Source: a virus. From it: DNA of 64,000 nucleotides. A program made the position numbers and the translations under genes. This document shows, one piece after another, positions 1-64,000 of this stretch. The notes under the pieces were generated by a model. That model ran no database searches. It was not told where the DNA came from and saw only the letters and a program-made list of their open reading frames with translations. Location: the IMG/VR virus record IMGVR_UViG_3300002461_001229. One strand, given 5' to 3'. Positions within the stretch are counted from its first letter, which is position 1; each line of letters begins with the position of its first letter.

Positions 1-61
1 TAACGACACGAATGTCCTTAGCTTCGTCCGAAGCCCGGCCAACTGTTTTTGTAGTAACCCA

Positions 62-241
62 TTACTGGCCATTTGGCTTCTCAGGTGGCGTTGGCTCTAC
101 GTCGTGACCCTCTTCGCGCAACGCTTCCGCGTTCGCTTTGACCTCTAGCCACGTCAGAGATTCCTTCAACGTGACGTTACCGACAATCGTGATCAGCTTG
201 CGGATGATCTCGATCGCTGCAAATAGAAATACGCTGTCCAT
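62..241 (-). CDS. Small hypothetical protein (59 aa) at the end of the lysis cassette
   Basis: Read manually: MDSVFLFAAIEIIRKLITIVGNVTLKESLTWLEVKANAEALREEGHDVEPTPPEKPNGQ. Its ATG overlaps the upstream TAA (TAATG coupling at 241). Confidence 0.65.
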   Translation of the reverse strand: MDSVFLFAAIEIIRKLITIVGNVTLKESLTWLEVKANAEALREEGHDVEPTPPEKPNGQ

Positions 242-711
242 TAGCCTATCCTCCCCTCGACGGCCTGCTTCTTGCCGAAAGCCCCGGCCACGATCAGGAT
301 CGCGGCCTTTAGTGATTCAATGACCGCCAGATACGCGGTCGCATTGGTCACGGCTTTAAGCTTTTCAAGTACAGCGAGGAACCGTGCGACGACCTCCCGG
401 TCGAAGACGGCAAAAAGCCTCTCGACCTCTGCCTTCGGCGCCGAAGATCCGTATGCTTCCTCGGCCTTCTTCACGGCCAGGTCGAATGCGATCCCGCCGT
501 CTGCCAGCAGAATGAAGGCGTCGGCGATGCGGTCCTTCGTGTCTCTGGAAATGACATTCTCGCGGTATAGATCCCGCGTAATGTTCACCCCGGCATTGGC
601 ATAGGACGCGAGCTTCGAGCTTGCGTCCTTCGCCTTCTGGATGCTCTTGTTCGGGCAGCCGGTCAGTATCATGCTCCCGATAACGATCAGTGCGATAAGT
701 AGTTGCTTCAT
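241..711 (-). CDS. Lipoprotein (156 aa), spanin candidate
   Basis: Start re-assigned to MKQLLIALIVIGSMILTGC (hydrophobic signal plus LTGC lipobox). GGAG SD; ATGA overlap with the holin stop. Confidence 0.75.
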   Translation of the reverse strand: MKQLLIALIVIGSMILTGCPNKSIQKAKDASSKLASYANAGVNITRDLYRENVISRDTKDRIADAFILLADGGIAFDLAVKKAEEAYGSSAPKAEVERLFAVFDREVVARFLAVLEKLKAVTNATAYLAVIESLKAAILIVAGAFGKKQAVEGRIG

Positions 712-938
712 TGATTCTCCGTTGGTGTTTCGAACGCATTCCGTTTCGAGATATAGGACCACGCGAGGGCTATGGCGGTCGTGACCAGCGAAAGCACGAT
801 CGCGACGCTCGCGTCGATCGCCGCGTCCGCCTGCTCCTGCGTCACGCCGTAGGCGAACAGCCATCCAGCAACGATGGTTAGAAAGTGCCGGACGATAGTG
901 CCGAGCACGACCAAAAGCGGTTGGTAGTTATGTTCCAT
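708..938 (-). CDS. Putative holin (76 aa, two hydrophobic segments)
   Basis: MEHNYQPLLVVLGTIVRHFLTIVAGWLFAYGV...AIVLSLVTTAIALAWSYISKR, with a basic C-terminus; located in the endolysin cassette. Confidence 0.7.
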   Translation of the reverse strand: MEHNYQPLLVVLGTIVRHFLTIVAGWLFAYGVTQEQADAAIDASVAIVLSLVTTAIALAWSYISKRNAFETPTENQ

Positions 939-939
939 A

Positions 940-1092
940 TCATTTCTCCTTCCAAGCACTCGGCGGATGTGCCTTGTCGTGATCAAGGGCATCCGCGATC
1001 ATTACAACCGAGAACCAGACCGCAAAGACGGCAAGTGCGACCAATACGAACATCGCTACGATCATTGCCATTTCTTTGTCGTGTCGGCTCAT
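940..1092 (-). CDS. Small single-pass membrane protein (50 aa)
   Basis: MSRHDKEMAMIVAMFVLVALAVFAVWFSVVMIADAL...; one TM helix, in the lysis cassette. Confidence 0.55.
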   Translation of the reverse strand: MSRHDKEMAMIVAMFVLVALAVFAVWFSVVMIADALDHDKAHPPSAWKEK

Positions 1093-1103
1093 CGTTTTTC
1101 TGC

Positions 1104-1240
1104 CCGGCGTCCGGCTTGTGGGGCCGAGTTGGCAGGTGAGCGTTCGGGCGGCACCGCTCATCCGCGTATTCGGCGTTTGGTAAGGCTTTTCGCGGAAGTA
1201 TGGTAGATCTTCCTATGAAACCGCCCTGCCCGGACGCCGG
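1104..1240. other. Intergenic structured element (candidate ncRNA or structured UTR)
   Basis: 11-bp terminal inverted repeat CCGGCGTCCGG (1104-1114) / CCGGACGCCGG (1230-1240) encloses further stems (GCAGG/CCTGC, TGAGCG/CGCTCA, GGAAG/CTTCC). Confidence 0.4.
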
Positions 1241-1246
1241 ACCTTG

Positions 1247-1765
1247 TTACGCTGCCGCCGCCTCGCTGCCTTCGCCGTCGAGCAATGCTTCATCGACACC
1301 GCCGACGAGGATCCCTTCGGGGAAGACGTCGGTCAGGGGCGTGCCGTTCTCAATGGTCGACGCGGCAATTCCATCCTCGGCTTTCGGCTCCTCGTCCTGC
1401 GGTTCGCCGTAGGACTCGGTTACGAACGGAGCGAGGCCGGCGACGACCGCCTTGAACAAATAATCCTTTGCCTTCTGTTCGGCCGGCAGCTCATCGTAGG
1501 GCACGAAGCATGGGTGTTCTTTCGTTTCGGCGTCTTTCACCGGACCATACTTCCATCCCTCTTCCTCTTTCTGCTTGAGCCACGATTCGTGGTTGGCTGA
1601 AGGCGGAGCTTCGGGGTTCATAAGACAGAACTCGACGCCCTTGATGGCCGAATCCCGCTGCCATTGCGGAGCGTCGCCCCACGGAAGCTGTGACGAGTCA
1701 CCGAGTATCTGGCAGTAAGCCCGATTCGCCTCGTGACATATTTTTGCGATCTCTTTTGTTTGCAT
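1247..1765 (-). CDS. RyR (ryanodine-receptor repeat) domain protein with an acidic tail
   Basis: HEANRAY...NHESWLKQKEEEGWKYGPVKDAETKEHPCFVPYDELPAEQKAKD matches the RyR domain pattern. Start uncertain (1765 or 1780). Confidence 0.8.
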   Translation of the reverse strand: MQTKEIAKICHEANRAYCQILGDSSQLPWGDAPQWQRDSAIKGVEFCLMNPEAPPSANHESWLKQKEEEGWKYGPVKDAETKEHPCFVPYDELPAEQKAKDYLFKAVVAGLAPFVTESYGEPQDEEPKAEDGIAASTIENGTPLTDVFPEGILVGGVDEALLDGEGSEAAAA

Positions 1766-1770
1766 AGTAG

Positions 1771-2538
1771 TTACACACATCGTTCGATGGCGTCGGCGAG
1801 GGCGACGCACATCTTCTCGAAGTTCGCCTGATAGGCGGCCACATCCCCGGTGTTGGTGAGAAAGCATGTTTCGACGACCAGCCCGCCCGCCCGGCAGAAC
1901 GCGAGACGCGAGTGCTGCCCTTCGGTGTCGGACTTCCAGCCATTCGCTCCGCGAAGCCTGAGCCCGAGCGACGACGCCAGAGCTCCAGCGATATCCTGCG
2001 AGCGAGGCCTGTTGTTCGGAAGCGAAAGTACTTCGATCCCGGTGGCGGTCGGCGGACCCGCGTTGAAATGGAATTCGATCGCGAACTTGGCAAGCGGCAC
2101 GAGGTCTAGCGCTTTTGAGAGCGGATCATTGACGCCGTCCGCTCCGTCCTCGATCACTGCAAAGCCTTTCTGTCGGACGAGGTCGGCCACGCGGTCACGG
2201 ATCTTGACCGCTTCGCGGCCTTCGATGAGCCCGTTGGCGGCAACGCCCTGGTCGCGGCCTGCCGTGTTGGTATGGCCGGCAGAGATACAGATCAGGGCCT
2301 TCCGGCTTATCGGCTTGATCGGCGCCGCAAACCCCTCAAACCCATTCTGCATCGCAACCGAAAGCGTGTCCTCGCCGACAATGCCGTCTGGCGTCAGCGA
2401 GTGCTTCATCTGAAAGCGGCCGGTCGCCGCCTTGGTCAGCGGCCCCCATCGGCCATCGGCACGCAATGCCTCGCCCTGCGTGTTCAGAAAGCCCTGCCAC
2501 GCAAGGATGTTCGCCTGATTGTCGTGTTTCTTGATCAT
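1771..2538 (-). CDS. Endolysin: N-terminal peptidoglycan-binding domain plus N-acetylmuramoyl-L-alanine amidase (Amidase_3)
   Basis: PG-binding repeat ADGRWGPLT...FQ...LTPDGIVG; Zn-amidase motifs ISAGH, E, FHFNA, VETCF. Confidence 0.92.
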   Translation of the reverse strand: MIKKHDNQANILAWQGFLNTQGEALRADGRWGPLTKAATGRFQMKHSLTPDGIVGEDTLSVAMQNGFEGFAAPIKPISRKALICISAGHTNTAGRDQGVAANGLIEGREAVKIRDRVADLVRQKGFAVIEDGADGVNDPLSKALDLVPLAKFAIEFHFNAGPPTATGIEVLSLPNNRPRSQDIAGALASSLGLRLRGANGWKSDTEGQHSRLAFCRAGGLVVETCFLTNTGDVAAYQANFEKMCVALADAIERCV

Positions 2539-2864
2539 CAGTTCTGCGGTTCGCCGACGAACTCGAGTTGGTTGTTGCCGCTTTCGTTCGCGGTCAGGAC
2601 AAAGAGCTGGTCGGTCTCGATCTCGCCGAGGAATTCGGCATCGCCTGCCTCGATCGTCTTGCGGTCGCCCGCGGTCGGCGTCGCCGGACTTGATCCGGCC
2701 TGCATTGAGGCGATGTAAAGGTCAGTGTCGCCTTTGTTCTCAAGCTTGACGTCGCGGTAGCGGCGTGTCTTTGAGGCAAGCGATGAACCGAGAAGTGTTA
2801 AAAGTGGTTTATATTCTGAGGCGGAAAATCCGGCCGTAATGGTTGCGGTGCGTGAGTTTGGCAT
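2538..2864 (-). CDS. Hypothetical protein (108 aa, beta-rich)
   Basis: First ORF after regulatory copy 1; coupled to the endolysin start at 2538. Confidence 0.7.
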   Translation of the reverse strand: MPNSRTATITAGFSASEYKPLLTLLGSSLASKTRRYRDVKLENKGDTDLYIASMQAGSSPATPTAGDRKTIEAGDAEFLGEIETDQLFVLTANESGNNQLEFVGEPQN

Positions 2865-2888
2865 CTGTGACTCCGTGGTGGTAAAAGT

Positions 2889-2954
2889 AAAAAGCTCCGC
2901 AACCTTGGTAAGGTTGCGGAGCTTTCATCCGGTTTGGGCCGTACGGCCGCTTCA
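2889..2954 (-). promoter_or_regulatory. Conserved leader plus intrinsic terminator, copy 1 of 3 (ahead of the lysis operon)
   Basis: TGAAGCGGCCGTACGGCCCAAACCGGATGAAAGCTCCGC-AACCTT-ACC-AAGGTT-GCGGAGC-TTTTT; the 39-nt core recurs at 26657-26723 and 46400-46468. Confidence 0.85.
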
Positions 2955-2964
2955 AATTGGCTAT

Positions 2965-2993
2965 AAAATAAACCTTTAGCCGTTCCTTGTCAA
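2965..2993 (-). promoter_or_regulatory. Sigma70-type promoter of copy 1
   Basis: TTGACA (2993-2988, containing the giant gene's TGA stop), 17-nt spacer, TATTTT (2970-2965). Confidence 0.7.
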
Positions 2994-5900
2994 TATACCC
3001 CTTCAAGTCCGCGGAGCGGCTGCCGTGAACGGCTTGGGCTCCGCCGTCGTGGGCGAGGGCGAGGCAGGTTCAATTCCCCGCCGAAGATCTTCTCCGCGGC
3101 TTCGCGATTTTCGTCGCTCAGCGTCCCGCGACGGCTGCTCGTCGTGAGTTTTCGGCGTAGTTCGGAGCGGAGCGTCGCCTTTTGCTCGTCGGAAAGCTGT
3201 GCCTGGTACTCCTGATACAGAATCAATGCGTCCCGGACGCTTGCCCGCTTCATCCGCTCCGCGAGCGGCTTGGTCGGGGCGTCGGTTACGCCACCGCGCA
3301 TAAGTGGCGTTTTACCGAACAGCTCCTCGGCAGCCGATTGTCGCCGATCGGTCTTTTGTTTGCGGGCCTGCTTGGAGTCCAGCAGAGTATCGATCATCTC
3401 CGTTTCCGATGGCGTCGCGATCTTGCGAACCTCCTTGATGAGCCCGACCGGCATATTGCGGATCTGCAGGAAGAGCGGGTTGACCTCACCACCAAGAAGA
3501 AGCCGTTCAGCCTCTTGCTTGGTCAGGTCGCCGGCTTCGTACATTGCCTTCACTTGCTCGGAGATATCCTCGCCCTGCCGGGCAGCATCGCGGAGCCCGT
3601 TCAGGACGTCGCGGGCCGCTTTCGCCTCTTCGGTTTCGACCGTTGAGCTGAAACGTAGTCCATTGATCTTCGCAGCAAGCTTCTGTGCTTCCGTTCGCTG
3701 CCCTGTGAGCGACTTTTGATAGTGTCCGTACCCGACGCCGAGCATTGTGTGAGCAAACGCGGCCAGAGCGGTCGCAACGCCGCCGTCGTAGCCCGCCTCG
3801 ACCGTCTCTTGGAGGCCGAGAGGCGTTACTCTGGACACGATCGCCTTGTCCCATCGGAATTTTTCTCCGATCACGTTGGAATCCTGCACCCAATCGACCA
3901 TGAGCGAGGCCGGTGGCCCGAGCTTGGTGCGAAGGAAGTTCATCCAAATGCTCGTTTCGACGTTGAGCCCCATTTCCGCCCGGAACTCGTTGACCAGGAC
4001 GCGGCCATTGTCGTCGACGTGGTAGAGGCTGTCGCGGATCAGCCCGTTCGACCACTCGGGCCCGACGAATCGGCGAAGCGATGCCTGGATGATCCGCATC
4101 GTCACGCGAAGCGATTGCTGCATACCGATCAACATGTCCGTCGTGTCTTTGTCCTCCGGACCCCATCTAAGCTTGAGGAAGTCCGCATCGTCCCAATCGA
4201 AACCGATCGTCGCCCCGCCGAGCCATGCCAGCGACATCAACGCCCCGGTCGTGCCGTAGAAGCGGAGCGCATCGCGGAAGACGATCCTCCGGGTTTCCGG
4301 TGGGAGGAAAGCCATGCCGAGCGTCGATTTCCAGAGCAGCTTGAACCGGCTGAGCGTGAACCGCGGAGCGAACAGCGGCAGGTTCATCAGCAGGCTGGCA
4401 GCTCTGGATCCGCCGAGCAGCTCCGGTATCGCGGCCCGCCCGGTCGCGTCGTTGATGTAGGACGCCAACGCACGGTACTCCTTTGGATGAGTTTCGAAGG
4501 TGATCCCGCGGGAAGCCCACAACTCGGCGGTCTGGGCGAACGTCGAAAGCCGTTGAGCGTCGAGGAAGGCGGTGTACAGCTCGTCCGACTTCTGAATGAT
4601 CGCGTTCGGCAGGCGGGCGATATTGAACTTGTGGAAGCTTTTCCCTTTGCTCCAATTCGCCATGTGCCGGAGCATATTTGAGCGGAATTCTTCCTCGCCT
4701 TTCGTGATCGAGAATTCGCCGTGCTTGCCGAGTCCGGCATAGTCCATACCCGCCTGAACGGACAGCTCGAAGTATGGATTGTCCTCCATCGCATCCATCG
4801 TCCGTTCGTAGCCCAGCCGGTTGAACCGCTCCGTTGTCGCATTGAGTAACGCGAGGAAGGCCGGCCCCTGATCCTCCGGCCGGGCGAACATGAACCAACC
4901 GCCCTGCCGAAGCAAGAACGAAAGGTCCGCCGATGCCATTATCGCCCGAGGCGTGTTTATCGCTTCTCGTGCCTGCGAGACGCGGTACATGAATTCGCCC
5001 GAACCGATCCGCTTGAGCTCCTTCTCGATCTCGGCCTGCGATTCACGGGCACGGACACGGCTTGCCGCAACCTCTTTCTCAAGCTGGTGCAGCTCCTCGT
5101 CGCCCTGCTTGATCCGGTCCCGCAGCTCGTCCTTCCGCTCCTCCTCCTCGCGTTTGAATACAAGCCGGGCCTGATCGAGCAGCTCTTTGCCCTCGCGGAG
5201 AGCCTCGCGGGCATCCTTGTTCTTGATCCCGATCGCTTCGAGCAGCCGGTAGAATTCCTGCGCGGACGGCTTGCGATGGATCAGCTCTACCGCAGCCGCA
5301 ACGGCGGCTTCCTGGCCGGGCTTGGCGATGCGGGCAATGACTCCCTCGATCGTCGTCACGGCCTCGGTCTTCTGCCCACGCTCTGCCCGGACACGGTGAA
5401 GCTTGGTGATCAGCACCCGGCGCTCGAGTTCGTCGGCACGGGCCTGAATGATCGCCTCGATATCGTCCTCGGTCAGGTGGTCGCCGAGCTCGTCAATGAT
5501 GGCCTTGATCTCTTTCTTTCGCTGGTTTTCCTTGATCCACACATCCCGCTGACGAAGCGATTCGCGGTGAACGTCTTCAAGATGCGGACGGATGTCCTCG
5601 CCGTACATGGCGATCATTTGCTCGTCGAACGTCAACGGCCGGATCATCTTGTCGGATGGCAGGGCGAGGCCTTCGAGCAGAATGTCGGCGCCGAGGATAC
5701 CCATGTCCTTCAGGATCTCGTCGGGCAGTTTCGCCTCGTCAAAGACCGACATCATCGTCACATCGTCGAGCACCTGCTGTTCGCTTGCCGACATCGGCGA
5801 AACGTGCTGCGGGAATGCCGCCCGGATCAATGCCCGGCTTTGCATTCGCTGTAAGGCGGCAGCGACCGATTCCTTCTGCGATTCGCGGATCTCGGTTACG

Positions 5901-8900
5901 AACTTCTTGCGACGGCCGGTAACTTTTCGCGAGGTCCGGATGGCGTCCTCGGACCCGGCAAGCTCTTGCTTGAGCGCGTCGAGCTGTCGCTGCAGCGATT
6001 CCATTTGACGACGGAAAGCCTCATGCTCAGCGAGGTCAACTTCTGCCTTCCCGGCCTTTTCCTCGATCCGGCGAATGATGTCGGCCGGCAGATCGTTCCC
6101 GACGCCGTGGCGGTCCTGGTACGTCTTTTGGGCGACGGCGATCAGTCCGTCCGTTGTCTTGAGGATCACGCCTGCCGCCCGGATGAAGCGGCCGGCACGG
6201 ACCATCTTCATTGCCAGATGGACGCCGAGGTCGATTGACACGCGGCGAAGCTTGGCAGCCTCGTCCGGTTTCGTCGCCTCGATGCGGGTTGCTTCTTCAC
6301 GGAGCGACTGCTGGATGGAGAACGCGGCGATCGCGTGATGAACGTCGGGGCTTTCCGTGTTCTTGAGGATCTTCAGCACTTCCTCGGTGCTGTTCTCGGT
6401 GAGCATCCGCTTTGCCGCGGCCTGAGCTGCCCGGTCGCTGAACACCGTGTAGATCACATCGTCGGCAGCGATGCCGGCCGCACGCTCGGTGCCGGGCAGG
6501 CTGGCAAGTTCGGTTTTGGAGCGGACGCCGGGGAACTGCTTGGTTTCCGGGATCTCGGACGCGTCGCCGGCTACTTTGCTTTGGGTTTTGGGCTCGAATC
6601 CTTCGAGGTCGTAGGGCTTTGCTCCTTGCTCAGCATCAGGTCGTGGCGCTTCTTGAACTCCGCCAGACGCTCCGCTCGGCTTGCCTTTGGCATTTCCTTG
6701 CGTATCTCGGCCATCAGGTCGGCCGTCTGTGCCAGCATCGACCTCTTTTCGGGCTGCGGCGAGAACTCTTTGGGTTGCTTCTTGGACATGTTCAATCTCC
6801 TCAAATCGACGGAGTGCCGCCTCAACGGCACGCTCAGCGTCCTCATCGGACTTGCCCTCTTTCTTCGTGTCAGCATAGACCTTGTCGGCGAACGACTCAA
6901 GAAACTCGAACAAGTATTCCTGCCCCTCGTCCTTGGTCAGGCCGAGCTCTTCCCAGCTTCCCTCGGCGACCCACGCAGCGACCTCCTCGCGAACGAGAGC
7001 TTTGCTCAGAGCCTCAGCGTTCGCCTTGCTCATGTTGGCGGTTTGGCGAAGCCGCTCGGGGCTGTACTCGGGTTGCTGCGAGAAGAAGCTGTCCCACGCT
7101 TTCCGGACCTGCGGCATCTTGTCGAGCTCGGCCGGGCGTGCATGGCGTTTGGTCAGGTGCTTCTCGACCGAACCGAGATAGACCGCCTGGTGGAAGATCT
7201 CCTGCGGCAGCTTGGCATCGTACACGTAGAACACCGCGGTCTGCTGTCCGGCTTTGCGTGCGTCAGCGATGTCGTTGGCAAGGCCGCTCAGCATAGCGTC
7301 CGCGGCCGGATGCCCCGTTTCGGCCGCGTTGACGGCGGCGGCCATTAACGCCTGTTCGACCTTGATCAGTTTCGCGGCATCGGTGAACAGCCCGAGAAAC
7401 GCCGGATACGTGCTTTCGTCGCCGACCTTTCGCTTCCCTGCCTCGATATCGACCTGCTCGAAAGCCCGGCGAAGCAGTTCCATTGCCGGCAGATTGAGCT
7501 TCACGCGGTCACCGCTGCGAGTGGCTTCCACCATCGGCACGACGTCCTCGATATCGAGCGTCTTGAGGATCTTGATCGCCTGTTTGCGATTTTCTTCCTC
7601 GATCGAATACATCGGCTGCTCATCGGTCGCGAGAGCTTCGCGGAGCGGATCGGTAATGCCCATCGTCCAGACCGGATGCGTCTTACGCCGGAATACCTCT
7701 TTGGCTTCCTTGATGTACTGTTCCGCCGCCTCCCGCGTCAGGAAGGTGCCGCGGTAAGCCGGCAGGCCGGTCGCCGAATCGGTCGCCGTGACCTTGAAGC
7801 GATGCAGGTGCGGAGCGGGGTTGACCAGCTCCAGCTCCAGCTCCTCGACGCGGAAGTCGGTCAGCTTGAGATAGGGATCGTAAGAGATCTCGCCGTTTTC
7901 GACCTTTGCCGCATACCGCCCATAGATCTTCTTCATGTGGGCCGGAATGACCTTGTCGTACAGGTTGCGGAGCGAATCGCCGCCGATCTTTAGCCCGTCG
8001 CCCTCGATGGTGCCGCTTGTCTGTTCGAGTATCTGATTGGCGAGAGCCTTCGGAAACACCTCGGTCAGCTTCCGGTCAACGAACTTGTCCTCCGACGAAT
8101 TGATGATGGTGCCGTGCGGCCCCGCGGTGATCCTGATCGGATCGCGGTCGCCCTTTGCCGTTACGCGGATAAGCGACTGCCCGGAAAGGTTCTTGCTGAA
8201 CTCTATCCGGTCGACCGTTTTCTCGATCGGGTAGCGGGCAAGCTGCTGTTCGCCGGTCGTCCAGGCGACGGCATCAAGCCCTTGGTCGATCGCGTACTGC
8301 ATCGCGTACTTGAGCCCCATCTGCTTGTGGTACTTCTGCAGGACCGCGGGCATCTTCGCCATGTTGTCCTCGTCCGGCCCCTGAACCTCGTGGACCATCA
8401 GCGCGCGACGGCCATCGTCGAGCGTGACCTTGTCCATCCGGATGCGGACGACCGGGTTCTTGACGTCGGCATACTCGGGATGCCCGTCGATCCAGCCGCC
8501 CTCTGCGAACGGAGCGGTGAGGAACATTTCCTTGTAGTCCTCACGCGAAGCCGGGAACGGTTCGGCATAGCCGCGGAACTTGGCCGAGTCCTGATCGCCG
8601 TCCCAGCCGAGCGCGAGCGGTTCGACGACGATCTTGCTGGCCCGGATCTTCTTGAGCAGCTCGTCCTTCGTGATGGATCTTGCCCCGAGGTCCGCTTGCA
8701 GCTGGACGAACACATCCAGCAGGGTGTGATCAAGCTCCTCCGCGCGGATGCCGGGCAGCTTATTGATCACGTTCATTACCTGATCGACCGAGAACTTCTC
8801 TTGCTTGAGCCCTTCGACCGCCCGCTCGAGCCCGGAGTAGAACCGGACCTCTTTTCGTGCCGGTTCGTAGATCGAGAACATCGGCTGCCCTTCGTCCATG

Positions 8901-11900
8901 ACCGATTGCTTCATCGCCGGCGTGATGTCGACGGAGTGAAGCGACTCATACTTCGTGCCGAGCAGATATGCGGTCAGCTCGTCAACACTCATCGCCCTGG
9001 CATCCGCTTCCGAAATATCTCTACCGGTGGAAACAAAATCGTTCAATTCGCGAATACCAATGGCGTTGCGGGTAAGAAAATCATCAGCTACCTTTCGCAG
9101 CTCGTTCCGGTCGCGCTGCCCACCGAGCGTGCTGCGCTCGTCGTTGATAGTAGGTATTTCTGTCCGGCCAACCTTCGCCCCCCACTTCTTCACGTACTTG
9201 CTCACAAAGCCCGGGACCATCTTGTCGTAGAAGCCGCGCATACCCTCGCCGCCGATTTCGACCTCGGCGATGTCCTCGATAAGGACGTACTGTTCGCTGA
9301 GGATCTTATCGGCGATCGCCTTTGGAAGAACTTCTGACAAGTGTTCTCCCTCGGTCTTTAGCAAAGCGTCCGGAGCTGAGATCACAACACCGTTCTCGGG
9401 GTCCACCTTTAGATACAGGTCGCCGCCGTCTCGCCGCAGGGTGATGTGGAGATACTCCTGGTCCGGCCTTGTCGGATGGTTGGAATCGAAATGGTCAATG
9501 CCCGACTCGATCTCATCGACCACCTTCGACAGGCTCCACCGTTTGTTCTGCTGCTTACCGGTCGTCCAGGCAACGCGATCGTAGCCTTCTTCGACCGCTC
9601 TGCGGAGCATCTTCTTGAACGCCAGCTCGTGCCAGGACTTCTTGAAAGGAGCATCGGGAATTGCGGAAAACTTGCCACGCCACGATTGCTTAGCAGCTTC
9701 CGCCGCTCGTTCTTTTGTTGGGCCGTAGCCAATAATGTCGCCGTGAGGTGACGAAATCGCAGCTTTCCATTCCCCCGACGCAACACCTTCCGTGGTGGTC
9801 CACTCAAAGACGGGCTCGGGCATTTTTGTGTTGTAGCCCTGTTTCCTTCCGCGTTGGTGCCAATCGCTCTGAATCTCCTCGATCACGAATACACGCTTCC
9901 CATCGGCGTCGATGCGTTCGGTCGCCCGCACCCAAAACAGGATGTTTGGCATTCCGCCGAAGTGGCCGGTGGTGAACGCAGGGCTGTTCGCGTCGTTGCC
10001 GAGGTCGATGTCCGTAAGCCTGTCAAACTCGGCCTGTTCCGCCTCCGTCCAATTTTGCCACACCGCTTCTCCGCTTCCGTATTTCGCGGCGAGCTCATCG
10101 CGATACTTCATCCGCAACATCGAATACTGCTGCGGCAGGGTGAAGACGAATTCGCGGTAGTTACTGTGAGGTCCTGAGAGTCGCCAATCCGGGTTGTCGT
10201 ACTGAAGAGCTCCGGTAGCCGGGTCCTGTTCGTCCATCGCACCGTCAGCTCCGCGGGCTTCGCGAGACGCCATTCGCAGGTTGTCCCATGCTTCTTCCAA
10301 CTCTTCGTAGTCGTCTTCCTCAATGCCCCAATACTCTTCACTGCTGGCCCCGATCACGCTTGTTAAGGCTTCGTCAAGATCGTCGTCTTGGTCGGCGCGG
10401 TTGAGAAGGTCGTTTATGAGTTGCTGCCGAGTTGCTTCCACGGTTGCCGGTATTATGTCCCACGTGTCGAGGTCGAACATCTCGGCGAGCTCCTCCCGAG
10501 CCGCCTCGTGGCGCTCGTCGACGTCGGTCGAGTTGCGGTCGGCCGGCGAGCGTTCGTCGCGTTCACGCTTGCGAAGCACCTTTTCCTCGATCTGGATACG
10601 GGCGTCTCGCATGAATTCGAGCATCTCGTCCTTCGTCACGGTCCGCTTGCCTTCAAGCCACTCATCGACGCCGAGCCATTCCACTTCCTCGCGCTTGATG
10701 CCCGGACCTTCGAGGATCTTCCGCACCTGATCGGCCGGAGCACGATTCGGCATCTTCGTTTCGATCGCTCGTTCCGCGGCCGAGTAAAACGCAGGAGCGG
10801 CTGCCGGTTCGGCGATGGAGAGCATCGTCGAATCACCTTCTGCTTCGGCATTGAACGCGTCCCGAGCTTCCGGGCTGCGGAAATGGAAGCCGGGGATCGC
10901 TCCGTCCTTCTTGAAGCTCGAATAATAGCCGCCGTGCGTGCGGGCGATGGCCGAGATCCGCTTGAACTCGTCCTTGTTCATTTTCGGACCGGTCGGCTTG
11001 GCGACGTAGATCATGTGACCCTGCGTCGTATGCTGAAATTCACGAAGATCGAACGCGTGCTGGCCGTGCGGAATCGCTGCGGCCCGCCCCGATGCGTTTT
11101 GCTGTGCCCTGGCTTCCCGCTCGGCCTCGAACTTTGCTTCACGTTCGATCGCTTCCTGCTCGGCCCTGCGGGCAGCCTCGCCGCCATACGGACGTGGCGG
11201 GATCGTCAGCTCCTCGAACTCGTCGAACAGCTCGTCGAACGTGCGGACGTCAGAAAGATCGAGCAGCCCCCACGGTTCGTGGAGTTCAAGTTCCTTCCCG
11301 GCAAGTTTGTCGAGCACGACCATCCGCGTTTTGACGCCGGTGCCGGCACGTTCGAAGGTCTTCGTCGGCAGCGAGATCTCGGCGGTCTTGACGACGCGAG
11401 TGCTTGCCGGCACTATCCTCGGACCTGCAATGACCTTGTCGAACCGGTCGGAGCCTCTCAGCTCCATTGTCATTGGGCTGCCCTGGGCGTCGGTGCCGTG
11501 GAGTGTTGCGATGAACTCAAAACCGCGGCGGACGGTCTCAGCTCTGGTGACGCCGTAGATAGTCCCTTTGTCGGTGACTTGGACGGTGTCGCCCTCGTAA
11601 AGCGAGAGCGGCGCAAAAGTGTTCGGATCCGATCGCACTATCAGCTTGCGGGCCTTTTCCGTCTGCCCCGCCATCAGCTGCTCAAGCCGCTTGTCGGCGG
11701 CCGGGCCTTCCGGCAGTATCGCCACGACGCGGCCATTGGTTCGCAAATGCTCGAACGCTTTCGCGAGGTGCTCCATCGCGGTCTTGCCGCCCTTTCCGTA
11801 CGGCGGATTCATCAGGACGACGTCGAACTTGTTCGCGCGAACGTCGAGCGATTCGAAGACGTCCTGCTCGAAGCGGTTGGTGTCGGACGGCGGTATATGC

Positions 11901-14900
11901 AGCCGTAGCCTGGTCATCAGCTCCTGCGAAGGTTCGATCACGGTGTTCCGTGAGGTCTGCGGCAGGAAGCGGGCGATCGCCCCGTGGCCGGCACTCGGTT
12001 CGAGGACGCTGTGGCCAGCAGCGATATCGGCAAACTCGACCATCTTCAAGCCGAGCGGTTCAGGTGTCGGATAGTAGTCCTCGCCCTCGGCCGATTTGGT
12101 CTTTGAGGTCTTCTTCTGCTGGCCGAAGAAGAACGTCTTCGCCCGCTCATATTCGGATATGGCCTGCTGCCCCGCCCGGTCACGCTCCTTGCCCCCGACG
12201 CCGTCCAGCTCGGTCGGCATCGGATCGGTCCGCGGTTCGAGGAACGAATCGATTATCGACTGCCGGAGAGCTCGGGCCTCTTCGCCGAGCGAGAGGTTCT
12301 CGGCGGTCGAGGAGCGTTCTGCCATGGTCTGTGCGAACGCGGTCGCCTCCCATAGCGTTCCGGTCGTGAAATAGAACATCGGAGCGTTGGTCTTGGTGCC
12401 GAGACGGTAGATGCGGCCTTCCTTCTGGATGGCCTCGACCGGACGCGACGGCAGCCCGAGGTCGATCATTACCCGCTGATGCTTGCCGGTCGTGTCGTGA
12501 AGGCTGATCCCCGCCTGCCCCTTGTCGGCCTGGACGAGGATGATATCGATCTCGGAGTTATCCGTGTTGAAGATCGCCATCGACTCGCGGTTCGCTTTTT
12601 TCGACTGCGTACCGTTGAGCTGCACGTGTTGCAGGCTCGTGGCTCCACCCTTGAACGATTCGGCGAAAGTCTCGATCGGCGATTCCAGCCCTTCGAATGG
12701 CAGAGCGATCAGGTCCGGCCGTTTTCGCGTGAATTCGGCGTAGAGATCTTTCAGATTGACCTCGATGGTCTTGCCGCCGACGCTGATCAGCGTCTTTTCG
12801 TTCGGCACCTTCGGCTTGAACGGATGGAAACCGCCGCCGACGTTGAACTTGTGGAAGACGACGACCTTGCGGCCGGCTTCGACGTGGGCGTCAATGATCG
12901 GCACCGCCGCCTTGGCCTTGATGGCTTCGAGCAGGAACATCCGGTTGTGGTAACTGAAGCTCTTATTGACGATCTCGGCAAGCGGCCGGAACCTTCCGCC
13001 CTCGGCTTCCTGCAGCCACTTCAGGCCGTCGTCGATCTTCTGGCCAATGCCCTCTTTGATCAGCAGGAACTCGCGGGAATAGTCCTGGTCGATGCCGAGC
13101 ATACGGCCGCTCAGGACACGCTGCTGTTTCAGCCACGTGTTGAACTGCCGCTCCATGATGTCCGTATCTACCTCCGGCCCGGGTTCGGTCAGCTTGTTGT
13201 ACCGCATCCGGTAGCCGAAGTGCTCGATCATGAACGCTTCTTGGTTGTTCGGCTCGTTGTAGTGGCGCGTCCGTCCGAGCTGGTCGTCCGGGACCTTTCC
13301 ATCGTCGTAGTCGAACAAATAGCCTTCCGCGTAATCGACCGATTTCCGATAAGCGAACGGCGTCGCCGAAAGCATCAACGCCTTGCCCTTTGGTTCGTCG
13401 GCAATTCGCCGGTCCCACTCGGCTACGGCGGCATTTCCGATCTTCTCGATCTGCTTGTTCAGCGTAGCGACCGCATCTTCGAGTGAACGCAGCTCCTCGC
13501 GGGCCTCCTTCGCGCGATCGGCCATTTGCGGGCCTTCGTCCTCGTAGCGCTCGAGAAGAGCCCGTACGACCTCGATCCGGGCTTCGGCCTGTTCGCGTTC
13601 GGTGACCTCCTTGATGGTCGCCTGCCGCCAATAGTCCATTTTCCCGCGTTTGTGCAGTGTCATCGCCCGCAACGCCTTCGACGCCCCGGTCGGCTTACCG
13701 TCCTTGTTCGACGAAAGCGTATGAGCCTCGTCTGCCACGATCAGGTCCCATTGACGCTTGATCAGCGACGGGTTCTGCTGCATGTTCGCGTAGGTCGTGA
13801 TAACGATGCCCTCAGCGCCGTTGTCTTGCGTGTCCGCGAGCTGCCGGACCTGCAGCCCAAAGTTCGTGGCGGCCGAGATCCACGCGTTCGCGATCTCCTG
13901 CGACGGCACGACAATGAAGATATTGTCCTTGCCCTGCATCGCCATTCGCTTGACCACTCCGAGCCCGGAGAAGGTCTTGCCGGTGCCGGTGCCGTTGGTC
14001 AGCATCACGCCGTTGCCATCGCGGACGAATAGGGCATCTTCGACGAAACGAACGTCCTCGTGCTGCTCCTTGAAGAGCACCGGAACGGTCGCCTGAATGT
14101 TGGCCAGGTCGCCGATCTTGACCGATTTACCTTCGGCAGCCTTCTGCTGTTCGAGGCGTTCCGCTGCGTCCTTCGATTCCGGCTCGGGAACCGAATCAAT
14201 GATGTCCTCGGGTGTGGTCAGGTCCTGCCCGATCACTCCGTCGCGGATGTCGGCGACGAACTGCACGATATACGGCTTCATCAGCCGCAGCGTCTCGTTA
14301 TCGTAGCCCTCGGCCCGCATCTGGTCGATCAGCAGACGCATCGCGTCGCCGATGTTTTGAGCGGCATCCTTGAAGTGGTTGTAAGCCTCTAGGAAGTGTG
14401 GCTTAGCGGCCTGATACGTCTCATCGTCGAACGCCGGCACGGTCGAGGATTTGAACTTCTTCGGATCGAACAGCTTCCCGAGCCCCTTGATGGCCTCGTC
14501 GATGCCTTTGCCGGTCGACTCTTTGGCAGATGTGAGCTTGTCGGCAAACTCTTTCAGGATGTATCCGTCGTAGGCTTCAATGCGACCGCCCGGATAGTGC
14601 TCTAACTGCCTTTGAGCGATCGCCGGATCAACGATATTGCCCACCTGCTCGACGCCGTTCGCGTCATAGACGCGATACTTTGTGATCGGTACTGAGCCTC
14701 TCGGGATTGAGGTCTGCTTTGCCGCAGCCCTTTGCTTTTTCGTCGTGCCGCGAGATTCGGCACTGCGGTTGGCCTCGATCTCGTATTCCCAGACGTTTTC
14801 GTTTGAGACTTGATAGATGGTGTGCGTGTTATCGGTCAGGCCGAGTTCGGCAGCACGGTCAGCAAGATGCTTGATCGCCCCACCGACCGCCGCAATGGCG

Positions 14901-17900
14901 ATGTCAGACTTTGCGACCTCGTCGCGGCTCAGGCCGCTCGGTGCAACTGCGAGGAAACCGTGCCCGGCTTCGATCGCTTTTCGTACTTTCTTTTGGTTGC
15001 CGAGATAAACCGGCTCGGTGCGAGATTGTTCGCCAAAAAGGTTGGTGGTCGGGGCTTCGCCGGCAGGCGGCACCAGCTCGTCGAATAGGGCTCCGAGATC
15101 TACTTCAGTTCGCGGAACAGCTTCTCCGCCAGCGTCGCTTGCTGCTTGCTGATCATCGGAGATTCCTTCCTGAGATACTCCATCGCCTCGTCCAGCGTCT
15201 CGATCGACGGCATCGGGACGCTCGGCTGCTTCCTCGCGTACATTGCTATCGCCTGGTGTTCCTTCCAGAGCGGAGCTATCTCCAAAAAGGCTCTGCTCAC
15301 TTCCGGGTTCAATCCTTTGGCCCGGAGGCTTCGCATCGCTCTCTCGCAGGCTATCCGCATCTCCGGTTCGCTCAGTCGGAACATCGTCTTCCCGAACTTC
15401 GACATCATCGGTTCCGTCCTCGCTATCCGGTTCCAGATCTCGCTCGAAATAGTCATCATAAACCTTTGCTCCTTCCGGGATTCTAACATCAAAGCCGAAG
15501 TAGTAATAAAAATCGTCCTCCGTGACGACGTATTCGCCCGGTGCTTCGAACTCACTGAACTCGCCAACATGCTCAATTACGACATCCACCATCGGCGGAA
15601 GATCGCCCTCGCCGGCATAGACCTCCTCGACGTAAACAAAATCATCGTTCCGTCCGATCACATAGGCACCGCGGAACGCCGGTTCAAGCTTTTTGTTTTG
15701 TTCCCATTTGTGCGTGTAGCCGTAAACATCGATCAGCTGCTGGAGCGTGACCTTGCCGTCCTCTAAACCGCCCTCTATCTCGGCAACATTTGCGGCAACT
15801 TCTGAGGCGGTTTTCGCATTTCGGAGCAGCTCGTCGGCCTGTCTCCCGAATTTGTTCGAGGCGATCAGGTCGTAGATCTTCCGTTGAGCTATCGTCAGCC
15901 CCTCGCGGCCGATCGCGGCTTGCCGGACGAATTCGTCTAGGTTCGCACCGCGGAGCTCGGCCTCGCGGATCCACTCTATCGCGGTCGCGGCATCGGCGAT
16001 CAGCTGCTGGACCGCCTCGCTGTCCGTGTCTTCGCCCGACCAGCGGGAAATAATGCCCTGTGCGGCCGAGGAAGCCTTCGGCGTCGCTTTGTCGTTCCGC
16101 GTGTCGTAGAGCAGCTCCCCGATCTCCTCGCCGAACGTCTCAATGACCTGCCGGCGTGCTTCGGTTTCTGCCTTACTGAGCAGCGATTCCTTGATCGCCG
16201 CTTTGGAGTTATCCTCGGCTTGCTTTGGCTCGATCGCGGTCGGGCCGTCCTGAGCGAACAGACCGGTGTTGTCGGCTTCGAGGCCGAACAGGTCGGTCTG
16301 CTCGGCGCCGCGGAGCGCTTCGAGCGACGGTGGTTGTGCCTCCGGCGTCGCGGCATTGTCCGCCTGGTCCGTCTCACGCACCTCTTCCTTCGAGGGGAAA
16401 TACCAATCGAATTTTTGCTTTCCGGCCTTGAACGGAGGCGTGTTGCCGAGTGCCTTTTCGAGCTCGTTGATGTTCGCCTTCGCCCATCCGATATGGGTCA
16501 GGACGAGCTTCATGTTGACCGGTGCGCTGTTCCAGAGGTACTGATCAAGCTCCTCGGTCGCTTCCGGATTTTTCAGATCGGCCAAATTCGCGTTATAGCG
16601 ATTTGTCAGCCGCTCAAGTTCTGCGCGTTCCGCCGCCAATGCTTCTTCATTCGAGGCGTATCCCTGCCCTTTTTTCTTTGGAAACTTGCCTGCGTTATAG
16701 AACGGGTTCTCAAAAGCAAGCACATCGTCCAATGCCGGGACCTGAGCCGCCACCGAATTCCGGAAATCGCGGTGCCGTTCGCGTTCGGCCTGCCGTTCTG
16801 CCTCGGCTTCCTTGCTCAGCTCTTCGTCTTCTTGCTTTTCTTGCTCGGCAAAGAGGCCGGACGTGTCGGGGTTGCCGACTTCGCCTTCCGGTTCTTCCTT
16901 GAAGATGCTCGTTTCGCTGCCTTGATCGCTATCCGGTGCGCCTGATCCGTCAGGTTCGGGAAGCGTGTCCGCAGCTCCTCCATCCGTTTCTCCCCTATCT
17001 CGGGCGATTTCGAGGATCTCGCCGATGATGTCTTCGATGATGTCCGGGTCAAGTCCATAAATTCCTCCAAAGTCTTTGAGTATTTCGATCTCCGCATCGC
17101 TCACGCCTGCGGACCGCTCGAGCTCGGCGAGTATCGGTGCGACGGCGGGATCCGTCATGAATCGCTCGATAACACCGACCAGGCCGTATTCCTCTCGCGG
17201 CATCGTCATCAGCTGGTCGACCGCGGCCCAATCCATCGGCCCGCCCCACGTTTCCTCGGAATCTTCAGCGTAGGCCGCGAGGTACGCCCGGCTCATTGCT
17301 GCCCGCTTTTCCGGCGTGTCAGTCAGGCTGCGGTTTTCGGGATCGGCGGTCAGAGCCCGCGTCGTGTCGGACGTTTGCGGAGCCGTTACGAACGTACGTT
17401 TTATCCGTTGTATCGTATCGAATGCTTCGCCGAGAAGATCGTCCACGTGATCCTCTAGCAGCACATCCATGTTGATGCCGTCGAAGAATCGCGGGTCGGT
17501 CAGGCGTTCGATGACGTCATACAGCGAATGAATGTTCTCGTCCGTAGGCTGCTCCAGCAGTTTGTACTGTTGGGCAGCCTTGACGAGCTGTTGAAGCACG
17601 TCCTCCGTGAACTGCACCCATGCCGTTTCCTGCGAGTCCATGTAGGACGTGATTTCGGCTTGCAGTTCGCGGATCCTCGCACGCAGCGGCTCCCGCTGGG
17701 CCTTTGCCGCCTTGCTCTGGCCCTTGATAGCGTTCACCTGGGGTTTGATCTTCTCGATCTCCTCCAACTGCCCTGCCGTCGCGTCCGGGTCGATCTCGAA
17801 GGTCTGGAGCGTATCAAACAGGTCGCCGATTGTCGCGGCCGTGTCGCTGAACAGGTCCTCAGCGGTCCGGCGATTCGATTCGGTCGGCTTTTCTGTTTTG

Positions 17901-20900
17901 AACTTTTTCTCCAGATCGGCGACGGACATGATCGTCCTGTCCGTTCCGCGTTCGAGCCTGATGCCAATCTGGCCTGACTTACCGAAATCCGATTGATGGC
18001 CCGTAACTTTCCATGGCTTACCGCCCGTGCGATGAAGCAGCTTGCGGCCAACAGGATATTTGGCCTTGAGGTCTTCGGGCTTAGGAGCGGTTGTCGTCGC
18101 CATTGCTGCAAGCTCGGCTTCTAGGCTGTCAAGCTGCTGCTCTGCTGCGGCCAGAGCGTTCTCGTCAACCTCGTCGGCGTTCTCAAGTTTTTTGATCTGC
18201 CGCTTGGTTTGTGCGAGTGCCTTTTTGACTGTTTCCGGCGTCCGCTCTGGCTCGGGCAGCGGGCCGTTCTGCAATCCCACCTTCGTGATCGCCGAGTCCG
18301 GGTTTGCGGCAAGGAATTCGTTCAGCGTGCCGTCCGGCAGCCATTCGTCAACATCCGCTTCGGCAACATAGGCGGTAAGCCATTCGCCCTTCGATTGATC
18401 GTAATGGCGAACCTTGAACACACTCTCATTGTTCGATATCGCCTCACCGATGATCCTGCCTCGGCCGGAAAGTTCGGTCGCCGGCGAGTCGGCGGTCGTA
18501 AACGAAATGTCGCGTCCGCCGTTCGATCGATCGGCGTGTTTGTCGAGGGCCTCGGGGCTGATCTTATCGAGCTCCTTGCGAAACTCATCATCCGGCAGAC
18601 GGGCAATGCGTGCCTTATCTGCGTCCGCCGCCTTCACTTCCGCGTCAAACAGCGACGGGGCAGAATCTTCCTCCGGCACCAGATCGTCGAACATCTTGCC
18701 GAGGTCGTCGTCGGACGGCGTATCGCCACGCATTTCGATCGGCTCGTCGAACATCGGCCCGGATCGCAAACCCTGCTTGTCCGGCGTTCCGAGTTTTTCA
18801 TAAGCGTAGTCGCGGCCGGCTCGGCTGATCTGCTCTTGCGATCCCGTTTTCGTGTCGAGGAGGAACCACTGTTGCCCGTTCGGCGTCATCCTGCCGGTCG
18901 TTGCAGTAAAGCCCTGTTCGATCAGCTTGTCGATGTGCTTCCGCTCTCCATCGGAAAGAGCCTCGTCCTGGTCGTCGTCCTGACGAGTGTCCGCAATGAA
19001 TTCGCGGTTCCCTGCGGTGTCGATGTCGCCTGCGTCGTTGACGACGAACTTCTGCATCAGCGAGGAGTCGAGTGTTTCCGAATCGACCTTGGCCTGCTCG
19101 ACCGGGCTCATCGCCGCAACTGTCGATTTGTTGGCATCTACTGCGATCTGCCGCAGGTCGCCGTCTTCGAGCTTTGTGTTGTCGAGGATCCCGACATACA
19201 TCAGGTTGTCGCCCTGAACGCTCGGGTCCTTTGATTTCGCGAATCCCTGGTACTCCTCGAAACGCTCCGGGTAGCGTTCGCGGGCGAGGTCGAGCGCCAG
19301 CGTCCGGCCGTTGCCGGTGATCAATGCGTACTTGATCTTTCCGTCGACCTCGACCGGAACGACGAGCATTCTGCCGTCGCCGGCGTTGACGTTGTCGCCG
19401 AGCTTCGCCGGGATCAGGTTGCGTGCTATCTCATCGGCCTGAGCGTCCGAGGCGATGGAGTCACGGTCACGCGGCTGAAGCAGCTCCGGATAACCTTCCT
19501 CCCACGAACCGATGATGTCGTCGCGGCTGATCACGACCGGGACCACATCGTACTTGTCGTTGGTCGAGGTATAGACCGTATCGATCGGCATGTCCTCGGT
19601 CGGCGTGAATTTCTGGATCGCGGCACCCTTTCCGGAAGCTGCCCGCCCGGTGCGGATCTTCCGCACGACCTCGGCGGTCGTCGGCTGTCCGGCAGGCTGT
19701 GCCGGCTGTCCGGCCTGCCCCGGCTGCGGAACGCGTTCGATGATCTCTCCCCCGAAGTCCTCGGCACCGAATTGCGTCGGCTGCCGTGCCGATGTCGTCT
19801 GCTTCGGAGCTTTCGGCGGCTTGTACTCGGTCAGGCTGGTGCCGCCGATCGCGAGCTGCTCCGGCGTGAAGAAGTCCTGCCGATGGTAGAACTCTTCGCC
19901 CGGTCTGCCGCGGTAATCGTAATCGACGACGAACTTGCCCTGCCGAATTGCGACGATGCGGCCGGTGCCTTTGCCTTCGATCTCGACTTCCTTGCCTATG
20001 ACGTTGCGAGGAAGCCTTGTTTTTGGTTTTGCCTGCCCCGCTGGCTGCGTTGGAGGCGTTGCCGGGGGTGTTTGGGTGCCTTCAGGCGTTTGAACGCCTC
20101 CAGCGGGCTCTGTGGCCGCCTGTTGAGGCGTCTGAACGGTTCCCGGAGCGACCTCGTTGGCAATATCGTCCAATGCGGCCGTATCTCGCCCGCCCATATC
20201 AAGCCCGCGGACCGTCGCCTGGCCGGTCCGGTCGCCGAACTTTTCGAGAATGGCGGATTCGCCCGCATCCTCGGCCGCCTGTGGCGTGCGGAGCTCGCCT
20301 TCCGGGATCTCTGCTTCCGCTTCCGGCTGTTCGCCCGGCATCCGGCTTTGACGGATGCCCTCGCCGATCACAGAGCCGACCGTCTGCGTTCCGCCGCCGA
20401 GGATGCCGCCCGTCGCGCCGCCGATCACGGCAGAATGGAAGTTCTCGGCGATCGCCTTTGGCAGCTCGTCGAGAAAATTGAGGATCAGGCGGCCTTCGCT
20501 CGGGTTTTGAGCGGCAATGGCCTTGACCGCAGCATCCACGAACGAAGACTGAGCCCACTCTTGGATCGCTTCCTCGGGCATTTCGCGAGCGATGCCCTGT
20601 GCAGCTCCGCGGCCGGCCGCTTTGGCGAACTCGACCATCGACCGGGAAAGCGTCTTGACCGATTCATCGGAGAGCTCGGTGCCGAGCCGGGCCAGCATAC
20701 GGTTTGCCGTGCCGCCCAATCCGAACTTCTCCATGTAGCCGGAGCCGGCACCGACGAGGACCGCCCAATTCTTGGCCTGTTCGACGGGAATGCCCGCTTT
20801 GACCATTTCCTCGAACGTGTTGCCGATCTCCATTCCGGCGCCGAGTGCAGGGATCGCGTACTTGAACTTCTTGAGAGCAAAACCTGCCCCGAGGAAGACG

Positions 20901-23845
20901 ACACCGGACGCTAAGCCCTGATTGACCTCGCCGGAGAACGTGTGCTGCAGATACCGGTCATCGCCGGCAAACTCCTCCAGCCAGCGGGCATACTGCCAGA
21001 GACGAGCATTCCGCGGATCGTCCTGAGCCCCTTCGATGTCGCGGGTCAGGATGTCGGACGGCCGCATCACCCCCGAGCCGGATGCCATCACGTTCCGAAG
21101 AGCGACGACGACGTTCATCGCATTCCGCACGGTCGGCATGTAGTCCTTCGGCACTTTGATGCCGAGCACTTCGAGATCTTCGGCTGCCGAATCTATCACC
21201 GCCGCGGACTTGCCGAAGCTGGCGATGTTCTTGAGCACGTTCGAGCCGAAGAATTTCAACTGCCGGCCGATGTTCGCTTCCTCGCCGGCATTGGCTTCCA
21301 TGAACTTGTGGAATTCGCCGATCGATCCGAATTCAGCCTGCATCGACCGCAGCGAATCGCCGATCGCTTCTCGCCGCCGCTTCTGGGCTTCCGGGCTGTT
21401 CACGCCACGGAGCTCTGGCGGGCCTTCCCATGCCGAATAGACCATCGGCAGGAGGATGCCGGCGTTCGATGGCTTGCCGTCCTTGCCGGGCCGGGCCTGC
21501 TCCCTCGCGGCCTTGATCCGGTCTGCCCGCTTGAACGGGCCGACGACGAATTCATAGAACCCGGTGCCGCCGTCCTGGACGTCGTTGAGAAGTCGTTTGT
21601 ACCAGCTCGGGTCGTTGAGACTGGCGATGGCGTTGATCAGCTCGCTTTGCTCGGCTTCCTTGGCCTTGTCGAGCACGTCACGCGGGACGATGCCGAGGTT
21701 GGCGAGTGCTTCGACGTAGGCGATGTTCGGTGATCGCCGGGAAAGATTCTCGAGAGCTTGCTGCCCGAGCCGGTTTTCCGCGGGATCCTTGCTGCGAAGC
21801 ATTTCGAGGACGCGTCCGGTCTGGTTCGCGGCACTGTCCGCGGTCGCGTTCGCCCCGGTCGTTTGCTTGGCGACGTAGTCCTTGATGAACTGCTCGTTCT
21901 CAAGTCGCTTCTTGCGTGCGTCGGCGAACTTCGGGTCACTTTCGAGAGCCGCCCGGAGCCGGTCTGCGTTGATGCCCATTTCGGCAAATTCGGCGATCTT
22001 CGCATCGTCGATCTCGAACGTGCTCGCGATGAACTTGGCGATCGCGTCGTCGCGCGTCCGCTCCAGCAGCGGTTGGTTGAATTTGAGGAAGTCGCGGATC
22101 TCGGCCGCACGCTCCGCTGTGATCTGATAACGCCCCTTGGTCGGTTCGGTCGGCACGTTGGTAGCCTTGCCGCCCTCGGTCAGATAGACGAAGTCGCCGC
22201 CTCGCCGCTTCTGGAACTCGATAGCGGCCTGAACCTCGACCTTGTCGAGCGGCCGGCCGTACAGCTCATTGCCGAGCTGACGGACCGCTTGTTCGAACAC
22301 GTGCTGCCGTGGATCGGAGCCGAGCGGAGCGGTTGCCGGGTCAACGTCGGCGTAGAACGTGCCGATCCCCTCGGTTGACGGTCCTGCGGTCGTGCTTCGC
22401 GGGGCCCGGCGCGCTCGTGTCGGCGTTTCCTGCACCTGCGGAACGATGCCTTGTTGGGCATTGTTCGCCGCGTAGAGCTCAAGGGCCTCGATCTGCTTGA
22501 TCTCCTCGTCCGTGAAGATCCTTTGCTGCTTACCGGCCTGGACCGCGGCCCAGCCTTCAATGAACTTCTGCCGCAGCTCTTCGGAATCGGTAAAACCCTG
22601 CTCCAATCGCGTCTGATACGCTTTGCGAAGCATCGGATCAGGAGGCAGCTCACTTTTTGGCGGGGTCTTGCCGGCCACCCACGGTGGCAGCTCGGGAACG
22701 CCCTCCTCGCGGATCGTGCCGTCCGGCGAGAACACGAACGGTTTGCCGTCGCGCAGCCTGCGGACGTGGCCCTCGGGCACGTTGTCCTGGTTTGCGTCGA
22801 GCTGGTACTCGTTGCCCTCGGCATCGTATGCCCGCTTTGTCGGAGCGGTCGGCTTGAACTGCTTCGTCTTTTCGTCCAGCTCGTAAGTATCGCCGTCCTC
22901 GTTCTTGGCGAAATAGCGGCCGTCGATCTCGCCGGCGTACTTCAGCCCGTTGCCGACATCGCCCGTCTTTTGCCACTCGTATTTGAACGGTTTGCCGAAC
23001 TGATCGACGTTGGGGTCTTCTGCACCCTCCACGCCCGGCTGAAGAGCTGGCTGCCTCGGCGGCTTGCCCTTCCGGAACTTGGCATCGAACGCAGCAATAT
23101 CCTCCGGCCGGTGCGCGATCGGAGCAGTCGGACCGCCGACCTTGAAGTCCACCTGCGGAGCTCCGGACACCGGATCGCGGGTAATGCCGCCTGCGACCTC
23201 GTCGAGCCGCCGCAGATCCTTGAATCCACCCGTCCGGTCGACGTAGTGCCGGAATGTTTCCTTGTTGTTCGGAAGATAGGAGTACATCTTCCAATCCGGC
23301 ACCTCGCCGTGCTTTTTGTAGTATTTGAGCGCCCGGGACTTCGGTCCGCCGACGTAGGCCAGGCGACGACCGATCGGGTCATCGGAACCGCTGCGGAACT
23401 CCAGAGCCCCGATGGCGATATTGTCGATCTCGTCGTCGGGGTTGAGGCCGTGCTTCTGCCATTTCTTTGCCGTGGACGGCATCACCTGCGAGAAACCGAT
23501 CGCCCGCTCACCGGACTTGGTCGGGACGCCCCTGATCACGCGGCCGGCGTCGTCAAAATGCCTGCGCCCGGACTCGTGCTTCGTGACCATATCGAAGTCG
23601 TCGAAGACATCGTCCTCCATGTCGAGCTTGAGGCCACGCAGCCGGTCGAGCACGCGTTGGCGACGCTCGGCTTCTTTATTTGCCGGTGCCGACGCGGTTC
23701 GCTTGGGCCGCTGAGCCCTCGGTTTTGGCTTGGCGGCTTTTGGAGTGTCTGCGAAGGCATCTAAAGCGGAAAAATCCTGAGTCTGTTGAGACTCGGGATC
23801 ATCCGCAAACGCGTCGAGAGCAGAAAAGTCGGTTTCTCGTTCCAT
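2990..23845 (-). CDS. Giant (6951 aa) polyvalent internal-virion/ejection protein, DarB-like
   Basis: Single 20.9-kb ORF. Motifs: lytic transglycosylase (HES...GFSQVMPSTA...AYVGGP, ~23300-23620); DdrB-like ParB (LQPRDR...ITGNGRTLA, ~19050-19560); SF2 helicase (GTGTGKT, DEAH, SAT, QKEGRIYR, ~12250-14100); N6A MTase (LEPSAGHG, NPPY, ~11650-12080); two EEIQSD-type domains (~7600-10790); zincin-like QEIFH/EEVAA (~6975-7204). Confidence 0.93.
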   Translation of the reverse strand: MERETDFSALDAFADDPESQQTQDFSALDAFADTPKAAKPKPRAQRPKRTASAPANKEAERRQRVLDRLRGLKLDMEDDVFDDFDMVTKHESGRRHFDDAGRVIRGVPTKSGERAIGFSQVMPSTAKKWQKHGLNPDDEIDNIAIGALEFRSGSDDPIGRRLAYVGGPKSRALKYYKKHGEVPDWKMYSYLPNNKETFRHYVDRTGGFKDLRRLDEVAGGITRDPVSGAPQVDFKVGGPTAPIAHRPEDIAAFDAKFRKGKPPRQPALQPGVEGAEDPNVDQFGKPFKYEWQKTGDVGNGLKYAGEIDGRYFAKNEDGDTYELDEKTKQFKPTAPTKRAYDAEGNEYQLDANQDNVPEGHVRRLRDGKPFVFSPDGTIREEGVPELPPWVAGKTPPKSELPPDPMLRKAYQTRLEQGFTDSEELRQKFIEGWAAVQAGKQQRIFTDEEIKQIEALELYAANNAQQGIVPQVQETPTRARRAPRSTTAGPSTEGIGTFYADVDPATAPLGSDPRQHVFEQAVRQLGNELYGRPLDKVEVQAAIEFQKRRGGDFVYLTEGGKATNVPTEPTKGRYQITAERAAEIRDFLKFNQPLLERTRDDAIAKFIASTFEIDDAKIAEFAEMGINADRLRAALESDPKFADARKKRLENEQFIKDYVAKQTTGANATADSAANQTGRVLEMLRSKDPAENRLGQQALENLSRRSPNIAYVEALANLGIVPRDVLDKAKEAEQSELINAIASLNDPSWYKRLLNDVQDGGTGFYEFVVGPFKRADRIKAAREQARPGKDGKPSNAGILLPMVYSAWEGPPELRGVNSPEAQKRRREAIGDSLRSMQAEFGSIGEFHKFMEANAGEEANIGRQLKFFGSNVLKNIASFGKSAAVIDSAAEDLEVLGIKVPKDYMPTVRNAMNVVVALRNVMASGSGVMRPSDILTRDIEGAQDDPRNARLWQYARWLEEFAGDDRYLQHTFSGEVNQGLASGVVFLGAGFALKKFKYAIPALGAGMEIGNTFEEMVKAGIPVEQAKNWAVLVGAGSGYMEKFGLGGTANRMLARLGTELSDESVKTLSRSMVEFAKAAGRGAAQGIAREMPEEAIQEWAQSSFVDAAVKAIAAQNPSEGRLILNFLDELPKAIAENFHSAVIGGATGGILGGGTQTVGSVIGEGIRQSRMPGEQPEAEAEIPEGELRTPQAAEDAGESAILEKFGDRTGQATVRGLDMGGRDTAALDDIANEVAPGTVQTPQQAATEPAGGVQTPEGTQTPPATPPTQPAGQAKPKTRLPRNVIGKEVEIEGKGTGRIVAIRQGKFVVDYDYRGRPGEEFYHRQDFFTPEQLAIGGTSLTEYKPPKAPKQTTSARQPTQFGAEDFGGEIIERVPQPGQAGQPAQPAGQPTTAEVVRKIRTGRAASGKGAAIQKFTPTEDMPIDTVYTSTNDKYDVVPVVISRDDIIGSWEEGYPELLQPRDRDSIASDAQADEIARNLIPAKLGDNVNAGDGRMLVVPVEVDGKIKYALITGNGRTLALDLARERYPERFEEYQGFAKSKDPSVQGDNLMYVGILDNTKLEDGDLRQIAVDANKSTVAAMSPVEQAKVDSETLDSSLMQKFVVNDAGDIDTAGNREFIADTRQDDDQDEALSDGERKHIDKLIEQGFTATTGRMTPNGQQWFLLDTKTGSQEQISRAGRDYAYEKLGTPDKQGLRSGPMFDEPIEMRGDTPSDDDLGKMFDDLVPEEDSAPSLFDAEVKAADADKARIARLPDDEFRKELDKISPEALDKHADRSNGGRDISFTTADSPATELSGRGRIIGEAISNNESVFKVRHYDQSKGEWLTAYVAEADVDEWLPDGTLNEFLAANPDSAITKVGLQNGPLPEPERTPETVKKALAQTKRQIKKLENADEVDENALAAAEQQLDSLEAELAAMATTTAPKPEDLKAKYPVGRKLLHRTGGKPWKVTGHQSDFGKSGQIGIRLERGTDRTIMSVADLEKKFKTEKPTESNRRTAEDLFSDTAATIGDLFDTLQTFEIDPDATAGQLEEIEKIKPQVNAIKGQSKAAKAQREPLRARIRELQAEITSYMDSQETAWVQFTEDVLQQLVKAAQQYKLLEQPTDENIHSLYDVIERLTDPRFFDGINMDVLLEDHVDDLLGEAFDTIQRIKRTFVTAPQTSDTTRALTADPENRSLTDTPEKRAAMSRAYLAAYAEDSEETWGGPMDWAAVDQLMTMPREEYGLVGVIERFMTDPAVAPILAELERSAGVSDAEIEILKDFGGIYGLDPDIIEDIIGEILEIARDRGETDGGAADTLPEPDGSGAPDSDQGSETSIFKEEPEGEVGNPDTSGLFAEQEKQEDEELSKEAEAERQAERERHRDFRNSVAAQVPALDDVLAFENPFYNAGKFPKKKGQGYASNEEALAAERAELERLTNRYNANLADLKNPEATEELDQYLWNSAPVNMKLVLTHIGWAKANINELEKALGNTPPFKAGKQKFDWYFPSKEEVRETDQADNAATPEAQPPSLEALRGAEQTDLFGLEADNTGLFAQDGPTAIEPKQAEDNSKAAIKESLLSKAETEARRQVIETFGEEIGELLYDTRNDKATPKASSAAQGIISRWSGEDTDSEAVQQLIADAATAIEWIREAELRGANLDEFVRQAAIGREGLTIAQRKIYDLIASNKFGRQADELLRNAKTASEVAANVAEIEGGLEDGKVTLQQLIDVYGYTHKWEQNKKLEPAFRGAYVIGRNDDFVYVEEVYAGEGDLPPMVDVVIEHVGEFSEFEAPGEYVVTEDDFYYYFGFDVRIPEGAKVYDDYFERDLEPDSEDGTDDVEVREDDVPTERTGDADSLRESDAKPPGQRIEPGSEQSLFGDSSALEGTPGDSNVREEAAERPDAVDRDAGRGDGVSQEGISDDQQAASDAGGEAVPRTEVDLGALFDELVPPAGEAPTTNLFGEQSRTEPVYLGNQKKVRKAIEAGHGFLAVAPSGLSRDEVAKSDIAIAAVGGAIKHLADRAAELGLTDNTHTIYQVSNENVWEYEIEANRSAESRGTTKKQRAAAKQTSIPRGSVPITKYRVYDANGVEQVGNIVDPAIAQRQLEHYPGGRIEAYDGYILKEFADKLTSAKESTGKGIDEAIKGLGKLFDPKKFKSSTVPAFDDETYQAAKPHFLEAYNHFKDAAQNIGDAMRLLIDQMRAEGYDNETLRLMKPYIVQFVADIRDGVIGQDLTTPEDIIDSVPEPESKDAAERLEQQKAAEGKSVKIGDLANIQATVPVLFKEQHEDVRFVEDALFVRDGNGVMLTNGTGTGKTFSGLGVVKRMAMQGKDNIFIVVPSQEIANAWISAATNFGLQVRQLADTQDNGAEGIVITTYANMQQNPSLIKRQWDLIVADEAHTLSSNKDGKPTGASKALRAMTLHKRGKMDYWRQATIKEVTEREQAEARIEVVRALLERYEDEGPQMADRAKEAREELRSLEDAVATLNKQIEKIGNAAVAEWDRRIADEPKGKALMLSATPFAYRKSVDYAEGYLFDYDDGKVPDDQLGRTRHYNEPNNQEAFMIEHFGYRMRYNKLTEPGPEVDTDIMERQFNTWLKQQRVLSGRMLGIDQDYSREFLLIKEGIGQKIDDGLKWLQEAEGGRFRPLAEIVNKSFSYHNRMFLLEAIKAKAAVPIIDAHVEAGRKVVVFHKFNVGGGFHPFKPKVPNEKTLISVGGKTIEVNLKDLYAEFTRKRPDLIALPFEGLESPIETFAESFKGGATSLQHVQLNGTQSKKANRESMAIFNTDNSEIDIILVQADKGQAGISLHDTTGKHQRVMIDLGLPSRPVEAIQKEGRIYRLGTKTNAPMFYFTTGTLWEATAFAQTMAERSSTAENLSLGEEARALRQSIIDSFLEPRTDPMPTELDGVGGKERDRAGQQAISEYERAKTFFFGQQKKTSKTKSAEGEDYYPTPEPLGLKMVEFADIAAGHSVLEPSAGHGAIARFLPQTSRNTVIEPSQELMTRLRLHIPPSDTNRFEQDVFESLDVRANKFDVVLMNPPYGKGGKTAMEHLAKAFEHLRTNGRVVAILPEGPAADKRLEQLMAGQTEKARKLIVRSDPNTFAPLSLYEGDTVQVTDKGTIYGVTRAETVRRGFEFIATLHGTDAQGSPMTMELRGSDRFDKVIAGPRIVPASTRVVKTAEISLPTKTFERAGTGVKTRMVVLDKLAGKELELHEPWGLLDLSDVRTFDELFDEFEELTIPPRPYGGEAARRAEQEAIEREAKFEAEREARAQQNASGRAAAIPHGQHAFDLREFQHTTQGHMIYVAKPTGPKMNKDEFKRISAIARTHGGYYSSFKKDGAIPGFHFRSPEARDAFNAEAEGDSTMLSIAEPAAAPAFYSAAERAIETKMPNRAPADQVRKILEGPGIKREEVEWLGVDEWLEGKRTVTKDEMLEFMRDARIQIEEKVLRKRERDERSPADRNSTDVDERHEAAREELAEMFDLDTWDIIPATVEATRQQLINDLLNRADQDDDLDEALTSVIGASSEEYWGIEEDDYEELEEAWDNLRMASREARGADGAMDEQDPATGALQYDNPDWRLSGPHSNYREFVFTLPQQYSMLRMKYRDELAAKYGSGEAVWQNWTEAEQAEFDRLTDIDLGNDANSPAFTTGHFGGMPNILFWVRATERIDADGKRVFVIEEIQSDWHQRGRKQGYNTKMPEPVFEWTTTEGVASGEWKAAISSPHGDIIGYGPTKERAAEAAKQSWRGKFSAIPDAPFKKSWHELAFKKMLRRAVEEGYDRVAWTTGKQQNKRWSLSKVVDEIESGIDHFDSNHPTRPDQEYLHITLRRDGGDLYLKVDPENGVVISAPDALLKTEGEHLSEVLPKAIADKILSEQYVLIEDIAEVEIGGEGMRGFYDKMVPGFVSKYVKKWGAKVGRTEIPTINDERSTLGGQRDRNELRKVADDFLTRNAIGIRELNDFVSTGRDISEADARAMSVDELTAYLLGTKYESLHSVDITPAMKQSVMDEGQPMFSIYEPARKEVRFYSGLERAVEGLKQEKFSVDQVMNVINKLPGIRAEELDHTLLDVFVQLQADLGARSITKDELLKKIRASKIVVEPLALGWDGDQDSAKFRGYAEPFPASREDYKEMFLTAPFAEGGWIDGHPEYADVKNPVVRIRMDKVTLDDGRRALMVHEVQGPDEDNMAKMPAVLQKYHKQMGLKYAMQYAIDQGLDAVAWTTGEQQLARYPIEKTVDRIEFSKNLSGQSLIRVTAKGDRDPIRITAGPHGTIINSSEDKFVDRKLTEVFPKALANQILEQTSGTIEGDGLKIGGDSLRNLYDKVIPAHMKKIYGRYAAKVENGEISYDPYLKLTDFRVEELELELVNPAPHLHRFKVTATDSATGLPAYRGTFLTREAAEQYIKEAKEVFRRKTHPVWTMGITDPLREALATDEQPMYSIEEENRKQAIKILKTLDIEDVVPMVEATRSGDRVKLNLPAMELLRRAFEQVDIEAGKRKVGDESTYPAFLGLFTDAAKLIKVEQALMAAAVNAAETGHPAADAMLSGLANDIADARKAGQQTAVFYVYDAKLPQEIFHQAVYLGSVEKHLTKRHARPAELDKMPQVRKAWDSFFSQQPEYSPERLRQTANMSKANAEALSKALVREEVAAWVAEGSWEELGLTKDEGQEYLFEFLESFADKVYADTKKEGKSDEDAERAVEAALRRFEEIEHVQEATQRVLAAARKEVDAGTDGRPDGRDTQGNAKGKPSGASGGVQEAPRPDAEQGAKPYDLEGFEPKTQSKVAGDASEIPETKQFPGVRSKTELASLPGTERAAGIAADDVIYTVFSDRAAQAAAKRMLTENSTEEVLKILKNTESPDVHHAIAAFSIQQSLREEATRIEATKPDEAAKLRRVSIDLGVHLAMKMVRAGRFIRAAGVILKTTDGLIAVAQKTYQDRHGVGNDLPADIIRRIEEKAGKAEVDLAEHEAFRRQMESLQRQLDALKQELAGSEDAIRTSRKVTGRRKKFVTEIRESQKESVAAALQRMQSRALIRAAFPQHVSPMSASEQQVLDDVTMMSVFDEAKLPDEILKDMGILGADILLEGLALPSDKMIRPLTFDEQMIAMYGEDIRPHLEDVHRESLRQRDVWIKENQRKKEIKAIIDELGDHLTEDDIEAIIQARADELERRVLITKLHRVRAERGQKTEAVTTIEGVIARIAKPGQEAAVAAAVELIHRKPSAQEFYRLLEAIGIKNKDAREALREGKELLDQARLVFKREEEERKDELRDRIKQGDEELHQLEKEVAASRVRARESQAEIEKELKRIGSGEFMYRVSQAREAINTPRAIMASADLSFLLRQGGWFMFARPEDQGPAFLALLNATTERFNRLGYERTMDAMEDNPYFELSVQAGMDYAGLGKHGEFSITKGEEEFRSNMLRHMANWSKGKSFHKFNIARLPNAIIQKSDELYTAFLDAQRLSTFAQTAELWASRGITFETHPKEYRALASYINDATGRAAIPELLGGSRAASLLMNLPLFAPRFTLSRFKLLWKSTLGMAFLPPETRRIVFRDALRFYGTTGALMSLAWLGGATIGFDWDDADFLKLRWGPEDKDTTDMLIGMQQSLRVTMRIIQASLRRFVGPEWSNGLIRDSLYHVDDNGRVLVNEFRAEMGLNVETSIWMNFLRTKLGPPASLMVDWVQDSNVIGEKFRWDKAIVSRVTPLGLQETVEAGYDGGVATALAAFAHTMLGVGYGHYQKSLTGQRTEAQKLAAKINGLRFSSTVETEEAKAARDVLNGLRDAARQGEDISEQVKAMYEAGDLTKQEAERLLLGGEVNPLFLQIRNMPVGLIKEVRKIATPSETEMIDTLLDSKQARKQKTDRRQSAAEELFGKTPLMRGGVTDAPTKPLAERMKRASVRDALILYQEYQAQLSDEQKATLRSELRRKLTTSSRRGTLSDENREAAEKIFGGELNLPRPRPRRRSPSRSRQPLRGLEGVY
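6571..6789 (-). CDS. Nested +1-frame small gene A (72 aa) inside the giant gene
   Basis: GAGGAG, 7 nt, ATG; MSKKQPKEFSPQPEKRSMLAQTADLMAEIRKEMPKASRAERLAEFKKRHDLMLSK. Giant-frame codons switch to A/T-ending here. Confidence 0.55.
   Translation of the reverse strand: MSKKQPKEFSPQPEKRSMLAQTADLMAEIRKEMPKASRAERLAEFKKRHDLMLSKEQSPTTSKDSSPKPKAK
15100..15459 (-). CDS. Nested +1-frame small gene B (119 aa) inside the giant gene
   Basis: AAGGAG, 9 nt, ATG; protein-like helical sequence MMTISSEIWNRIARTEPMMSKFGKTMFRLSEPEMRIACERAMRSLRAKGLNPEVSRAFLEIAPLWKEHQAIAMY...LAEKLFRELK, with G/C-ending codons. Confidence 0.65.
   Translation of the reverse strand: MMTISSEIWNRIARTEPMMSKFGKTMFRLSEPEMRIACERAMRSLRAKGLNPEVSRAFLEIAPLWKEHQAIAMYARKQPSVPMPSIETLDEAMEYLRKESPMISKQQATLAEKLFRELK
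16816..16983 (-). CDS. Nested +1-frame small gene C (55 aa) inside the giant gene
   Basis: AGGGGAG, 6 nt, ATG; MEELRTRFPNLTDQAHRIAIKAAKR. Only the first ~25 codons look protein-like. Confidence 0.4.
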   Translation of the reverse strand: MEELRTRFPNLTDQAHRIAIKAAKRASSRKNRKAKSATPTRPASLPSKKSKKTKS

Positions 23846-23847
23846 GA

Positions 23848-25407
23848 TTACTTGATCACGCCATTTTGCTTAGCTTTTGCGACCGCCGATTCGACGGCTT
23901 CAGGGCTCATCCCGCGGTTCTGGTAGTAGCGCCGGGCCTCGGCTTCGCTGAACGTGCCGCCCGCCCGCCGCTGGGCCGCTCCGCCTTGGGGTTTGCTCGC
24001 TTCTTTCTCTGCGTTCCGCTTCCTGGTCTGAGCCGCGGCAATCTCACCCTTGAGAGCAGCGATCCGCCGATCGTAGTCGCTGACGTCAAGCCCTTGGTCG
24101 ATATCGCGTTGCCGAGCAACTGAAAGGTCGGTCAACTCGCTCGAAGCTTTTGCGATCTGAGCATCGGCCTCACCAATTGCTCCGCGTGTCTTCGCCGCCT
24201 GGTCCTGTGCTCGTTCCGCCGCACGCTCCTCGCGGGTTTCCGCCCGTTCGGTCCTGCCGGCATTCGCCTGAGCGACACCGACTGCGGTGCCGAGAACATC
24301 CTTCGGAAGTGCCGGCACGTACTTGCCCGGGCTTCCCGGTACTTCGACGTCATGCTCTTGTTTTAGCGGGTCGATGCCGACGCTGGTATTGACTCCGTAC
24401 TCGGCTTCGTTCTGGAGGCGGATCAGTCGCTTGCCGCCCGGTCCGTCGATTTCGACGAAACGCGGGTTGTTCGGGTCGCGCAGATCTATCCCGTACTTCT
24501 GCGAGATATGGTTCAGGTCCGCGTCGTCCAAATAGCCTTTGCCGGCCAGCATGTCGATCTCGGGCTTCGCTAGGTCGTAGAGAGCTTGCTGGCTTTTGAG
24601 CCCTTCCTGCGTGACGCCTTGCCGGGCCTTCTCTTTCTCCATTTCCTGCTGATACTCACCGAGAGCCCGATCCTTGTACTGCTGGGATTTGAATCGCTGG
24701 TGCATTTCGGGCTTGAGGCCGAACGCTCCCGCTCCCGTCGCGGCAGCTCCCGCGAGGCCGGCAAGTCCGCCCTGCCCGCCGTTCTCGCCCCACATCCGGA
24801 ACGCGTTCCAGAGTCCGGAACCGATACGGTTCATTACCGATCTTTCCCGCGGTGCCGGAGGCGTCGTTTCGTAGCGGTTTCTGGCAGCTTCGAGTGGCGA
24901 CATTTCCCGCCGCCTGCTGTACATATCAACCTCGCCCTGCGAACCGGTGCCTTCCGGGTTGTTGGCAAGGTACTGCTGAATCTGATCGATCGGAAGATCG
25001 CCGCCCGACATCGCTCCGCCCGGCAACGTGGACGGTCCGGCACCTTCCGGCGACTGCCCGAGCATCATCATCGCGGCCGGGTCGGTGTTGCCGATCGTCT
25101 GCTGCTGAAACATTGCTGCCGCTCGCGGATCCTGCTGAGGCTGAGCGGCGAACTGATCCCCCTCGGTGCCGCCCATCGTCATCGTCTGATCCGTCATTTC
25201 GGGAGGAGCTTCGAAGAAGCGCGGCCTGTGGCCACCGCCGTCCATCGCCTCGCCGACCATCCGGCGTGCCGCCTGGTCGATGCCGGGCCGGTGCAGGACC
25301 TCGCCGAGCTGCTCCGCCATCCCTTCGTCGAGCTGCGGCCGATATTTCATATCGCTGACGGGCTTCGCCTTTTTGGCTGTATTGAAAAGAAGTTCTCCGA
25401 TGTTCAT
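23848..25407 (-). CDS. Putative internal virion/DNA ejection protein (519 aa)
   Basis: Q/G/A-rich with a G-A hydrophobic segment (GGLAGLAGAAATGAGAFGL) and coiled coils; directly upstream of the giant gene. Confidence 0.7.
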   Translation of the reverse strand: MNIGELLFNTAKKAKPVSDMKYRPQLDEGMAEQLGEVLHRPGIDQAARRMVGEAMDGGGHRPRFFEAPPEMTDQTMTMGGTEGDQFAAQPQQDPRAAAMFQQQTIGNTDPAAMMMLGQSPEGAGPSTLPGGAMSGGDLPIDQIQQYLANNPEGTGSQGEVDMYSRRREMSPLEAARNRYETTPPAPRERSVMNRIGSGLWNAFRMWGENGGQGGLAGLAGAAATGAGAFGLKPEMHQRFKSQQYKDRALGEYQQEMEKEKARQGVTQEGLKSQQALYDLAKPEIDMLAGKGYLDDADLNHISQKYGIDLRDPNNPRFVEIDGPGGKRLIRLQNEAEYGVNTSVGIDPLKQEHDVEVPGSPGKYVPALPKDVLGTAVGVAQANAGRTERAETREERAAERAQDQAAKTRGAIGEADAQIAKASSELTDLSVARQRDIDQGLDVSDYDRRIAALKGEIAAAQTRKRNAEKEASKPQGGAAQRRAGGTFSEAEARRYYQNRGMSPEAVESAVAKAKQNGVIK

Positions 25408-26156
25408 TGCTCAGGTACTCCGATAATTTTGCGAGCTGCTTCGAGGTTTGCAGTTGGCGACCATTCGACACGCTCGATGTCAGTCTTGGCCTTCGGGCAG
25501 AACACCGGGCCCACGCCCGGCCTCAAACATGCCGTGCACGCCGCGATATTGCCGGTATCACGTGTTTCGCTTGGCTTTTCGTAGGGAATGTTGAGCTGAC
25601 GAAGGACATCGACAACCTCGTCGTCCGTCCACTCATAAAGCGGAAAATCGAGGACCGCGTAGCCGAGATCCATCCGGTCGCTCGGAGCGAGAGGCAGATC
25701 GCCCCAAATGAAGTGGCGGTCGGTCCGCTTGGTGCCGAGCACGTGGGTTTTGAAGCGGACCGGTGGCGTCACCCGATCGTTCTCGAACCTGATCCCGACG
25801 TCAAACGAGCAGCGTTCACCGTGGACCATGTCGCGGATCACCGGGAGGCACTGTCCTTCGGGGCCGATCGGATAGAACGAGATGAAGGCAGTGTCCTTGT
25901 TCGCGTTCCCGACCATCATTCCGCGCACCGGCCGGTAGCTGTAGAGTGCCGCCCGTTCGCGAGCCAGGAGCTTGTACACGAGGTTCTTTTGCAGGGCTGA
26001 CCAGCCATCATCGAAACGAAGAAGATTCACGGTAACCCCGAGGCTTCGGGCAACGTGATAGAGCAGCAGCGAGTCCTTGCCGCCCGAAAACCACAACGCG
26101 GCATTCGTGGTGAAGGTCTCGCTGACTCGCTCTTTAAGCTGGTCGAGTTTGGTCAT
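25404..26156 (-). CDS. PAPS-reductase-like / adenine nucleotide alpha-hydrolase (PP-loop) protein
   Basis: WFSGGKDS PP-loop, GTKRTD, and C-terminal CTAC...FCP cysteines. Confidence 0.8.
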   Translation of the reverse strand: MTKLDQLKERVSETFTTNAALWFSGGKDSLLLYHVARSLGVTVNLLRFDDGWSALQKNLVYKLLARERAALYSYRPVRGMMVGNANKDTAFISFYPIGPEGQCLPVIRDMVHGERCSFDVGIRFENDRVTPPVRFKTHVLGTKRTDRHFIWGDLPLAPSDRMDLGYAVLDFPLYEWTDDEVVDVLRQLNIPYEKPSETRDTGNIAACTACLRPGVGPVFCPKAKTDIERVEWSPTANLEAARKIIGVPEQ

Positions 26157-26163
26157 ATCACGC

Positions 26164-26640
26164 TTACGCAGCTCCGGCCGCGCCGACCGACGCCCCTCCG
26201 GTCGGTATCGCCGACGCCAGCATCGCTCCGCCCATCAAACCTTGAGTGAGCATTCCGCCCCAATCGAACGGCTGGACGGTCGTTTGCGTGCCGCCCGTCT
26301 GGACGAACTTGTCCTGCGTCATGTTGGCGAGGTTCATTGCCCCGCTGGTCTTGGCCATGTGCTCCCGCGATCGAGCATCGGAGAGCGCTGCCCCCTTCTG
26401 CATCCGGATATTGAAGAGCTGGCCGGCTTTGACCTTGTTGCGGGCAGGCTCGGGCAGGTCTTGCTCGAACACCTGATTGTCGATGTCGTTCTCGGCCTGG
26501 CCGTAGGCAAATGCCAGCGGAGAGGTGAAGTCAGCACCTTCGCGGACAAGCCCGCGGGCCCACTTGGTGTCCTGAGTGTCCTGGTACGGCACGTAACCGT
26601 GCGTGTTTTTAGTTGTCGTGGTGGTCTTTTTTTTCCCCAT
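26164..26640 (-). CDS. Small internal virion/pilot-type ejection protein (158 aa)
   Basis: Start re-assigned to MGKKKTTTTTK (GGAG SD just after the copy-2 terminator); Gly/Ala-rich hydrophobic C-terminus. Confidence 0.65.
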   Translation of the reverse strand: MGKKKTTTTTKNTHGYVPYQDTQDTKWARGLVREGADFTSPLAFAYGQAENDIDNQVFEQDLPEPARNKVKAGQLFNIRMQKGAALSDARSREHMAKTSGAMNLANMTQDKFVQTGGTQTTVQPFDWGGMLTQGLMGGAMLASAIPTGGASVGAAGAA

Positions 26641-26656
26641 CTGTGACTCCAATGAG

Positions 26657-26723
26657 AAAAAGCTCCGCAGCTCAAATTTGAGCTGCGGAGCTTTCATCCG
26701 GTTCGGGCCGTACGGCCGCTTCA
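26657..26723 (-). promoter_or_regulatory. Conserved leader plus intrinsic terminator, copy 2 of 3 (ahead of the ejection operon)
   Basis: TGAAGCGGCCGTACGGCCCGAACCGGATGAAAGCTCCGC-AGCTCA-AATT-TGAGCT-GCGGAGC-TTTTT. Confidence 0.85.
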
Positions 26724-26734
26724 GGTTGTCAAGA

Positions 26735-26763
26735 AAAATAGCACTTCACCGCGTGAAACGCAA
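26735..26763 (-). promoter_or_regulatory. Sigma70-type promoter of copy 2
   Basis: TTGCGT (26763-26758), 17-nt spacer, TATTTT (26740-26735), at the same offset from the leader as the other copies. Confidence 0.6.
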
Positions 26764-26820
26764 CGAGTTTACGGTTTCGCGGGGCTAGATCCCCGCTATC
26801 GAGTAGTCCTTGGCGCCCTG

Positions 26821-27366
26821 TTATCGCTTGGTTAGGGCGACCTGAATGTCGGATACGACATTCCAGTAGTGCTTAATGGCGAATGCCTTTGCTTCGTCGC
26901 TCCGGGCTGCCCAGGCGGGATCAAGAAAATAATTGAAGTTGAAGTCAAAGTCAGTGTCGATCGGGTAGTGCGTCAGCCCGTTCATTTCCCGCCACTGCCT
27001 GTTGAAATACAGGAAGGTGTGCTCACTGATCGCCCTCTTGTGCGTCGGATCCTGCCAACATCGTATAGAAGTATAATAAGGCGCAATGACGACCATTTGG
27101 CCACCTGGTTTGAGAATGCGGTGGCACTCGCCCATGAAGGCGATAAGGTCCGCGGTATGCTCAATGAAGTGGCTGCAATGGATCTCGTCCACCGAGTTGT
27201 CCTTCGCGAACGTCCACTTCGGCCTGTCGAGGTCAAATACAATGTCGACCGCGTCAGTCTTAATAAGGTCGACCCCTGTGAAGCCCTCGCGTTTGTTGTT
27301 CCCGCACCCGAGGTCTATCCTTACGGGAGCGGGCTGTTCTTTTGTTTTTTGTGCTTTCGTTGCCAT
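26821..27366 (-). CDS. Class I SAM-dependent methyltransferase (Methyltransf_11-like)
   Basis: RIDLGCG motif I, GVDL, HFIEH, RILKPGG, WQDPTH. Confidence 0.88.
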   Translation of the reverse strand: MATKAQKTKEQPAPVRIDLGCGNNKREGFTGVDLIKTDAVDIVFDLDRPKWTFAKDNSVDEIHCSHFIEHTADLIAFMGECHRILKPGGQMVVIAPYYTSIRCWQDPTHKRAISEHTFLYFNRQWREMNGLTHYPIDTDFDFNFNYFLDPAWAARSDEAKAFAIKHYWNVVSDIQVALTKR

Positions 27367-27367
27367 A

Positions 27368-28111
27368 TCACCACATTATCTGATTCTGCTGATCCCAGTG
27401 CCCGACGCGAACCCGACCGTCACAGGCAAACTTATACCCCCATCCGGCAAGCTGCTCAAATGCCCACAGATCCTGCGTGTACGCCCGGGCCCCAACGCCC
27501 GGTACGACCTCTTGCACGGTGCGGAACAGCGGACGCTGCACCCTACCGTCGAGAAAGATGCTCATTCTCCAAAGGTTGAAACCCATGCCGAGGCCATTTG
27601 CCGGCGTCACGCCCTCCGGGTTAGGTATCTGCGGAATAAAATTTCTCGGCATTACATTCGGATCGCCGTAACACATCGGTTGGCCGTGTTCGCCCTTGGT
27701 CCAGTAAAGCCCGCCGACACAATCGTATTTTGCCCCATCGATCTTACCCTCGATGCTTTCGTAGAGCTTCATTAAGCCGTCTGGCGGCGGACAGTTATCC
27801 TCTTCAATGGTCATAACGTATTTGTACGACGCGAGCTCAGGCTGCGCCGTTATCATATCGATCGCCGCTTCGTATGCCGCCCCGACCTCCATACCTTGAA
27901 TAAAGATCGGCCCGACCACTTTTTGGTTCATCGGCCTCATCAGCCCCATCCACGACTGCACTACCGTCGCGGGTATTACACCCCGCGTTGGACAGATGAT
28001 GATAGTTGACAGGTCTTGATACGTCCCGCCGCGCGTCAGCCTCGCCGCCGACGCAAGCAGATCCTTATTGTGGCTCCCTTCAAAGTTGGGAACGATGATC
28101 TTCGCCTCCAT
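27368..28111 (-). CDS. GT-A fold (family 2-like) glycosyltransferase
   Basis: IIICPTRG, VMTIEED (DxD-like), GLGMGF, QDLWAF, RVGH. Start at MEAKII via TAATG coupling. Confidence 0.78.
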   Translation of the reverse strand: MEAKIIVPNFEGSHNKDLLASAARLTRGGTYQDLSTIIICPTRGVIPATVVQSWMGLMRPMNQKVVGPIFIQGMEVGAAYEAAIDMITAQPELASYKYVMTIEEDNCPPPDGLMKLYESIEGKIDGAKYDCVGGLYWTKGEHGQPMCYGDPNVMPRNFIPQIPNPEGVTPANGLGMGFNLWRMSIFLDGRVQRPLFRTVQEVVPGVGARAYTQDLWAFEQLAGWGYKFACDGRVRVGHWDQQNQIMW

Positions 28112-30309
28112 TAAGTCCTCGCTAAATTGAAGTATATTGAACCGCCAGAAGTCCACTGTTGAACCTGACTAATGTGTATCGCGTCGGGCGGTGATATTGT
28201 GGTGGCTGTGTAGCGCCCGTTAAATCCCTTCCACGACACGCTTGAAAGGTTGGCTGTGGTCACTGCGTCCGTTCCGCCACCGATCAGTCCCACGGGCGGA
28301 GCAACCGTGCCTCCGCCTCTCCACGAATAATTCATTGACGCCGTAGCTGTTGCTGATGCGTATAACATCATCACATAATGACCGGGGGTAAGAGCCGTTC
28401 CCGCCGTCTCCCATCCTGTTAATCGAAACAACCTCACACCTGAAATTGATCCGGTATCGGTGTTGGAAAAGACGTTCTGTAATGACGCAAGCCTGGAGAT
28501 GGAATTGGACGCAACGAATGTATAGAGTGCCGCCTGAACCGTAAATGCGTTAGAGCCGTTCGTCGCTCTTGATGCCTCAAAGTGTAAGGCGTTGTGAGTA
28601 AGCGATCCGCCCAATTCAAATGGTATCAATATCGGTCTCTGCGTTACCCCCGTCGCCGTCATATTCGTGATGTTGTTCATCGAAATACGGTCGATGTTCT
28701 GGTAGTCAAACAGGCTGTATCCGCCGCCGCCGCCCGGAGTTGGGCCGATGATGGTGATCGTTCCGCGATTGATCGACGTTTGCAAGGACTGTGAAAGCGT
28801 GATGTTGCTCCCGCCGACAAACTGAAACCTGCCGGCATTCCCGAGCCCTACCAGGCCGGCCTCACCTAACGTGTTGCCGGCAGCATCCATTCCAATAGAC
28901 ACATCCACGTTCTGCCCACTAATAGATAGTGTCGCACTTGATCCGTTTATGGATTGTGAAAGGGTGACGTTATTCCCACCCGCGAGATACATCGCTAAGT
29001 TCGTGCCTGATATGACGCCACTTGTCCCTACGGTATTTCCTAGATTGGACATGCCGAGAGTATTCGTTCCCGCCCCTCCGCCGCCAGAAGGAACGCTCAC
29101 AACAACGCTTCCGTTGGACACGCCGACGCTCGCTACGCCCTCTCCGCGGAACGATAAGTTAGAGGCGTTCAGTGCCCCAGACGAGGACTGTGTCGTGTTC
29201 CCGGCCGCGTAGGCACTCAATTGCTGATTCGATTGAGAGGTCAGGCCGTTGTGTGACGCCACCAAAGAGCCGTTAGACGAATAGAATGAGACCCCATTCA
29301 AGTTGCCAAATGTCGCGGTCTGGAATGCGAACGAACCGTTCGATCCTGATAGAGCTTGTCCGCTCTGAGAGGTGAGCCCGTTGTGTGACGCATAAAGCCC
29401 CTGCGTCCCCGTGGAGAACGATACACCATTAGAGTTAGCCAATGAAAGCGTTTGAAATGTCGATGAACCATTAGCCGCACTTACCGCTTGATTCGATTGA
29501 GAGGTCAGGCCGTTGTGACTCGCCGTGATGGTCGAGTTATTGCCCCCGAAGGTAATACCGTTGGAGTTCTGTAAAGAGATGGCTCCCGTCGAACCCAATA
29601 GGCTTACAAGGTTCTGCGTCTGGACGCTCTGGTTAAATGCTGAAACGGTGATGGTCGCGCTTGCCCCGTTGAGTGACTGCGAGAGTGTTATGTTATTGCC
29701 GCCCGCGAATAAGACACGAACCTGTCCGCCTGACGCCACCCCCGAGGTTCCGGAGGTGTTACCCAAGTTCGACATACCGAACGTCTGCGATTCGACCGTT
29801 TGGGCCGGCACCGCGGGAACGGTGTAACTGGCTGTGACCCGGCTGCCTCCGCTCAGCCCGAAACTTATGCCGTTCGAGTCTGCGAAAATAATGTCCCCGG
29901 TCCGGCCGACGCCAGTCCCTGCCGAAATGCCCTGGACGTTGCTCTGTGTTTGGACACTTTGCGAGGTCAGTGCGTTATGCGAAGCGGTGATCGTCGATGC
30001 GTTCCCGCCGAACGTGATCCCGTTGGCATTGTCCAGGCTGATGTTTCCGGTCGATCCAAGCAGCGAGACCATGTTCTGTGTCTGAACGCTCTGCGACTGA
30101 GCTGCGATGGATAACGTGGCACTCGCTCCGTTAATGGACTGCGAAAGCGTAACATTGCTTCCACCCGCAAACAGCATCTGAAGATTAGAGCCAGAAATAA
30201 CACCCGAGGTCCCGGCCGTATTGCCGAGGTTCGACATACCGAGAGTATTCGTGGCCCCGCCGACATTGACCGTAACGCTTTGTCCTGATCCTGCAAACCC
30301 TTGAGCCAT
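28111..30309 (-). CDS. Ser/Gly/Asn-rich repetitive tail fibre or surface protein (732 aa)
   Basis: Repeats GMSNLGNTxGTSGV...GGxN(V/I)TLSQS and ASHN(G/A)LTSQS, plus a distinct C-terminal beta domain. Confidence 0.7.
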   Translation of the reverse strand: MAQGFAGSGQSVTVNVGGATNTLGMSNLGNTAGTSGVISGSNLQMLFAGGSNVTLSQSINGASATLSIAAQSQSVQTQNMVSLLGSTGNISLDNANGITFGGNASTITASHNALTSQSVQTQSNVQGISAGTGVGRTGDIIFADSNGISFGLSGGSRVTASYTVPAVPAQTVESQTFGMSNLGNTSGTSGVASGGQVRVLFAGGNNITLSQSLNGASATITVSAFNQSVQTQNLVSLLGSTGAISLQNSNGITFGGNNSTITASHNGLTSQSNQAVSAANGSSTFQTLSLANSNGVSFSTGTQGLYASHNGLTSQSGQALSGSNGSFAFQTATFGNLNGVSFYSSNGSLVASHNGLTSQSNQQLSAYAAGNTTQSSSGALNASNLSFRGEGVASVGVSNGSVVVSVPSGGGGAGTNTLGMSNLGNTVGTSGVISGTNLAMYLAGGNNVTLSQSINGSSATLSISGQNVDVSIGMDAAGNTLGEAGLVGLGNAGRFQFVGGSNITLSQSLQTSINRGTITIIGPTPGGGGGYSLFDYQNIDRISMNNITNMTATGVTQRPILIPFELGGSLTHNALHFEASRATNGSNAFTVQAALYTFVASNSISRLASLQNVFSNTDTGSISGVRLFRLTGWETAGTALTPGHYVMMLYASATATASMNYSWRGGGTVAPPVGLIGGGTDAVTTANLSSVSWKGFNGRYTATTISPPDAIHISQVQQWTSGGSIYFNLART
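29225..29517. repeat. Exact 29-bp direct repeat within the fibre gene
   Basis: TGATTCGATTGAGAGGTCAGGCCGTTGTG at 29225-29253 and 29489-29517. Confidence 0.85.
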
Positions 30310-30310
30310 T

Positions 30311-30640
30311 TTACGTCACCTCGCTCCCGAATAAGTTGAAACTGAGATCAGCACTTGCCGCAAGAACGCGCACCTTATCGCCAGTCCCTAGGGAAAGCCC
30401 GACCGTAGCAATGAAGGTTTCGTAGGCCGGGATCGCAATATCGAAATACAGGTAGTCCTTATTTACTGTCGCCCCACCACCTGCCGAGACCGACACACGG
30501 AACGTCGTCGACGAACCACTCCGATTGCATATCACTAAAGACGACACGACGGCCTGCGTCGCGGCCGGCACTGTGTAAAGATCCGTTTCGACCGACGCGG
30601 ACGGGCTCTGTTGTCCCAATATTTTATATGCGATCGGCAT
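30311..30640 (-). CDS. Small beta-rich virion-associated protein (109 aa)
   Basis: TDLYTVPAATQAVVSSLVICNRS...FRVSV pattern; adjacent to the fibre gene. Confidence 0.7.
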   Translation of the reverse strand: MPIAYKILGQQSPSASVETDLYTVPAATQAVVSSLVICNRSGSSTTFRVSVSAGGGATVNKDYLYFDIAIPAYETFIATVGLSLGTGDKVRVLAASADLSFNLFGSEVT

Positions 30641-30880
30641 CTATGCTCCCATTAACAGAAAGGGCTCCACGAAGCCGCCCGACCCGCTTCCGCCACCGGA
30701 AAGCGACTCAAGCTCATCGATCGCCGACTGGACGTTTGAGGCCACCAGCGACCCGCCCGAATTATCAAAGGCAATGTCCGCCGCCGTCAGTCCGTCGACG
30801 GCCTCATCGGCTGCGGCCTGCGACCGATGCTCGATGTCCGTGATCACCCGCACCCGGGCTAAGGGATCAACGAAGGGCAC
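30641..30880 (-). CDS. Hypothetical protein (79 aa)
   Basis: Contiguous ORF containing a (L)TAADIAFDNS...NVQSAIDEL fibre-like short motif. Confidence 0.6.
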   Translation of the reverse strand: MPFVDPLARVRVITDIEHRSQAAADEAVDGLTAADIAFDNSGGSLVASNVQSAIDELESLSGGGSGSGGFVEPFLLMGA

Positions 30881-31361
30881 GGCGTACCTCCATCATTTCC
30901 CATCGCAGGATCCGGCCGCGTGACTGTCCGAGGTCCATGAACAAGCCGGTTGATGCGAAATCAATGGCGTTTAGGATCGCGATCACGCCGCGGTTCTTGC
31001 GGAGCGGCCAGCAGCGAATGATTCGAGCTCCCGCGGTCAGCGTTCGGTCGCGAAGCTTCCGCATTTGAGCGACGGCATCCGCCGTCGCCGCCTTAGCATG
31101 GTCGAGCACGCTTAAATGGATGAATTGAAGGCCCTGAACTTCCTGTGGTTCGAAGTAAACGGCGAGGACGAGCTGGTCGCCGTCAAAGAGTCCGTGAACG
31201 GCCGCATACGTGTCGATCTGCGTCACGTACTCGGGGAGGCTACGCGTGAACGTCTTAGCGGCATCGCGGAACCATCGCGGCATTGCCCGCTCTGCTTTCC
31301 AGATAGCGGGTAAGTGCTCGTAGATCAGTCCGTTTTGTCGCAGCTCACGCCATTCCATCAT
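30867..31361 (-). CDS. GNAT-like protein in the tail module
   Basis: Beta-alpha pattern ending in KNRGVIAILNAIDF, resembling the GNAT motif; position resembles podoviral gp13/gp14-type genes. Confidence 0.5.
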   Translation of the reverse strand: MMEWRELRQNGLIYEHLPAIWKAERAMPRWFRDAAKTFTRSLPEYVTQIDTYAAVHGLFDGDQLVLAVYFEPQEVQGLQFIHLSVLDHAKAATADAVAQMRKLRDRTLTAGARIIRCWPLRKNRGVIAILNAIDFASTGLFMDLGQSRGRILRWEMMEVRRALR

Positions 31362-31606
31362 ACGTCCGGCCCTCCCTGTGGATTGATCGGCAGCTCGCCG
31401 GCGATCGGGCCGCCGCCGATGCCGGCGATCTCAAGGAGGCTGTCGGCCGCGTCGATCTGCGGCAATGCCGGGCCGCCACCGGAATTGGTGAGGCCGAGCT
31501 GCACGCCTCCGGTCTGAAGTGCGTATTCGACCAGAAGCAGCTCGTTCTCGGGGTCGAGTTCGAGCGCCTGGATCATATCGGGATCTGTGTGCGGGTCGCG
31601 TGCCAT
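31358..31606 (-). CDS. Hypothetical protein (82 aa)
   Basis: Start re-assigned to MARDPHTDP via TAATG coupling. Confidence 0.55.
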   Translation of the reverse strand: MARDPHTDPDMIQALELDPENELLLVEYALQTGGVQLGLTNSGGGPALPQIDAADSLLEIAGIGGGPIAGELPINPQGGPDV

Positions 31607-34008
31607 TATTGTCCTGTACCGTGTGTTCCAACCTCGACGACAAGCTCGTCCAGCCGGTCGGGGAGATTGGTGCCTGTGTCCACCCACGTTCCCGCGAGAC
31701 GGATCGAAGCGAGGCCGAGATTCTTGACCATGTGACGGACCTCGAAGTTCCGGGCAATGCCGCCCGATGCTTGGAGCGGGATATTGCCGGAAATGCTGTT
31801 AAGCCCGAGCTCGATATCGTCCGGGTTTAGCGTCCGATTCGCCCAGGTCGTGCCGTGGACCTGAACGACCGGATCCGTCAAACGCCCGGTCGCCCGGAAT
31901 GAGCGAATGAACTTCGCCTTTGCTTCCTCGTTCATATCGCTTGGCTGAAATGCGATCGACCATGGGATCGATCCCGATCCGGCCCGTTCATCATAGCGGT
32001 ACGTTCGCATCACCGGACTGCCGACCGATTGCCGGCCACCGGCAAGAAACTCGAGTCGATTGTTGACGATCGCCGCTCCGCTGACGATCATGTCGCCCGT
32101 CGTGGACGAGAGCACGATCTTTGGCTGCCACGAGCCGGGGTTGGTCGAGAGGTCGAGCGGCAGGATCTCCGATTCCCAATAGCCCGAGCCATTCTTACGC
32201 ACCGCCGACATGATGATGCAGAGCTGCGTGTTCTTCGGGTCCGACACAACCAGCAGATAGCCGTCCGTCATATTCCGCATCAGGTCGCGGACAAACTTTC
32301 CGATCTCGAACGGGCTTTGCCGATCATCCGCCAGCGACGGCGAGCGGTAAGGCTGCCCACCAGACACTGAATAAACATCCGCCTGGACGACGGTGATGTT
32401 GTATGGCGAAATCGCTCCCTTGGTCCAGAGAGGCCGCGATGTGAACGGCGAATCGAGCGGTGTTGCCGTGAAGCGGGCCAGCTCGGTGCGGCCGGTCGGC
32501 GTGACGAACCAGACGCCTGTTGGCGTTTGGCAGAACAGACGGCCGAGCCCTTTGGCCCATCCGGTGATCGGATCCTCGACGCTCACTCGCCACCGGAACG
32601 GCGCCGCCTCGGGATTCGAGTCCTTGCCCGGAACGACGAAGTTACCCGGTGCCGAGCCGAGCCCGCCCGCGGTCTTTCGGTTCCCGAAGCAGGAAATGTA
32701 GAACGGCCGGTTGGCGTAGTCCGCCACCCATTCACATTCAGGCGGCTGGTCGTTGTCGCCCGTAGCGACGATGCCCATTTCGTAATCGAGGTACTCGAAG
32801 AACGCCTGATCGCTCGTGTTGAAAAATCCGAGCGTCTGCGTGCCGTCGCCCGCACCGGTCAGATTGACCACGGTATTCGCCTTAAAGTTGGCCACGCTCG
32901 ATGCCAGGCGGACCGTGTTGCGGTCCTTGACGAAAACCCAATAGCCGGTATTGCTCACTAGCGGAGCAGCGTCGGTCGTGCCGCCCGTTCGGATGTAATG
33001 GACGAAATCGCCGGGCTTGAAGTCGTGATCCGGAATAGTGAGCGAGTCGTCGCCGGTGTCGATCGCGGTGATGGTCTTTCCTGCGAACGGCATGTCCTTG
33101 ACGAGCAGCAATGCTCCCGTCTGAAAATTCTCGAGATTCACGCCGCTTACGCCGCCGCCCGAGAGCGTTCCCCAAATACGGACGCCGTCCGCATTTGCCG
33201 GCTTGATCGAGAGCAGGTTGGTGACATCGACGCTGAAACGCCCCGAGAGTCCGATCTCAAGCTGAACAGAGAGTGAGTTCTCTTTCACCCGCGGAGAAGG
33301 ATTTGAAAACCCTTTTGTCTGCGAGTTCCACCAGCTCGCCATGAACGAGTATTTGCCCCCGAACATGCCTTTCCATCCGCCCGAGTGCATATCGAATACC
33401 GGTGCCGGAGGAGCGTCCGGAAAGCCGAGCGGAAACTCTGTGTAGGTGCCGTTCGGGGCCCGTTGAAGCCGCTTCGGTGTCGATGTGGCCACGAAGCCGG
33501 TATCAGCTCCGTCGATGTAGAACTTGCCGCGGCCGACGAATGTGATGTCCTTGCGTTCGCGGACGATCGCACTCCCTCGTCGCAGCACGCCGCGTTTTCG
33601 GTCGAGCTCGAACAGCCGGAGCAGCCCATAGATGGTTTGCCCTGCCGCGGTCGTCGTCGGAGCCCGGTCTGCGATGAAGATGATATTGCTTTCGACCGTG
33701 TTGACGACAAAAACTTCGTCGCCGATGAGGAGGAACATTCCCGGCACGACGTCGTCGAGGAACGATGTTCCTGCTCCGGTGACCGTTGTGCTGCCCGCGG
33801 TGAACGACGCGGTGCCGGTAAGCGTATGGTCGCCGAGAGCGTAGCTTTGCTGTAGATCCTTGTTGCCCTGGAACACTTCGACGTACGGGATGATGCCGAG
33901 ATTGCGGACAACGGCATTGCGGCCGCGATAGATCGTCTGCGGTTCGCTTCCTGAGACCGACGTCGTCGGCATGAATTCTGCCCCGAGTAGCGGGATGCGT
34001 TGGATCAT
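31606..34008 (-). CDS. Tail nozzle/stabilisation protein (tail tubular B-like, 800 aa)
   Basis: Large beta-rich protein after the adaptor genes, with inserted beta domains. Confidence 0.6.
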   Translation of the reverse strand: MIQRIPLLGAEFMPTTSVSGSEPQTIYRGRNAVVRNLGIIPYVEVFQGNKDLQQSYALGDHTLTGTASFTAGSTTVTGAGTSFLDDVVPGMFLLIGDEVFVVNTVESNIIFIADRAPTTTAAGQTIYGLLRLFELDRKRGVLRRGSAIVRERKDITFVGRGKFYIDGADTGFVATSTPKRLQRAPNGTYTEFPLGFPDAPPAPVFDMHSGGWKGMFGGKYSFMASWWNSQTKGFSNPSPRVKENSLSVQLEIGLSGRFSVDVTNLLSIKPANADGVRIWGTLSGGGVSGVNLENFQTGALLLVKDMPFAGKTITAIDTGDDSLTIPDHDFKPGDFVHYIRTGGTTDAAPLVSNTGYWVFVKDRNTVRLASSVANFKANTVVNLTGAGDGTQTLGFFNTSDQAFFEYLDYEMGIVATGDNDQPPECEWVADYANRPFYISCFGNRKTAGGLGSAPGNFVVPGKDSNPEAAPFRWRVSVEDPITGWAKGLGRLFCQTPTGVWFVTPTGRTELARFTATPLDSPFTSRPLWTKGAISPYNITVVQADVYSVSGGQPYRSPSLADDRQSPFEIGKFVRDLMRNMTDGYLLVVSDPKNTQLCIIMSAVRKNGSGYWESEILPLDLSTNPGSWQPKIVLSSTTGDMIVSGAAIVNNRLEFLAGGRQSVGSPVMRTYRYDERAGSGSIPWSIAFQPSDMNEEAKAKFIRSFRATGRLTDPVVQVHGTTWANRTLNPDDIELGLNSISGNIPLQASGGIARNFEVRHMVKNLGLASIRLAGTWVDTGTNLPDRLDELVVEVGTHGTGQ

Positions 34009-35042
34009 TGCATTTTGTAATTCAAAAGCTGATCGAAGCGAATGTCGCCGGTCAGTACCGCAGCGATAGTAACGACCACATCGTCAACGAGCTTTTCCGA
34101 GATATCGAGCTCCTCGTCCGCGTCGAGGTCGGTCGACGGGAACGACGGAATGTTCAGGTACACACCGAGGCCACGGACCGATCCATGCAGGTTGCTGCCG
34201 GCAGCCAGGACCTTTGCCCCAAGTTCGATCTGTGTCAGCGAGTTGACCGCCGTGATGATCGCATCGACGACGATCGCGCCGGTATTATCCGTGATGGTGT
34301 ATCGCCGTCCGATGTCGCGGCTGGTAAAGCGGCCGTTGGTGACGTTGACCACGTTCGAGAACGCCGTCGTCGTGACCGTGGCGTCATGTTCGCGGAGCGT
34401 GATGTAATCGACCTGGCTCCAGATGATCGCATTTCCGGCCGATGTCGTCGCCAGATTGCGGCCCCGCAGCTCCAGCTCCGTCGCCGAGTTGGCATCGTCA
34501 ACGAACCCGTCGAACACGAGCGTTGTCCCATCCGTGATCTGCAACCGATTGTCCTTGTTATCGACCGAGAAGTTCGCCGATGGGGCGATCATGACCGTAA
34601 AGTCTGCGGTCGCGTCCATCTCACCATTATTCGGGACCGGGGTTTCCGTGGGATCGTCAGCGCCGCAGCTCGTCCGGAACTTGAGCCCGCTCGCCGTGTA
34701 GTAACAGATCAGATTGTCGTACCGCTGGCGGTCGAAATCCGTGTACGGCACGAGTGACGCATAAGGCTTGCCGGTGATGTACGAAGAATCGAGATATTCC
34801 CGCATGAACGTCTCATCGAGAACGCCCTCACCGTTGGTGAGGTCGATGAACTGTTCACGGACGAGGTTGTTGAGCGCACCCGGCTCCTCCGCGATCTGCT
34901 TTCGGATCACGTATCGGAGAGCGTGCGGCATGATCGTCTCGGCGGTCATTTCCGAATCGATCAGCTGGCTTTGATGGGGATCAATGCCGCGCCCAACAGC
35001 AAGCTGTTCGGCGCGGGCAATGATTTCAGTTAGTGTTGCCAT
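34005..35042 (-). CDS. Adaptor/ring-like tail protein with two tandem inserted beta repeats
   Basis: Helical N- and C-termini flank the repeats FSVDNKDNRLQITD... and FTSRDIGRRYTITD... Confidence 0.5.
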   Translation of the reverse strand: MATLTEIIARAEQLAVGRGIDPHQSQLIDSEMTAETIMPHALRYVIRKQIAEEPGALNNLVREQFIDLTNGEGVLDETFMREYLDSSYITGKPYASLVPYTDFDRQRYDNLICYYTASGLKFRTSCGADDPTETPVPNNGEMDATADFTVMIAPSANFSVDNKDNRLQITDGTTLVFDGFVDDANSATELELRGRNLATTSAGNAIIWSQVDYITLREHDATVTTTAFSNVVNVTNGRFTSRDIGRRYTITDNTGAIVVDAIITAVNSLTQIELGAKVLAAGSNLHGSVRGLGVYLNIPSFPSTDLDADEELDISEKLVDDVVVTIAAVLTGDIRFDQLLNYKMQ

Positions 35043-35596
35043 TATGCTCCAAGATTGAGCCAGAACACTTCGACCTGGCCGCTGACGGTCACCGAGCTGT
35101 TCGCGCTGATGCCAGCATCGGCGACACCGAAGTTGAGGACGATATCGGCTGCCGATGACCGGCCATCAACGACCGTTTGTCCGGTGCTCGCCCCGCCGCC
35201 CGAACCGGCACTCGCGGCCAGCGTGATGCTGGTCGAAGGCACGATGTTGGCCTGCACCGAATCAAGCGTATCGTTCGTGGCTTCTGCGGCCGAACCGACC
35301 GAGTGCTTGACGGCTGCGGTCACTCCGATACCGGCAGCCGCGACGATGCTGGTCAGGCGAGTCGTGGCTCCGAGGAATAGGATGTTGCCCTTCGGCAGGT
35401 CCATCAGCTTTTTCGAACCGTAGCCGCCGTTCGCACCGCCTGTGTCGATGATCGCGATCTCCTCGTCAACGAGATTGATCAGCGTCCGATGGATGAGGCC
35501 TTTTTGCTCGTCCACGATGAGGTCGCTGTCTGCTTTGACGCCGATGCCGACGCTCGTCGGCTCTATAAAATCTGCTCTTTTTCTTGCTTCAGTCAT
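35042..35596 (-). CDS. Putative capsid decoration/structural protein (184 aa)
   Basis: Ala/Gly/Thr-rich beta-sandwich-like sequence in the structural operon. Confidence 0.5.
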   Translation of the reverse strand: MTEARKRADFIEPTSVGIGVKADSDLIVDEQKGLIHRTLINLVDEEIAIIDTGGANGGYGSKKLMDLPKGNILFLGATTRLTSIVAAAGIGVTAAVKHSVGSAAEATNDTLDSVQANIVPSTSITLAASAGSGGGASTGQTVVDGRSSAADIVLNFGVADAGISANSSVTVSGQVEVFWLNLGA

Positions 35597-35622
35597 AAGA
35601 TTGCTCCTTGAATTATTGAAAT

Positions 35623-36651
35623 TTAGCCTTTGATCGGATCGGCATTGACCGTATTCAGCGGCATCGCCGGTAGCGTTTTAAGCTCGGCACGACCAGCGAT
35701 CACGTCGGCTTCTAGCCGATCGGCGATCCCTTGGTAGTAGCCGCCCTCGTTGGCCAGCCAATCCTCCTGTGGTTGACGGGCCAACACCTTGCACGCGTGC
35801 AAGACCTTCAATGCGTCAGGAAGCGGGCAAAGCCCTCCAACGGATGCTTCCTGCGGCGTAACTGTGTGCGTCCCGGACCCCGCGGTCGTCAGGTTGATGC
35901 GGTTGTTTAAAAGCGCATCGGTATAGGTGTTCGCGAACGCGATATTGTCGACATCCTCGACGATGATGAATACGAACTGCCCCGGCGTCAGCGGAGCAGG
36001 CAGCGTCCCATCGGTCGTGAGTTGAACCCGAAGGCCGGTATAGAACGGGTGAGCGGTAATGTCGATCTGATCGGTCGCCGTATCGACGTTGCCGGCATTG
36101 AATGTCCGCGTTGCCGGCACGGTGCCGACAGTATCGAACAAGGTCGATTGCTGGTCGACGTCCCAGGCACATCCGCGAAATCTTACGTTCGGCCGCGTGT
36201 GATAGATCCTCGACCCGAGCATCGCGTAGTAGTACGCCGGGATCTTGTAGAACGCTCCGGCGTTTTCGATGCGCCGGCTGACGACGCGAAACGGCTGCTC
36301 GGTCAACGCCTTACCGTCCGTCGCATCGTAGATCGCGTCGAAGCTGCCGATGAAACGAACGCCTGCGGCATCGTTCAGCGGCACTAGCCCCGGACTTGCT
36401 ACGCTAAGGCTTTCGGACTGCAATGCTCGGCGGAACTGCGGATTGTTGGAGTTGGCGATCGCGTTCGCGAGCTCTGTGGCGACGGCGATGATGTCCCGCT
36501 TGAGTGATCCCCACGGAATATCGGCACCATCAAGCTCGGTGTCGATGCTGACGGCCTCGAACGCGGCACGCCGAGCAGCCTCATCCCCGCCCTCGATCTG
36601 ACGAGTGCGGAGAGCGACGAACTTAGCTATGTCCTGATAAGGGTATGGCAT
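35623..36651 (-). CDS. Adaptor/ring-like tail protein with an inserted beta domain
   Basis: Helical ends; its insert (HPFYTG...INLTTAGSGTHTV) aligns by eye with the insert in the 800-aa protein. Confidence 0.55.
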   Translation of the reverse strand: MPYPYQDIAKFVALRTRQIEGGDEAARRAAFEAVSIDTELDGADIPWGSLKRDIIAVATELANAIANSNNPQFRRALQSESLSVASPGLVPLNDAAGVRFIGSFDAIYDATDGKALTEQPFRVVSRRIENAGAFYKIPAYYYAMLGSRIYHTRPNVRFRGCAWDVDQQSTLFDTVGTVPATRTFNAGNVDTATDQIDITAHPFYTGLRVQLTTDGTLPAPLTPGQFVFIIVEDVDNIAFANTYTDALLNNRINLTTAGSGTHTVTPQEASVGGLCPLPDALKVLHACKVLARQPQEDWLANEGGYYQGIADRLEADVIAGRAELKTLPAMPLNTVNADPIKG

Positions 36652-37049
36652 CAGATCCTATCCGGCTTTCTCCAATAACGGACCTCGATCTCGACGTCCG
36701 AAGTGTTGCTGACGCGAATGTAGCTTTTGCCGTCCGCGACGTCCTCGACCATGACCGATGTGTCATCGGGAATAGAGGCAAAGGCTACGGTCGCCAGCGT
36801 GCGCGGAGTGGTCGGGAATGCCTGATTCGTATGTGACTCGATCAGCACGCTCACCGCTCCGCCCGAAGGAGCTCCGCCGACGTTACGGATCTCGATGTCC
36901 ATGATCGTGTTGGCGAGGCCAACGGATTCGGTATAGCCGTTGACCGGAATTACCTCGACGTACGGCACGACCAGGACGTTGTTGGTCGCTCCCGTCACTT
37001 GCCGCAGCCGTTTGGCCTCGTGCGAAACTCTTGAATGAATTGCTCCCAT
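36651..37049 (-). CDS. Hypothetical structural protein (132 aa)
   Basis: Start re-assigned to MGAIHSRV (GGAG SD); beta-rich. Confidence 0.6.
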   Translation of the reverse strand: MGAIHSRVSHEAKRLRQVTGATNNVLVVPYVEVIPVNGYTESVGLANTIMDIEIRNVGGAPSGGAVSVLIESHTNQAFPTTPRTLATVAFASIPDDTSVMVEDVADGKSYIRVSNTSDVEIEVRYWRKPDRI

Positions 37050-37050
37050 G

Positions 37051-37815
37051 TTAGATCTCCCACCAATAGCCGGTATCTGAAACCGGTTCATTCTGCAGAT
37101 TGCCGATATGGCTTTCGAACTGTTCCCTGAACAGCGTGAATTGATTCGCGAGGTCTGCCCGCAGATCGCTGCGACGGCGAAGGGTTTGTTCGAGCGAGTG
37201 GCCTTCCCACTCGCTGTTCCCAACAACCCGCATTGCGGCCATTACGGTCTTCAGCGTCGTGTACTCGAACGATTCCGGGCGATCGTTCCAATCGTAAAGC
37301 CCGTAATCCGAACGCCCCGTGATGTACTGGATCACGTACTCGGTATCTGCCGTATCCGGGATCGGGAACAGACGCACCCACAGCTGCGAATCCTGACGAA
37401 AGAAGGCTGCCTTCTGCGCCGAGAGGTTGTAATAGCCGGGATTGACGTTGATCGTCGGCGGCAGAACAACGAACTCGTAATGCTGGTTGCTCATTTCGTT
37501 GACGACATCGGTCCACGGGATCGGCAGGATCTGCCCGTTCTCAAGCACGTGATAGATGTTCCATGGCTTGCCCGGAGGCATTCCCGGCCGTCCGTTGACA
37601 TCTGCCGGCACGACCTGATATTCCGCCTGGTCCGCGACCGTGGTAATGGTTGCCCGGTTGAGCGTCCACTCACGACGCGAATTGGTCATTGCGTTGCGGA
37701 TGTACTGCTCCGCGGCGAAGAGCCCCGAGAAGATCTCGTCGGGGCTGGGCTTTTGGAACTTCGGAAATCCCAAAAGCCGCCTCACTTCCTGAAACTCTTC
37801 GCCGCGTGTCAGCAT
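37051..37815 (-). CDS. Head-tail adaptor (tail tubular A-like, 254 aa)
   Basis: Helix-beta-helix layout: TTVADQAEY, VRLFPIPD...YVIQY. Confidence 0.6.
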   Translation of the reverse strand: MLTRGEEFQEVRRLLGFPKFQKPSPDEIFSGLFAAEQYIRNAMTNSRREWTLNRATITTVADQAEYQVVPADVNGRPGMPPGKPWNIYHVLENGQILPIPWTDVVNEMSNQHYEFVVLPPTINVNPGYYNLSAQKAAFFRQDSQLWVRLFPIPDTADTEYVIQYITGRSDYGLYDWNDRPESFEYTTLKTVMAAMRVVGNSEWEGHSLEQTLRRRSDLRADLANQFTLFREQFESHIGNLQNEPVSDTGYWWEI

Positions 37816-39083
37816 TAGTTCACAACCTCAAACTCGACCTTGGTGAAATCGACCGTTTCCGGGTTCTCGTCGCCGTCGAAAAGCACCTTGCCCTTTCCGG
37901 CTGCGATGCCGGCGAGCATCTTTGCGATCTTGCCGGTCCGCTCACCGACGCGAACAACGTCACCGGCCAGTGGCAGCGGCGTTTTAATGCCTGCTGTTTT
38001 AGGCGGAATGGGGCTTTCCTGCTCGTTTTCGCCCTCGACGGGTAGTTCGGTAGCCGTCGAGCGGTTTACGTCGATCACAGAGCGAATTGCAGCCAGATCC
38101 TCGGGCTTCAAGCTGGACAGCATTGACGCGATCTCAAGCGCTTCCGGCTTGATGGCCGGAGCGTCGACGTTCGGGGCTGCCGCAGCAGGTGCCGGAGAAC
38201 TGCCTGCGATCTGGTTCGACGCCATGACCGACTGCGTTTCGGCGAGCGTCGTCAGTGCCTTGGTCAGCTTGTCCATCATCTGGGCCTGCTGCTGGTTGAC
38301 GATGTCGAGCCGCGGAACTTCGAGGAACGCGAACATGATCTCTGCGGTCTGGCCGTAGCGATACGAAAGGCCCTTGGTCTTGTGCATTTCGAACGCCTCG
38401 TTGGCTCGGGCAATGACCGCGTTGCCAAAGACACGGAAGTCGCGGCAGCTCCGCAGAGCAGCCTCGGCGACGTCCATTTCGAACTGCGTCGTGGCCGCCT
38501 GGCGTCGTTCCTGAAAGTACGCTTCAAGCGAATTCAGCGTCGGCGGCAGGATCAGGCTGTTAGTGCTGATCCGGTCCCAATTCGGGAACAGGAAGAACTG
38601 AGCGGCCATCATTTCCTCATCGTTCTGGACGGGCATTTCCACGATGCCGTCCTGCTTTCCGATGAGCGTCATGATCTCCCGGTCCGGATAGCGGAGCGTC
38701 CGAAGCAGGCCATCCCACTTCCGTTCGCCGGTATCGGCATCGACGTAGTAGCCGACCTCGGTGCGCTGGCCCTTGACGTTGAGGATCGCGGTTTCCTGCT
38801 TATCTCCGCGCCGTTCGGCGTGAACGAGATTGACGTCCTCGGCGACCATGTACGGGCGGCAGGGCGTTATCTCGCACTGCGGGATGTAGCCGCCGTTGTG
38901 CCGGAGGCTGCCATACTCGGCACGGATCACTCCGCCGCGCGTCCACGCCTGCGTTAAGGCCCGGACGGATGGCGGGATCACGTTGCCGGCAAAGAAGACA
39001 TAGCGGCTGGTCTTTGTCGGAACGGCCGGTCTTTCGAAATCATAATCCACGGTCTGTGGTGCTGTTGCGATCGTTGGTTCCAT
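37815..39083 (-). CDS. Hypothetical protein (422 aa)
   Basis: Long ORF with AGGAG SD and a small SH3-like C-terminal segment. Confidence 0.75.
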   Translation of the reverse strand: MEPTIATAPQTVDYDFERPAVPTKTSRYVFFAGNVIPPSVRALTQAWTRGGVIRAEYGSLRHNGGYIPQCEITPCRPYMVAEDVNLVHAERRGDKQETAILNVKGQRTEVGYYVDADTGERKWDGLLRTLRYPDREIMTLIGKQDGIVEMPVQNDEEMMAAQFFLFPNWDRISTNSLILPPTLNSLEAYFQERRQAATTQFEMDVAEAALRSCRDFRVFGNAVIARANEAFEMHKTKGLSYRYGQTAEIMFAFLEVPRLDIVNQQQAQMMDKLTKALTTLAETQSVMASNQIAGSSPAPAAAAPNVDAPAIKPEALEIASMLSSLKPEDLAAIRSVIDVNRSTATELPVEGENEQESPIPPKTAGIKTPLPLAGDVVRVGERTGKIAKMLAGIAAGKGKVLFDGDENPETVDFTKVEFEVVN

Positions 39084-39091
39084 ATTTCTCC

Positions 39092-39946
39092 TTAGCGGTC
39101 GAACGTTTCGACCTTTCTCTTGGCCCGGTCAGCTGCTCGTCGCCGGATCTCGGCCAGGCTGAGGCCCCCGGCGAGCTCCTGCGGAGTAGCGAACGCGAGC
39201 GGGAATTCTGAGGCTGCCATGGACAGCGTGAACTCGGCATCTTTGAGTGCCTGCATGTTGTAGTTGTTGATCGAGTTGTCGATCTGGCGACGAGTCAGAG
39301 CGTCCGACGAGTCGAACGGGTTCGTCTTGATCCCGGATTCCTTCGCCCCATCGACCATCGCCTTGATCGCGGGCAAACACGCTGCCGGAGGCGCGTACGA
39401 ACCGAAACACGAGCGTTCCTGCTGCTGAGCTTCAAAGCAGCATCGCCCGTCGTGCTCGGCGACCGTCATCAGCCAGATGTACCAATCCTTCGGCGGTTCG
39501 GCCGGCTTGATCCGGATACGCTTTCTGAATCGCGGATGGTAGATCGTGCCGTCCTTTGCCCATTCGTCGTGGTACTGCTCGGGCTCGATCCGGGTGAGCA
39601 CGAGGTAGCGAGGCGGAAATGAATCGCGGACGACGTTGCCGTGCGGATCCCGAATGGTCTTGTAAAGCAGGACCGGGCGGCCGATGGAATCACCCATCGG
39701 CTCGCCTTCGGTGTCCCACTTGCGATAGACACGCTTCCAATATCGCTGATCGCCGTTCCAGACGATCTTGACGATACTTTTCAGGTCACGCGTCAGTCCG
39801 ACGAGCTGATCCAATTGCCGTTGAACGTCGGGCAGGCGGTCGTCATGCGGTCCGGTAGCCGGCTGCGAATCACGCACCCAGGCGTCCGGATCGTTCAACG
39901 CCGTTACTGCTTCTGTCGCCAAAGGAATTTTCGTTTCGTCGGTCAT
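39092..39946 (-). CDS. Hypothetical protein (284 aa) downstream of the capsid gene
   Basis: Contiguous ORF with typical codon usage. Confidence 0.75.
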   Translation of the reverse strand: MTDETKIPLATEAVTALNDPDAWVRDSQPATGPHDDRLPDVQRQLDQLVGLTRDLKSIVKIVWNGDQRYWKRVYRKWDTEGEPMGDSIGRPVLLYKTIRDPHGNVVRDSFPPRYLVLTRIEPEQYHDEWAKDGTIYHPRFRKRIRIKPAEPPKDWYIWLMTVAEHDGRCCFEAQQQERSCFGSYAPPAACLPAIKAMVDGAKESGIKTNPFDSSDALTRRQIDNSINNYNMQALKDAEFTLSMAASEFPLAFATPQELAGGLSLAEIRRRAADRAKRKVETFDR

Positions 39947-39954
39947 AAGAATTT

Positions 39955-39987
39955 CAAAAATGCAGGAGCACCATCGGGTACTCCTGC
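39955..39987 (-). terminator. Intrinsic terminator after the major capsid gene
   Basis: GCAGGAGTACC-CGAT-GGTGCTCCTGC followed by ATTTTTG. Confidence 0.8.
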
Positions 39988-40000
39988 GTCCAGTGGAGGA

Positions 40001-41341
40001 TTAGACGAGTGAACGTCCTCGGGCAACCTGATTCGTCGCCGGAATTTCGAGGTTATAGAACACGATCGACGAGTTCGGCTTACCGTTGCCGGTGTTGTCG
40101 CCTTTTTCGCCGCGAGCGTCCCATGCGATGTTCTTCGCTTCACCCCAATTGCGGTAGTGCTCGGTCGAACCAACGAGGTTGACGCCCGGATACTGCTCTT
40201 TTCCGTTCGTAACTTCATCGATCGCTGCCTGCCGATACTCCCAATAGTCGGAGCGGTGACGGCCGTAGAGGTAGGCGTCTTCCATGTCCTCGTCGCGGGC
40301 CCAGATCGAGTCCTCGTCCTCGTAATACCGCGGAACGCCAAAAGACTTCATGGCGTCGCCCTTTTCGGCATTGTAGGTGCGAAGATCGTAGCCGTAGGCG
40401 GCGAGGGATCGGTGATGGCCGTGCGTCATGTGGAACATTTTGTTCTTATGCGCCGTGCTATCGTTCGCCTCGACCTCCATGGCCAGCTTGCCGCTGTCGA
40501 GCAGCGTTGCCGTCATCGGTCCGCCGTCGCAATCGATGCCGATCGAGTTCAGGAAGTCGTCGACCGTGGTGTCCGCACCCTGGTACGAGGTCCGCGGAAC
40601 GTGGTTGATGTGGTAGCCGAGCCCGTACATTACGCGGTTGTAATGTCCGTAGCGAACAACACCGTTGCCGGCAGTGATCGCACCGGAAAGCACGATGACC
40701 TGAGCGGTCACGGACGACGGCTTCGATACGACGTAGAACGTCGCGGTCACCGTGTTGGTCGCCTCGTCGACCGCCTGATAGAGCACACGCTCCTCAGAGC
40801 TCGTTCCCGGCGACACGGCGACACGAAGCGAACCCTTCGAACGTCCGCGAGCGGTGTTATCGAACGCGAACGAATGGAGGCCGCTGCCGCCGCTGGTCGT
40901 GAAGTAGCCGATGATCCCGGTGCCGGGTCCGATCGAGTACCAATTCTGGTGCTGATAGTAGGTCAGCACGACATCGCGCTGAAAGTCGCTTTCGCCCTCG
41001 GGCAGCTTGTTGCGAGCAGCGTCCTTTTCGTGGAACCATTCAGATTCCACCGTAAAGCCTGAGTACGTCAGGCCGACGAACATCTTCGCGGTCTTCGGCG
41101 AGACCATCGGTTCGAACGAGGTCACACGCCGAAGCGGGTTCAAAGCGGTTTCACCAAACGTGACGCCACGCTTGTACGGGATCTCCAGCCCCACCATCGC
41201 ACCCGATTCGTTGCGAGCACCCGAACCGGATTTGAAGGTAGCTAATGTGACGGCCTTTTGCGTCTTCTGCTGGATGATCTTATTGCGCATGTCGGCCTTA
41301 ACTGCGGCCGAATAGTTCTGCAACAAAGTCGGATTTGCCAT
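40001..41341 (-). CDS. Major capsid protein (446 aa)
   Basis: Size, position after portal and scaffold, strong AGGAG SD, and a downstream terminator. Confidence 0.75.
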   Translation of the reverse strand: MANPTLLQNYSAAVKADMRNKIIQQKTQKAVTLATFKSGSGARNESGAMVGLEIPYKRGVTFGETALNPLRRVTSFEPMVSPKTAKMFVGLTYSGFTVESEWFHEKDAARNKLPEGESDFQRDVVLTYYQHQNWYSIGPGTGIIGYFTTSGGSGLHSFAFDNTARGRSKGSLRVAVSPGTSSEERVLYQAVDEATNTVTATFYVVSKPSSVTAQVIVLSGAITAGNGVVRYGHYNRVMYGLGYHINHVPRTSYQGADTTVDDFLNSIGIDCDGGPMTATLLDSGKLAMEVEANDSTAHKNKMFHMTHGHHRSLAAYGYDLRTYNAEKGDAMKSFGVPRYYEDEDSIWARDEDMEDAYLYGRHRSDYWEYRQAAIDEVTNGKEQYPGVNLVGSTEHYRNWGEAKNIAWDARGEKGDNTGNGKPNSSIVFYNLEIPATNQVARGRSLV

Positions 41342-41382
41342 ATTAGTGCTCCTTTAAGTCTGAATTTCCCCCTTGATAAAAA

Positions 41383-43101
41383 TTAGGTTTGAAAGCCCGC
41401 GGCCCTCAATTTCGCACGAAGCTCACCAACCCGGCTGCTCACTTCCTCGGGTTCCATTTTGCTGAAGTCCATGACTGTGGTTTCGTAATCGGTCCGCGTC
41501 TGCGGCCGAGCACGCGTCGCGGGCACCTTCGCCCGTTGAGCAGCGTCGTTGGCGGTCTTGGCGATCTTCTTGCTAAGCGATTCGGCCTGTTTTCGTGATA
41601 CCTGGCCGAGAAAATCCTTGTGCATCCCGCGGAGCTCGCGGACGATCCGTTCGATCTCGGAGTTGGTCTTGGAGATCACGCGGTCATGGGCCTTGGCTTC
41701 CATTTGGAGGAGGCGTTTTTCGTGGAGCTCTTGGAGGTTTTCGATGTGCTTTTCAGCCAGCTCCCAATTGACGCGAATGCCCTCATTCTTGAGCTGATCA
41801 CGGGTCATTTGCGCGTAGATATCGTTGTCCGACAGAGCGTTCCGGATCACGTTCCCGAGAGCGAGCCCATTGATATTGGCGGCCGGGTCGATTTCGCCCA
41901 CGGTCTTGACGTAGTCGTCGATGAATTCGCGGAGCAGTCCGGCAGCCTGCTTCTGCGTTTCGTTGAACGCTTGTTCCTGCCGTTTCTGCAGAGCGAGGAT
42001 CGGGGCTTGCCGGGCTTCCTGCCGTTCGCGATTCTTGGCGTCTATGCCGTCCTGGATCACGGCGAGATTCTGGTTGATCTGCCGCAGCTCCTCCTGTGCC
42101 CGGCTGCGTGCTTCCGGCGTTGCCGACTCGTTGTTGATGGTGTCGATCAGGTCACGGGCCGCTTGTTCGATCCGCTCGCGATCGGGCGAGCGGTGATACG
42201 CTTCGCGAACGCGGCCGTCGATCCCGGCCGGCACGTGCTCGGGCAGTGCGTACCGGTCCTGCTGGAGCAGGTAGCGGCCGACATTGACGATCTGCTCGTC
42301 GTTTGCACCGAACCAGGTCTTGAGCATGGCTTGGAAGTTCGTCATGCCCGGATGCTCCGCGCTCGGCTCGGCCAGATGGTCGCGGATCAGGTACGGCAAC
42401 TGATCGCGGAAGTTCGTCCGCAGATACTCACGAAGCGGACCGGTGCGGGGCGTCAGCTCGCCGAATTGATCACGCTCGAAGCTCACCAACTCGTCGAGCG
42501 ACGCGGCAAGCTCGGCCGCGTACTTGTCGTTGGCAGGCGAATTCTCGAGCTCTTCGACCTTTTCCCGGAGCTCCTTGAGTTTCTCCTCGCGGTACTCCAG
42601 CATCTTCTTGACCGGCTCCGCCAATTCGACCATGTCGAGGTATTTGGCTTCCTCGGCGGCACGAAGGTCGGGATCCGCGTTGTCGGTGAACTGAAATTCA
42701 TTGACCAGGCGCTCGATGTCATCGTCGGCATCGGCCGCATCATCGGCCGCGGGCTCGTCCTTCCCCTCCGGTTCGGCCGCGGGCTCGTCCTTGTCGCCGA
42801 CGACCAGCTCGCCGGCCGCGTTGATCGAGATATGTGCCGGCAGCTTGCCTTGGTTGTTGATGATGAACTGAACGTCGTCGTTCGTCAGTTTCATCAGCTG
42901 CTCGTCGCTGAGAGCGGGCGCTTCCGCGGCCTGATCGGCTTCCGCGGGCTGATCGGCGTCAGAATCCGTAGGGCCTGCGTCAGCTTGCTCATCAGCGTCA
43001 GCTTGGCCGGAGTCTGCGTCATCTTGCGCGGCATCGGCCGGAGCCTCGTCAACGGGCGGTTCGAATGTTGGATCGTCGGTGGTGTTTGTTTCTACTGGCA
43101 T
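41383..43101 (-). CDS. Capsid scaffolding protein (572 aa)
   Basis: Very acidic disordered N-terminus, coiled coils, basic C-terminal helix; lies between portal and capsid. Confidence 0.65.
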   Translation of the reverse strand: MPVETNTTDDPTFEPPVDEAPADAAQDDADSGQADADEQADAGPTDSDADQPAEADQAAEAPALSDEQLMKLTNDDVQFIINNQGKLPAHISINAAGELVVGDKDEPAAEPEGKDEPAADDAADADDDIERLVNEFQFTDNADPDLRAAEEAKYLDMVELAEPVKKMLEYREEKLKELREKVEELENSPANDKYAAELAASLDELVSFERDQFGELTPRTGPLREYLRTNFRDQLPYLIRDHLAEPSAEHPGMTNFQAMLKTWFGANDEQIVNVGRYLLQQDRYALPEHVPAGIDGRVREAYHRSPDRERIEQAARDLIDTINNESATPEARSRAQEELRQINQNLAVIQDGIDAKNRERQEARQAPILALQKRQEQAFNETQKQAAGLLREFIDDYVKTVGEIDPAANINGLALGNVIRNALSDNDIYAQMTRDQLKNEGIRVNWELAEKHIENLQELHEKRLLQMEAKAHDRVISKTNSEIERIVRELRGMHKDFLGQVSRKQAESLSKKIAKTANDAAQRAKVPATRARPQTRTDYETTVMDFSKMEPEEVSSRVGELRAKLRAAGFQT

Positions 43102-43110
43102 AGTCGTAAA

Positions 43111-45657
43111 TTACTCCTTTGAGGCCGAACCCTTCGACCTCTGTTTGATTTGTTCAAGTTCGACCGCACGGCCATGATCGGCATCGGCGGCTTCCTGTTC
43201 CCGGAGGTGGGCTTCTTCGTCGCCGATGACGTCGGCAGCCCGGCCCATGGCCTCATCCTCGGTCGCCTGGTCGCGTTCCGCCTGCATGGCGGGAGCGGCC
43301 ATTGCCATCGCGGCACCGGTAACGCCTGCCTGCCCCTGTGCTTCGAGCACCTGCAGCCCGTAGCGGAAATCACGATCAAGCTGGTAGTGGCGCATGATCA
43401 GTGCGCGGACCGCCATTTGGGTCAGCGGCGACCATTCCTTGACCTCGTCGTTGTCGAGGTAATCGGAGAGGATCTGCGCCTTGATCACGTGGTACAGCTC
43501 GGAGGCATCGAGCGGCGGCGATAGCTGGCTAAGGATGCGTTCGACCGACATTTGCGGATCGGGAGCGAATCCGGTCAGCATTGCGACCTGTTCTTCCTCG
43601 CCGGCGAGCTCGATCACCTGATCAAGCCGTTCACGGCACCGCATCAGCAGTTCGCCGTAGTCTGCGATCGGGAGGTCGGTCTTGTACTCATCGGCGAACC
43701 ACGAGGCGATCCGCGGTTCCATCTGCATCAGCTGGACGAACGGAACACCGAATCCGGGAGCGGCCTGCATCATCGTCGTCAGGTTTTGCTGGCGGGTCAG
43801 CTCGTTGTTCGGGATCTCCGAATCGCGAACGAACGTGCAGCGGACACGCTTGGGAAGATCTTCTCCGCTGATGTACTTCCCGCTGGTCAGCTTGAAGTTG
43901 TCGCCGGTCATGAAGTAGAGCGGTATGCGAACGTGCTTCCGGAAGCAGGAAACCGCCTCTTCGAGCACCATCGCCCAGGCGTAACCCTTGAGCCTGAGCG
44001 GGGCTGCGGTCCGTTGCTGCTGCTGAGCTTGAAGGAGCTGCTGTCCGCCGAGCGTATCGACCTTGACGCGGCTGTCAGCGACACCCTGCGTGAAGTCGGT
44101 GGTCTGGAACGCCATGTTGAGCATGTTGACGAGCTGGGCGATCATCACCATGTTCGATTGATTGACCTCGTTGGTCGTGACGCTGTGGATCAGGTCCTCG
44201 ACGCGTGCGGCTCCCGATTTAGCAAGGTCGGCACCGGCCATTCCGCCCGGCTTGAGGATGCGTTTGGCTTCCTGCCGCGTCAGCGCCCGCTTGTCATAGA
44301 CGAAGCCGCCTCCGGCACCGTATCGCTTGATCGTGGCGAGAGCTGCCGAGTGTGCCTGCGTCAGGTCCGCAGCGATCTCTATCGCATCGCCGGTGCCCTT
44401 GCCGTAACCCGAGTGGCTTTGAATGTGATAGACGGATGAGAATAGCGGGCACTTCTCGTCGAACGCTCCGATGACCAGATCGTCGCCGATCAGCAATACG
44501 CCAAGGCTTTCTTTGAAGTATTCTTCGAGCGGCACTCCGGCCTTGATGGTTTCGCCGGATAGTGTCTTTTCGTCGGATGTAAACCGCACTCCGGCGTAGA
44601 TCTCCGGGCGATACCATTCCTGCCAGCCGAGCGTGCCTTCCTGATTCTGATCAGTGTTCCCGAGCAGATTCTCGCGGCCGAGCCCGGGCTGCGATCCGCC
44701 GCGGCTGCCGAGGTCGTTCATGACGCGGATGCCGTGCTCCGCGTCCGGCGAGATATGCTCGATCGGCACATTGAGCAGCGATTCGAGCAGCCGGTGCGGG
44801 ACCTCGATCGCCTGCTGCACGTAGGACGATTCGTGGATCAGCTTGCGCATGTCCCAATTGAACGCGGGAACGGGTTCGAGCTGGATCAGGATGTCGCCTT
44901 GTTCGAACTCCCGGCCTCCAATGACCTCGGTCACTTTGGCGGTCTGCGGTGCCAGGGCGTTCGAGACGTTGTAGGTGCCGCACTGCGGACACCGGGGCAG
45001 CATTTCGCCCTTGATCTTGAAATCCTTTGGCGTCCCTTCCATCGGGCATGACATGCAGTACTGATAGCCCGGAAATATGTTCTTGTTGGTGTCTGCGACG
45101 ACCGGCAGGACGGATGTGATCTTGTTCAGCGTCAGGTCGTAATAGACGCCGTAAACTGCGGTGCCGTAGTCCATCATCGAGAGCGATTCCCGCTGATTGA
45201 ACATCTCGTCGTGGAGGTACTCGGTCGCGTAGTGATCGATCACCTGCTGGACGAGAGCGGTCTGGATCTGTGCCCGGTCGCTGTCGCCGAACAGCCGCGG
45301 GACCACGCGAGGCCGAGAGAGCGTCCAGACGCTCGTCAGCTGGCTGGAATTGGTCTGCGCGAGCGGGTAAACGTGCATATCGCTTCGCGGCTGGTGCGGA
45401 AGCGGTTCGAGGAGCGTCAGGGTGCCGTAGAGCGGATCGCGACGCAGCTCAAGCTTGCCGGACCGCAGATTCGCCATCATGCGGCCTTGCTCGGCGACCT
45501 CGTGCCGGACGCGGACGTTCTTGTTCTTGAAGTGCAGGTGCAGCTCCCGGATGAACTCGGCCAGATTGGAGTATTCCCGCGGCTTTACCGCCTCGCCCAA
45601 TTTGGTGAGCGGCTTGACCGGTGCGAGATTCATGGCACGTGCTTGTGGCTGCATCAA
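43111..45657 (-). CDS. Portal protein (848 aa) with a Zn-ribbon insertion
   Basis: Position after TerL; podoviral-type size; Q-rich C-terminal barrel; CMSC...CPQC insert. Confidence 0.75.
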   Translation of the reverse strand: MMQPQARAMNLAPVKPLTKLGEAVKPREYSNLAEFIRELHLHFKNKNVRVRHEVAEQGRMMANLRSGKLELRRDPLYGTLTLLEPLPHQPRSDMHVYPLAQTNSSQLTSVWTLSRPRVVPRLFGDSDRAQIQTALVQQVIDHYATEYLHDEMFNQRESLSMMDYGTAVYGVYYDLTLNKITSVLPVVADTNKNIFPGYQYCMSCPMEGTPKDFKIKGEMLPRCPQCGTYNVSNALAPQTAKVTEVIGGREFEQGDILIQLEPVPAFNWDMRKLIHESSYVQQAIEVPHRLLESLLNVPIEHISPDAEHGIRVMNDLGSRGGSQPGLGRENLLGNTDQNQEGTLGWQEWYRPEIYAGVRFTSDEKTLSGETIKAGVPLEEYFKESLGVLLIGDDLVIGAFDEKCPLFSSVYHIQSHSGYGKGTGDAIEIAADLTQAHSAALATIKRYGAGGGFVYDKRALTRQEAKRILKPGGMAGADLAKSGAARVEDLIHSVTTNEVNQSNMVMIAQLVNMLNMAFQTTDFTQGVADSRVKVDTLGGQQLLQAQQQQRTAAPLRLKGYAWAMVLEEAVSCFRKHVRIPLYFMTGDNFKLTSGKYISGEDLPKRVRCTFVRDSEIPNNELTRQQNLTTMMQAAPGFGVPFVQLMQMEPRIASWFADEYKTDLPIADYGELLMRCRERLDQVIELAGEEEQVAMLTGFAPDPQMSVERILSQLSPPLDASELYHVIKAQILSDYLDNDEVKEWSPLTQMAVRALIMRHYQLDRDFRYGLQVLEAQGQAGVTGAAMAMAAPAMQAERDQATEDEAMGRAADVIGDEEAHLREQEAADADHGRAVELEQIKQRSKGSASKE

Positions 45658-46064
45658 ATGTCCTCGGGCGGGCAGGTCCTAAGCTTTTCGCGTAGCTGCT
45701 CGATCGCGTCGGGCGGGTACGGCGCTCCCCGCTCCGCGGCGGCGATGACGTACTGTTTTATGCGTTGCTGGATCACCACTTCCGGCACCCCGTTCGGCGC
45801 TATTTCGTCGAGTTCGAGGTCTTCGGGATCCGGTGGCTCATCGGGTACGTTGGCGAGCGGAGCGTGGAATGGAGTTACGCTCCGCTCGCCCAGGGCTGCT
45901 TGCGTTATGGCTCCGACGAGAGCGTCCTCGCGTCGGCGGTTCGCGTCGATCTCTTGGTAGAGGCGTTCGCGCAGTTTTGCGTTCTGGGCGTCAAGATGGC
46001 TGATCCTTGCCGCCTGTTCCTCGCAGAGCCGCCGTGTCCATAACCATTCCGCAAGCTTTCCCAT
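45654..46064 (-). CDS. Hypothetical protein (136 aa, N-terminal coiled coil)
   Basis: ATGA overlap with the portal start. Confidence 0.65.
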   Translation of the reverse strand: MGKLAEWLWTRRLCEEQAARISHLDAQNAKLRERLYQEIDANRRREDALVGAITQAALGERSVTPFHAPLANVPDEPPDPEDLELDEIAPNGVPEVVIQQRIKQYVIAAAERGAPYPPDAIEQLREKLRTCPPEDI

Positions 46065-46065
46065 C

Positions 46066-46368
46066 CTAGAAGTGGAGCGTCTGGTGCTCGTCGCCCTCCT
46101 CGGTGATCACATCGATCGCGTCGATACTGCCCCCGGACGTGAAGCCGGGCACGAACTCGTCGGCAGCTTCGAGCGACGGGATCACGCGTTGTGCGAAGTT
46201 GTTCTCCGCGGTGTGGCGGGTCGCCTGGTCGGCCTCGACCGCAGCAATGGCGTTGGCCTCGCTGGTCAGGTCGCCATCCACGAGCATTCCTTGGCGCTCG
46301 CCGAACTTGATGCCGCCACGGACTCCTGAGCGGATAGGCTGTGTTGCAACGTGATAGGTTTCAGACAT
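46066..46368 (-). CDS. Hypothetical protein (100 aa)
   Basis: CAGGAG SD; first ORF after regulatory copy 3. Confidence 0.7.
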   Translation of the reverse strand: MSETYHVATQPIRSGVRGGIKFGERQGMLVDGDLTSEANAIAAVEADQATRHTAENNFAQRVIPSLEAADEFVPGFTSGGSIDAIDVITEEGDEHQTLHF

Positions 46369-46399
46369 CGTTAAAATCTCCTGTGTGTGTTGGCCAATT

Positions 46400-46468
46400 A
46401 AAAAAGCTCCGCAACGCTGTATTAGCGTCGCGGAGCTCTCATCCGGATCGGGCCGTACGGCCGCTTCA
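46400..46468 (-). promoter_or_regulatory. Conserved leader plus intrinsic terminator, copy 3 of 3 (ahead of the head/tail operon)
   Basis: TGAAGCGGCCGTACGGCCCGATCCGGATGAGAGCTCCGC-GACGCT-AATAC-AGCGTT-GCGGAGC-TTTTTT. Confidence 0.85.
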
Positions 46469-46479
46469 AATTTGCGAAA

Positions 46480-46508
46480 AATTTACGTCATTTTTGCGAG
46501 AACGTCAA
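46480..46508 (-). promoter_or_regulatory. Sigma70-type promoter of copy 3
   Basis: TTGACG (46508-46503), 17-nt spacer, TAAATT (46485-46480). Confidence 0.7.
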
Positions 46509-46511
46509 TAC

Positions 46512-46715
46512 TCACTCGTGTCTTTTCCTCTGCTGGCGAAGCTTTTTCAGCTTCAAGCCGTTGAACGAGAACCGGGCCGAACAGCTCTGACATGTGAAAT
46601 ATGCACCGAAAACCATGATTCCGGGCGGCATCTCGATCTCGATCAGGCAGCATTGAACATCGTCGTACCAGGCGGAAACTTTTTTGCAGTTCGGGCAGGT
46701 TATGGGACGGATCAT
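46512..46715 (-). CDS. Small Zn-ribbon protein (67 aa)
   Basis: MIRPITCPNCKK...FTCQSCSARF, with a basic tail KLKKLRQQRKRHE. Confidence 0.6.
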   Translation of the reverse strand: MIRPITCPNCKKVSAWYDDVQCCLIEIEMPPGIMVFGAYFTCQSCSARFSFNGLKLKKLRQQRKRHE

Positions 46716-46774
46716 TAAGCTCGCTCGTAGCAAGCAGGTGGCTGAGGTTCAATTTACCAGAGTCCGCGAAAATG

Positions 46775-49042
46775 TCAACGGGGTTGGAACCATGGCCCCG
46801 AATCGCCGTCGAAATCGACATCCTCGTCGAGCGGGTTGGCCGGCCCCGGATCGTCGTCGTCGAAGTGGATCTGCCGCGTCAGGTCCTCGTCGGCATCGTC
46901 GCCGTGGCGATGCCGCAGCTGGCGAAGAGCCCGATCGCGGATCTCGAGTTTTTCGAGCTGTTGGATTCGGGTGAACCGCGTTCGCTCGGTGGTCGCATCG
47001 ATCACGCCCTGCACCGGTGACTGCTCGACCAGCAGCTCGTACTCCTCGCGAATGGACAGCGGTTCGTTGTCGAGTCCGCCGTTGACGTACATCATTTGCA
47101 GCTCGTTGCCGAAGTCGTCCATCGCCTTGACCGGCTCGTCGATCTTCTCGCCGGATTCGAGCAGCTTCGGCTCTGCCATTTCCCACTCGATCATCTGCCG
47201 GCGAAACAGGTCGTCGTCGTGCAGATCTTCGGCAGCCATGTTCTTCGGGTACGGCTTCGGCGGATAGACGAGCAGTCCGTTGACCAGCCGCGGCTTGACG
47301 GTGGTGTCGTCCGGCACGACGACGAACCAGCGTGTGAAGCCTTTGACGCCCGGCCGGAACGGATGGTCCTCGGTGGTGTCGACCGCCATCGCCCGGTTGA
47401 TCTGCTCTACGCCGCCGAACTTCCCGGGATTGACACCGACGCACGAAAGCCCGTACACGGTCGCGTAAGCCCGTCTAATGTCCTCCCGCTCGTGCGAGAC
47501 GACGCCGCCGATGACGTTGTGCTCTTGAAGCAGCGGTTCGGAGTATTGCGGTATTATCTCGGCCAGAGCAGATTGTTCCAGCTCGATCCGTTCGAGCGAG
47601 CTCTGAGCGTGAGCGGCCGAGTTGATGCGAAGCAGCTCCTCCCGGCGAAGGTCCGACCAGGTCTTGTTGCCGGATCCGCCGATCCGCCGCACTGCGTACT
47701 CGTCGAGGCAGCCGAGAACACGCTCGGCGACGTCCTCGAACTGAGCGTTCGCCTTGAAGCTCATCGGGTTGAAGATGAACTCGAAGCCGGGCAGCGGTGA
47801 ATTCCGCGGTGAGACGGTCCGCCAGAGAGCGACGTTCGCGTGGAATCGCGTCTTGGTTCTCGCCCAATCGTTTCCCCATTCCTTACGCCACGATTTCGGC
47901 ATCGCGGTCGTTCCGAAGACCGATGCGAATTCGCTCGTCGAAATGCAATGAATGTCGTCACGATAGGCGTGGAGCATACGTCGCTCGTCCTCGCCCTCGA
48001 CCTCGTGCTGGCACTCCCGCATGAACGCCGGCAGGCCGATGCGGTCGAGCTCGTCCTGGCACGCTGTTATGTCCATATACCTCCATGTTGCCGTTCCGGC
48101 AGTGATCACATCGCGGACTATCTCGATCCCGAGGACCGTGGTCTTCCGCTTTTCTGTGAGCAGCCCGACAACTGCCGGCACCGGCCGCGACGGTCGGCGA
48201 TTGACGAGCACTCGCGCTTGGTTGGTGTAGATCCGGTACATGATCGAATGGCGATTGATGAGGTTCTGAGCCCAAACGGTCAGAGTTCCGATCGCACCCA
48301 TCGGCAGGATCTCGCTGGTGAAGGTTTCGAAGTTCTTCTCGGTGATCGTGGCGGACAGCTTACGGTCGTCGATGTCGTCCGGGATGATGATGCTCGGCCG
48401 GACGTTGTCGATGTTGCCGCCTGCCAGTCCCGATTGCAGCGAACCGAAGTGGAACACATGGCCGCTTGCGGTGTAGAGCAGAGTGGCCTTCCATCCGCGG
48501 CTGCTGTTCGTCTGAGCGTCCCGCTTGACCATCGTCAGGGTTGGGGCATGTTTTTGGAGTGCGGACGATTGCAGGAGCTGCATTATCGAAAGAGCGTGCT
48601 TCTCGGTCTTGTTGTCCGTGCCGGAGAAGTACAGGCAGTAACCGCTTCGCCCGTAGAACAGCTCAATGACCGCGTCCATGATCGCCAGACGCCGCGCAAT
48701 CGTCGATTTCATGTGACCGCGTGACCACATCGGGAAATCCGCGTAGTAGCCGCGGAAAGGCCGCTCGTTGCGGCAAATGCGGTGCCGGGCAGCCCAATGC
48801 CAGCGGATCGTTCGCTCGTGGTGCGGAGCGAGGACATCAACGAATTCGTCGCCGAAGAGCAAAGAATAGGCGGCTCTCCAATTCTTCCGGATCGCCGCCT
48901 TCAATTCGTTCGATAGCTGAAAGTTGTCTTGCTTATTCGCCTGGACCGCCGTCCCTAAATTCTTCCCCTCCAAGGCCGCTACGAAGCTCCGGGCCAAGAA
49001 GCCTTTTGAATTCCCCAACAACTGCTGCGCGTATCTCTGCAT
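46775..49042 (-). CDS. terL: Terminase large subunit
   Basis: Walker A-like SRGHMKST, Walker B IIIPDD, C-terminal nuclease acidic residues; lies between TerS and portal. Start uncertain. Confidence 0.85.
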   Translation of the reverse strand: MQRYAQQLLGNSKGFLARSFVAALEGKNLGTAVQANKQDNFQLSNELKAAIRKNWRAAYSLLFGDEFVDVLAPHHERTIRWHWAARHRICRNERPFRGYYADFPMWSRGHMKSTIARRLAIMDAVIELFYGRSGYCLYFSGTDNKTEKHALSIMQLLQSSALQKHAPTLTMVKRDAQTNSSRGWKATLLYTASGHVFHFGSLQSGLAGGNIDNVRPSIIIPDDIDDRKLSATITEKNFETFTSEILPMGAIGTLTVWAQNLINRHSIMYRIYTNQARVLVNRRPSRPVPAVVGLLTEKRKTTVLGIEIVRDVITAGTATWRYMDITACQDELDRIGLPAFMRECQHEVEGEDERRMLHAYRDDIHCISTSEFASVFGTTAMPKSWRKEWGNDWARTKTRFHANVALWRTVSPRNSPLPGFEFIFNPMSFKANAQFEDVAERVLGCLDEYAVRRIGGSGNKTWSDLRREELLRINSAAHAQSSLERIELEQSALAEIIPQYSEPLLQEHNVIGGVVSHEREDIRRAYATVYGLSCVGVNPGKFGGVEQINRAMAVDTTEDHPFRPGVKGFTRWFVVVPDDTTVKPRLVNGLLVYPPKPYPKNMAAEDLHDDDLFRRQMIEWEMAEPKLLESGEKIDEPVKAMDDFGNELQMMYVNGGLDNEPLSIREEYELLVEQSPVQGVIDATTERTRFTRIQQLEKLEIRDRALRQLRHRHGDDADEDLTRQIHFDDDDPGPANPLDEDVDFDGDSGPWFQPR

Positions 49043-49634
49043 CCGGGATCACTGCCATCGCCTTCTCGACCTTGTTGATGTAAACGATCACTTGTCCGAC
49101 CGGCACATTGCCCCCGAGTTTGTCCAGCCGGAACGATTCTGCCCGGACCAGCTTTTCCTTCTGAGCGATCAGTTCTTTGACCTCGTCGAAGATCTGATAT
49201 TCGCGCCGTGCCGCCAGAATCGTCTTCCGAAGCGACTTCGCGACCATTTTAGCCGCCTTGATGTCATTTGCAAACAGAGCGTCGTCGAGTGCGTTGAATT
49301 CTTCCTCGGCAAGATCCATCGCATCGTCGTCACCGATGCTGGACGACAGCAGCGAAAGCCTGCGTTCGAGTAGTGCTGTGATCAGCTGTATCTCGGTCGA
49401 TAGCTCGTTAAGCTTTGGATCCTCGGCGACGGAATCGAAGGTGGTTCGGAGTGGTTTCGGTAGATAACGCGAATAGAGGCCGTGTTTGTAGTGCGGACTG
49501 GCCGTGCCGGACGGTGTTTTGCCGCCGTGAAGCCTGCATCGGCCATTTGTCATTGGCGACTTTTCGCACGGAAGCCCTGTGGTCTTTGTTTTGGCTCCGC
49601 ATTTACGTTTTTTCGCCGGTGCTTTTTGCTTCAT
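48933..49634 (-). CDS. terS: Terminase small subunit, HGGxSTG-domain type
   Basis: CGAKTK...PC...NGRCRLHGGKTPSG followed by HGLYS and helices. Confidence 0.8.
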   Translation of the reverse strand: MKQKAPAKKRKCGAKTKTTGLPCEKSPMTNGRCRLHGGKTPSGTASPHYKHGLYSRYLPKPLRTTFDSVAEDPKLNELSTEIQLITALLERRLSLLSSSIGDDDAMDLAEEEFNALDDALFANDIKAAKMVAKSLRKTILAARREYQIFDEVKELIAQKEKLVRAESFRLDKLGGNVPVGQVIVYINKVEKAMAVIPDAEIRAAVVGEFKRLLGPELRSGLGGEEFRDGGPGE

Positions 49635-49663
49635 AGGGTTGCGCGCTCTTTATAGGGTTGCGC
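49633..49663. repeat. 12-bp direct repeat pair at the TerS start
   Basis: ATAGGGTTGCGC at 49633-49644 and 49652-49663. Confidence 0.8.
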
Positions 49664-49708
49664 CGCTTTGAATCAACTTTGTGTATAATTCCCTAGTCCA
49701 TCGTGATT

Positions 49709-49831
49709 ATGACTCGTGAGCACCGCGACATCGTCCGCTACAACGACCGATATGCCCGGCGTCTGGCTTTGCAGTGGTCAGGCGTCATCGCCCTGGTCAG
49801 CTCCCTGTGTTACTTCGTCTTGTTCCGGTGA
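49709..49831 (+). CDS. Candidate 40-aa membrane peptide on the opposite strand
   Basis: MTREHRDIVRYNDRYARRLALQWSGVIALVSSLCYFVLFR, downstream of TGTGTATAAT (extended -10, 49680-49689). Confidence 0.35.
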   Translation: MTREHRDIVRYNDRYARRLALQWSGVIALVSSLCYFVLFR

Positions 49832-50110
49832 ATTGTATCGTCGATAGGCAAATGGGCCGCTCTTGATCAACCGCAGTATCGCTCCCATTATTTTCTCGTA
49901 AGGCTCTGAACTCCACGGCTTTCGCCCTTGTTCAAGATCGCAGATGTAGGAAATGGAATAACCGGAACCTCGATGTACTTCCCACAGTTTCAGCCCCGCC
50001 GCTTTTCTTGCATCCTTGACCGTTCGCCCAATCTCCCGATGGTCGTAGGTCTTGCCCGTCCCTTTACAACATCGGCAATCGGCTGTTTGCTTGATCTCAT
50101 CCCACTTCAT
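49778..50110 (-). CDS. XRE-family HTH regulator with an N-terminal CxxC-GxG finger
   Basis: CRCCKGTGK, then ARKAAGLKLWEVHRGSGYSISYICDLEQGR. Confidence 0.8.
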   Translation of the reverse strand: MKWDEIKQTADCRCCKGTGKTYDHREIGRTVKDARKAAGLKLWEVHRGSGYSISYICDLEQGRKPWSSEPYEKIMGAILRLIKSGPFAYRRYNSPEQDEVTQGADQGDDA

Positions 50111-50116
50111 TTGTAT

Positions 50117-50650
50117 CTATTTCGTCACTACTTCGTTGAATCTCTCGATCGAAACATCGCCGGTGGCGAGTGCGACGATGAAACGCTCACCGTCTTTCTT
50201 GCCCTTGGCATACGCTTCCTCGGTCATCGCCATTACGGACAAATAGATCGTGTTCAGATCATCCCGAACTCCGGGGTTCAGCCAGCCCAGGCCTTCATGT
50301 GACTTTGTGCCTTCGACCACGTGATCCTCAGGGCCGTATCGCTTGTTGAGATTATCGATCTCTGCGACCGCGTGGATGAGACGAAAGATCGCCTTTTGAA
50401 ACTTCGTCGTTGGGGTGGGATCCTCGTCGTAAAAGGCCGTATCGGTCTTGCTGATGTACGGCAGTTCGTAATGAGCCCACGGCAGCTTGTACAGCCCCTT
50501 CTCGGGGTTCGTCTCCAAACGGGCCTTTGTTTTCTTCGCGAACTCAAGCAGTTTGGAGCATGACGCGCAAACGCCTTCGGTCGGCCGTCCGCCGTAACTC
50601 TCCGGCACTTCGCCGCATCCGTGGCATGGTTTCTTTGTGTAGCCTTTCAT
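50117..50650 (-). CDS. Hypothetical protein with N-terminal CxxC/CxxC
   Basis: CHGC...CASC; contiguous ORF. Confidence 0.7.
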   Translation of the reverse strand: MKGYTKKPCHGCGEVPESYGGRPTEGVCASCSKLLEFAKKTKARLETNPEKGLYKLPWAHYELPYISKTDTAFYDEDPTPTTKFQKAIFRLIHAVAEIDNLNKRYGPEDHVVEGTKSHEGLGWLNPGVRDDLNTIYLSVMAMTEEAYAKGKKDGERFIVALATGDVSIERFNEVVTK

Positions 50651-50658
50651 CGTTTTTG

Positions 50659-50913
50659 CTATCCGCGGTTACGTTCCCCGCGATGTGCGATCGTCCAGCC
50701 GCGTTCGAGCGAGGTCTTTTCGGCTTGAGTGTAGGCGTCCATTGCGCTGTCTTCGCCCATGAAGTTGGTCCGGGTGACCGGTGCCGGCATGGTGCTCGTG
50801 TCGAACTTGGCGACCGTGAATGTGTTCACGCTCGGGATCAGCTCAAGGGCGATGACTCCGATCCGCTCGTCCTTGAGCAGGATGAGGACCTCGTGTTTGC
50901 TGTTTACGCCCAT
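50659..50913 (-). CDS. Hypothetical protein (84 aa)
   Basis: AAGGAG SD. Confidence 0.65.
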   Translation of the reverse strand: MGVNSKHEVLILLKDERIGVIALELIPSVNTFTVAKFDTSTMPAPVTRTNFMGEDSAMDAYTQAEKTSLERGWTIAHRGERNRG

Positions 50914-51125
50914 TCCAATTCTCCTTGCTGGTCAAAAAGTGATTGTTGAGCACGCCCGGCCGCTCGTCTGACGGATGCGTCGCGGCATCGCCGGCAGAGC
51001 AGTAGATCGCCGTGGTCGAAGAGGCTCTCTACCGGGGTGTACGCGGAGCAGTCCTCGCATGGCCGGACACCGCCTAGCCACCGCACTGCCTCGGCCCGTT
51101 TTTCGCTTGCAATGGTGTTTTGCAT
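50904..51125 (-). CDS. Small Zn-finger hypothetical protein (73 aa)
   Basis: CEDC...CRRC; AGGAG SD. Confidence 0.55.
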   Translation of the reverse strand: MQNTIASEKRAEAVRWLGGVRPCEDCSAYTPVESLFDHGDLLLCRRCRDASVRRAAGRAQQSLFDQQGELEWA

Positions 51126-51220
51126 CGGTTAACATTCTCCTGTTAAGACGTTCCCGTTCTTAGGTTCGTTTTGCTTCTCCAAAATGGGCATCCATGTCGC
51201 GATGGATGCCCATTTCCCAT

Positions 51221-51499
51221 TTACGCCGCCTCGGCGACCGCATCGAGCTTGCGCTCGGAATAGCGGTTGCGAACAAGCGAGTTGAACAGTCCACCGGTCG
51301 AGGTCGTCGGGTCGTCGCAGCTGACGTCGATGGTGTTGAGCACTTCCTCGTCCACATCCTCGTAAGCGTACGCCTTTCCCGACGCCGTCTCAATGAACAG
51401 CTTCTTGTTGCCGTGGTCGATAGCGATCGCCTTGATCCAGGATCCTTTCTCGCTCTCGCTCCGTACGTCCTTCCAATTAAGATCATCCAATTCGGCCAT
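51221..51499 (-). CDS. KTSC-domain protein
   Basis: SWIKAIAIDHGNKKLFIETASGKAYAYEDV...STGGLFNSLVRNRY; start re-assigned. Confidence 0.75.
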   Translation of the reverse strand: MAELDDLNWKDVRSESEKGSWIKAIAIDHGNKKLFIETASGKAYAYEDVDEEVLNTIDVSCDDPTTSTGGLFNSLVRNRYSERKLDAVAEAA

Positions 51500-51710
51500 A
51501 TCGTTGTTTTGCCTCCTCTGCGGGTTCCCGCAGCTCAAATGCCTCGTCGAAGTTCGGCCCGAGATTGTAGGTCCTGAGCCTTCGTTCGGCGTCCTTCCGG
51601 TCGGTCCCAATGCCGCAAAGCCTGAGACGGGTGCCGGTGCGTTTACTGACCGCGTCGAAGTCGTGAAAGTACGTTTCCGCGGTCGCCATATCTGTCACGA
51701 TGATGCTCAT
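51483..51710 (-). CDS. Hypothetical protein (75 aa)
   Basis: ATGA coupling to the ParB stop. Confidence 0.55.
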   Translation of the reverse strand: MSIIVTDMATAETYFHDFDAVSKRTGTRLRLCGIGTDRKDAERRLRTYNLGPNFDEAFELREPAEEAKQRYGRIG

Positions 51711-53554
51711 GCTGCCGCTTCCTCGCCCTCGGCGGGTTTCTCGGGCTGCTTACGGTAGCGAGAATCGAGCTCTGCCAGCGTTTTCCGCTCCCGGACGACC
51801 GCGAATGCCTCTTTGCCGCCAAAAAGGGCAGGAGCGTCCACCAGATCGCCGTTTACGACCTTTTGAGCCCAAGCCTCGATCTTCTTTTTCTGGCCTGCGG
51901 TCAGCTTCTCGGTCTGAAGTGCGTAGCCGGCCGCCACGGTCAGGAAGTTGCGTCCGGCGAGCTCGGCGATGTTGTGAATGTGCTGATAGTCGAGGTCGCG
52001 GTACGACATCGCGAACGCGGCTTCGGCGATCTTGCCGAGTCGGAGCAGTTGATCCGCTTCGAGTCGTTCACGCAGCCACAACGCGAATTCGTCAACGTCG
52101 CTGATCCAGCGATCCGAATCGAAGCCGACGAGGGCTTCGAGCTCGTTGCGGAAGTACAGTCTGATCCGTTCCCATCCGATGTCCATCTCGACCGCACTTG
52201 CCACCAGCATTGCCGCGGTGTCGAAGCGGACGGCGGCTTCGAGGCCCTTGAGAGCTTTGACTTCTTTGGCTGCCCACTTGCCGGCGTGGTCGGTGATGAT
52301 GTCGACCGCTGCGGCGTCCAGGCAGTTCCCCCAAAACTGACGATTCAGGGATTCCGGCGACTGATTAAACGATCGCGATTTGCTGGCACTCGCTCCCGCC
52401 TTCGGCCAATGGATCTCGCAGTCCTTATCCCGGCAGATCTTCACTTGCTTCGGGAACGCGTCACCCCATCCCATCTTGAGCGCGTTCTCGGCGGACGGGC
52501 AGTACTTGGTCTTGTCCGACTTCTCAGGGAAATAGCTGGCATCCTTTGCGGGCGAGTCGTAGTTGCCGGAACCTATCGCACCTTTCCCGAACCAGCCGCC
52601 CGGGTTGCTGTACTGAAACACCTTCGCGGCTTGGTAATCCGAGCCCCACTTCTTCTGCCCTTCGGTCGACCATTTGTCGAGGATCGCCTCGAAATGCTTC
52701 TGGACCTTGCCCTTGTAGCAGGATGTGTCGAGGCAGCGGTCGTCTTTGAGCTCGACCTCGCCAAACAGGTTCGGGTTGGCCCCGACGCGTTTCGGGCACT
52801 CGACGCAGGTCAGCCCTTCCTTGTGGAGCGATGCGCTCTTGAGGCTGAACGGAGCTGTTTTCAGCTCACCGGTCGCCTGGTCGATCACATCGCGGAGCGA
52901 CTCGACCGACACCCACCGGGCTTGGCAGAAGTCCTTGCCGTATTTTTCGAGAGCCTTCTTCTGGATCTTCTCCGGATAGGCCGCGATCATCGTCGCCTCG
53001 GTCAGAGATACCTTGTTTTGCTCGATACCGGTGATCAGGTCCGGGAGCAGATTCGTGAGCGACGCACGCTTCGCGATGAACGACGGCGTCTTGCCGACAC
53101 GCAGCCCTATCTCGCGGGGATCCACTCCCTGCTTGAGCAGCGACGCAAAGCCGAACGCCTCGTCGAGCGGATGAACGTCCACCCGTTGCAGGTTCTCGAT
53201 CGTCTGGATCGTGAGAGCCTCGTCGTCGGTGAGTTCGCGGACGGATGCCGCGATCGTCTTTGCCCCGAGCATCTGGACGGCCCGGTACCGCCGTTCACCG
53301 CTGACCAGCTCGTAGCGGTCGCCTTTCGGACGAACGACGACCGGATGGATCAGTCCCTTCGCTTCGATGATGCTGTTGGCCAGCTCGAGAATTTCGTCGT
53401 CGCTGAGCCGGTTACGTCGGCGGAGCTGCGTGTCGAAGGTGGAGAGGTCGATCTTGGTCAGTTCAATGCCATCCGGGTTGATCACTTCGGCGGGTATCTC
53501 GCGCTCGAAAGCCGGCTTCTTTGCCGGCGAGGTTGCTGCTTTTGCTTTTGCCAT
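51707..53554 (-). CDS. parB: ParB/RepB/Spo0J-family protein (615 aa) with a long C-terminal extension
   Basis: LIHPVVVR...YELVSGERRYRA, ENLQR.D.HP.DEA, HTH; Cys-rich middle (CxxCP, C). Confidence 0.85.
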   Translation of the reverse strand: MAKAKAATSPAKKPAFEREIPAEVINPDGIELTKIDLSTFDTQLRRRNRLSDDEILELANSIIEAKGLIHPVVVRPKGDRYELVSGERRYRAVQMLGAKTIAASVRELTDDEALTIQTIENLQRVDVHPLDEAFGFASLLKQGVDPREIGLRVGKTPSFIAKRASLTNLLPDLITGIEQNKVSLTEATMIAAYPEKIQKKALEKYGKDFCQARWVSVESLRDVIDQATGELKTAPFSLKSASLHKEGLTCVECPKRVGANPNLFGEVELKDDRCLDTSCYKGKVQKHFEAILDKWSTEGQKKWGSDYQAAKVFQYSNPGGWFGKGAIGSGNYDSPAKDASYFPEKSDKTKYCPSAENALKMGWGDAFPKQVKICRDKDCEIHWPKAGASASKSRSFNQSPESLNRQFWGNCLDAAAVDIITDHAGKWAAKEVKALKGLEAAVRFDTAAMLVASAVEMDIGWERIRLYFRNELEALVGFDSDRWISDVDEFALWLRERLEADQLLRLGKIAEAAFAMSYRDLDYQHIHNIAELAGRNFLTVAAGYALQTEKLTAGQKKKIEAWAQKVVNGDLVDAPALFGGKEAFAVVRERKTLAELDSRYRKQPEKPAEGEEAAA

Positions 53555-53600
53555 TGCTTTCTCCTGTTAGGCGGTCAAGCGACCGCCTCGGTCTAGTGGT

Positions 53601-53677
53601 TGGTTGCGAGAGGCAGAGTTGAACCGCCTGATTTCCGGCTTATGAGGCCGACGAGCCACCCTTGCTCCATTCTCGCG
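53601..53677 (-). tRNA. tRNA-Met(CAU), initiator (fMet)-like with an atypical anticodon stem; CCA encoded
   Basis: CGCGAGA-A-TG-GAGC-AAGGGTG-GCTC-G-TCGGC-CTCATAA-GCCGG-AAATCA-GGCGG-TTCAACT-CTGCC-TCTCGCA-ACCA; C1:A72 mismatch, A11:U24, A73. Confidence 0.9.
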
Positions 53678-53681
53678 TGAG

Positions 53682-54635
53682 TTACGAATTTGCCTTCTCA
53701 AGCTCCTCGTCGGAGGCCGGGATCGTCGTCGCCAGAGTGACTACCCGTTTGGATTCCACCGTCACGAAATCCGGCAGCGGTTCCTTCCGCTTGACGAGGT
53801 CGTTGACGTACGCCTTGATGCGGGGAAGGTCGAGCTGCGGACCGTGGTTGACGATCGCGGCCGGGTAGTTCTTCTCGGCCCATGTGATCCCCTTCGGTTC
53901 GTCGAAATCGTACGTCTTGCTGTTCCTGAACTTGATGTACAGATCGAATTCCGATTCGTTCGGGTAGCGCTCGGCGTACTCTGTCGACGCAAACTTCAAC
54001 TGGCCAACGACCGAGTCGCGCCGGTTGGTCGCCGCCTTCCGCTCTTGGATCAGCTCGGCGTTCTCTTTGTTGAACTTTTCCTGCTTCGCCTTGAACTGCG
54101 CGTCGAGCGAGTTCACCACGCGTGCCTCGGCGAAGTACGCGGCCTCGACCTTGCGGATCGCGCCCACGAGCTCGTCGTCGCTCATCCGGAGGATCTTTTC
54201 TTCCCACGTGAGCGGTTGCTCGGGCTGGACGTCCTCGGGCTCCGCTGTCTCCGCTGTCTCTGGCTCGGGTTGAGCTTCCACGCTTGGGGTTTCCTCGGGC
54301 TGCTCTACCTGCGGCGGATAGTGTCCGTTCTGTGGTGGACCGGGTGTGACTGCCGGGATGCTTTCGACCGGGATGGATTCGATCGCGGGTTGTTGGAGCG
54401 GGTCGATCTCCCGACCGGCACCGATCAGGCGTTCGTTCCCGAACGAGCTCCGCGCCGTTTCCTCCGTGAAGTACGCCCGAATGGTCGGCGGCGTGGATGC
54501 CTTGTCGATGGCGATCCATTTTTCCAGCAGGTTCGGGTCGTCGCTTTTGGCAACGTAGCGGCCTTGGAAGTTCTCCGAATGAAGCACGTTCAAGATCTGG
54601 TCTGGTTTGATTTCTGTCGCGATTGTGTTTTGCAT
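53682..54635 (-). CDS. Protein with a C-terminal Mu-Gam/Gp157-like coiled-coil domain
   Basis: Pro/Glu-rich linker, then a coiled coil and KFRNSKTYDFD...LDLPRIKAYV; start re-assigned to MQNTIATE. Confidence 0.5.
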   Translation of the reverse strand: MQNTIATEIKPDQILNVLHSENFQGRYVAKSDDPNLLEKWIAIDKASTPPTIRAYFTEETARSSFGNERLIGAGREIDPLQQPAIESIPVESIPAVTPGPPQNGHYPPQVEQPEETPSVEAQPEPETAETAEPEDVQPEQPLTWEEKILRMSDDELVGAIRKVEAAYFAEARVVNSLDAQFKAKQEKFNKENAELIQERKAATNRRDSVVGQLKFASTEYAERYPNESEFDLYIKFRNSKTYDFDEPKGITWAEKNYPAAIVNHGPQLDLPRIKAYVNDLVKRKEPLPDFVTVESKRVVTLATTIPASDEELEKANS

Positions 54636-54646
54636 TTTGTTTCTCC

Positions 54647-54705
54647 TGTAAAGCAAGTTGCTTTACACCGAATGATAAACCTCTTGTAAAGCAGATGTCA
54701 AGACA
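54647..54705 (-). promoter_or_regulatory. Early sigma70 promoter with overlapping palindromic operator(s)
   Basis: TTGACA (54701-54696), 18-nt spacer, TATCAT (54677-54672). Perfect palindrome TGTAAAGCAA-G-TTGCTTTACA (54647-54667) and a degenerate copy (54685-54705). Confidence 0.75.
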
Positions 54706-54724
54706 AAAGTTATCATTTGGGTTT

Positions 54725-55213
54725 TTAGCGCTTGATGACTTTCGGCGGGTACCGATATCCGGTCTCGTGCTTGCACTCGTAGGTCTTCTCGATCCGGTCC
54801 GTCTCGGGATTGACGACGTAGATCGTGCCTTGGTTCTCACGGCATTCGTCGCAGTAGTGGTCGAACTCGATGCGGTAGTAGCCGTCGAAGATCGCCATCA
54901 GCGAAGCGGCTTCGATGCTCCTCGGCTGCCGGCCGTCGTAGAAATCCTTTGCCCGAGCGTCGAGCGTTTTCTGCAGCAGATCCTCGTAGGTCCACTCGGG
55001 GATGCGCCAGCGTCTGAATTCCGTAAGCCAGGCCGCGGCCATCAGGTCAGCTTCCTTCGGATCGAGCAGCGAGTAACCCTGCAAGAGTCGTGACCGGTTG
55101 ATCAAGCTCATCATTCGCTCGATCTCGTCCAGCGAAAAGATGTCCGCGCTCTTCCCGCCATTGCTTGAGTGCTGCATCGTAGTCTTCTGCGGTTCGAATT
55201 TTCTTTCTGCCAT
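54725..55213 (-). CDS. Replication-associated protein (helicase loader/inhibitor-like) with a C-terminal Cys motif
   Basis: Follows and overlaps the initiator, like lambda O/P; CAGGAG SD; CDEC...CKH. Confidence 0.55.
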   Translation of the reverse strand: MAERKFEPQKTTMQHSSNGGKSADIFSLDEIERMMSLINRSRLLQGYSLLDPKEADLMAAAWLTEFRRWRIPEWTYEDLLQKTLDARAKDFYDGRQPRSIEAASLMAIFDGYYRIEFDHYCDECRENQGTIYVVNPETDRIEKTYECKHETGYRYPPKVIKR

Positions 55214-56048
55214 TGTTTTGCTCCTGTCCGGGCTTGATGCCCTTTTCTTGCCTGAACTGCCAATCCGGCAGGTAGGCTGCGACGGTCCGCCACGTAACGC
55301 GGCTTGTCCGCCATGATTCCATCCGCATCACGTTGTAGCACTTGATCACCTCAAGCGGCGGCGTGCCGGATAGCCACATCTTGCGAACATCTTCCAGATG
55401 TTCGCTTTTTAAGTGAGGAGCGGCTGCGTCGAGCAGCTCCCTGAATTCGGCGAGCGTATGCTCGCCGATCTTTTTTGGTTTGTTAAGCGGTTCACCAAAG
55501 GGAGAAGATTTTTCACTCGCGGACGCACGCACACGCGGTTTGTGTGATGGTTCTATTGACGGTTCTTGATGGTTATATATGGGGGTGTCATGGGTGACAC
55601 CTTTTTCGGTCACCCATGACGCCTTTTCTTGGTCACCGGTGACACCTTTTATTTCAGAAAAGGTGTCATCCATGACCTCTTTTATCTCCTCAGAAAAGGT
55701 GTCGCCGGTGACACCCTTTATTTCGGGCTCGGGAAAAGAGGACACCGGTGTCCCCTTTTCGGATCGGGCTGTTTCCGGCACTTCCGGGCGAAGAAGTTGA
55801 TACAACGATTGTTTCCCTCGCCCTTGTGCTTGTTTCGTTTCTAGGTAACCGAGGTCTTCAAGCGTTCGGAAGTTCCGGGTTACCTGCCTAACGCGGATCC
55901 TTGCCTTTTTAGCGATCAGGCTGCGTCGCGGCCATGCCAGCCCGCTCGAGTCCGCGTGGTCCGCGATCGCCAGAAGCGTGAGCAGCAGCGATCCATCAAT
56001 CCTCGTGTCGTCGTTGTCAAAGTAATATCCAACCCACTGTGCCGACAT
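55047..56048 (-). CDS. Phage replication initiator (N-terminal HTH, lambda-O-like)
   Basis: LLLTLLAIADHAD...WP...IAKKARI...VTRNFRTLEDLGYL winged-helix pattern; internal iteron array. Confidence 0.82.
   Translation of the reverse strand: MSAQWVGYYFDNDDTRIDGSLLLTLLAIADHADSSGLAWPRRSLIAKKARIRVRQVTRNFRTLEDLGYLETKQAQGRGKQSLYQLLRPEVPETARSEKGTPVSSFPEPEIKGVTGDTFSEEIKEVMDDTFSEIKGVTGDQEKASWVTEKGVTHDTPIYNHQEPSIEPSHKPRVRASASEKSSPFGEPLNKPKKIGEHTLAEFRELLDAAAPHLKSEHLEDVRKMWLSGTPPLEVIKCYNVMRMESWRTSRVTWRTVAAYLPDWQFRQEKGIKPGQEQNNGRKKIRTAEDYDAALKQWREERGHLFAGRDRANDELDQPVTTLAGLLAARSEGS
55584..55755. repeat. Putative replication origin: six 18-bp imperfect palindromic iterons (GGTGTCA-N4-TGACACC)
   Basis: Copies at 55584, 55606, 55629, 55662, 55698 and 55738, flanked by A/T runs, inside the initiator gene. 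Confidence 0.8.
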
Positions 56049-56064
56049 TCATTTACCTCCATTC

Positions 56065-57435
56065 CTAATTCTTGTTACCGAATTTCACCTTGTCCCTGAG
56101 CCAGATAGCCTCGACGGTGTCGGTCGGCCCGTTCCGGTTCTTGGCGATGATGAACTCGGTCGTGTAATTGGTCGAGTCTGTCTCTTTCTTCTCGTAGTAG
56201 CTCGGGCGATAGAGAAAGATCACGACGTCCGCATCCTGTTCGATCGCTCCGGAGTCGCGCAGGTCCGAAAGCTTCGGCCGCGGCGGATTGCGATTCTCGG
56301 GAGCTCGGGAGAGCTGCGAAAGGGCGATCACCGGGCATTTGAGCTCTTTGGCGATGGCCTTCAGTTCGCGAGATATGGCGCTGATGTCATCGCGGCGTTC
56401 GCGGCTGGGTTTGCTCGAAGTCATCAGGCCTAGATAGTCGACCGCGACCAGGTCGAGCTTCTTTTGCTCCGTCTTGATCTTCCGGGCCTTGGCGAGCACC
56501 TGTGTCGGTGTCATGGCAGGAGTGTCGTCAATGAAGAATCGTCGCCCTTGGAGCGTGTTATAGACATCGGTGGCCTGTTTCCATTGCATATCGCTTAGAA
56601 CGTTGTGAGCGTAGCCCCAGAGGCTAATATCAGCTATCTGAGCGATCGTCCGGTCGATGACCTGCTCTTTACTCATTTCCAGCGACGCGAAAAAGACGAC
56701 ATGGTCATCAAGAGCCGCGTTGACGAGGAACTGCAAAGCCGCGGCCGTCTTGCCCATCGATGGCCGGGCAGCGAGGATGATGAGGTCCTGCTGCTTGAAG
56801 CCGGCGAGGAAGCTGTCCAGATCCCGCAGGCCGGTCTTGATGCCTTGAACTATCTCGCCGCTCTTTCGCCGCTCGTAAGCCTTGGTCAAGCTTTCGTAGG
56901 CGAGCAGCTCGGCCAGCACCGGTCCGGCCGCTCCCTGGTCGCGCTCTTGCGATAGGGTGAAGATCATCTGCTCGGCACGATCGAGCACCAGCTCCGAATC
57001 CTCTTCCTCTTCCAAAGCGTCGCTTGTGATCTGCGCACACGACATGATCAACCGACGCAGTAGAGACTTCTGCCGGATGATCTGAAGGTACTCGCCGACG
57101 TCGGTGAAGTGCGGAAGCCCGTAGCTCAGGTTTGTGATCGCCGCGATGCCGCCGACCGTTGCCGCATCGCCGTCGCGCTTCAATTCCTCGGCGATCAGGA
57201 TCGGGTCAATGGTCCGGTTAGAGTTGAACAGCGAGAGCATCGCCGTATATATCCGACGATGGAACGGCGAGTAGAAATCATCCGCCTCAAGAGCCTCTGC
57301 GGCCTGTGCGATTATGTTCTCGTCGAGCAGCACCGCTCCGAGAACGCATCGCTCTGCGTCGTTCGACGATGGCAGCGGTTTCGAGAAAAGTACCTCGCCT
57401 TTGATCTGAGTTGTCTGGTCTTTCTTACGTGGCAT
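56065..57435 (-). CDS. dnaB: Replicative DNA helicase DnaB
   Basis: ILAARPSMGKT, SLEMS, DYLGLM, LSQLSR, LRDSGAIEQDAD, KNRNGPT; start re-assigned to MPRKK. Confidence 0.96.
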   Translation of the reverse strand: MPRKKDQTTQIKGEVLFSKPLPSSNDAERCVLGAVLLDENIIAQAAEALEADDFYSPFHRRIYTAMLSLFNSNRTIDPILIAEELKRDGDAATVGGIAAITNLSYGLPHFTDVGEYLQIIRQKSLLRRLIMSCAQITSDALEEEEDSELVLDRAEQMIFTLSQERDQGAAGPVLAELLAYESLTKAYERRKSGEIVQGIKTGLRDLDSFLAGFKQQDLIILAARPSMGKTAAALQFLVNAALDDHVVFFASLEMSKEQVIDRTIAQIADISLWGYAHNVLSDMQWKQATDVYNTLQGRRFFIDDTPAMTPTQVLAKARKIKTEQKKLDLVAVDYLGLMTSSKPSRERRDDISAISRELKAIAKELKCPVIALSQLSRAPENRNPPRPKLSDLRDSGAIEQDADVVIFLYRPSYYEKKETDSTNYTTEFIIAKNRNGPTDTVEAIWLRDKVKFGNKN

Positions 57436-58087
57436 TCTCCTCCAAAACCCGCTTTGCCGCGGTGAGTTTGACAAAGTCCTCGTGCGATCCGCCTGCGTCC
57501 GGATGGAGCTTCATCGACGCGTGCCGGAAAGCCCGGTCGCGGATCTCTGTGTAAGCCTTGATGTCGGCCGCTTTGTATTGCGTGTGCTGTGCGATGAACA
57601 GAGCTGCCGTTTCGACCGTGAAACCGCCATCGCTGGCAGGCGGGAGAGCTTTGTAGCCTTCGTAGTGAGCGTTCGCTTTGCCACCACCACTCACGCCATA
57701 CCGGTCGACCTTGCGAAGAGCTTCGAGAGCATCAGCGATCGCCCGCAGGTTCGCTTCGAACGATGTGAATTGGTCGCACTCAAAACTCATCGGCATGTAT
57801 CGGCGGTTCGGCCTGTCCCACACATCGAAGCGGACCACCAAGCCGGGATGTGACGGAGCACGAGCCCCGCGCCGGAGCATTCCGTCGTTCCGGACGTCAT
57901 ACGGCGTGTGTGCCGTCTGGATCACGCACGAATCTTCGCGGTAGCCGAGCATCTTCATCTCCCGGTGGAGGAGCTCAAGCGTCTCGGTCCAGCTTTTACC
58001 GAACGGCGACGGCTTGCGTTTGTGGTCGGGCGTCAGCTCCCGCGGGAACTGGCCTTCAAGTGATTTGTATGTGTATCTAAGAGTCAT
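57425..58087 (-). CDS. Phage protein with a C-terminal DnaJ (HPD) domain
   Basis: AFRHASMKLHPDAGGSHEDFVKLTAAKRVL. Confidence 0.8.
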   Translation of the reverse strand: MTLRYTYKSLEGQFPRELTPDHKRKPSPFGKSWTETLELLHREMKMLGYREDSCVIQTAHTPYDVRNDGMLRRGARAPSHPGLVVRFDVWDRPNRRYMPMSFECDQFTSFEANLRAIADALEALRKVDRYGVSGGGKANAHYEGYKALPPASDGGFTVETAALFIAQHTQYKAADIKAYTEIRDRAFRHASMKLHPDAGGSHEDFVKLTAAKRVLEENAT

Positions 58088-58319
58088 TGTTTTCACGACC
58101 TCCGGTTAATTGTCTTGGTTCGGTCGGGATGAAGCCGGAACCGGTACCGCCAACAATATTCATGAATTGGATCTCGACGCGGGCCGAATCGATGATCGTC
58201 TTTGCGATATTGGCGACGGCGTTCGCCTGGTCGGCGTCCATCGTTTCTTCGCCGTCGACCAGCTTCTCGATCGTCTCAAACAACAGGTTGCGAAGATCCT
58301 CGATCTTGTTCTTTGGCAT
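58077..58319 (-). CDS. Small helical phage protein (80 aa)
   Basis: DLRNLLFETIEKL...ANAVANIAKTIIDSARVE; AAGGAG SD. Confidence 0.7.
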   Translation of the reverse strand: MPKNKIEDLRNLLFETIEKLVDGEETMDADQANAVANIAKTIIDSARVEIQFMNIVGGTGSGFIPTEPRQLTGGRENNDS

Positions 58320-58704
58320 TCGCTATCTCCTTTCTCAGTTTTTCCAAAAGTCGCATCGCCTGCCGCAGCTCGTAGCCGAACGGGCTGCGGTTCCGGTCGT
58401 ATGACCGCTGCAGGATCTCGCGGACCTTTTCCGGATGCCTTGCCCGCCACCGCTTCGTTCGCTCGTACTGCTTTGCGTAGAAGGCCTGCGGATCGCGTGT
58501 CCGTTTCAGTTCCCGAGCCCGCTTATCCTCGGCCCGGGCCTTCCCAGGGTTCGCCTGCCGGCGACGGCGACGAGCCGCGTTGCAGATCTCGCGGTTCGCC
58601 TTCGAATACTCGCGGCCTTTGCGGTTATTGCACGGATGGCAGTAGCCGGCTTTCGAGAATTCTTCTCGGGGTTTTACCTCCCCGCACGCCGGGCATCGTT
58701 TCAC
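58276..58704 (-). CDS. Zn-finger/basic protein resembling HNH-endonuclease N-termini; no HNH core seen
   Basis: KRCPACGEVKPREEF...YCHPC; GTGA coupling. Confidence 0.55.
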   Translation of the reverse strand: MKRCPACGEVKPREEFSKAGYCHPCNNRKGREYSKANREICNAARRRRRQANPGKARAEDKRARELKRTRDPQAFYAKQYERTKRWRARHPEKVREILQRSYDRNRSPFGYELRQAMRLLEKLRKEIANAKEQDRGSSQPVV

Positions 58705-59084
58705 CACAGATCCTCCGTGTATCGAAACCCCTGAAAGCCGCGTCTGGCTATCGGCTGAGGCGGATAGCTGACCGGAGCTGAGCAGATGACCCACCACTTC
58801 GCGGATCGCTTCATTCCATCCCAACAGTCCAGCTCCCATCCTTCGCCACTTTCAAAGCCGGCGATGTTCATTCGGCAAATGATCTGACCGCCGACGAGGA
58901 TGTACAGATGCAGCACATCGATCTTCGGCCGCTGTGAAAGAGCGACGTAGATGGCGGGGATCTTCCCTTCGTTCAGCGCGTCATAGGACCGCATCATCCT
59001 GGTCCGTGCCGTGCTGTCCAGAGCGTACTGACGAGCCTCACCCGGCAGCGTTCGAATTATTCCGGTCGGTCTGATCATCATCAC
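58701..59084 (-). CDS. Hypothetical protein, possibly ASCH/PUA-like
   Basis: C-terminal RRGFQGFRY motif. Confidence 0.55.
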   Translation of the reverse strand: MMMIRPTGIIRTLPGEARQYALDSTARTRMMRSYDALNEGKIPAIYVALSQRPKIDVLHLYILVGGQIICRMNIAGFESGEGWELDCWDGMKRSAKWWVICSAPVSYPPQPIARRGFQGFRYTEDLW

Positions 59085-59517
59085 TTATTCTCACCACCTT
59101 TTCGTTTTCACTTTCGGCAAGTAGTCCAGTCTGGCCAAGCAGCTTCCCACCCCGAAACAGATACCCGATATCGGCCATCATGTTAGTGAGTGCGTCATGG
59201 ACAGCGTCCAAAGGGCCGTCGCCTTTACCGAGCCAGTCGATTGCGACCTCACCCGGCCGTGAGATGTAGCAGGTAAACCCCTGAGTGAAGTCTCCACCCG
59301 GATGGCTGTTGTCGGAGACGCGAAGTCGGCCGCACGGCGAAATAGCCTGATACTGCCAGCCGAGGTTGTCCCAAACGCGGACCGTCCAGTCCGCACCGCA
59401 CATCGACGCCACTTCTCTAGCGACCACCAAAACACGGTCGTGCTCCGTTCGCGTGCAGCCCCTCCCACATTGCGGATCACAGTACCGCTCTGATTTGTCG
59501 TCGTATTCAGCCATCAT
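59038..59517 (-). CDS. Hypothetical protein
   Basis: ATGA-coupled start; YCDPQCGRGC motif. Confidence 0.55.
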   Translation of the reverse strand: MMAEYDDKSERYCDPQCGRGCTRTEHDRVLVVAREVASMCGADWTVRVWDNLGWQYQAISPCGRLRVSDNSHPGGDFTQGFTCYISRPGEVAIDWLGKGDGPLDAVHDALTNMMADIGYLFRGGKLLGQTGLLAESENEKVVRISDDDQTDRNNSNAAG

Positions 59518-59681
59518 TCGCCCCGCTGCAGGTCCTCTTTCAAACACTCGATCTTGCCCTCGATCTCGGCTTGCAGCTCTTCGAGATTCTCGATCGCCTC
59601 ATCGATGGACACCGAATCGTCGGAGAACAGCGCGTCGATCGCCGCCACTGCGTTTTTGTAAAGTTCTTTATTTTTTGTCAT
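59514..59681 (-). CDS. Small acidic coiled-coil protein (55 aa)
   Basis: MTKNKELYKNAVAAIDALF...; GGAGG SD. Confidence 0.55.
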   Translation of the reverse strand: MTKNKELYKNAVAAIDALFSDDSVSIDEAIENLEELQAEIEGKIECLKEDLQRGE

Positions 59682-60720
59682 GTTGTTTTTCCTCCGGCAC
59701 TTCATTCCATTCGCGGCCGTCGAGCAGGCGGCCGGATTTGTTTTTGCCGACACGAATCATCCCAAAGGCTCTTGGGCTCATTCCGTTAGAGCTTCCGCTC
59801 CGCACAGTGCCATCGCTATCGAGCCAGCAAGTGTTGTCCGAGTCGGCGTTCCAGCGAACTTGGCACATCGCCAGATTTTCGTCAGAAGCGACGGTCCACT
59901 CACCCCATTGCTTGAAAAAGAATGGAACGCTTGCCGCCTGGCACTGATCGCGAAGCGACCGCACCCAATCCGGATGCATCGGCCGGGCCTTGCCGCCCGA
60001 TTCGCCGCCGACGATGACCCAATTGATTTGCAGATCGGTCATATCGTCCGGGCCTTTTACGTGCCCGTTCAGACAATTCAGGGATACATCCCCAAACCCG
60101 TCCTCGTGTCGGATAATGGCTAAATTGGTTAAATCCACCGGCCCGAGCAGCGGTTCCATACTCAGAAACCGAACGGCTGCCGGTATTTGCAGCAGTTGAG
60201 GAATGCGCTCGTCGGCGGTCTTCTGGTCCTCAACGGATGTTCCGATCCAAAGGTTCTTTGGGAACCTTTCAGCCCTCTCGCCCTTCGGAGTGCATCGCGT
60301 CGTCCAACGTTCCGGCACGATCTTCATTGCCAGGTGCGGTCGCTTTGTAAGTAAAAGCCAGTCGAGATTGCGCGTCGTCTCGATCAGTTTGAAAAGCCGC
60401 CCGCGAGCCTGCTGGACCGCGAGCCATGCATCGGCGGGCATTGAATCCTCGCCTTCGAAAACATCCGCCAGCGAAGCACAGAAAACGCGGTGCCGTTCGC
60501 CGGCCTGCTCCGCAGCGGCGTTCCATTTCAGCGGCTCTCGCCACATCGCATCCGACGCAACGACGCGCGTCCCGTATTTGCCCCAAATGCCGAGCACGGC
60601 CGGGTTTCGCTTGCTACCGGTGTCGGCGTAGCAGTTATCGCACCCCGCCGAAACCTTCGTGCATCCCCGCCACGGATTGAACGTGTGCGTTGCCCATTCA
60701 ATTTTTGTGTTTTCTCCCAT
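59668..60720 (-). CDS. DUF5131 (phage Gp37/Gp68) family protein
   Basis: TKIEWATHTFNPWRGCTKVSAGCDNCYA...LLLTKRP...FLSMEPLLG...WVIVGGESG...FFFKQWG. Confidence 0.92.
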   Translation of the reverse strand: MGENTKIEWATHTFNPWRGCTKVSAGCDNCYADTGSKRNPAVLGIWGKYGTRVVASDAMWREPLKWNAAAEQAGERHRVFCASLADVFEGEDSMPADAWLAVQQARGRLFKLIETTRNLDWLLLTKRPHLAMKIVPERWTTRCTPKGERAERFPKNLWIGTSVEDQKTADERIPQLLQIPAAVRFLSMEPLLGPVDLTNLAIIRHEDGFGDVSLNCLNGHVKGPDDMTDLQINWVIVGGESGGKARPMHPDWVRSLRDQCQAASVPFFFKQWGEWTVASDENLAMCQVRWNADSDNTCWLDSDGTVRSGSSNGMSPRAFGMIRVGKNKSGRLLDGREWNEVPEEKQHDKK

Positions 60721-60722
60721 CT

Positions 60723-61097
60723 TTACGATTCCTCCGTTATTTCGTCCGGCCATTCTTCTTCTTTCTCGGCCTCTTCGAACCTCTCGTTGCCGGCGAGGAT
60801 CTCTTTTACGACGTCCCTGAGCTCGACGAGACGCTCCCCGACATCATTGCCTTGATGGTCATTCGCGATGATGTCCGTCGCTAAGTTCAGGGCTTCCACG
60901 AGCTGGTTCACCGTTGCCGCTTCGACGTCCCGCTGTTCGCTAAGAGCCGTGTATGCTTTGTCCTTATTGGCCATCAGCTTGCGCTGCTCCTCGATCACCT
61001 TTTTCTGCTCGCAGTTCAGGTTGTCCGACACCTTCGCCACGATCCAGAACACGACCGCGAGTGTGCCCAGGCACAATTCCATCAACGTAAATGTCAT
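60723..61097 (-). CDS. Membrane-anchored coiled-coil hypothetical protein
   Basis: N-terminal TM segment LCLGTLAVVFWIVA; GGAG SD. Confidence 0.6.
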   Translation of the reverse strand: MTFTLMELCLGTLAVVFWIVAKVSDNLNCEQKKVIEEQRKLMANKDKAYTALSEQRDVEAATVNQLVEALNLATDIIANDHQGNDVGERLVELRDVVKEILAGNERFEEAEKEEEWPDEITEES

Positions 61098-61402
61098 AGC
61101 TCGTTCTCCGCTAATTTCCAGACCGGAATGTTCGGGCATTGTTTGGCGACCACCGCCACCCTTTCCGCAGCCTCCGGCGTCCCGCGGATATCGACGACCG
61201 GACCGACGAGGAGCTGTTCGCGGTGAGATAATCGACGGCGAAGGTGCACGGCGATCTCCGTTACGTCCATCCATTCCCCGAGCTTCGCGTCACCGACGCC
61301 GGCAAGAGCTCGGACTGCGGCATTGCGAAGCTCCCATGCGTCGAGGGCCTTTGCCCTGCCTAAGCTTGCTGAGGCGTGCCAGACCGGCCCGCCGAAGTTC
61401 AC
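61094..61402 (-). CDS. Hypothetical protein
   Basis: WHASAS...HLRRRL pattern; start uncertain. Confidence 0.5.
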   Translation of the reverse strand: MNFGGPVWHASASLGRAKALDAWELRNAAVRALAGVGDAKLGEWMDVTEIAVHLRRRLSHREQLLVGPVVDIRGTPEAAERVAVVAKQCPNIPVWKLAENEL

Positions 61403-61408
61403 TTCCAG

Positions 61409-61543
61409 TCACTCGTACCCGGAGTTGACGGAAAGCACGATGCTGATCCGCCCCTTGTTGGTCAGATAGCGAAATGCCGGCCTAAGAGTTTCCGTCGCCA
61501 ACCGACAGTGGTTGCGAATTGCGATTTCCTGATGTCTGTTCAT
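61409..61543 (-). CDS. Small hypothetical protein
   Basis: ATGA coupling and GAGG SD. Confidence 0.4.
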   Translation of the reverse strand: MNRHQEIAIRNHCRLATETLRPAFRYLTNKGRISIVLSVNSGYE

Positions 61544-61992
61544 CGTTTCGTCCTCAAGCCAACGGGTTCGCCTCGTTGGAGCTTTATTCCCAAATACCAA
61601 TCAGTAAAGTCGAGGGCTTCGTCGAGAGAATAAGCAACCTCAACTCTGTTGTTCTCCGACCGCAGATAGGCGATGTACTTCTCTTGATCGGCCGTCAGCG
61701 TGTTCTTGCCGTATTTCAGCTCGATCCATCCCGCGTGGTAGCCGTGGCGAGCGGCCGGAATGTGAATATCCGGCCTGCCCCTTGCCATCCCCGAAGCTTT
61801 TTGTTTGCCCGCCGTCGCACGCAGCTTGTAAGCGCCTTCGCCGTTGCTGCGGATATAGTCGAGGACCGGTGAAAGACTGAGGTCAAACCGCACGATCCGA
61901 AAATAGGTTATCTGTAGATTTTCCTCGTGCTGCGTTCGCTTTTGCTTCGGCTTCTCGCCTTTCAGCAGTTCCCGGTATTCTGTGATCTTCAT
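61540..61992 (-). CDS. VRR-NUC (PD-(D/E)xK) nuclease
   Basis: HEENLQ...GMARGRPDI...WIELKYGKNTLTADQ. Confidence 0.85.
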   Translation of the reverse strand: MKITEYRELLKGEKPKQKRTQHEENLQITYFRIVRFDLSLSPVLDYIRSNGEGAYKLRATAGKQKASGMARGRPDIHIPAARHGYHAGWIELKYGKNTLTADQEKYIAYLRSENNRVEVAYSLDEALDFTDWYLGIKLQRGEPVGLRTKR

Positions 61993-62567
61993 GCGGTCTG
62001 CAGTGCCTGCCTTTCAAGTGAGTTTTGGAGTCCGTCGAGGACGGCGCGTTTTTCGGCGATGAACAGTTCTTTCAGCGTCCGGCCGTCGAACCGCTGCTTG
62101 ATCACATCGTTGAGAATTCTTTTCTCGCCGAGCTCCTTCCAAAGACGGAAGATCTCTTGATTAAGCCGCTCGTGCTCGGCCATCGGTTCCTGATCCGGCG
62201 TGAACTTCTCTTGCTGATGCCCGTTCTGATGCCCGTTGCCGTGATGTTCGACTTTGTGGTCGTACTCGACCGGCTGGCCGACGATGTCGGTCCATCGCTC
62301 GTTCTGCTTGTAGTAAAGAGCACCTTCGGGCTTCTTGTAGATGCCGAGCTGCGACTTGTGCTTTACGCCGTCTGAGACGCAGATGATCTCGTAATAATCG
62401 TCGTCCGTTTTCGTTCGGCGATGCTTGAGCGTGACCATCGCTCCGCAGACCGGACACGCCTGCGGAATGGATCCCCAAAACGACGCCTGCTCGAAGATCT
62501 GCGTCGCGGTGTCGCCTTCGATGTGAACCTCAAAGGCCGGATGTTTCAATATCAGTTTCGTTCCCAT
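61989..62567 (-). CDS. Hypothetical protein with CxxC
   Basis: Start re-assigned to MGTKLIL (CAGGAG SD). Confidence 0.65.
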   Translation of the reverse strand: MGTKLILKHPAFEVHIEGDTATQIFEQASFWGSIPQACPVCGAMVTLKHRRTKTDDDYYEIICVSDGVKHKSQLGIYKKPEGALYYKQNERWTDIVGQPVEYDHKVEHHGNGHQNGHQQEKFTPDQEPMAEHERLNQEIFRLWKELGEKRILNDVIKQRFDGRTLKELFIAEKRAVLDGLQNSLERQALQTA

Positions 62568-62766
62568 TTGCTTTCTCCTGCGGTGTTCGGTCGGGCCGGT
62601 TACCCGGCCCGCCGTCGCCACTGCTTTTTTGTTAAGAAGACGGAGTTCGGCGGTTCGGGGGCATCGCCGATGTTGCCCATACGAAGCTATCGCTTCCACG
62701 TGCAGCCGAGCGTTCGCGCAAGCAAGGCTGCAAAGACCACGATCGCGATCACTTTGGCCAATTCCT

Positions 62767-63543
62767 TCATCCCTTCTGTTCTCCCGCCCACTGCTGGATG
62801 TAGTCGACGAGCTCGAAGATCTTCTCGATCTCGGCCCGCTTGCAGTCGAACAGGTTGCCGGACGTTCCGATCGCGATCTTTATCGCTCCGACCTGGCAGC
62901 TCAGCGCCATCGTAGCGGACGGTATTTCTTCCGCTTCCTTGATTTCGAGGAACCGCACCAGCCCGTTCGCGGGAGCGGGTTCGCCGGGCGGCGTGTACGG
63001 GATCGTGAGCAGGTCCGGCACAGGTCTGCGTTTCGCGAAGTCCAAAACCTCTTCGGTCGGGGTGGGGTCCGCATCGGTCAATGCAGCGGCCGATGCGGAC
63101 CGTTTGGAGGGACGTTTAGGCGGCTTCGTGGCCACCAATAGCTCGACGCCTTTCGCCTCGGCATCGCGAAACTTTGCGTCGGTCTTGCGAAGCAGCGACC
63201 AATACGAGTTCGACATTCCGTAGGCCTTTGCTCTGGCGGTTGCGGTCGTGTGCTGCGAGCTGACCAGCGTCACGCGGTCGTAATCGATGCCGGGCTTCCG
63301 CTCGAATTCGACCTCGATCTTGCCGCCACCGATCCGCCAAAAACGGACCGGCTTTTCGCCCGGGCGGAAGAACGCGGTCAGGTCACCGTTGGACTCTTTG
63401 AAGATCTTTTCTTCGTTGACCAATTCTTCAAGCAGGTCGTCTATCTCGACGCTCCGATCGATGCCGCAAAAATGCTTGATGCCCGGCAGTGTCCGGTAGC
63501 CATCAGCCAGAGCCTTCAATACCTGAGTTTCAAAGTTATCCAT
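62767..63543 (-). CDS. Hypothetical protein, possible N-terminal winged helix
   Basis: VLKALADGYRTLPGI...LLEELVNEEKI. Confidence 0.6.
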   Translation of the reverse strand: MDNFETQVLKALADGYRTLPGIKHFCGIDRSVEIDDLLEELVNEEKIFKESNGDLTAFFRPGEKPVRFWRIGGGKIEVEFERKPGIDYDRVTLVSSQHTTATARAKAYGMSNSYWSLLRKTDAKFRDAEAKGVELLVATKPPKRPSKRSASAAALTDADPTPTEEVLDFAKRRPVPDLLTIPYTPPGEPAPANGLVRFLEIKEAEEIPSATMALSCQVGAIKIAIGTSGNLFDCKRAEIEKIFELVDYIQQWAGEQKG

Positions 63544-63548
63544 AATTT

Positions 63549-63908
63549 TCACCCAATTGTCCGGAGAGGCCCGTAGTTTCCCGCACTTGATGCACGAGCC
63601 TCCCCGGTCGCGGCGGAAGGTGTGATCCCGCCGTTCTCAAGCGACACGGCAGCCGAACGCAACCGGTCGAAAGTTGTCTGCATTTCCGCGATCATTGCGC
63701 GGCACTCGGCACTGTCGGCAGCAAGGAACGCAAGCCGCAGTTGGCCGAGTAACGCGTTCAGCTGCTCGGCGTGCGGCCAGAATGCTGCGGGAGCTTCGCC
63801 CTCGCCGGCCAGCTTGGCAGCCCACTCCGGCCACGAGGCGACCTCGTCGGCAAGCACTTGGCTATTCGTGCCGGGTGCGAACACGACGGCGCAGTAGAGA
63901 ACGAACAA
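63549..63908 (-). CDS. Hypothetical protein
   Basis: ORF near the window edge; start uncertain. Confidence 0.35.
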   Translation of the reverse strand: MFVLYCAVVFAPGTNSQVLADEVASWPEWAAKLAGEGEAPAAFWPHAEQLNALLGQLRLAFLAADSAECRAMIAEMQTTFDRLRSAAVSLENGGITPSAATGEARASSAGNYGPLRTIG

Positions 63909-64000
63909 GTTCTCAAGTGCCCCCGGTCGACGTACGTCCTCGTCCTGGCCGACCAGGCGATAGATCTGTTGCCGGCTATAGTTCCGGCCCTTTATCTCAT

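Follow-up and report, generated by a model that had tools for sequence, protein, structure and literature searches.

A candidate small gene nested in the +1 frame of a linker in a giant phage polyvalent protein gene

The giant gene and the reading frame nested in it

The window, by which we mean the whole stretch of 64,000 nucleotides of viral DNA that was analysed (IMG/VR record IMGVR_UViG_3300002461_001229), contains a giant gene whose product has domain matches to ddrB-ParB, ResIII/SNF2, Helicase_C and MTS (Table 1). Terminase, tail, holin and endolysin genes lie near it, and LPD1, LPD5, MuF_C and ART-PolyVal domains are present in relatives of the giant protein. With its many effector domains and its late/virion gene neighbourhood, the gene encodes a polyvalent protein, and it has the same architecture as the polyvalent proteins with an MPTase processing domain described by Iyer et al. 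(2017, PMC5512222). Nested or overlapping genes are not mentioned in that work.

A zincin-like domain is encoded immediately before the linker in which ORF A lies. An alignment of 30 relatives gives the consensus LPHExFHQA, so that HExxH is family-wide at this place, whereas this phage has QEIFH at 7190-7204, the first His being replaced by Gln; the description of this domain as a degenerate zincin in the initial annotation was thus correct. The HExxH motif of the zincin-like MPTase domain is thus absent from the domain in this phage, which belongs to the same fold family by sequence homology and is here probably inactive as a peptidase. At its other end, ORF A stops just 5' of a second conserved domain, which carries the motif LPGT.RAAG.

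Table 1. Features of the giant gene around the nested reading frame (window coordinates)
Feature	Position	Strand	Remarks
Host gene, 6951-aa phage polyvalent protein	2990..23845	-	DdrB-like ParB, SNF2/ResIII helicase, methyltransferase and other domains
Zincin-like domain 5' of ORF A	6746..7618	-	giant-protein residues 5410-5700
Last helices of the zincin-like domain, predicted ORF A docking surface	6797..6979	-	residues 5623-5683
A/T-rich main-frame third positions	6620..6838	-	GC3 0.38; maximal-segment score 20.9
Possible alternative GTG start, same +1 frame, 86 aa	6829..6831	-	GAGGA 8 nt upstream
Shine-Dalgarno-like GAGGAG, core AGGAG	6797..6802	-	7-nt spacer 6796-6790, then ATG
ORF A, nested +1-frame CDS, 72 aa	6571..6789	-	ATG 6789-6787, TAG 6573-6571
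Conserved domain 3' of ORF A, motif LPGT.RAAG	5966..6538	-	residues 5770-5960; outside the predicted interface

ORF A lies wholly inside the giant gene and has a start codon and a ribosome-binding site of its own. The elements on which the initial annotation had based a second nested gene (GAGGAG, 7 nt, an ATG at 6789 and 72 codons in +1) were all confirmed on the minus strand, and the helical core of the +1 peptide and the disordered linker in the main frame are both as it had quoted them. AGGAG followed by 7 nt is the commonest ribosome-binding geometry of this phage, and the motif is unpaired in the centroid fold of the RNA around the ORF A start, where no significant RNA structure was detected (z = 0.23). 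The GAGGAG overlies conserved Glu-Glu codons of the main frame; since the motif sits on conserved Glu or Glu-Gly codons, it is weak independent evidence for ORF A. The GTG farther upstream is the less likely start because relatives have a stop 1-3 codons before the ATG.

Chance openness of linkers and the codon anomaly of the host frame

An open +1 frame is to be expected in linkers of this kind. The giant gene contains 30 stop-free +1 runs of at least 72 codons, and a linker so poor in hydrophobic residues keeps the +1 frame open in 86% of synonymous shuffles (P = 0.86 given its amino acids), so that the openness of ORF A means little. Taken gene by gene, the same probability is 0.42-0.86, with a product of about 0.055. 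Of 48 other linkers of low hydrophobicity in these genes, 17 (35%) contain a +1 ATG ORF, and none has one in +2. The coding-like +1 GC3 of ORF A is set by the main-frame residues (null 0.77 +/- 0.01). Its length, its +1 openness and its coding-like +1 GC3 are thus no more than chance expectation, and what discriminates in such linkers is anomalies at synonymous sites of the host and frame-specific conservation.

These numbers favour the best-surviving rival explanation, namely that there is no gene: the +1 ORF would be a by-product of a low-hydrophobicity linker in which stops are hard to generate, the ATG and the Shine-Dalgarno-like motif would be by-products of conserved Asp/His/Tyr-Val/Glu and Glu-Glu residues, and the low GC3 would reflect compositional noise at this place or a patch taken over from a relative of lower GC. 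The relatives have a GC3 of 0.44-0.56, so that a patch brought in by recombination could appear A/T-rich in its third positions, and no family was detected for ORF A in Pfam, PHROGs, PDB or the Atlas. We nevertheless regard this explanation as improbable, and the codon use of the host frame is the first argument against it. Across ORF A the main-frame GC3 falls to 0.43 from a gene mean of 0.74; with the same amino acids and the codon usage of the gene, 0.74 +/- 0.05 is expected (z = -6.1), and none of 5000 shuffles reached 0.43. The claim of atypical A/T-ending codons in this linker is thereby strongly upheld. In a maximal-segment scan of the 6951 codons, in which the permutation null had a maximum of 13.0 in 500 permutations, only two low-GC3 segments rose above that null: the one over ORF A (Table 1) and one at 15086-15514 (score 33.8) over gene B, a candidate nested gene elsewhere in the giant gene. 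The overall GC of the ORF A patch is normal at 0.57, so that only the phase is shifted, and GC3 is normal (0.66-0.82) in 6 of about 11 other linkers of the giant protein. Over ORF A, codon use is a better match to the +1 frame than to that of the host, and the check for frame-specific codon bias is positive in the window; the anomaly of the main frame is only slight in four relatives of lower GC (z = -0.3 to -1.2).

Conservation in relatives and the frame under selection

A +1 ATG ORF of 59-75 aa occupies the same junction in all eight relatives with readable DNA, against the background of 35% in other linkers. These relatives have flanks 28-43% identical (30-43% for L249-L254; L255 is also among them), and the set leaves out the closest ones, P0004, P0005, P0126 and P0131. 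For those four, best-case +1 peptides derived from the protein sequences gave z = 3.2, 0.3, 0.8 and 0.6, against a null that was too permissive to discriminate. In L249-L254 and L255 the ORF opens within the final helix of the upstream domain and closes directly ahead of LPGT.RAAG. A 17-nt block with the Shine-Dalgarno-like motif and the ATG, GAAGGAGTAACTTATGA, is identical in L250 and L252, and all seven starts analysed share the synonymous codon choice, ending in T, by which the ATG arises (codon-frequency product 0.009). The ORF and the position of its start are thus conserved in diverged relatives above background, and the check in homologues that the initial annotation had proposed is positive for them. 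P0155, which resembled a stand-alone downstream module, proved to be a giant gene interrupted by a stretch of N.

In searches for relatives, tblastn with the region or with the peptide gave no match among GenBank phages or PLSDB plasmids, and 40 related genomes contained none. DNA patterns, either degenerate or derived from the peptide, turned up no true relative in IMG/VR, JGI metagenomes or GTDB genomes; the matches of two broad degenerate scans proved by a tblastn check to be due to chance.

When the same bases are read in both frames, conservation is higher among the +1 peptides than among the main-frame ones, which argues further against the absence of a gene. In pairwise BLASTP, 5 of 28 +1 pairs reached E < 0.05 (3e-7, 9e-7, 3e-5, 0.002 and 0.028, the fourth being ORF A of the window against L249), compared with 3 of 28 in the main frame (0.014-0.034) and 0 of 28 in +2, and phmmer searches of a six-frame database of 24.9k sequences gave cross-matches in +1 only. 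The phase of conservation is also shifted, the codon position with the lowest conservation being the one expected for +1: nucleotide identity at codon positions 1/2/3 is about.6/.7/.4 in the flanks and.45/.50/.58 in the ORF core, and between the window and L249 it is.54/.57/.32 at +1 positions 1/2/3. In RAERLAEFKK of the window and RADRLAHLKK of L249, four changes are silent only in +1. A 10-residue match to L249 (E = 0.004 as a single comparison) is the sole sequence link of the window ORF A to the relatives' peptides; a profile search and hhalign with the L250/L251/L252 peptides gave no link to it, and crude global identity did not separate the frames. Within this small and strongly diverged set of sequences, these comparisons and the host-frame GC3 indicate purifying selection on the +1 frame together with synonymous constraint on the host.

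The codon bias, the presence in eight of eight relatives and the stronger conservation of +1 than of the main frame together support a second nested gene, and we consider it likely that ORF A is a genuine gene with initiation of its own, nested in +1 in the linker between the zincin-like domain and the next module of this virion-type polyvalent protein. The better fit of codon use to +1 than to the host frame is at the same time a classical sign that the +1 frame is the older one, and polyvalent proteins evolve by module fusion (PMC5512222); ORF A might on these grounds be a relic, that is, a former separate small gene or in-frame helical segment that came to be read out of frame after such a fusion and is neither expressed nor needed. 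We give this explanation little credence: relatives with as little as about 30% identity share the arrangement, a divergence at which a neutral imprint or an intact ORF with its start would long have been lost, and the +1 frame shows continuing constraint.

Predicted product, possible partnership and comparison with known systems

AlphaFold2 predicts the ORF A product to be a helical hairpin with helices at residues 13-32 and 38-57 (pLDDT >90 at residues 21-50) and with disordered, basic ends. The same hairpin is predicted for the L251 ORF (helices 14-33 and 36-50), and two subclades are thus covered. A complex model docks ORF A on the last helices of the upstream domain with a score of 0.80, against 0.00 for the best of 3 controls. 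Among solved complexes 58 of 80 reached that mark, and among mismatched pairs 2 of 110; these counts apply only approximately here, since our own alignments and three chains were used. The runs share at least 69% of contacts, with a partner pLDDT of at least 65, and the modelled interface is formed by ORF A residues 17-53 and the giant-protein helices, including the family-invariant Phe of the RFEE motif; on the ORF A side, Leu19, Ala23, Leu42 and Phe45 belong to it. That the complex model passes its controls is also unexpected if there is no gene. Short amphipathic helices frequently fold and dock well in models, and searches of Pfam, PHROGs, PDB sequences, the ESM Atlas and Foldseek with ORF A found no family, or designed helical proteins only.

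We propose that ribosomes would initiate within the giant late mRNA, at the AGGAG-N7-ATG, and thereby produce a protein of about 8 kDa whose helix-turn-helix hairpin is flanked by a disordered, basic N-terminus and a disordered tail of Ser, Pro and Lys. According to the model, the hairpin would bind the zincin-like domain at its C-terminal helices (residues about 5623-5683), whose codons directly precede ORF A, and by binding the adjacent domain ORF A would act as a cis-encoded partner, perhaps as a chaperone, cap or regulator of that domain. Selection on ORF A would fix its codon second positions, which coincide with third positions of host codons, and the host frame would tolerate the overlap because the stretch is only a composition-constrained disordered linker.

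The packing of the modelled hairpin on the helices just before it is also what a cis continuation would do, and programmed +1 frameshifting, by analogy with dnaX and the tail chaperones G/GT, could in principle yield a shortened giant protein in which the hairpin terminates the zincin-like domain. In the window the +1 frame is free of stops over the 49 codons before the ATG, and the low-GC3 segment starts 49 nt upstream of it. We nevertheless consider such frameshifting very unlikely, since the +1 frame has a stop one codon before the ATG in L250 and L252 and a few codons before it in L251, making entry from upstream impossible there, the ATG and the Shine-Dalgarno-like motif are conserved, and neither a slippery motif, by inspection, nor a generally open upstream frame was found.

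A separately initiated ORF A has several counterparts among known systems. Rz1, embedded in Rz in lambda-type spanins, and other same-strand embedded phage genes are likewise small +1 genes with their own start inside a late gene, and the Rz1 product physically partners the Rz product, as the ORF A product is predicted to partner its host. Unlike Rz1, ORF A has no lysis role, its host is a polyvalent protein of 6951 aa and the overlap lies within a disordered linker between domains; its peptide contains no Cys, hydrophobic N-terminus, signal peptide or lipobox, and we rejected an assignment as an Rz/Rz1-type embedded spanin. Overprinted genes such as B, K and E of phiX174 (PMC8227390) resemble ORF A in that one stretch encodes two proteins, one frame ordered and the other disordered, with asymmetric codon usage. 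The phage studied here differs in having a genome of about 60-70 kb, so that genome compaction is no obvious driver, and its overlap appears to be tied to a partnership with the host polypeptide. In the ShiLan insertion, an out-of-frame HNH endonuclease is hidden in a phage methylase (PMC11855218), and in-frame read-through conceals the ORF as it does here. ORF A has no match to a nuclease or other enzymatic domain and occurs at the same site in all eight relatives rather than patchily, and it does not fit a homing insertion of that kind. A further parallel is gene B (15100-15459), which likewise lies in +1, within another linker of this giant gene, and coincides with a collapse of host GC3. 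Gene B encodes 119 aa, compared with 72 for ORF A, and sits at a different junction; relatives of ORF A are far fewer, with none in IMG/VR or GenBank phages. ORF A shows no sequence similarity to gene B (E = 0.074) and is not similar to a third nested ORF in the giant gene, which gives no support to the idea of a single paralogous family of nested peptides.

We tentatively raise the idea, which we think is more probably wrong than right, that linkers of polyvalent proteins systematically encode small out-of-frame proteins that bind neighbouring domains and serve as cis-encoded chaperones, caps or regulators made near their nascent target. ORF A and gene B might, at a similarly speculative level, be the first two examples of a rule invisible to gene callers. 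If ORF A is a real gene, the disordered linkers of giant injected phage proteins would be more than spacers, and the zincin-like processing domain of polyvalent proteins, of which little is understood, would gain a concrete, testable partner. A natural overlapping gene that encodes a binder of the overlapped protein would, in addition, bear on co-translational assembly and on gene birth by overprinting.

Gene finders disallow long same-strand overlaps, and genes like ORF A are therefore invisible in annotation; the nested ORF was left uncalled at all eight loci examined. The neighbouring lysis cassette, with the endolysin, is mosaic and occurs in other phages. Other contigs with this phage are 100% identical to it, and contigs of four runs from two other studies have zero differing letters.

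Start signals and openness of the +1 frame

ORF A, a 72-codon ORF in the +1 frame of the giant polyvalent gene, is in our judgment probably a real nested gene, as the initial annotation had proposed; this reading is supported by the codon usage of the overlapped host frame, the presence of the ORF in all eight relatives for which DNA was compared, and conservation specific to the +1 frame. The proposed layout was found in full: GAGGAG at 6802-6797, a spacing of 7 nt, ATG at 6789 and TAG at 6573-6571. The overlapped host residues, 5686-5758, are the final turn of a conserved helix followed by a Gly/Asp/Ala/Pro/Lys-rich segment, in agreement with the annotated linker. ORF A is thus an alternative-frame ORF with its own start codon and ribosome-binding site, which is how a nested gene is defined. 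AGGAG followed by 7 nt is the usual ribosome-binding geometry of this phage, and the Shine-Dalgarno motif is free of sequestration by RNA structure; because it falls on conserved Glu-Glu or Glu-Gly host codons, however, it adds little as evidence.

A chance ORF that is no gene, which we regard as unlikely, would account for the openness, the Shine-Dalgarno motif and the ATG. The length of ORF A is ordinary: +1 runs without a stop reach 72 codons or more 30 times in the giant gene, and 14 ATG ORFs reach 72 aa or more. When synonymous codons were resampled with the host amino acids fixed, the +1 frame stayed open across the 72 codons in 86-87% of resamplings; openness is near-automatic because +1 stops arise only where a host codon has T at position 2, that is, at a hydrophobic residue, and the linker is nearly devoid of these. 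The coding-like G+C at third codon positions (GC3) of the +1 frame is likewise set by the host residues (0.76 versus 0.77 +/- 0.01 in the null). Across seven giant genes (2990-23845 of the window and the relatives' loci L249-L254), +1 ATG ORFs of 55 aa or longer occur in 17 of 48 other low-hydrophobicity linkers and +2 ORFs in none; those in the window include residues 8-75, 472-515, 1218-1296, 2274-2374 and 4211-4277. Host-frame GC3 is normal in most of these 17, so most of their ORFs are probably by-products, and an open +1 ORF in such a linker is by itself no evidence for a gene. What a chance ORF leaves unexplained is the codon anomaly, the 8/8 presence, the +1-specific conservation and the docking result.

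Codon anomaly and conservation in relatives

Host-frame GC3 across ORF A is 43%, versus 74 +/- 5% expected from the same amino acids and the giant gene's own codon usage (z = -6.1; 0 of 5000 shuffles), which bears out the atypical A/T-ending linker codons noted initially and answers positively the frame-specific codon-bias check suggested with them. The patch has normal overall G+C, so only the phase is shifted; G+C at +1 positions 1/2/3 is.53/.43/.76, versus.65/.42/.74 for the giant gene. In a maximal-segment scan of all 6951 codons, two low-GC3 segments exceeded the permutation null, whose maximum over 500 permutations was 13.0. One spans the ribosome-binding region and structured core of ORF A, and the other, the strongest in the gene, coincides with gene B, the other candidate nested +1-frame ORF, which is thereby marked independently by codon statistics; these results support ORF A as a second nested case in the giant gene, gene B being the first. 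Peptide comparisons did not support a single paralogous family of nested peptides. Ordinary GC3 (0.66-0.82) in six other linkers of the giant protein shows that linkers do not have low GC3 in general. The host-frame codon-usage z of the ORF core is negative in 7/7 genes (-4.2, -3.2 and -2.8, and -0.3 to -1.2 in the lower-GC genes).

Coordinates of ORF A, its host gene and associated features
Feature	Position	Strand	Remarks
ORF A	6571-6789	-	72 codons, frame +1 of giant ORF
Giant polyvalent ORF	2990-23845	-	6951 codons
Low-GC3 segment, gene B	15086-15514		score 33.8, GC3 0.42
Low-GC3 segment, ORF A	6620-6838		score 20.9
Lysis cassette	1771-2864		108-aa protein + Amidase_3/PG_binding_1 endolysin

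A word-index search returned two full-length relatives of the giant protein, P0004 and P0005 (46-49% identity), and an exhaustive representative search returned 57; all relatives have a variable low-complexity linker between a conserved F-E-x-[IV] helix and an LPGT.RAAG motif. The DNA comparison took in proteins of less than 5000 aa (L249 to L254 and L255), leaving out the closest relatives, P0004, P0005, P0126 and P0131. The loci compared share 30-43% identity with the giant protein over the flanking 400 residues, and 29-65% with one another. At the junction occupied by ORF A, every one carries a +1 ATG ORF (59-75 aa) whose start lies no more than two codons from a common aligned host position and whose end falls directly before the downstream domain, so that the homologue check of ORF and start was also positive: 8/8 relatives with DNA, versus 35% of other linkers, has a chance probability of about 0.35^8 = 2e-4 if relatedness is ignored. 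At 7/7 starts analysed, the ATG arises through use of the T-ending synonymous host codon (codon-frequency product 0.009), and L250 and L252 have in common an identical 17-nt block with AGGAG and ATG. L255:1-1899 is the NCBI contig behind P0155, in which a run of N splits the giant gene into two frames; the 441-aa P0155 "protein" was therefore rejected as a stand-alone module and is an annotation artefact.

The first 15 residues overlap the conserved host helix and were trimmed before the frames were compared on identical nucleotides. BLASTP gave E < 0.05 in 5/28 pairs in the +1 frame (3e-7, 9e-7 and 3e-5 among L250, L251 and L252; 0.002 for the window versus L249; 0.028 for the fifth), in 3/28 in the host frame (0.014-0.034) and in 0/28 in the +2 frame; phmmer against a six-frame database of 24,895 sequences gave cross-hits in +1 only. 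Nucleotide identity at host codon positions 1/2/3 changes from about.6/.7/.4 in the flanks to.45/.50/.58 within the ORF core (L250 versus L252); over 28 ungapped codons of the window and L249 it is.54/.57/.32 at +1 positions 1/2/3. Between RAERLAEFKK (window) and RADRLAHLKK (L249), four differences are synonymous in +1 and change the residue in the host frame. The window's peptide was not reached by an L250/L251/L252 peptide profile or by hhalign; the case for homology across the full set is therefore built on position, size, predicted architecture and the one link to L249. That ORF A is a non-functional relic of an older frame is quite improbable and fits poorly with its persistence down to about 30% identity. 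A ShiLan-like homing insertion (PMC11855218) does not fit, there being no nuclease and the ORF being present in all relatives examined.

Predicted product and its docking

AlphaFold2 with a seven-sequence alignment predicted a helical hairpin for ORF A (helices 13-32 and 38-57; pLDDT >90 for residues 21-50, mean 73), matching the helical core recognized initially; the L251 ORF, modelled with its own three-sequence alignment, has the same predicted architecture (helices 14-33 and 36-50). Domain, sequence and structure database searches gave no family or fold match for ORF A. The zincin-like domain of polyvalent proteins (consensus LPHExFHQA) lies directly upstream and was proposed by Iyer et al. 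to cut these proteins into functional units (PMC5512222). It was correctly called degenerate, with QEIFH at 7190-7204 versus HExFH in the family. QEIFH is also present in P0004 and P0005; this subclade thus lacks the first metal-binding His, and its putative processing peptidase may therefore be inactive.

A three-chain complex model of ORF A, the zincin-like domain and the downstream domain scored 0.80, versus 0.00 for the best of three controls; the benchmark mark, reached by 58/80 solved complexes and 2/110 mismatched pairs, is a rough guide here, given the use of custom alignments and three chains. Runs agreed in at least 69% of contacts, with partner pLDDT of at least 65. Every confident contact links the hairpin (residues 17-53) to host residues 5623-5683, which form the final helices of the zincin-like domain and include the invariant Phe of RFEE; this surface is encoded immediately 5' of the ORF A start. 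The model supports binding of ORF A to the adjacent zincin-like domain. A programmed +1 frameshift yielding the +1 sequence would also account for the predicted packing of the hairpin on the preceding helices, but the +1 stops one to a few codons 5' of the ATG in L250, L252 and L251 contradict it, and we consider it highly improbable. As a separate product, ORF A could be a cis-encoded partner of the zincin-like domain, acting as its cap, chaperone or regulator. A purely inhibitory role appears less likely than a structural one, since this phage retains ORF A although the zincin-like domain has a degenerate catalytic motif.

Same-strand nested phage genes are of a known kind, and ORF A is likely to be one; what is new is its location in a polyvalent-protein linker and that, judging from the complex model, its product probably binds the neighbouring domain of the host protein. 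Nested genes are not mentioned in the polyvalent-protein paper (PMC5512222), and a full-text literature search found no report of them in polyvalent proteins.

The giant gene and its phage

The giant protein contains DdrB-like ParB, ResIII/SNF2 helicase and methyltransferase domains; its gene is flanked by phage tail, terminase and DnaB genes on one side and by a holin and Amidase_3 endolysin lysis cassette on the other, and an integrase lies directly outside the window. Together, these features identify a "polyvalent" protein encoded by a temperate phage. Relatives of its C-terminal part contain LPD1, LPD5, MuF_C and ART-PolyVal, which are typical of the polyvalent class (PMC5512222). The lysis cassette is mosaic, with 50-67% identical homologues (L002, L003, L005, L006) in phages with different neighbours; two of these phages also encode polyvalent giants of their own, of 4169 and 3441 aa, at another genomic location.

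This phage falls in a bin of just 855 kb that is rated 95% complete, and a 759-kb contig also encodes the identical giant protein. The host bacterium thus seems to have a very small genome, which is unusual for a temperate phage of 60% G+C carrying a 21-kb gene. No polymorphism was found in the ORF A region, contigs of two other studies being identical to the window: drinking-water and biofilter metagenome contigs (2024) match 5000-8500 letter for letter over the covered parts, and this stretch also occurs in activated-carbon metagenomes (2015), which may be where the window's DNA came from. The phage or its host thus recurs in engineered water systems without visible variation.

Follow-up and report, generated by a model that had tools for sequence, protein, structure and literature searches.

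A very probable overprinted gene within an inter-domain linker of a giant DarB-like polyvalent-protein phage gene

We analysed a 64,000-nucleotide stretch of viral DNA (IMG/VR record IMGVR_UViG_3300002461_001229), referred to here as the window, in which one giant gene contains a second open reading frame (Table 1). Pfam places the helicase of the giant protein, with its motif GTGTGKT at residue 3285, before the methylase, and the presence of an SF2 helicase and an N6A-type methyltransferase in a single giant polypeptide meets the criterion for a DarB-like protein. The genes neighbouring the giant gene occur in the same order as annotated in the Bcep22 and Skulduggery records. With its many domains, giant virion-associated polypeptide, methylase-helicase dyad and ddrB-ParB domain, the gene fits the polyvalent class of phages and conjugative elements surveyed by Iyer, Burroughs, Anand, de Souza and Aravind in 2017 (PMC5512222). 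A homologue of the giant gene product, gp69 of JC1, was detected in virions by mass spectrometry (PMC9144972). For the giant protein itself, virion packaging and protection of incoming DNA from Type I restriction are known only by analogy.

Table 1. Features of the giant gene and of the reading frame nested in it (window coordinates).
Feature	Coordinates	Strand	Description
Host gene, DarB-like polyvalent protein	2990..23845	-	6951 aa; ddrB-ParB, SNF2/ResIII helicase, N6A-type methyltransferase (Pfam)
Methyltransferase domain	11666..12013	-	~aa 3945-4060; Pfam MTS, E 1.4e-5
SNF2/ResIII-type SF2 helicase region	12311..14071	-	~aa 3259-3845; Pfam ResIII, SNF2-rel_dom, Helicase_C_4
Nested, putatively overprinted gene	15100..15459	-	119 codons + stop (15100-15102); +1 frame of giant gene
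Host-frame linker	15100..15480	-	~aa 2790-2916; shares bases with nested gene; predicted disordered
+1-frame stop-to-stop open run holding the nested gene	15100..15576	-	158 codons
Shine-Dalgarno motif AAGGAG	15469..15474	-	9 nt (15460-15468) 5' of the nested ATG

The starts of the nested open reading frame and of the giant gene lie 8386 nt apart (1 mod 3), which puts the nested frame at +1 relative to its host. It begins at the first ATG of an ATG-ATG pair (15454-15459, minus strand; initiating ATG at 15459), and its product starts with Met-Met-Thr and would have a size of about 13 kDa as a free protein. A sequence-only reading of this DNA had pointed to AAGGAG, 9 nt and an ATG in the +1 frame; all of its sequence claims were borne out, and the peptide it quoted is the translation of this frame. 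In the window, the 39 codons of the +1 frame ahead of the nested ATG are also free of stops. The whole run ranks sixth among the 184 +1-frame runs of the giant gene (P ~0.015); its length by itself is weak evidence of a gene, and the case for one rests on composition and on comparison with relatives. In the giant frame the same bases encode a peptide in which G, R, A, D, S and P are abundant and hydrophobic residues are scarce, confirming the description of a D/E/G/R-rich linker. The claim that the frame lies just upstream of the helicase-methyltransferase module needs one qualification: the helicase motif is about 1 kb from the end of the frame in the window. A domain of about 325 residues separates the two here, while in most relatives the nested frame and the helicase abut.

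Codon composition changes sharply over the nested frame. The GC3 of the giant frame is 0.74 across the gene and falls to 0.39-0.55 over the nested frame, where the +1 frame has a GC3 of 0.75-0.84, matching the earlier description of giant-frame codons that become A/T-ending and +1-frame codons that are mostly G/C-ending. The giant frame drops below 0.56 in only two stretches of the 20.8-kb gene, and the one over the nested frame is the larger; the per-frame scan that had been proposed as a check thus singles out this region. The same pattern was observed at 69 distinct related loci (mean GC 0.60), in which the overlap has a GC3 of 0.78 in the nested frame and 0.40 in the host frame, as compared to 0.65 and 0.75, respectively, in the flanks. 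The codon usage of the nested frame is genome-typical.

There are a total of 351 IMG/VR contigs encoding a relative of the helicase, and we surveyed the best 80 of these. A match to the nested family was found in 79 of the best 80 (E 1e-15 to 1e-47). As in the window, all 79 homologues meet the criterion of an overprinted gene (same strand, another frame, inside a longer reading frame): each is fully nested, in the +1 frame and just 5' of the helicase-methylase module. The nested frame is intact in all 79 loci, with a start codon at profile position 1 or within two codons of it (76 ATG, 2 TTG, 1 GTG), and an SD-type motif lies 3-12 nt ahead of the start in 71 of them, including 8/8 of the first loci, which were inspected by eye. 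The only relative without the nested gene (1/80) also lacks the linker. Stops in the +1 frame of homologous linkers, or loss of the SD and ATG, had been named as observations that would refute the gene, and that condition is not met.

Among GenBank phages, tblastn with the product gave matches in two Vibrio phages and in Ruegeria phage 45A6 (4e-7); all of these are +1 relative to the annotated giant CDS, and the start Met is aligned in each. Together, the tblastn search, also proposed in advance, and the profile searches showed that homologous giant genes encode the product in their +1 frame, with SD and start kept. Five GenBank phages carry the nested gene (Ruegeria 45A6, Vibrio D274, Vibrio 1.232.O, Pseudomonas Skulduggery and Klebsiella vB_KpnP_ZX1), and nested proteins share 24-36% identity between phages whose DNA has long diverged. 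The gene is annotated in none of the five records (0/5), in agreement with the expectation that standard annotation would miss it. The nested frame is the longest +1-frame run in the low-GC Vibrio phages. Its position relative to a neighbouring helical domain varies between lineages. The nested family is absent from P1 and Bcep22. Nothing was returned by a word-based search for homologues or by a viral scan with a single protein, and we found no description of the nested gene in the literature searched. Two other nested frames proposed by the sequence-only reading, at 6571-6789 and 16816-17097, had no tblastn match in GenBank phages.

Substitutions were counted in 59 sequence pairs, which are not phylogenetically independent. 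Of the substitutions in the overlap, 52% fall on position 1 of the host codons (position 3 of the nested ones), as against 22-30% in the flanks; host position 3 receives 21% in the overlap as compared to 41-60% in the flanks. The analogue of dN/dS (NN/SN ratio) is 0.33 for the nested frame (CI 0.22-0.45) and 1.14 (0.94-1.37) for the host frame. Even pairs of close relatives still show measurable selection on the nested frame. The host frame is free of stops in 69/69 distinct loci, where codon shuffling gives an expectation of 14, and the third frame of these loci has a mean of 9.4 stops. Calculating dN/dS in both frames had been suggested as a check, and the purifying selection it detects acts on the +1 frame only. 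Purifying selection thus acts on the nested amino-acid sequence, and the host sequence drifts freely in a frame that stays open, which makes the disordered linker essentially a carrier of the nested gene.

A family profile matches the window's protein over positions 1-120 (E 1.1e-31) and recovers 534 protein clusters at 50% identity, 388 of them with E 1e-10 or better; most matches are about 120 aa long and aligned from residue 1. AlphaFold2 with a 120-sequence alignment confidently predicts a compact globular domain of seven helices (pLDDT 95, pTM 0.86). The predicted fold has no solved relative: no meaningful fold match came from the PDB (Foldseek; VIA-align wide), BFVD or the ESM Atlas, the best PDB Z being 4.8. 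An Atlas feature search gave no usable match, the nested product matched nothing in Pfam, NCBIfam or PADLOC, and no PHROG matched consistently. A hit of the window's protein to phrog_7185 (E 9e-4) was judged spurious, since only 1/9 family members matched. The window's protein is basic (pI 9.6) as against a family median of 4.9. A DNA-mimic anti-restriction protein of the Ocr/ArdA type was considered and rejected on this pI, despite the family median, and on the lack of a PDB fold match. We conclude that the nested frame is, with high probability, a genuine protein-coding gene overprinted on the DarB-like polyvalent virion-protein gene, although its translation is inferred and there are no RNA, Ribo-seq or proteomic data. 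The GC3 profile, the tblastn and profile searches and the selection confined to the +1 frame support the earlier proposal of a real 119-aa gene wholly nested on the same strand.

The nested product may serve as an accessory factor (partner, assembly factor or regulator) of the anti-restriction machine formed by the SNF2-type helicase and the N6-adenine methylase. We consider this role the most likely because the nested gene is co-inherited with the helicase-methylase module, and we put it forward only tentatively. Co-inheritance would also suit the role suggested in the sequence-only reading, in which the product may be a chaperone, an inhibitor or a packaging partner of the adjacent module. 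The nested protein could instead be real and independent of the helicase and methylase, a separate anti-defence or host-takeover factor in a tolerant disordered linker, which seems to us rather unlikely. Homologues outside giant genes exist in free-standing and fused forms, and in integrative elements the domain recurs at the N-terminus of proteins with unrelated C-terminal regions. This reuse, the mostly acidic, small and helical character of the family and the lineage-dependent placement of the gene relative to the neighbouring helical domain all speak for independence. A complex prediction of the nested protein with residues 3230-4095 of the giant protein lent no support to a partnership, although its score of 0.00 is by the tool's own account evidence neither for nor against binding. 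On the other hand, 79/79 carriers place the gene directly upstream of the same helicase module across proteins of 24-36% identity. In addition, two standalone homologues (P0047 and P0144) reside at the head of Type I restriction-modification operons, and in such operons, too, an SF2 translocase is combined with an N6A methylase. A restriction-modification system adjoins only these 2 of the 6 standalone homologues examined. Sampling of cellular genomes in two phyla recovered only the already known genome in each (1/401 both times) and no extra standalone contexts.

A wider form of the accessory-factor proposal, in which disordered linkers of giant polyvalent proteins can carry whole extra genes, remains doubtful. 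Here the frame of an old, independently folding protein would dominate selection, and the giant protein would read across it as a spacer without features of its own. The domain also stands at the head of Type I restriction-modification operons in cellular mobile elements, and the wider form takes the hidden protein to be devoted to regulating or partnering type-I-like translocase-methylase machines. It might, for instance, act in the producer cell to keep the helicase-methylase that is later injected either inactive or assembly-competent; alternatively, it could interfere with host Type I enzymes. If true, the regulator reading would add an undescribed component with a new fold to DarB-type anti-restriction.

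We propose that ribosomes on the late mRNA of the giant gene would initiate internally and independently at the SD and ATG of the nested gene, giving the free 119-aa protein without frameshifting. No internal promoter was found, and terminator-like sites occurred at chance level. Phage genes do use programmed frameshifts, and a +1 shift from the giant frame could in principle cut the giant protein short and place the nested domain at its end, with no free 119-aa product. The 39 open codons 5' of the ATG in the window would permit this, but a +1-frame stop lies immediately 5' of the start in 16/79 loci and within four codons of it in two Vibrio phages. The start codon conserved in every locus, the SD in 71 and the profile matches that mostly begin at residue 1 of proteins of about 120 aa also argue against such a shift. 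The criterion of a programmed +1 frameshift, entry from frame 0 with no need of a start codon, is not met, and we regard this route as very unlikely. Termination-reinitiation, giving a separate helicase isoform, was rejected because none of the 79 loci has a host-frame ATG in the 40 nt that precede the nested stop or in the 49 nt that follow it.

Equally little, or slightly less, can be said for a fossil, that is, a formerly free-standing gene engulfed and read through on gene fusion, whose frame is no longer expressed. Free-standing and fused homologues outside giant genes and the genome-typical codon usage would suit such an origin, but a dead frame would gain stops and lose its start. The 79 loci keep the start and an intact frame, with the SD in 71, and selection on the nested frame is measurable even between close relatives, so that the comparative sequences already contradict this reading. 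Least tenable is a chance reading frame or compositional artefact. DNA of 60% GC often has long ORFs in alternative frames, and a D/E/G/R-rich linker is naturally G/C at codon position 1: five other +1-frame runs of the giant gene are at least as long and G, D, E and A codons are expected to give high GC at that position, but the comparative data already refute it, through the +1-frame protein conserved between long-diverged phages, the reversed codon-position variability and nested dN/dS analogue of 0.33, the 534-cluster family with its pLDDT-95 fold, and the frame retained as the longest +1 run in low-GC Vibrio phages.

Complete same-strand, out-of-frame genes with their own start and with both frames maintained are known from Rz1 in Rz (lambda and Bcep22-like phages) and from phiX174 B, K and E, and like the nested gene they are usually missed by routine gene callers. 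The embedded Rz1 class has been described for JC1, a member of the same phage group (PMC9144972). The present case differs from the Rz1 and phiX174 genes in its host, a giant polyvalent enzyme delivered with the virion, and in its site, a disordered inter-domain linker. Its nested frame holds essentially all of the constraint, whereas the host frame is merely kept open. The predicted product is a 120-aa globular protein of cytoplasmic type from an unrelated family, rather than a lipoprotein or lysis peptide. As a natural example of how overlapping genes evolve it is unusually clean, with constraint in the nested frame and a host frame that is open yet drifting.

The P1 Dar system, in which a large virion-packaged helicase-methylase, DarB, is accompanied by the small nearby-encoded accessory proteins Ulx, DdrA and Hdf, resembles the arrangement proposed here, and the giant gene shares with it the DarB-type domains and a DdrB-like ParB domain. 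The P1 accessory genes are separate and not overprinted, and, according to the sequence-only reading, the domain order of P1 DarB differs from the helicase-before-methylase order of the giant gene. Homology of the nested product to Ulx, DdrA or Hdf was rejected (hhalign probability 0.09-0.13%, E 0.44-0.61). Studies of DarB-like anti-restriction may have missed a component, and anyone who knocks out or truncates the giant gene would remove a second protein without knowing it.

The survey of polyvalent proteins treats inter-domain regions as linkers (PMC5512222), and a term search of it for genes that overlap, are frameshifted or lie in alternative frames drew a blank; here, in contrast, one linker very probably codes for a second protein. 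A large phage group, whose biggest gene was read as a single product, thereby gains a widely conserved protein that had gone unannotated; among the cultured members of the group are phages of Pseudomonas fluorescens SBW25, Klebsiella, Vibrio and Ruegeria. For annotation, per-frame GC3 scans within giant phage genes can recover genes that callers suppress. The uncharacterized 130-aa UniProt protein I0KAZ8 has the same fold as that predicted for the nested product (TM 0.87, 23% identity). Metagenomic "hypothetical protein" clusters belong to the same family and, like I0KAZ8, are without a name, Pfam family or function. They have been called as separate genes, mostly on short contigs, on which the nesting in a giant gene is invisible.

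We located a 119-codon ORF in the +1 frame of the giant gene, at the coordinates and in the frame that the sequence-only reading had claimed for a hidden gene headed by AAGGAG, 9 nt and ATG. The +1-frame open run that holds it is 158 codons long, ranking 6th of 184 such runs in the giant gene. ORF length by itself is weak evidence, and composition is much stronger. A per-frame GC3 scan, suggested by the same reading, makes the nested region stand out: giant-frame GC3 is 0.39–0.55 across the nested ORF as compared to 0.74 over the whole gene, and +1-frame GC3 across the ORF is about 0.75–0.84. Only two stretches of the 20.8 kb scanned have a giant-frame GC3 below 0.56, and the nested ORF region is the larger one.

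Features of the giant gene and of the ORF nested within it (aa, residues of the giant protein)
Feature	Position	Strand	Remarks
Giant gene	2990..23845	minus	single 6951-codon ORF
ddrB-like ParB domain	aa 1429-1538		Pfam
SNF2/ResIII-type SF2 helicase with Strawberry-notch-like C-terminal domain	about aa 3259-3845		Pfam
Small-domain methyltransferase	about aa 3945-4060		Pfam
AAGGAG	15469-15474	minus	followed by 9-nt spacer before nested ATG
Nested ORF	ATG at 15459 to stop at 15100-15102	minus	+1 frame (offset 8386 nt = 1 mod 3)

The host gene is taken to encode a DarB-like polyvalent virion protein; its presence in the virion is proposed by analogy with its homologue JC1 gp69, a virion component by mass spectrometry (PMC9144972). 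The window resembles a Bcep22-type podophage contig (GC 59%). In the annotated genomes of Bcep22 and Skulduggery, an acyltransferase gene is followed by virion structural protein genes, the giant "DarB-like antirestriction" gene and the lysis genes. The Bcep22 record additionally has a PAPS-reductase-like gene 5' of the giant gene, and the sequence-only reading had noted such a gene adjoining the giant gene of the window.

The nested gene is conserved in other phages. A tblastn search of GenBank phages with the 119-aa product, the comparison proposed at the outset, found Ruegeria phage 45A6 (4e-7) and Vibrio phages D274 and 1.232.O, each matched in the +1 frame of an annotated giant CDS. In all three the start Met is aligned, a conserved "IWN.I" motif comes next, and AAGGAG or AAGGAA lies 5' of the start; both Vibrio phages have a +1-frame stop four codons 5' of the nested ATG. 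With a more central family member as query, Pseudomonas phage Skulduggery and Klebsiella phage vB_KpnP_ZX1 were matched too, again in the +1 frame of a giant gene that is the sole annotation beneath the match. Pattern scans yielded the identical arrangement in four more IMG/VR contigs, in metagenome contigs and in one MAG contig.

For a systematic survey, IMG/VR was searched with the helicase N-terminal region, the best 80 of the 351 contigs with a relative were taken, and these loci were scanned in six frames with a profile of the nested family. A family match (E 1e-15 to 1e-47) was present in 79 of the 80 loci, always on the strand of the helicase, in frame +1 relative to it and fully nested (79/79 for each). 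The host frame runs open upstream for at least 673 nt in loci whose fetched DNA includes the upstream end of that frame, and elsewhere to the edge of the fetched DNA, usually >3.6 kb. Loss of the SD and ATG in relatives, which would have refuted the proposal, was not observed: a start codon lies no more than two codons from profile position 1 in 79/79 loci (76 ATG, 2 TTG, 1 GTG) and an SD motif is found in 71/79. A +1-frame stop occurs immediately 5' of the start in 16/79. At the one locus where the nested gene is absent (L100:3300-4200), the acidic G/R/D-rich linker of roughly 120 aa is absent as well, and a helical domain whose sequence starts with "KPHF" sits directly against the helicase. 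In the window this domain separates the nested gene from the helicase, and in most relatives it is upstream of the nested gene. On one metagenome contig (L112:3060-11840) the giant gene is fragmented into numerous short calls (InPase, ResIII, Helicase_C) and the nested domain is the C-terminus of a 552-aa call, probably the result of assembly frameshift errors and not of biology.

Related phages differ in the flanks mostly at host codon position 3, the expected pattern, which is reversed in the overlap. Differences by host codon position between loci L002 and L003 are [9, 6, 2] in the overlap as compared to [20, 6, 86] and [15, 6, 69] in the flanks, and between L001 and L007 they are [39, 23, 16] as compared to [48, 43, 124]. 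Among 59 pairs of moderate divergence, 52% of the changes in the overlap fall at host position 1 (nested position 3), vs 22–30% in the flanks, and 21% fall at host position 3, vs 41–60%. The trend also holds between the window and its closest relative, L019 (61% protein identity; Fisher P = 0.02). From ten pairs, an OLGenie-style count, which provided the dN/dS comparison of both frames that had been called for, gave analogues of 0.33 (95% CI 0.22–0.45) for the nested frame and 1.14 (95% CI 0.94–1.37) for the host frame. The host frame is without a stop in 69/69 distinct loci, where about 14 (about 21%) would be expected from codon-shuffled nested genes, and the third frame has a mean of 9.4 stops. 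Over the same 69 loci the overlap has a GC3 of 0.40 in the host frame, vs 0.65 and 0.75 in the flanks, and of 0.78 in the nested frame, and the host-frame peptide is high in G, R, A, D, S and P with few hydrophobic residues. Because of the codon-position reversal, the dN/dS analogues, the open host frame and the GC3 across loci, both frames are, as judged by sequence comparison, maintained: the nested frame for its protein and the host frame only as an open disordered spacer.

In the absence of transcript or translation data, we infer that the nested gene would be expressed by independent internal initiation at its own SD and start on the mRNA of the giant gene. This is inferred in preference to frameshifting since the SD and start are conserved and stops lie directly upstream in many loci. 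No internal promoter for the nested gene was detected. The ORF was ruled out as a means of reinitiation that would yield a shorter helicase isoform, since the surroundings of the nested stop have no conserved start codon in the host frame.

A profile from nine nested proteins matched 534 clusters (50% identity) in a library of 1.84 billion proteins, 388 of them at E 1e-10 or better. The clusters are mostly about 120 aa, match from residue 1, and are mostly gene calls on short contigs with a truncated giant frame; in both cases checked (2/2) the giant frame is open through the call. AlphaFold2 gave a pLDDT of 63 with nine sequences, and with 120 sequences a compact seven-helix domain at pLDDT 95 and pTM 0.86. 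No meaningful fold match was found in the PDB (Foldseek E at least 1.5; VIA-align best Z 4.8), BFVD or the ESM Atlas, and the sole structural relative is I0KAZ8, an uncharacterized 130-aa AlphaFold DB entry (TM 0.87). Pfam, NCBIfam and PADLOC family searches gave no match, and a single PHROG match of the nested protein was not reproduced by other family members. Homology to P1 Ulx, DdrA or Hdf was rejected; the family is absent from P1 and Bcep22. Most members are acidic (median pI 4.9), and the copy in the window is basic (pI 9.6).

The SNF2-type helicase and methylase module invariably follows the nested gene directly, despite differences in the other domains of the giant proteins. This linkage is the single robust clue to a function that is inferred with some uncertainty. 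In integrative elements, free-standing proteins carry the nested-type domain at the N-terminus, fused to unrelated C-terminal regions. In two of six examined, a Type I R-M operon follows immediately on the same strand: hsdR-hsdS-hsdM after P0047 and hsdM-hsdS-darT-macro-hsdR after P0144. Type I enzymes combine an SF2 translocase with an N6A methylase, a pairing common to them and the DarB-type dyad. The methylases of polyvalent proteins were placed in an EcoKI/TaqI-like family by Iyer et al. (PMC5512222). We tentatively prefer the inference that the nested protein is an accessory factor of the translocase-methylase machinery, as a partner, assembly factor or regulator. The main rival, an independent anti-defence factor lodged in a tolerant linker, appears somewhat less likely to us. 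A single complex prediction of the nested protein with the helicase-methylase region returned no answer, neither for nor against binding.

The R-M operons headed by standalone proteins reside in cellular mobile elements (L113:8001-15895 and L108:8001-15565); one has a DarT-Macro (DarTG) pair between hsdS and hsdR, and a HEPN_AbiU2 gene follows the other. Another free-standing protein, P0028 (L022:3562-5262; 566 aa), has two copies of the domain and a C-terminal DUF6794, in an integrase/HTH_17 island. On a freshwater contig (L017:752-1876) the domain forms the N-terminus of a free-standing 374-aa protein, in whose C-terminal part a helical motif containing Cys-Arg-Lys is repeated; there, the usual host frame is closed by a stop where the gene starts.

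By the usual criteria for overlapping genes, the genome-typical codon usage, the disordered unconstrained host peptide and the free-standing homologues would make the nested frame the older one and the linker a derived reading. Proteins that arise by overprinting typically have a new fold as well, which leaves the direction of origin open. Few cellular genomes carry the family (1/401 in each of two phyla sampled, each an already-known carrier). Embedded out-of-frame phage genes are already known, such as Rz1 in Rz (PMC9144972; PMC9409062); one inside a DarB-like or polyvalent gene was not found described in the literature searched, with no mention in the polyvalent-protein survey (PMC5512222), the Bcep22-like phage literature or full-text searches. 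Every GenBank record found to carry the nested gene leaves it unannotated, as had been predicted for standard annotation.

Two further nested ORFs had been proposed. The sole other giant-frame GC3 dip below 0.56 (6745-6925) lies within a minus-strand +1 run at 6571-6936, with a GC3 of 0.73 vs 0.53 in the host frame. The proposed 72-aa "gene A" (ATG at 6789) falls inside this run; its product is low-complexity, and tblastn against GenBank phages gave no match with E up to 1. The region possibly holds a second nested gene and is unresolved. The 93-aa +1 ORF at 16816-17097 (minus strand) has a weak frame bias (GC3 0.70 vs 0.56 in the host frame), its product had no tblastn match in GenBank phages, and it has no support as a gene so far.

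The window sits on contig C3 of a 39-contig, 855-kb assembly rated 95% complete, and genomes sampled from the class of this assembly are 0.6–1 Mb. The nested family was found in 0/400 other genomes sampled from its phylum. The window may be a phage of this small-genome host, or a binning passenger. Activated-carbon and drinking-water metagenomes are the only ones in which DNA of this phage was found, apart from partial matches in those from biofilters.

Follow-up and report, generated by a model that had tools for sequence, protein, structure and literature searches.

Can the disordered linker of a giant phage gene also encode a separate small protein in another reading frame, and if several such linkers do so, are their products related? 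These questions are raised by the window, the whole 64,000-nucleotide stretch of viral DNA analyzed here. A first-pass annotation proposed that a third small ORF, termed ORF C below, is nested in the +1 frame of a giant gene and shares a 12-residue motif with two others (ORFs A and B). It further proposed that such peptides form a paralogous family and are a general, unannotated feature of giant genes, possibly with one per module. The features considered are as follows.

2990..23845, minus strand: host gene, encoding a phage polyvalent (DarB-like) protein
16816..17058, minus strand: ORF C, long form of 80 aa, the probable conserved form
17064..17068, minus strand: SD GGAGG, 5 nt ahead of ATG 17058
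16816..16983, minus strand: ORF C, short form of 55 aa, from the start first annotated
16990..16996, minus strand: SD-like AGGGGAG of the short form
16909..16983, minus strand: core of C, conserved and predicted to be a basic helical hairpin (residues 26-50 in the long form)
15100..15459, minus strand: nested ORF B, 119 aa, with +1 homologues in 95 of 102 dereplicated giants; its 12-mer, at 15183-15148, falls within the ORF and lacks conservation
6571..6789, minus strand: nested ORF A, 72 aa, with its 12-mer internal at 6714-6679

The giant gene encodes a 6951-aa protein in which Pfam identifies ddrB-ParB, SF2/SNF2 helicase, and methyltransferase domains. Relatives of its helicase are annotated as DarB-like or PLxRFG, and the contig carries matches to terminase and tail genes, as expected of a phage. 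The product, a large multidomain phage protein that combines SF2/SNF2 helicase, methyltransferase, and ParB-like domains, is a polyvalent (DarB-like) protein. The contig is 72.5 kb long and has a GC content of 59%, compared with about 47-56% in the other large contigs of its 855-kb bin (about 52% overall). On the basis of this difference, it is probably a mis-binned prophage from a different host. The same proteins as in the whole window (G000:C3) are also found on a 759-kb contig elsewhere, the samples being activated carbon and drinking water.

ORF C lies wholly inside the giant gene, on the same strand and in the +1 frame. Both frames are open here and in L020, the one contig that provides related DNA. 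The first-pass annotation placed the start at ATG 16983, with AGGGGAG as SD and a 6-nt spacer. Reading of the sequence confirmed this arrangement, and the ORF does run from there to the TGA at 16816-16818; its full product, however, is 55 aa long and not the 25 quoted. A further start lies upstream. When the 110 +1 ATGs of the giant gene are ranked by SD strength and low structure, ATG 17058 comes first (duplex -9.3, local fold -2.2 kcal/mol), followed by the starts of B and A in second and third place, and ATG 16983 is fifth (SD -8.3). The GGAGG ahead of ATG 17058 sits in a run of seven A/T-ending main-frame codons, as does its counterpart in L020 (likewise seven), and such codons make up 26% of the giant gene. 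At the equivalent position of L020, an in-register AGGA precedes an ATG, this SD being weak (-4.0); at the 16983 position the L020 codon is CTG. In both phages, the upstream ATG falls 24-25 codons before 16983, at the Y-G codons of the last turn of the preceding domain, and the residues of P0002, a relative available as protein only, permit the same SD and ATG.

As the ATG and SD-like site are kept in L020 and rank first of 110, whereas ATG 16983 is replaced by CTG, C is probably 80 aa long and its true start is probably ATG 17058, 25 codons before 16983. Since shuffles produce an SD with an ATG about 8% of the time at each site, this start is likely and not proven. ATG 16983 is possibly a second start peculiar to this phage. 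Judging from these signals, ORF C has its own putative translation initiation region. A weak sigma-70-like site is present between the two starts, at 17052-17025 on the minus strand (9/12; 0.2 expected), and could feed the 16983 form only.

Conservation provides evidence for a coding frame. The C region has two relatives, P0002 and L020, and searches of viral contigs, metagenome contigs, phage records, and proteins found no others. The core of C overlies a main-frame linker that is not conserved. In a gap-free alignment with L020, with the register set by the downstream S-I-F, the core has 7 of 25 identities in the +1 frame and one of 25 in the main frame. Its BLOSUM score is 37, whereas synonymous shuffling of the two genes gives -4 ± 11 (P = 2.6e-4). 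Among the flanks, both upstream segments are not significant and the downstream one is borderline (P = 0.05); by part, the +1 excess is not significant in the leader (P = 0.14) or in the K/S-rich tail (P = 0.05). Free local alignment, which pays for the choice of register, was also performed against a gene-usage null. The +1 frame was the sole alternative frame in excess, with P values of 0.0013 for the whole ORF and 0.0003 for the core (0.3-0.99 for other frames).

Codon composition agrees with this result. The GC contents of the three main-frame codon positions over the core are 0.80/0.64/0.44 here and 0.88/0.64/0.40 in L020, which in both phages is the gene average (0.65/0.42/0.74) displaced by one base; the leader and tail stay in the main phase. 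For P0002, compatibility with encoding C peaks at the homologous register, which ranks first of 5743 windows (132, the next being 105), a score that is an upper bound calculated from protein and partly reflects main-frame identity (8 of 25 main-frame residues are common there). ORF C also has a peak of A/T-ending codons (A/T3), with z values of 3.7, 6.0, and 4.9 for C, B, and A (up to 4.9 for A), although other peaks exist. Further A/T3 anomalies are seen on the minus strand at 20185-19950, 18145-17970, 9865-9630, and 9145-8970, none with a top-ranked +1 start; these are possibly relaxed linkers or decayed nested genes.

A contig set from 2024 holds an identical sequence, so the ORF C region is not an assembly error, and no variants were found over 15000-17700 in the contigs aligned there. 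Searches of the Atlas, Pfam, and PHROG with C returned nothing usable, and neither a stand-alone homologue nor a family was found. AlphaFold2 predicts a hairpin with a pLDDT of 86-94 over residues 21-50, helices at 21-32 and 38-60, and disordered ends; fold searches with C gave generic helical matches only. The layout probably resembles that of ORF A, with a disordered leader spanning the last helix of a domain, a hairpin that covers the linker, and a tail free of constraint. As judged from sequence conservation against one DNA relative (P = 0.0003-0.0013), it is the +1 frame, and not the main-frame linker, that is under selection over the 25-residue core. The proposal of a third nested gene is thus upheld by +1 conservation in L020, start ranking, and the codon-phase shift: ORF C is very probably a real nested gene, and probably starts at 17058.

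A screen of 64 GC3-rich giants was also made, in which a +1 ORF counted if it had 40 aa or more, an SD of -5 kcal/mol or stronger, and an A/T3 z of at least 3. The screen recovered B in 59 of 63 giants. Beyond B, it identified 61 nested candidates in 39 genes, compared with 2-5 in synonymous shuffles and three in the +2 frame; the shuffle null ignores the relaxed codon bias of linkers, and some of the 61 are surely false. The candidates form at least eight unrelated families, which are mostly paired with one upstream domain each. An upstream main-frame domain is common to 24 of the 35 pairs of same-family peptides, where about one would be expected. An excess of +1 identity within families (45% versus 33%) was rejected as evidence, being biased by the choice of pairs on +1 similarity. 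In its place, pairs were picked by upstream domain alone, and the +1 excess reached z values of about 4-10 in most pairs of four families; one family was mixed and three had none. The counts and the domain pairing bear out the expectation that nested genes are general and unannotated in giants, with roughly one per module, and multiple domain-linked nested genes are a well-supported general feature of these giants.

One family of hairpins is found 126-181 codons after a JAB-like domain with an invariant H-N-H-P...S-x-x-D. The matches of this domain are weak (Prok-JAB, E = 0.025; RadC structure, E = 0.16). The peptide follows 11 of 12 such domains, whether before or after the helicase, three of these being out-of-sample matches. 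Three RadC-type copies had no such peptide behind them, and none was found in giants devoid of a JAB-like domain. The family comprises two subgroups joined by alignment by eye and by the shared domain, the E-values between them being weak. It includes the cultured Ruegeria phage 45A6 and is the family best suited to testing the idea of cognate inhibition. Its members are listed below, with others in L010, L098, and L157.

L012:13749-13910, JAB-following hairpin
L017:13713-13871, JAB-following hairpin
L007:11087-11236, JAB-following hairpin
L054:9033-9206, JAB-following hairpin
L068:8439-8636, JAB-following hairpin
L103:2130-2330, JAB-following hairpin
L075:8907-9116, JAB-following hairpin
L074:8730-8903, JAB-following hairpin

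Three other nested families are each tied to a single uncharacterized upstream domain of their own, and unannotated nested ORFs of 70 aa with a weak SHOCT match occur in two named phages.

L010:8004-8273, first such family
L012:6633-6803, first such family
L017:8421-8588, first such family
L039:5310-5450, first such family
L003:8814-8999, second family
L047:8568-8759, second family
L127:8907-9050, second family
L023/L033/L036/L041, about 9460-9620, third family
L004:7953-8162, 70-aa nested ORF of Klebsiella phage ZX1
L005:7569-7781, 70-aa nested ORF of Serratia phage Parlo

The 70-aa ORF of ZX1 sits after a main-frame domain that appears ART-like by eye. Peptides resembling the ZX1 and Parlo ORFs are present at L074:6252-6449 and L101:5817-6026.

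For ORF C itself, the candidate partner is the domain of about 80 aa that lies directly upstream of its core, ahead of the linker.

16985..17212, minus strand: main-frame acidic four-helix bundle (structure model), aa 2212-2287, net charge -12

This bundle is common to P0002, L020, and this phage, and the sequence downstream of it differs among the three. Its charges are -12/-10/-6, compared with +3/+5 for C. The bundle has no match in Pfam, fold searches gave generic helical matches only, and no catalytic signature was found in it. A likeness to TerB, noted by eye from a DG-x-[LIV]-S, received no support from family or fold searches. Prediction of a complex between the bundle and the C core scored 0.24, against a mark of 0.32, and was counted neither for nor against a pairing. 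The SD and ATG of C form a predicted unstructured site that is kept within the last helix of the upstream domain. C therefore looks like a small gene that sits immediately 3' of a candidate cognate domain and is inherited together with it, though physical linkage alone would also make a nested ORF travel with the domain upstream.

On this basis, we propose that C would be translated separately from the mRNA of the giant gene, in the +1 frame, by ribosomes initiating internally at 17058 (perhaps also at 16983) during late expression. The product would be a helical hairpin, basic in charge and disordered at its ends. The main-frame linker would in turn be a read-through of the nested gene, given that shifting the frame of a GC3-rich helical gene back by one base yields a stop-free sequence rich in D/E/G/A/P. 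Composition would also account for the +1 phase: the G/C wobble position of the nested gene becomes position 1 of the main frame, which gives D/E/G/A/P/R and avoids stops. Within the producing cell, C may mask or chaperone the acidic bundle up to the point of packaging or injection. Like an immunity gene whose target domain lies inside a polyprotein, it would have to be nested. That C is a cognate partner, inhibitor or chaperone, of the bundle is a reading drawn by analogy to which we give slightly less than an even chance; “inhibitor” is an analogy only, as the bundle has no catalytic signature. More tentatively still, the domain cassettes of polyvalent proteins may each be followed by a hidden gene, nested in the +1 frame, for a cognate inhibitor or chaperone. 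These genes would form a modular set to which C belongs, with the “disordered linkers” being largely their read-throughs.

The main alternative, if a rather unlikely one, is that C is a real gene independent of the upstream domain, for example one for nucleic-acid binding or virion assembly, which descends from an old small gene captured by read-through fusion of neighbours. Such an origin is favoured by a complete HNH-endonuclease-like ORF that is nested in the same way in two giants, each with an SD and in the +1 frame of an open giant gene (PHROG 3377, E = 1.5e-26).

L010:6318-6668, HNH-endonuclease-like ORF
L017:6879-7223, HNH-endonuclease-like ORF

Certain linkers, to judge from these ORFs, are older genes read through in another frame. 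The basic charge of 50 of the 61 nested candidates is likewise consistent with an independent role. However, the peptide families track particular domains closely across differing architectures, and the starts are placed within the last helix of the upstream domain, both of which favour a cognate partner.

A more skeptical explanation is that ORF C is an untranslated by-product of an acidic, D/G-rich linker. Long open stretches in the +1 frame are common in the giant gene, so length proves nothing and was dropped as evidence. In addition, D-G forces ATG-G about one third of the time (GAT/D 0.35), there is a single DNA relative, and the leader and tail add no significant +1 excess to that of the core. 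We nevertheless regard a by-product as quite improbable. The synonymous-shuffle excess is frame-specific, with P values of at most 0.001 under free alignment (0.0013 for the whole ORF). The codon phase is shifted in two phages, the initiation site is top-ranked, the hairpin is modelled with confidence, and the compatibility of P0002 falls at the exact register.

While ORF C is best regarded as a gene, the shared motif does not make it a member of a family with A and B. The 12-mers at 16983, 15183, and 6714 do lie in the same +1 frame and fit the pattern first proposed, of which they are the sole matches in any sense frame. The motif Met is plausible as a start in C, but is residue 26 of A and residue 93 of B, where no usable SD precedes it (-2.0, -3.0 kcal/mol). 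Nor are the corresponding main-frame residues wholly dissimilar, as had been claimed, since all three begin with D-G, which is forced by ATG-G. In 300 synonymous shuffles of the giant gene the strict motif never appeared, so the result named in advance as refuting it, an equal rate in shuffles, did not occur; the pattern had, however, been set after the fact. A fairer test takes the best three-way 12-mer among ORFs A, B, and C, which proved to be exactly this motif. Its P values were 0.015 with residue shuffles, 0.008 with uniform synonymous shuffles, 0.20 with gene-usage synonymous shuffles, and 0.007-0.027 with real protein segments, giving nominal values of 0.007-0.027 in four of five nulls.

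The motif is poorly retained in relatives. Its letters occur in few of the 95 B homologues (M in 4, E in 8, L in 5, R in 7, P in 35), the strict form in this phage alone (1/95), and the B consensus is E-A-x-x-L-A-x-x-[ED]-x-[PR]-L-[TSN]-x-x-[QE]. ORFs A, B, and C of L020 have no common motif (score 36, P = 0.91). C alone keeps the loose form there (score 73), and A and B are without it. ORF A itself shows no excess of +1 conservation against L020 (P = 0.58). Across the +1 frames of 101 other giants (353,012 codons), the strict motif was not found and the loose one occurred seven times, including once in the C of L020, compared with 2-17 in the null. HHalign gave probabilities of 0.3-1.7% for C, A, and B, the profiles of C and A being shallow (2 and 1 sequences). 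A search with the B profile found neither A nor C, and the C profile matches the B of this phage at E = 0.14. Upstream of ORF A, the giant protein has a zincin-like segment (aa ~5550-5625) with QEIFH where HExxH is expected; P0002 also has QEIFH and L020 has EEEFH. This segment is possibly an inactive metallopeptidase.

The idea of a paralogous peptide family defined by the motif is not sustained by these comparisons (one of 95 B homologues, no enrichment in giants, HHalign below 2%), in which A, B, and C stand as unrelated families. Their likeness is best read as a convergent helix-Pro-hydrophobic-Ser/Thr capping turn of a helix-helix hairpin, combined with the limited alphabet of dual coding, and the motif is useless as a search tool. 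It is very unlikely that the three are paralogous after all and that the 12-mer is a common functional site, for example for one shared binding partner, at least in this phage clade. The nominal P values of the best 12-mer speak for such a site, as do the loose pattern of the C of L020, which scores equally well, and the compatibility of the B linker of P0002 with the same motif letters. In addition to the evidence from relatives, profiles, and other giants, the site would lie at different positions in proteins of unequal size, and the A linker of P0002 is not among the top compatible sites. A clade-level meaning is kept in play, to a small degree, by the loose motif of the C of L020 and the match of the C profile to B. 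Taken jointly, it is likely that ORF C is a real gene and that the motif is no mark of paralogy. Finally, it is scarcely credible that a +1 frameshift around aa 2285 cuts the giant protein short and gives it the C core as a different C-terminus: conservation does start at the end of the upstream domain and ATG 16983 is not conserved, but the SD-like site, ATG, and A/T-rich context at 17058 are retained in both phages, A and B have similar initiation sites, and no shared slippery sequence was seen by eye.

Genes embedded out of frame on the same strand are familiar from lambda Rz1, within Rz, and Bacillus comS, within srfAB. Like ORF C, these are complete small genes that carry an SD of their own and occupy a shifted frame within a larger one, and the products of Rz and Rz1 are partners. 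The GenBank record of Parlo itself has an o-spanin annotated within an i-spanin. By its sequence features, ORF C would rank as an embedded gene of the Rz1/comS type. It differs in that a single 21-kb gene contains three nested ones, each overlying a disordered linker, and in that the products are predicted to be soluble and helical, with no lipoprotein signal, and belong to unrelated families tied to different modules. In polymorphic toxin-immunity pairs, a small cognate gene lies directly 3' of a variable effector domain and travels with it. The toxin of such a pair occupies the C-terminus and its immunity gene stands apart, whereas here the domains are internal and the partner would be nested; the bundle upstream of C also has no catalytic motif, and the likeness is one of analogy. 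The Rpn intragenic antitoxins RpnS/RpnL are also genes within genes, in which a small product of internal initiation is the proposed regulator of the larger product (PMC10327210). RpnS shares both the frame and the sequence of the C-terminal tail (PMC10327210), whereas C is out of frame, differs in sequence, and is a putative inhibitor. By analogy, the arrangement of C may work most like these antitoxins or toxin-immunity pairs.

The polyvalent proteins of phages and conjugative elements were described by Iyer et al. 2017, with DarB of P1 as prototype, and the present host gene is typical of them in its ddrB-ParB, SF2/SNF2 helicase, and methyltransferase domains (PMC5512222). The words “overlap” and “linker” do not occur in the main text of that study, which cites polymorphic toxin-immunity pairs as its ref. 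10 (PMC5512222). No nested CDS is annotated in the polyvalent-protein genes of the GenBank records of ZX1, Parlo, Skulduggery, 45A6, and 1.232.O. In a literature search that covered few of the subscription journals, no account of genes nested in those of polyvalent proteins came to light.

To our knowledge, it is an open question how phages make injected multi-effector proteins without damage to the cell that produces them, and another why these proteins have long low-complexity linkers. If the linkers encode cognate partner peptides, both questions would share one testable answer. In that case, unannotated microproteins, among them candidates from the cultured phages Klebsiella ZX1, Serratia Parlo, and Ruegeria 45A6, would serve as markers of domain boundaries and as candidate inhibitors of the domains they accompany.

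Follow-up and report, generated by a model that had tools for sequence, protein, structure and literature searches.

Late genes of phages are classically activated by DNA-loaded Q proteins, by activators, among which four-cysteine proteins of the Ogr type exist, or by new sigma factors. Antitermination of the ANTAR or BglG type, which is site-specific and works by RNA binding, is familiar chiefly from metabolic operons of bacteria. The ANTAR proteins EutV, NasR and AmiR cause antitermination at dual-hairpin RNA targets (PMC3369931), and Com of phage Mu is a zinc finger protein that binds an RNA hairpin of the mom mRNA (PMC6483171). Here we analyse a leader element present in three copies in the window (the whole 64,000-nt stretch of viral DNA under study), in which a promoter is followed by two small hairpins, P1 and P2, and by an intrinsic terminator that overlaps P2. 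We think it probable that this gate is an ANTAR-like dual-hairpin attenuator, opened by a zinc-ribbon protein and controlling late genes. It is apparently an undescribed way of late-gene activation in phage, and literature searches, with most subscription journals outside their coverage, returned no description of the element.

Genomic context of the element

Exactly three copies of the gate were found in an 855-kb assembly, all on one contig (C3; 72.5 kb, 59% GC). C3 carries a probable integrase gene at one end, terminase genes, an endolysin gene and head genes, nearly all on the minus strand, and looks, from this content, like a whole temperate phage. Its probable capsid gene was found in 0 of 40 relatives of the bin, and its portal and zinc-ribbon proteins have their named homologues in Pyrinomonadaceae assemblies, with an identical zinc-ribbon protein on a 759-kb contig; the phage is probably a mis-binned Acidobacteriota prophage. 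A tRNA with a CAT anticodon (53601-53677, minus strand; ARAGORN, Rfam) lies in the early region. Two of the copies precede the lysis block and a second gene block:

2889..2993, minus strand: copy 1 of the promoter-P1-P2/terminator gate, before the lysis block (endolysin 1771-2538), terminator hairpin at 2894-2922
26657..26763, minus strand: copy 2 of the gate, before the gene block 26164-26641, terminator hairpin at 26662-26691

An open reading frame of 6951 aa (2990-23845, minus strand) ends at the copy 1 promoter. Copy 3 lies between these genes:

46775..49042, minus strand: terminase large subunit (PHROG 38, E 4e-8), upstream of the zinc-ribbon gene
46066..46368, minus strand: first gated gene, encoding a conserved, unannotated protein of 100 aa

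The 100-aa gene is followed by a gene for 136 aa, the portal gene and probable scaffold and capsid genes, in synteny with relatives. The portal is assigned from a weak SU10_portal hit on a homologue (P0014), and the putative scaffold and capsid from their position. A terminator-like hairpin after the probable capsid gene (about 39960-39995, minus strand; -23.5 kcal/mol, U5), which has no P1-P2 leader, may step down the expression of downstream genes.

Anatomy of the copy 3 leader

The copy 3 element comprises, in order of transcription:

46480..46508, minus strand: sigma70-type promoter (-35 box 46508-46503, 17-nt spacer, -10 box 46485-46480)
46468..46473, minus strand: AU-rich 5' segment (AAUUU-like), directly 5' of P1
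46451..46462, minus strand: P1, a GC-rich hairpin of 4-5 bp with a mostly GU-initial loop
46431..46445, minus strand: P2, the candidate antiterminator hairpin (5' strand 46445-46442, 7-nt T-loop-type loop 46441-46435, 3' strand 46434-46431)
46400..46436, minus strand: intrinsic terminator with a 13-bp stem, 5-nt loop and U6 tract (5' arm 46436-46424, loop 46423-46419, 3' arm 46418-46406, six U 46405-46400)

A short linker separates P1 from P2, and a ribosome-binding site follows the U-tract. Two promoter-like sites were detected around copy 3 (0.2 expected), and transcription would start near 46473. The leader is ~75 nt long, P1 and P2 together span about 32 nt of it, and in the window copies the promoter lies 37-38 nt 5' of the conserved P2 loop. 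The 3' strand of P2 (46434-46431) is also part of the first half of the terminator 5' arm, and the two pairings are predicted to be mutually exclusive.

The terminator stem contains a single G-U pair (G46429/U46413), which exists on the minus strand only; the plus strand has C/A at this position and the fold is broken there. Accordingly, the leader folds better as minus-strand RNA (-37.9 vs -31.9 kcal/mol; z -6.05 vs -3.87). The first-pass annotation had argued from the G-U pair that the hairpin is selected as minus-strand RNA. A lone G-U pair is by itself weak evidence of strand, and the strand is settled by the terminator stems of the homologues, with 16 G-U pairs in sense vs 2 in antisense, together with the direction of the promoter, the U-tract and the genes; selection as minus-strand RNA is borne out on these grounds.

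Three alternative roles for parts of the leader were considered and rejected. P1 as a palindromic DNA operator fails in most homologues, which are not palindromic; a CsrA site lacks the ANGGA motif in most homologues; and a pseudoknot between the AU-rich segment and the P2 loop is broken in copy 2.

Comparison of the three copies

As the first reading had noted, the 7-bp proximal part of the terminator stem does not vary among the copies, and the distal 6 bp differ yet pair in all three, where chance pairing of a 6-bp stem is expected at about 0.0002-0.003 per copy. Compensatory changes had been claimed for the distal stem, and of this claim the retention of pairing stands, but position-by-position compensation does not: pairwise identity of the distal arms is 2/6, 3/6 and 2/6, no more alike than random sequence, and the arms may have been replaced as a whole rather than by stepwise change. 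The distal arms show selection for pairing, but any terminator would show paired distal stems, so this is no proof of a switch.

The copies could also be plain promoter-terminator cassettes, duplicated or gene-converted within the genome, with no switch at all. Copies 1 and 2 share their ribosome-binding site and start region, an identical 13-nt stretch that includes the start codon (2862-2874 and 26638-26650, minus strand) despite their differing distal stems and promoters, which suggests cassette duplication, and P1 plus P2 alone fold no better than shuffled sequences (z 0.1). However, identity among the three copies is confined to the leader (37-38 of 40 nt), with the promoters (11-15 of 29 positions) and the distal stems diverged and the promoter spacers unrelated and without a common motif; a strong terminator between a promoter and essential genes would also need a bypass. 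With the covariation described below, which largely refutes it, we regard a switchless cassette as extremely improbable.

Homologous elements and covariation

Contigs of relatives were obtained via portal homologues (42-48% identity; 43-48% among related phages where measured) and, for one phage (L170), via the zinc-ribbon protein. The element was present between terminase and portal in 8 of the 11 portal-derived phages, mostly directly 5' of the same ~100-aa gene, and with L170 nine other diverged phages carry it in the terminase-portal region, making ten gated phages with that of the window. All 12 available elements have an intrinsic terminator between promoter and first gene, and in each case a start codon with a ribosome-binding site follows at a distance of 16-38 nt. 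The equivalent promoter was found 5' of all 11 elements checked and of the L170 element. The AU-rich segment occurs in most homologues and adjoins P1 even where an extra hairpin between promoter and P1-P2 shifts the switch about 30 nt downstream (L161:9100-9170; L164:6090-6130). In several relatives, long genes at the terminase position contain inteins, some with LAGLIDADG domains (L161:2285-7783, L163:4145-7465, L166:1901-5413, L170:3916-7755).

A covariance model built from 3 phages recovered the element in 6 of 7 held-out phages, and a rule-based scan, its rules set after the elements had been seen, detected 12/12 elements with 5 background hits in about 1 Mb. The element of L163, which is real, was missed by both covariance models, so the absence of a gate from L152, L158 and L162 was judged by direct reading and the rule-based scan. 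Scanning viral, metagenome and genome collections with exact DNA patterns gave nothing, or chance matches in coding DNA; blastn against GenBank phages gave nothing useful, and neither tblastn against GenBank phages nor protein-seeded scans of viral contigs found relatives. No Rfam 15 family matched at the gathering threshold, generic hairpin matches lying far below it.

Pairing in the homologues was evaluated with shuffle controls, which ignore relatedness, among phages that are deeply diverged. In the terminator, 6 of 10 pairs changed on both sides, and 19 cells had changed on both sides compared with 7 in shuffles (0/500 as high), and the covariation measures also exceeded those of all slid registers. 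For P2, an unfitted alignment gave 6 such cells compared with 2.8 in shuffles (6/500), and when the 5' strands were permuted among phages in a register-aware comparison, which allows a one-base register shift of the three phages with shifted P2 register and 8-nt loop, 37 pairs formed natively vs 25.7 (p about 0.0004). P1 was found in all 12 elements. It was misaligned by MAFFT, so that RNAalifold predicted the terminator only; when alignment was anchored on the loop, 4 of 5 P1 pairs flip between C-G, G-C and U-A, and 3 of 5 changed on both sides in the model-fitted alignment, which is biased towards structure. Thus terminator, P2 and P1 all covary, the first two by shuffle or permutation tests, as the selection for structure claimed for the hairpin would predict, and with a covarying P2 antiterminator and the gate in nine relatives, the view that the copies are one common switch and not three independent terminators gains support.

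The proximal stem had been thought to be fixed by its sequence. This is contradicted by the comparison across ten phages, in which 2 to 7 of its 7 positions are identical to the window. In the window, the proximal arm is identical because it has double duty, pairing with both the terminator 3' arm and the 5' strand of P2, a hairpin missed in the first reading; across phages it changes in concert with its partners. The 37-38 of 40 nt shared by the window leaders, and the distant phage L170, which has the same proximal arm as the window, leave room for some remaining sequence preference and phage-specific reading. The related idea that the 5' leader is under sequence selection holds for the conserved P2 loop and agrees with the near identity of the copies, but not for P1, which covaries.

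Competition between P2 and the terminator

In all 12 elements, the 3' strand of P2 belongs to the adjacent terminator as well. The P2 pair probability is 0.41-1.0 in RNA cut 8 nt after the loop and 0.0 in the full-length leader, and P2 alone is worth -1.4 to -7.3 kcal/mol compared with -18 to -30 kcal/mol for the terminator. Since P2 is much weaker than the terminator, something must stabilise it, and its weakness together with its loss in the full leader makes termination the default.

Sequence conservation is concentrated in the P2 loop, which is near-invariant (UGARAG, with A3, A5 and G6 invariant). Position 1 is U in 11/12 elements, and position 2 is G or U, position 4 a purine and position 5 A in 12/12. 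This composition fits the sequence definition of a T-loop (a 7-nt loop with U(C) 1 paired to A 5, G or U at 2 and a purine at 4; PMC12641257), with three phages showing an 8-nt register. A GNRA reading is also possible, since a tetraloop closed by U-G or C-G fits 11/12 elements.

Alternatively, the terminated ~75-nt RNA could itself be the functional product, a small RNA or a protein decoy like StxS from lambdoid PR', with late genes expressed by leakage or through another antiterminator. The promoters look constitutive and there is a precedent (PMC7547250). However, P2 and its loop, the most conserved feature, are destroyed in the terminated RNA, and the fixed position of the element before a ribosome-binding site and start codon likewise speaks for control of the gene that follows; an RNA product is very unlikely. 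That the RNA switch itself is real seems to us very probable.

A zinc-ribbon gene linked to the element

Immediately upstream of copy 3 is a small gene with a promoter-like site of its own:

46512..46715, minus strand: 67-aa zinc-ribbon protein (CxxC-31-CxxC and a basic C-terminal helix), candidate trans-acting antiterminator
46751..46778, minus strand: promoter-like site for the zinc-ribbon gene (10/12 match, extended -10), overlapping the end of the terminase gene

The gene ends 3 nt before the copy 3 -35 box. Its product was modelled by AlphaFold as a confident beta-ribbon (pLDDT 92), the four cysteines are conserved, and the basic helix has a median of 6 K/R in the 14 residues after a conserved Gly. 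A search for relatives gave 43 hits at E<=0.001, of which about 40 belong to the family. The protein has no Pfam, PHROG or PDB assignment, and fold searches gave no significant match, with weak zinc-ribbon matches only, which is not evidence of a new fold.

Similar promoter-like sites were found 5' of the gene in L154, L166 and L167, and the zinc-ribbon gene seems to have its own promoter. Several homologues were missed by gene callers, and some homologues appear to use a weak start codon (ATT, ATC, TTG, GTG) behind a purine-rich site (L154:8404-8409, L166:5839-5844, L161:8071-8076, L164 near 3975), which suggests deliberately low expression. In the window, a 7-bp hairpin just 5' of the start codon (46716-46735, minus strand; z -1.5, not significant) may hide the ribosome-binding site and likewise hints at low expression. 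In L157, the promoter upstream of the gene has its -10 box between the arms of an 8-bp inverted repeat (6090-6140), a possible repressor operator.

An unannotated ~70-aa zinc-ribbon homologue was found upstream of the gate in 10/10 gated phages. In nine of these it lies 42-2527 nt upstream of the loop, the linkage being kept across 1.4-2.5 kb of other genes. At the three ungated loci (L152, L158 and L162, from two portal-tree lineages), neither gene nor gate was found in fragments of 13-23 kb; either could lie elsewhere in those genomes, a single deletion could take out both because they are adjacent, and the independent losses number only two. L158 (8950-9068) and L162 (2750-2848) keep a promoter at the site, followed by a different leader hairpin without a U-tract, possibly an alternative control element. 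The linkage was also examined in the opposite direction. L170 was chosen by its zinc-ribbon protein alone (26% identity), and the gate was predicted in writing before the contig was fetched. Besides terminase and head genes, the contig contained the zinc-ribbon gene and a gate made up of promoter, P1, P2 with the same loop, and terminator (E 1e-5). L170 is a member of the same phage group, so this tests the linkage within the group only.

A real switch could nevertheless be flipped by something other than the zinc-ribbon protein, such as a host protein, an antisense RNA or a small aromatic ligand in the T-loop pocket, with the zinc-ribbon protein being either a DNA-binding late activator like Ogr of phage P2 or a linked passenger. 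T-loops do form ligand or base-insertion pockets in riboswitches (PMC12641257), and the co-absence of gene and gate is explicable by simple physical linkage. The gated genes, however, are structural and lytic, not metabolic; the three near-consensus promoters have no common upstream or spacer motif for a DNA-bound activator; no Ogr/Delta family was among the Pfam matches listed; and the gene keeps its linkage to the gate in spite of inserted genes. We consider such a reading unlikely and favour the zinc-ribbon protein as the antiterminator.

Proposed mechanism

From the architecture, mutually exclusive pairings, covariation, strand and gene linkage seen in the sequence analysis, we propose the following sequence of events. 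A host-type promoter would start a ~75-nt leader before the late genes, and P1 and then the weak P2 would fold as the RNA emerges. Once made, the terminator 3' arm would capture the shared strand and transcription would stop, leaving the gate OFF by default. When present, the zinc-ribbon protein would bind the P1-P2 unit, most likely by reading the T-loop-type P2 loop, so that bound P2 would keep the shared strand and block the terminator, and polymerase would enter the head, ejection and lysis operons. One zinc-ribbon protein could open all three gates. Binding of the RNA, activation rather than repression and late timing are inferred steps of this scheme.

In its most specific form, the proposal is that an undescribed zinc-ribbon family reads a dual-hairpin RNA with a T-loop cap and directly keeps the terminator from folding at several late promoters, replacing Q-type control in a probable Acidobacteriota phage lineage, and we lean slightly towards it. 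If true, the phage would have a late regulon that follows ANTAR/BglG logic, its RNA without an Rfam family and its protein without an entry in Pfam or PHROGs, and it would be unusual for a T-loop to cap an antiterminator that is read by a protein. The switch, at 67 aa plus ~75 nt, would be a compact protein-RNA device for turning genes ON, possibly specific to phages, and with such tiny parts and ten natural protein-RNA pairs, binding, specificity and orthogonality are directly testable, with possible use as synthetic ON switches.

Comparison with known systems

The gate resembles the lambdoid PR'-tR' region controlled by Q, in that a strong promoter and a short leader with a terminator precede late genes. 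However, Q reads DNA between the -35 and -10 boxes. Here the spacers lack a common motif, it is the RNA that is conserved and covaries, and the leader can adopt another fold in place of the terminator. No Q-family match was found among the few genes scanned near the terminase. In BglG/SacY/LicT-RAT systems a protein-stabilised antiterminator excludes an overlapping terminator, as is proposed here, but RAT is a single ~30-nt stem-loop, and the present system has no CAT or PRD protein.

N/nut boxB and put are also promoter-proximal phage RNA hairpins that allow read-through, and P1-P2 could be a loading site of this kind, like lambda nut/boxB or HK022 put, that makes polymerase terminator-resistant with or without the zinc-ribbon protein, the terminator overlap being secondary. 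The two hairpins are promoter-proximal, the loop is purine-rich and may be GNRA-like, the candidate protein has an arginine/lysine-rich helix, and an ordinary leaderless terminator lies after the capsid gene, at about 39960. On the other side, local switching follows directly from the invariable presence of the P2 3' strand in the adjacent terminator, processive antitermination would make three gates largely redundant, and no boxA-like conserved segment was seen. N/nut and put act processively on distant terminators, in early genes, and put is a larger, factor-independent RNA (~70 nt, two stems) that needs no phage protein (PMC9378689), whereas P1-P2 is less than half that length and overlaps its own terminator. 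A loading site is therefore an unlikely explanation, and local antitermination remains the preferred one.

Like Mu Com, the candidate is a small four-cysteine phage zinc protein encoded just upstream of its target, where a hairpin competes with an inhibitory structure. Com differs in that it activates translation of one gene, while here the competing structure is a terminator and there are three sites, and the cysteine spacing is longer here (31 residues). The window protein does not match Pfam Zn_ribbon_Com (PF10122), which 1 of 40 family members touches (E 0.011), and the match in the Atlas structures is weak (TM 0.50).

The differences from ANTAR systems lie in the parts. ANTAR loops are twin hexaloops with A1/G4, whereas here the first loop is variable (3-6 nt) and the second is a 7-8 nt UGARAG loop; the candidate protein is a zinc ribbon and not a three-helix ANTAR domain; and the targets are phage late genes. 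No PF03861 match was found in the assembly, with control genomes equally silent and the bin probably not the true host genome. The logic, in contrast, is alike, with two small hairpins of which the second overlaps the terminator 5' arm, several copies that form one regulon, and a default state of OFF.
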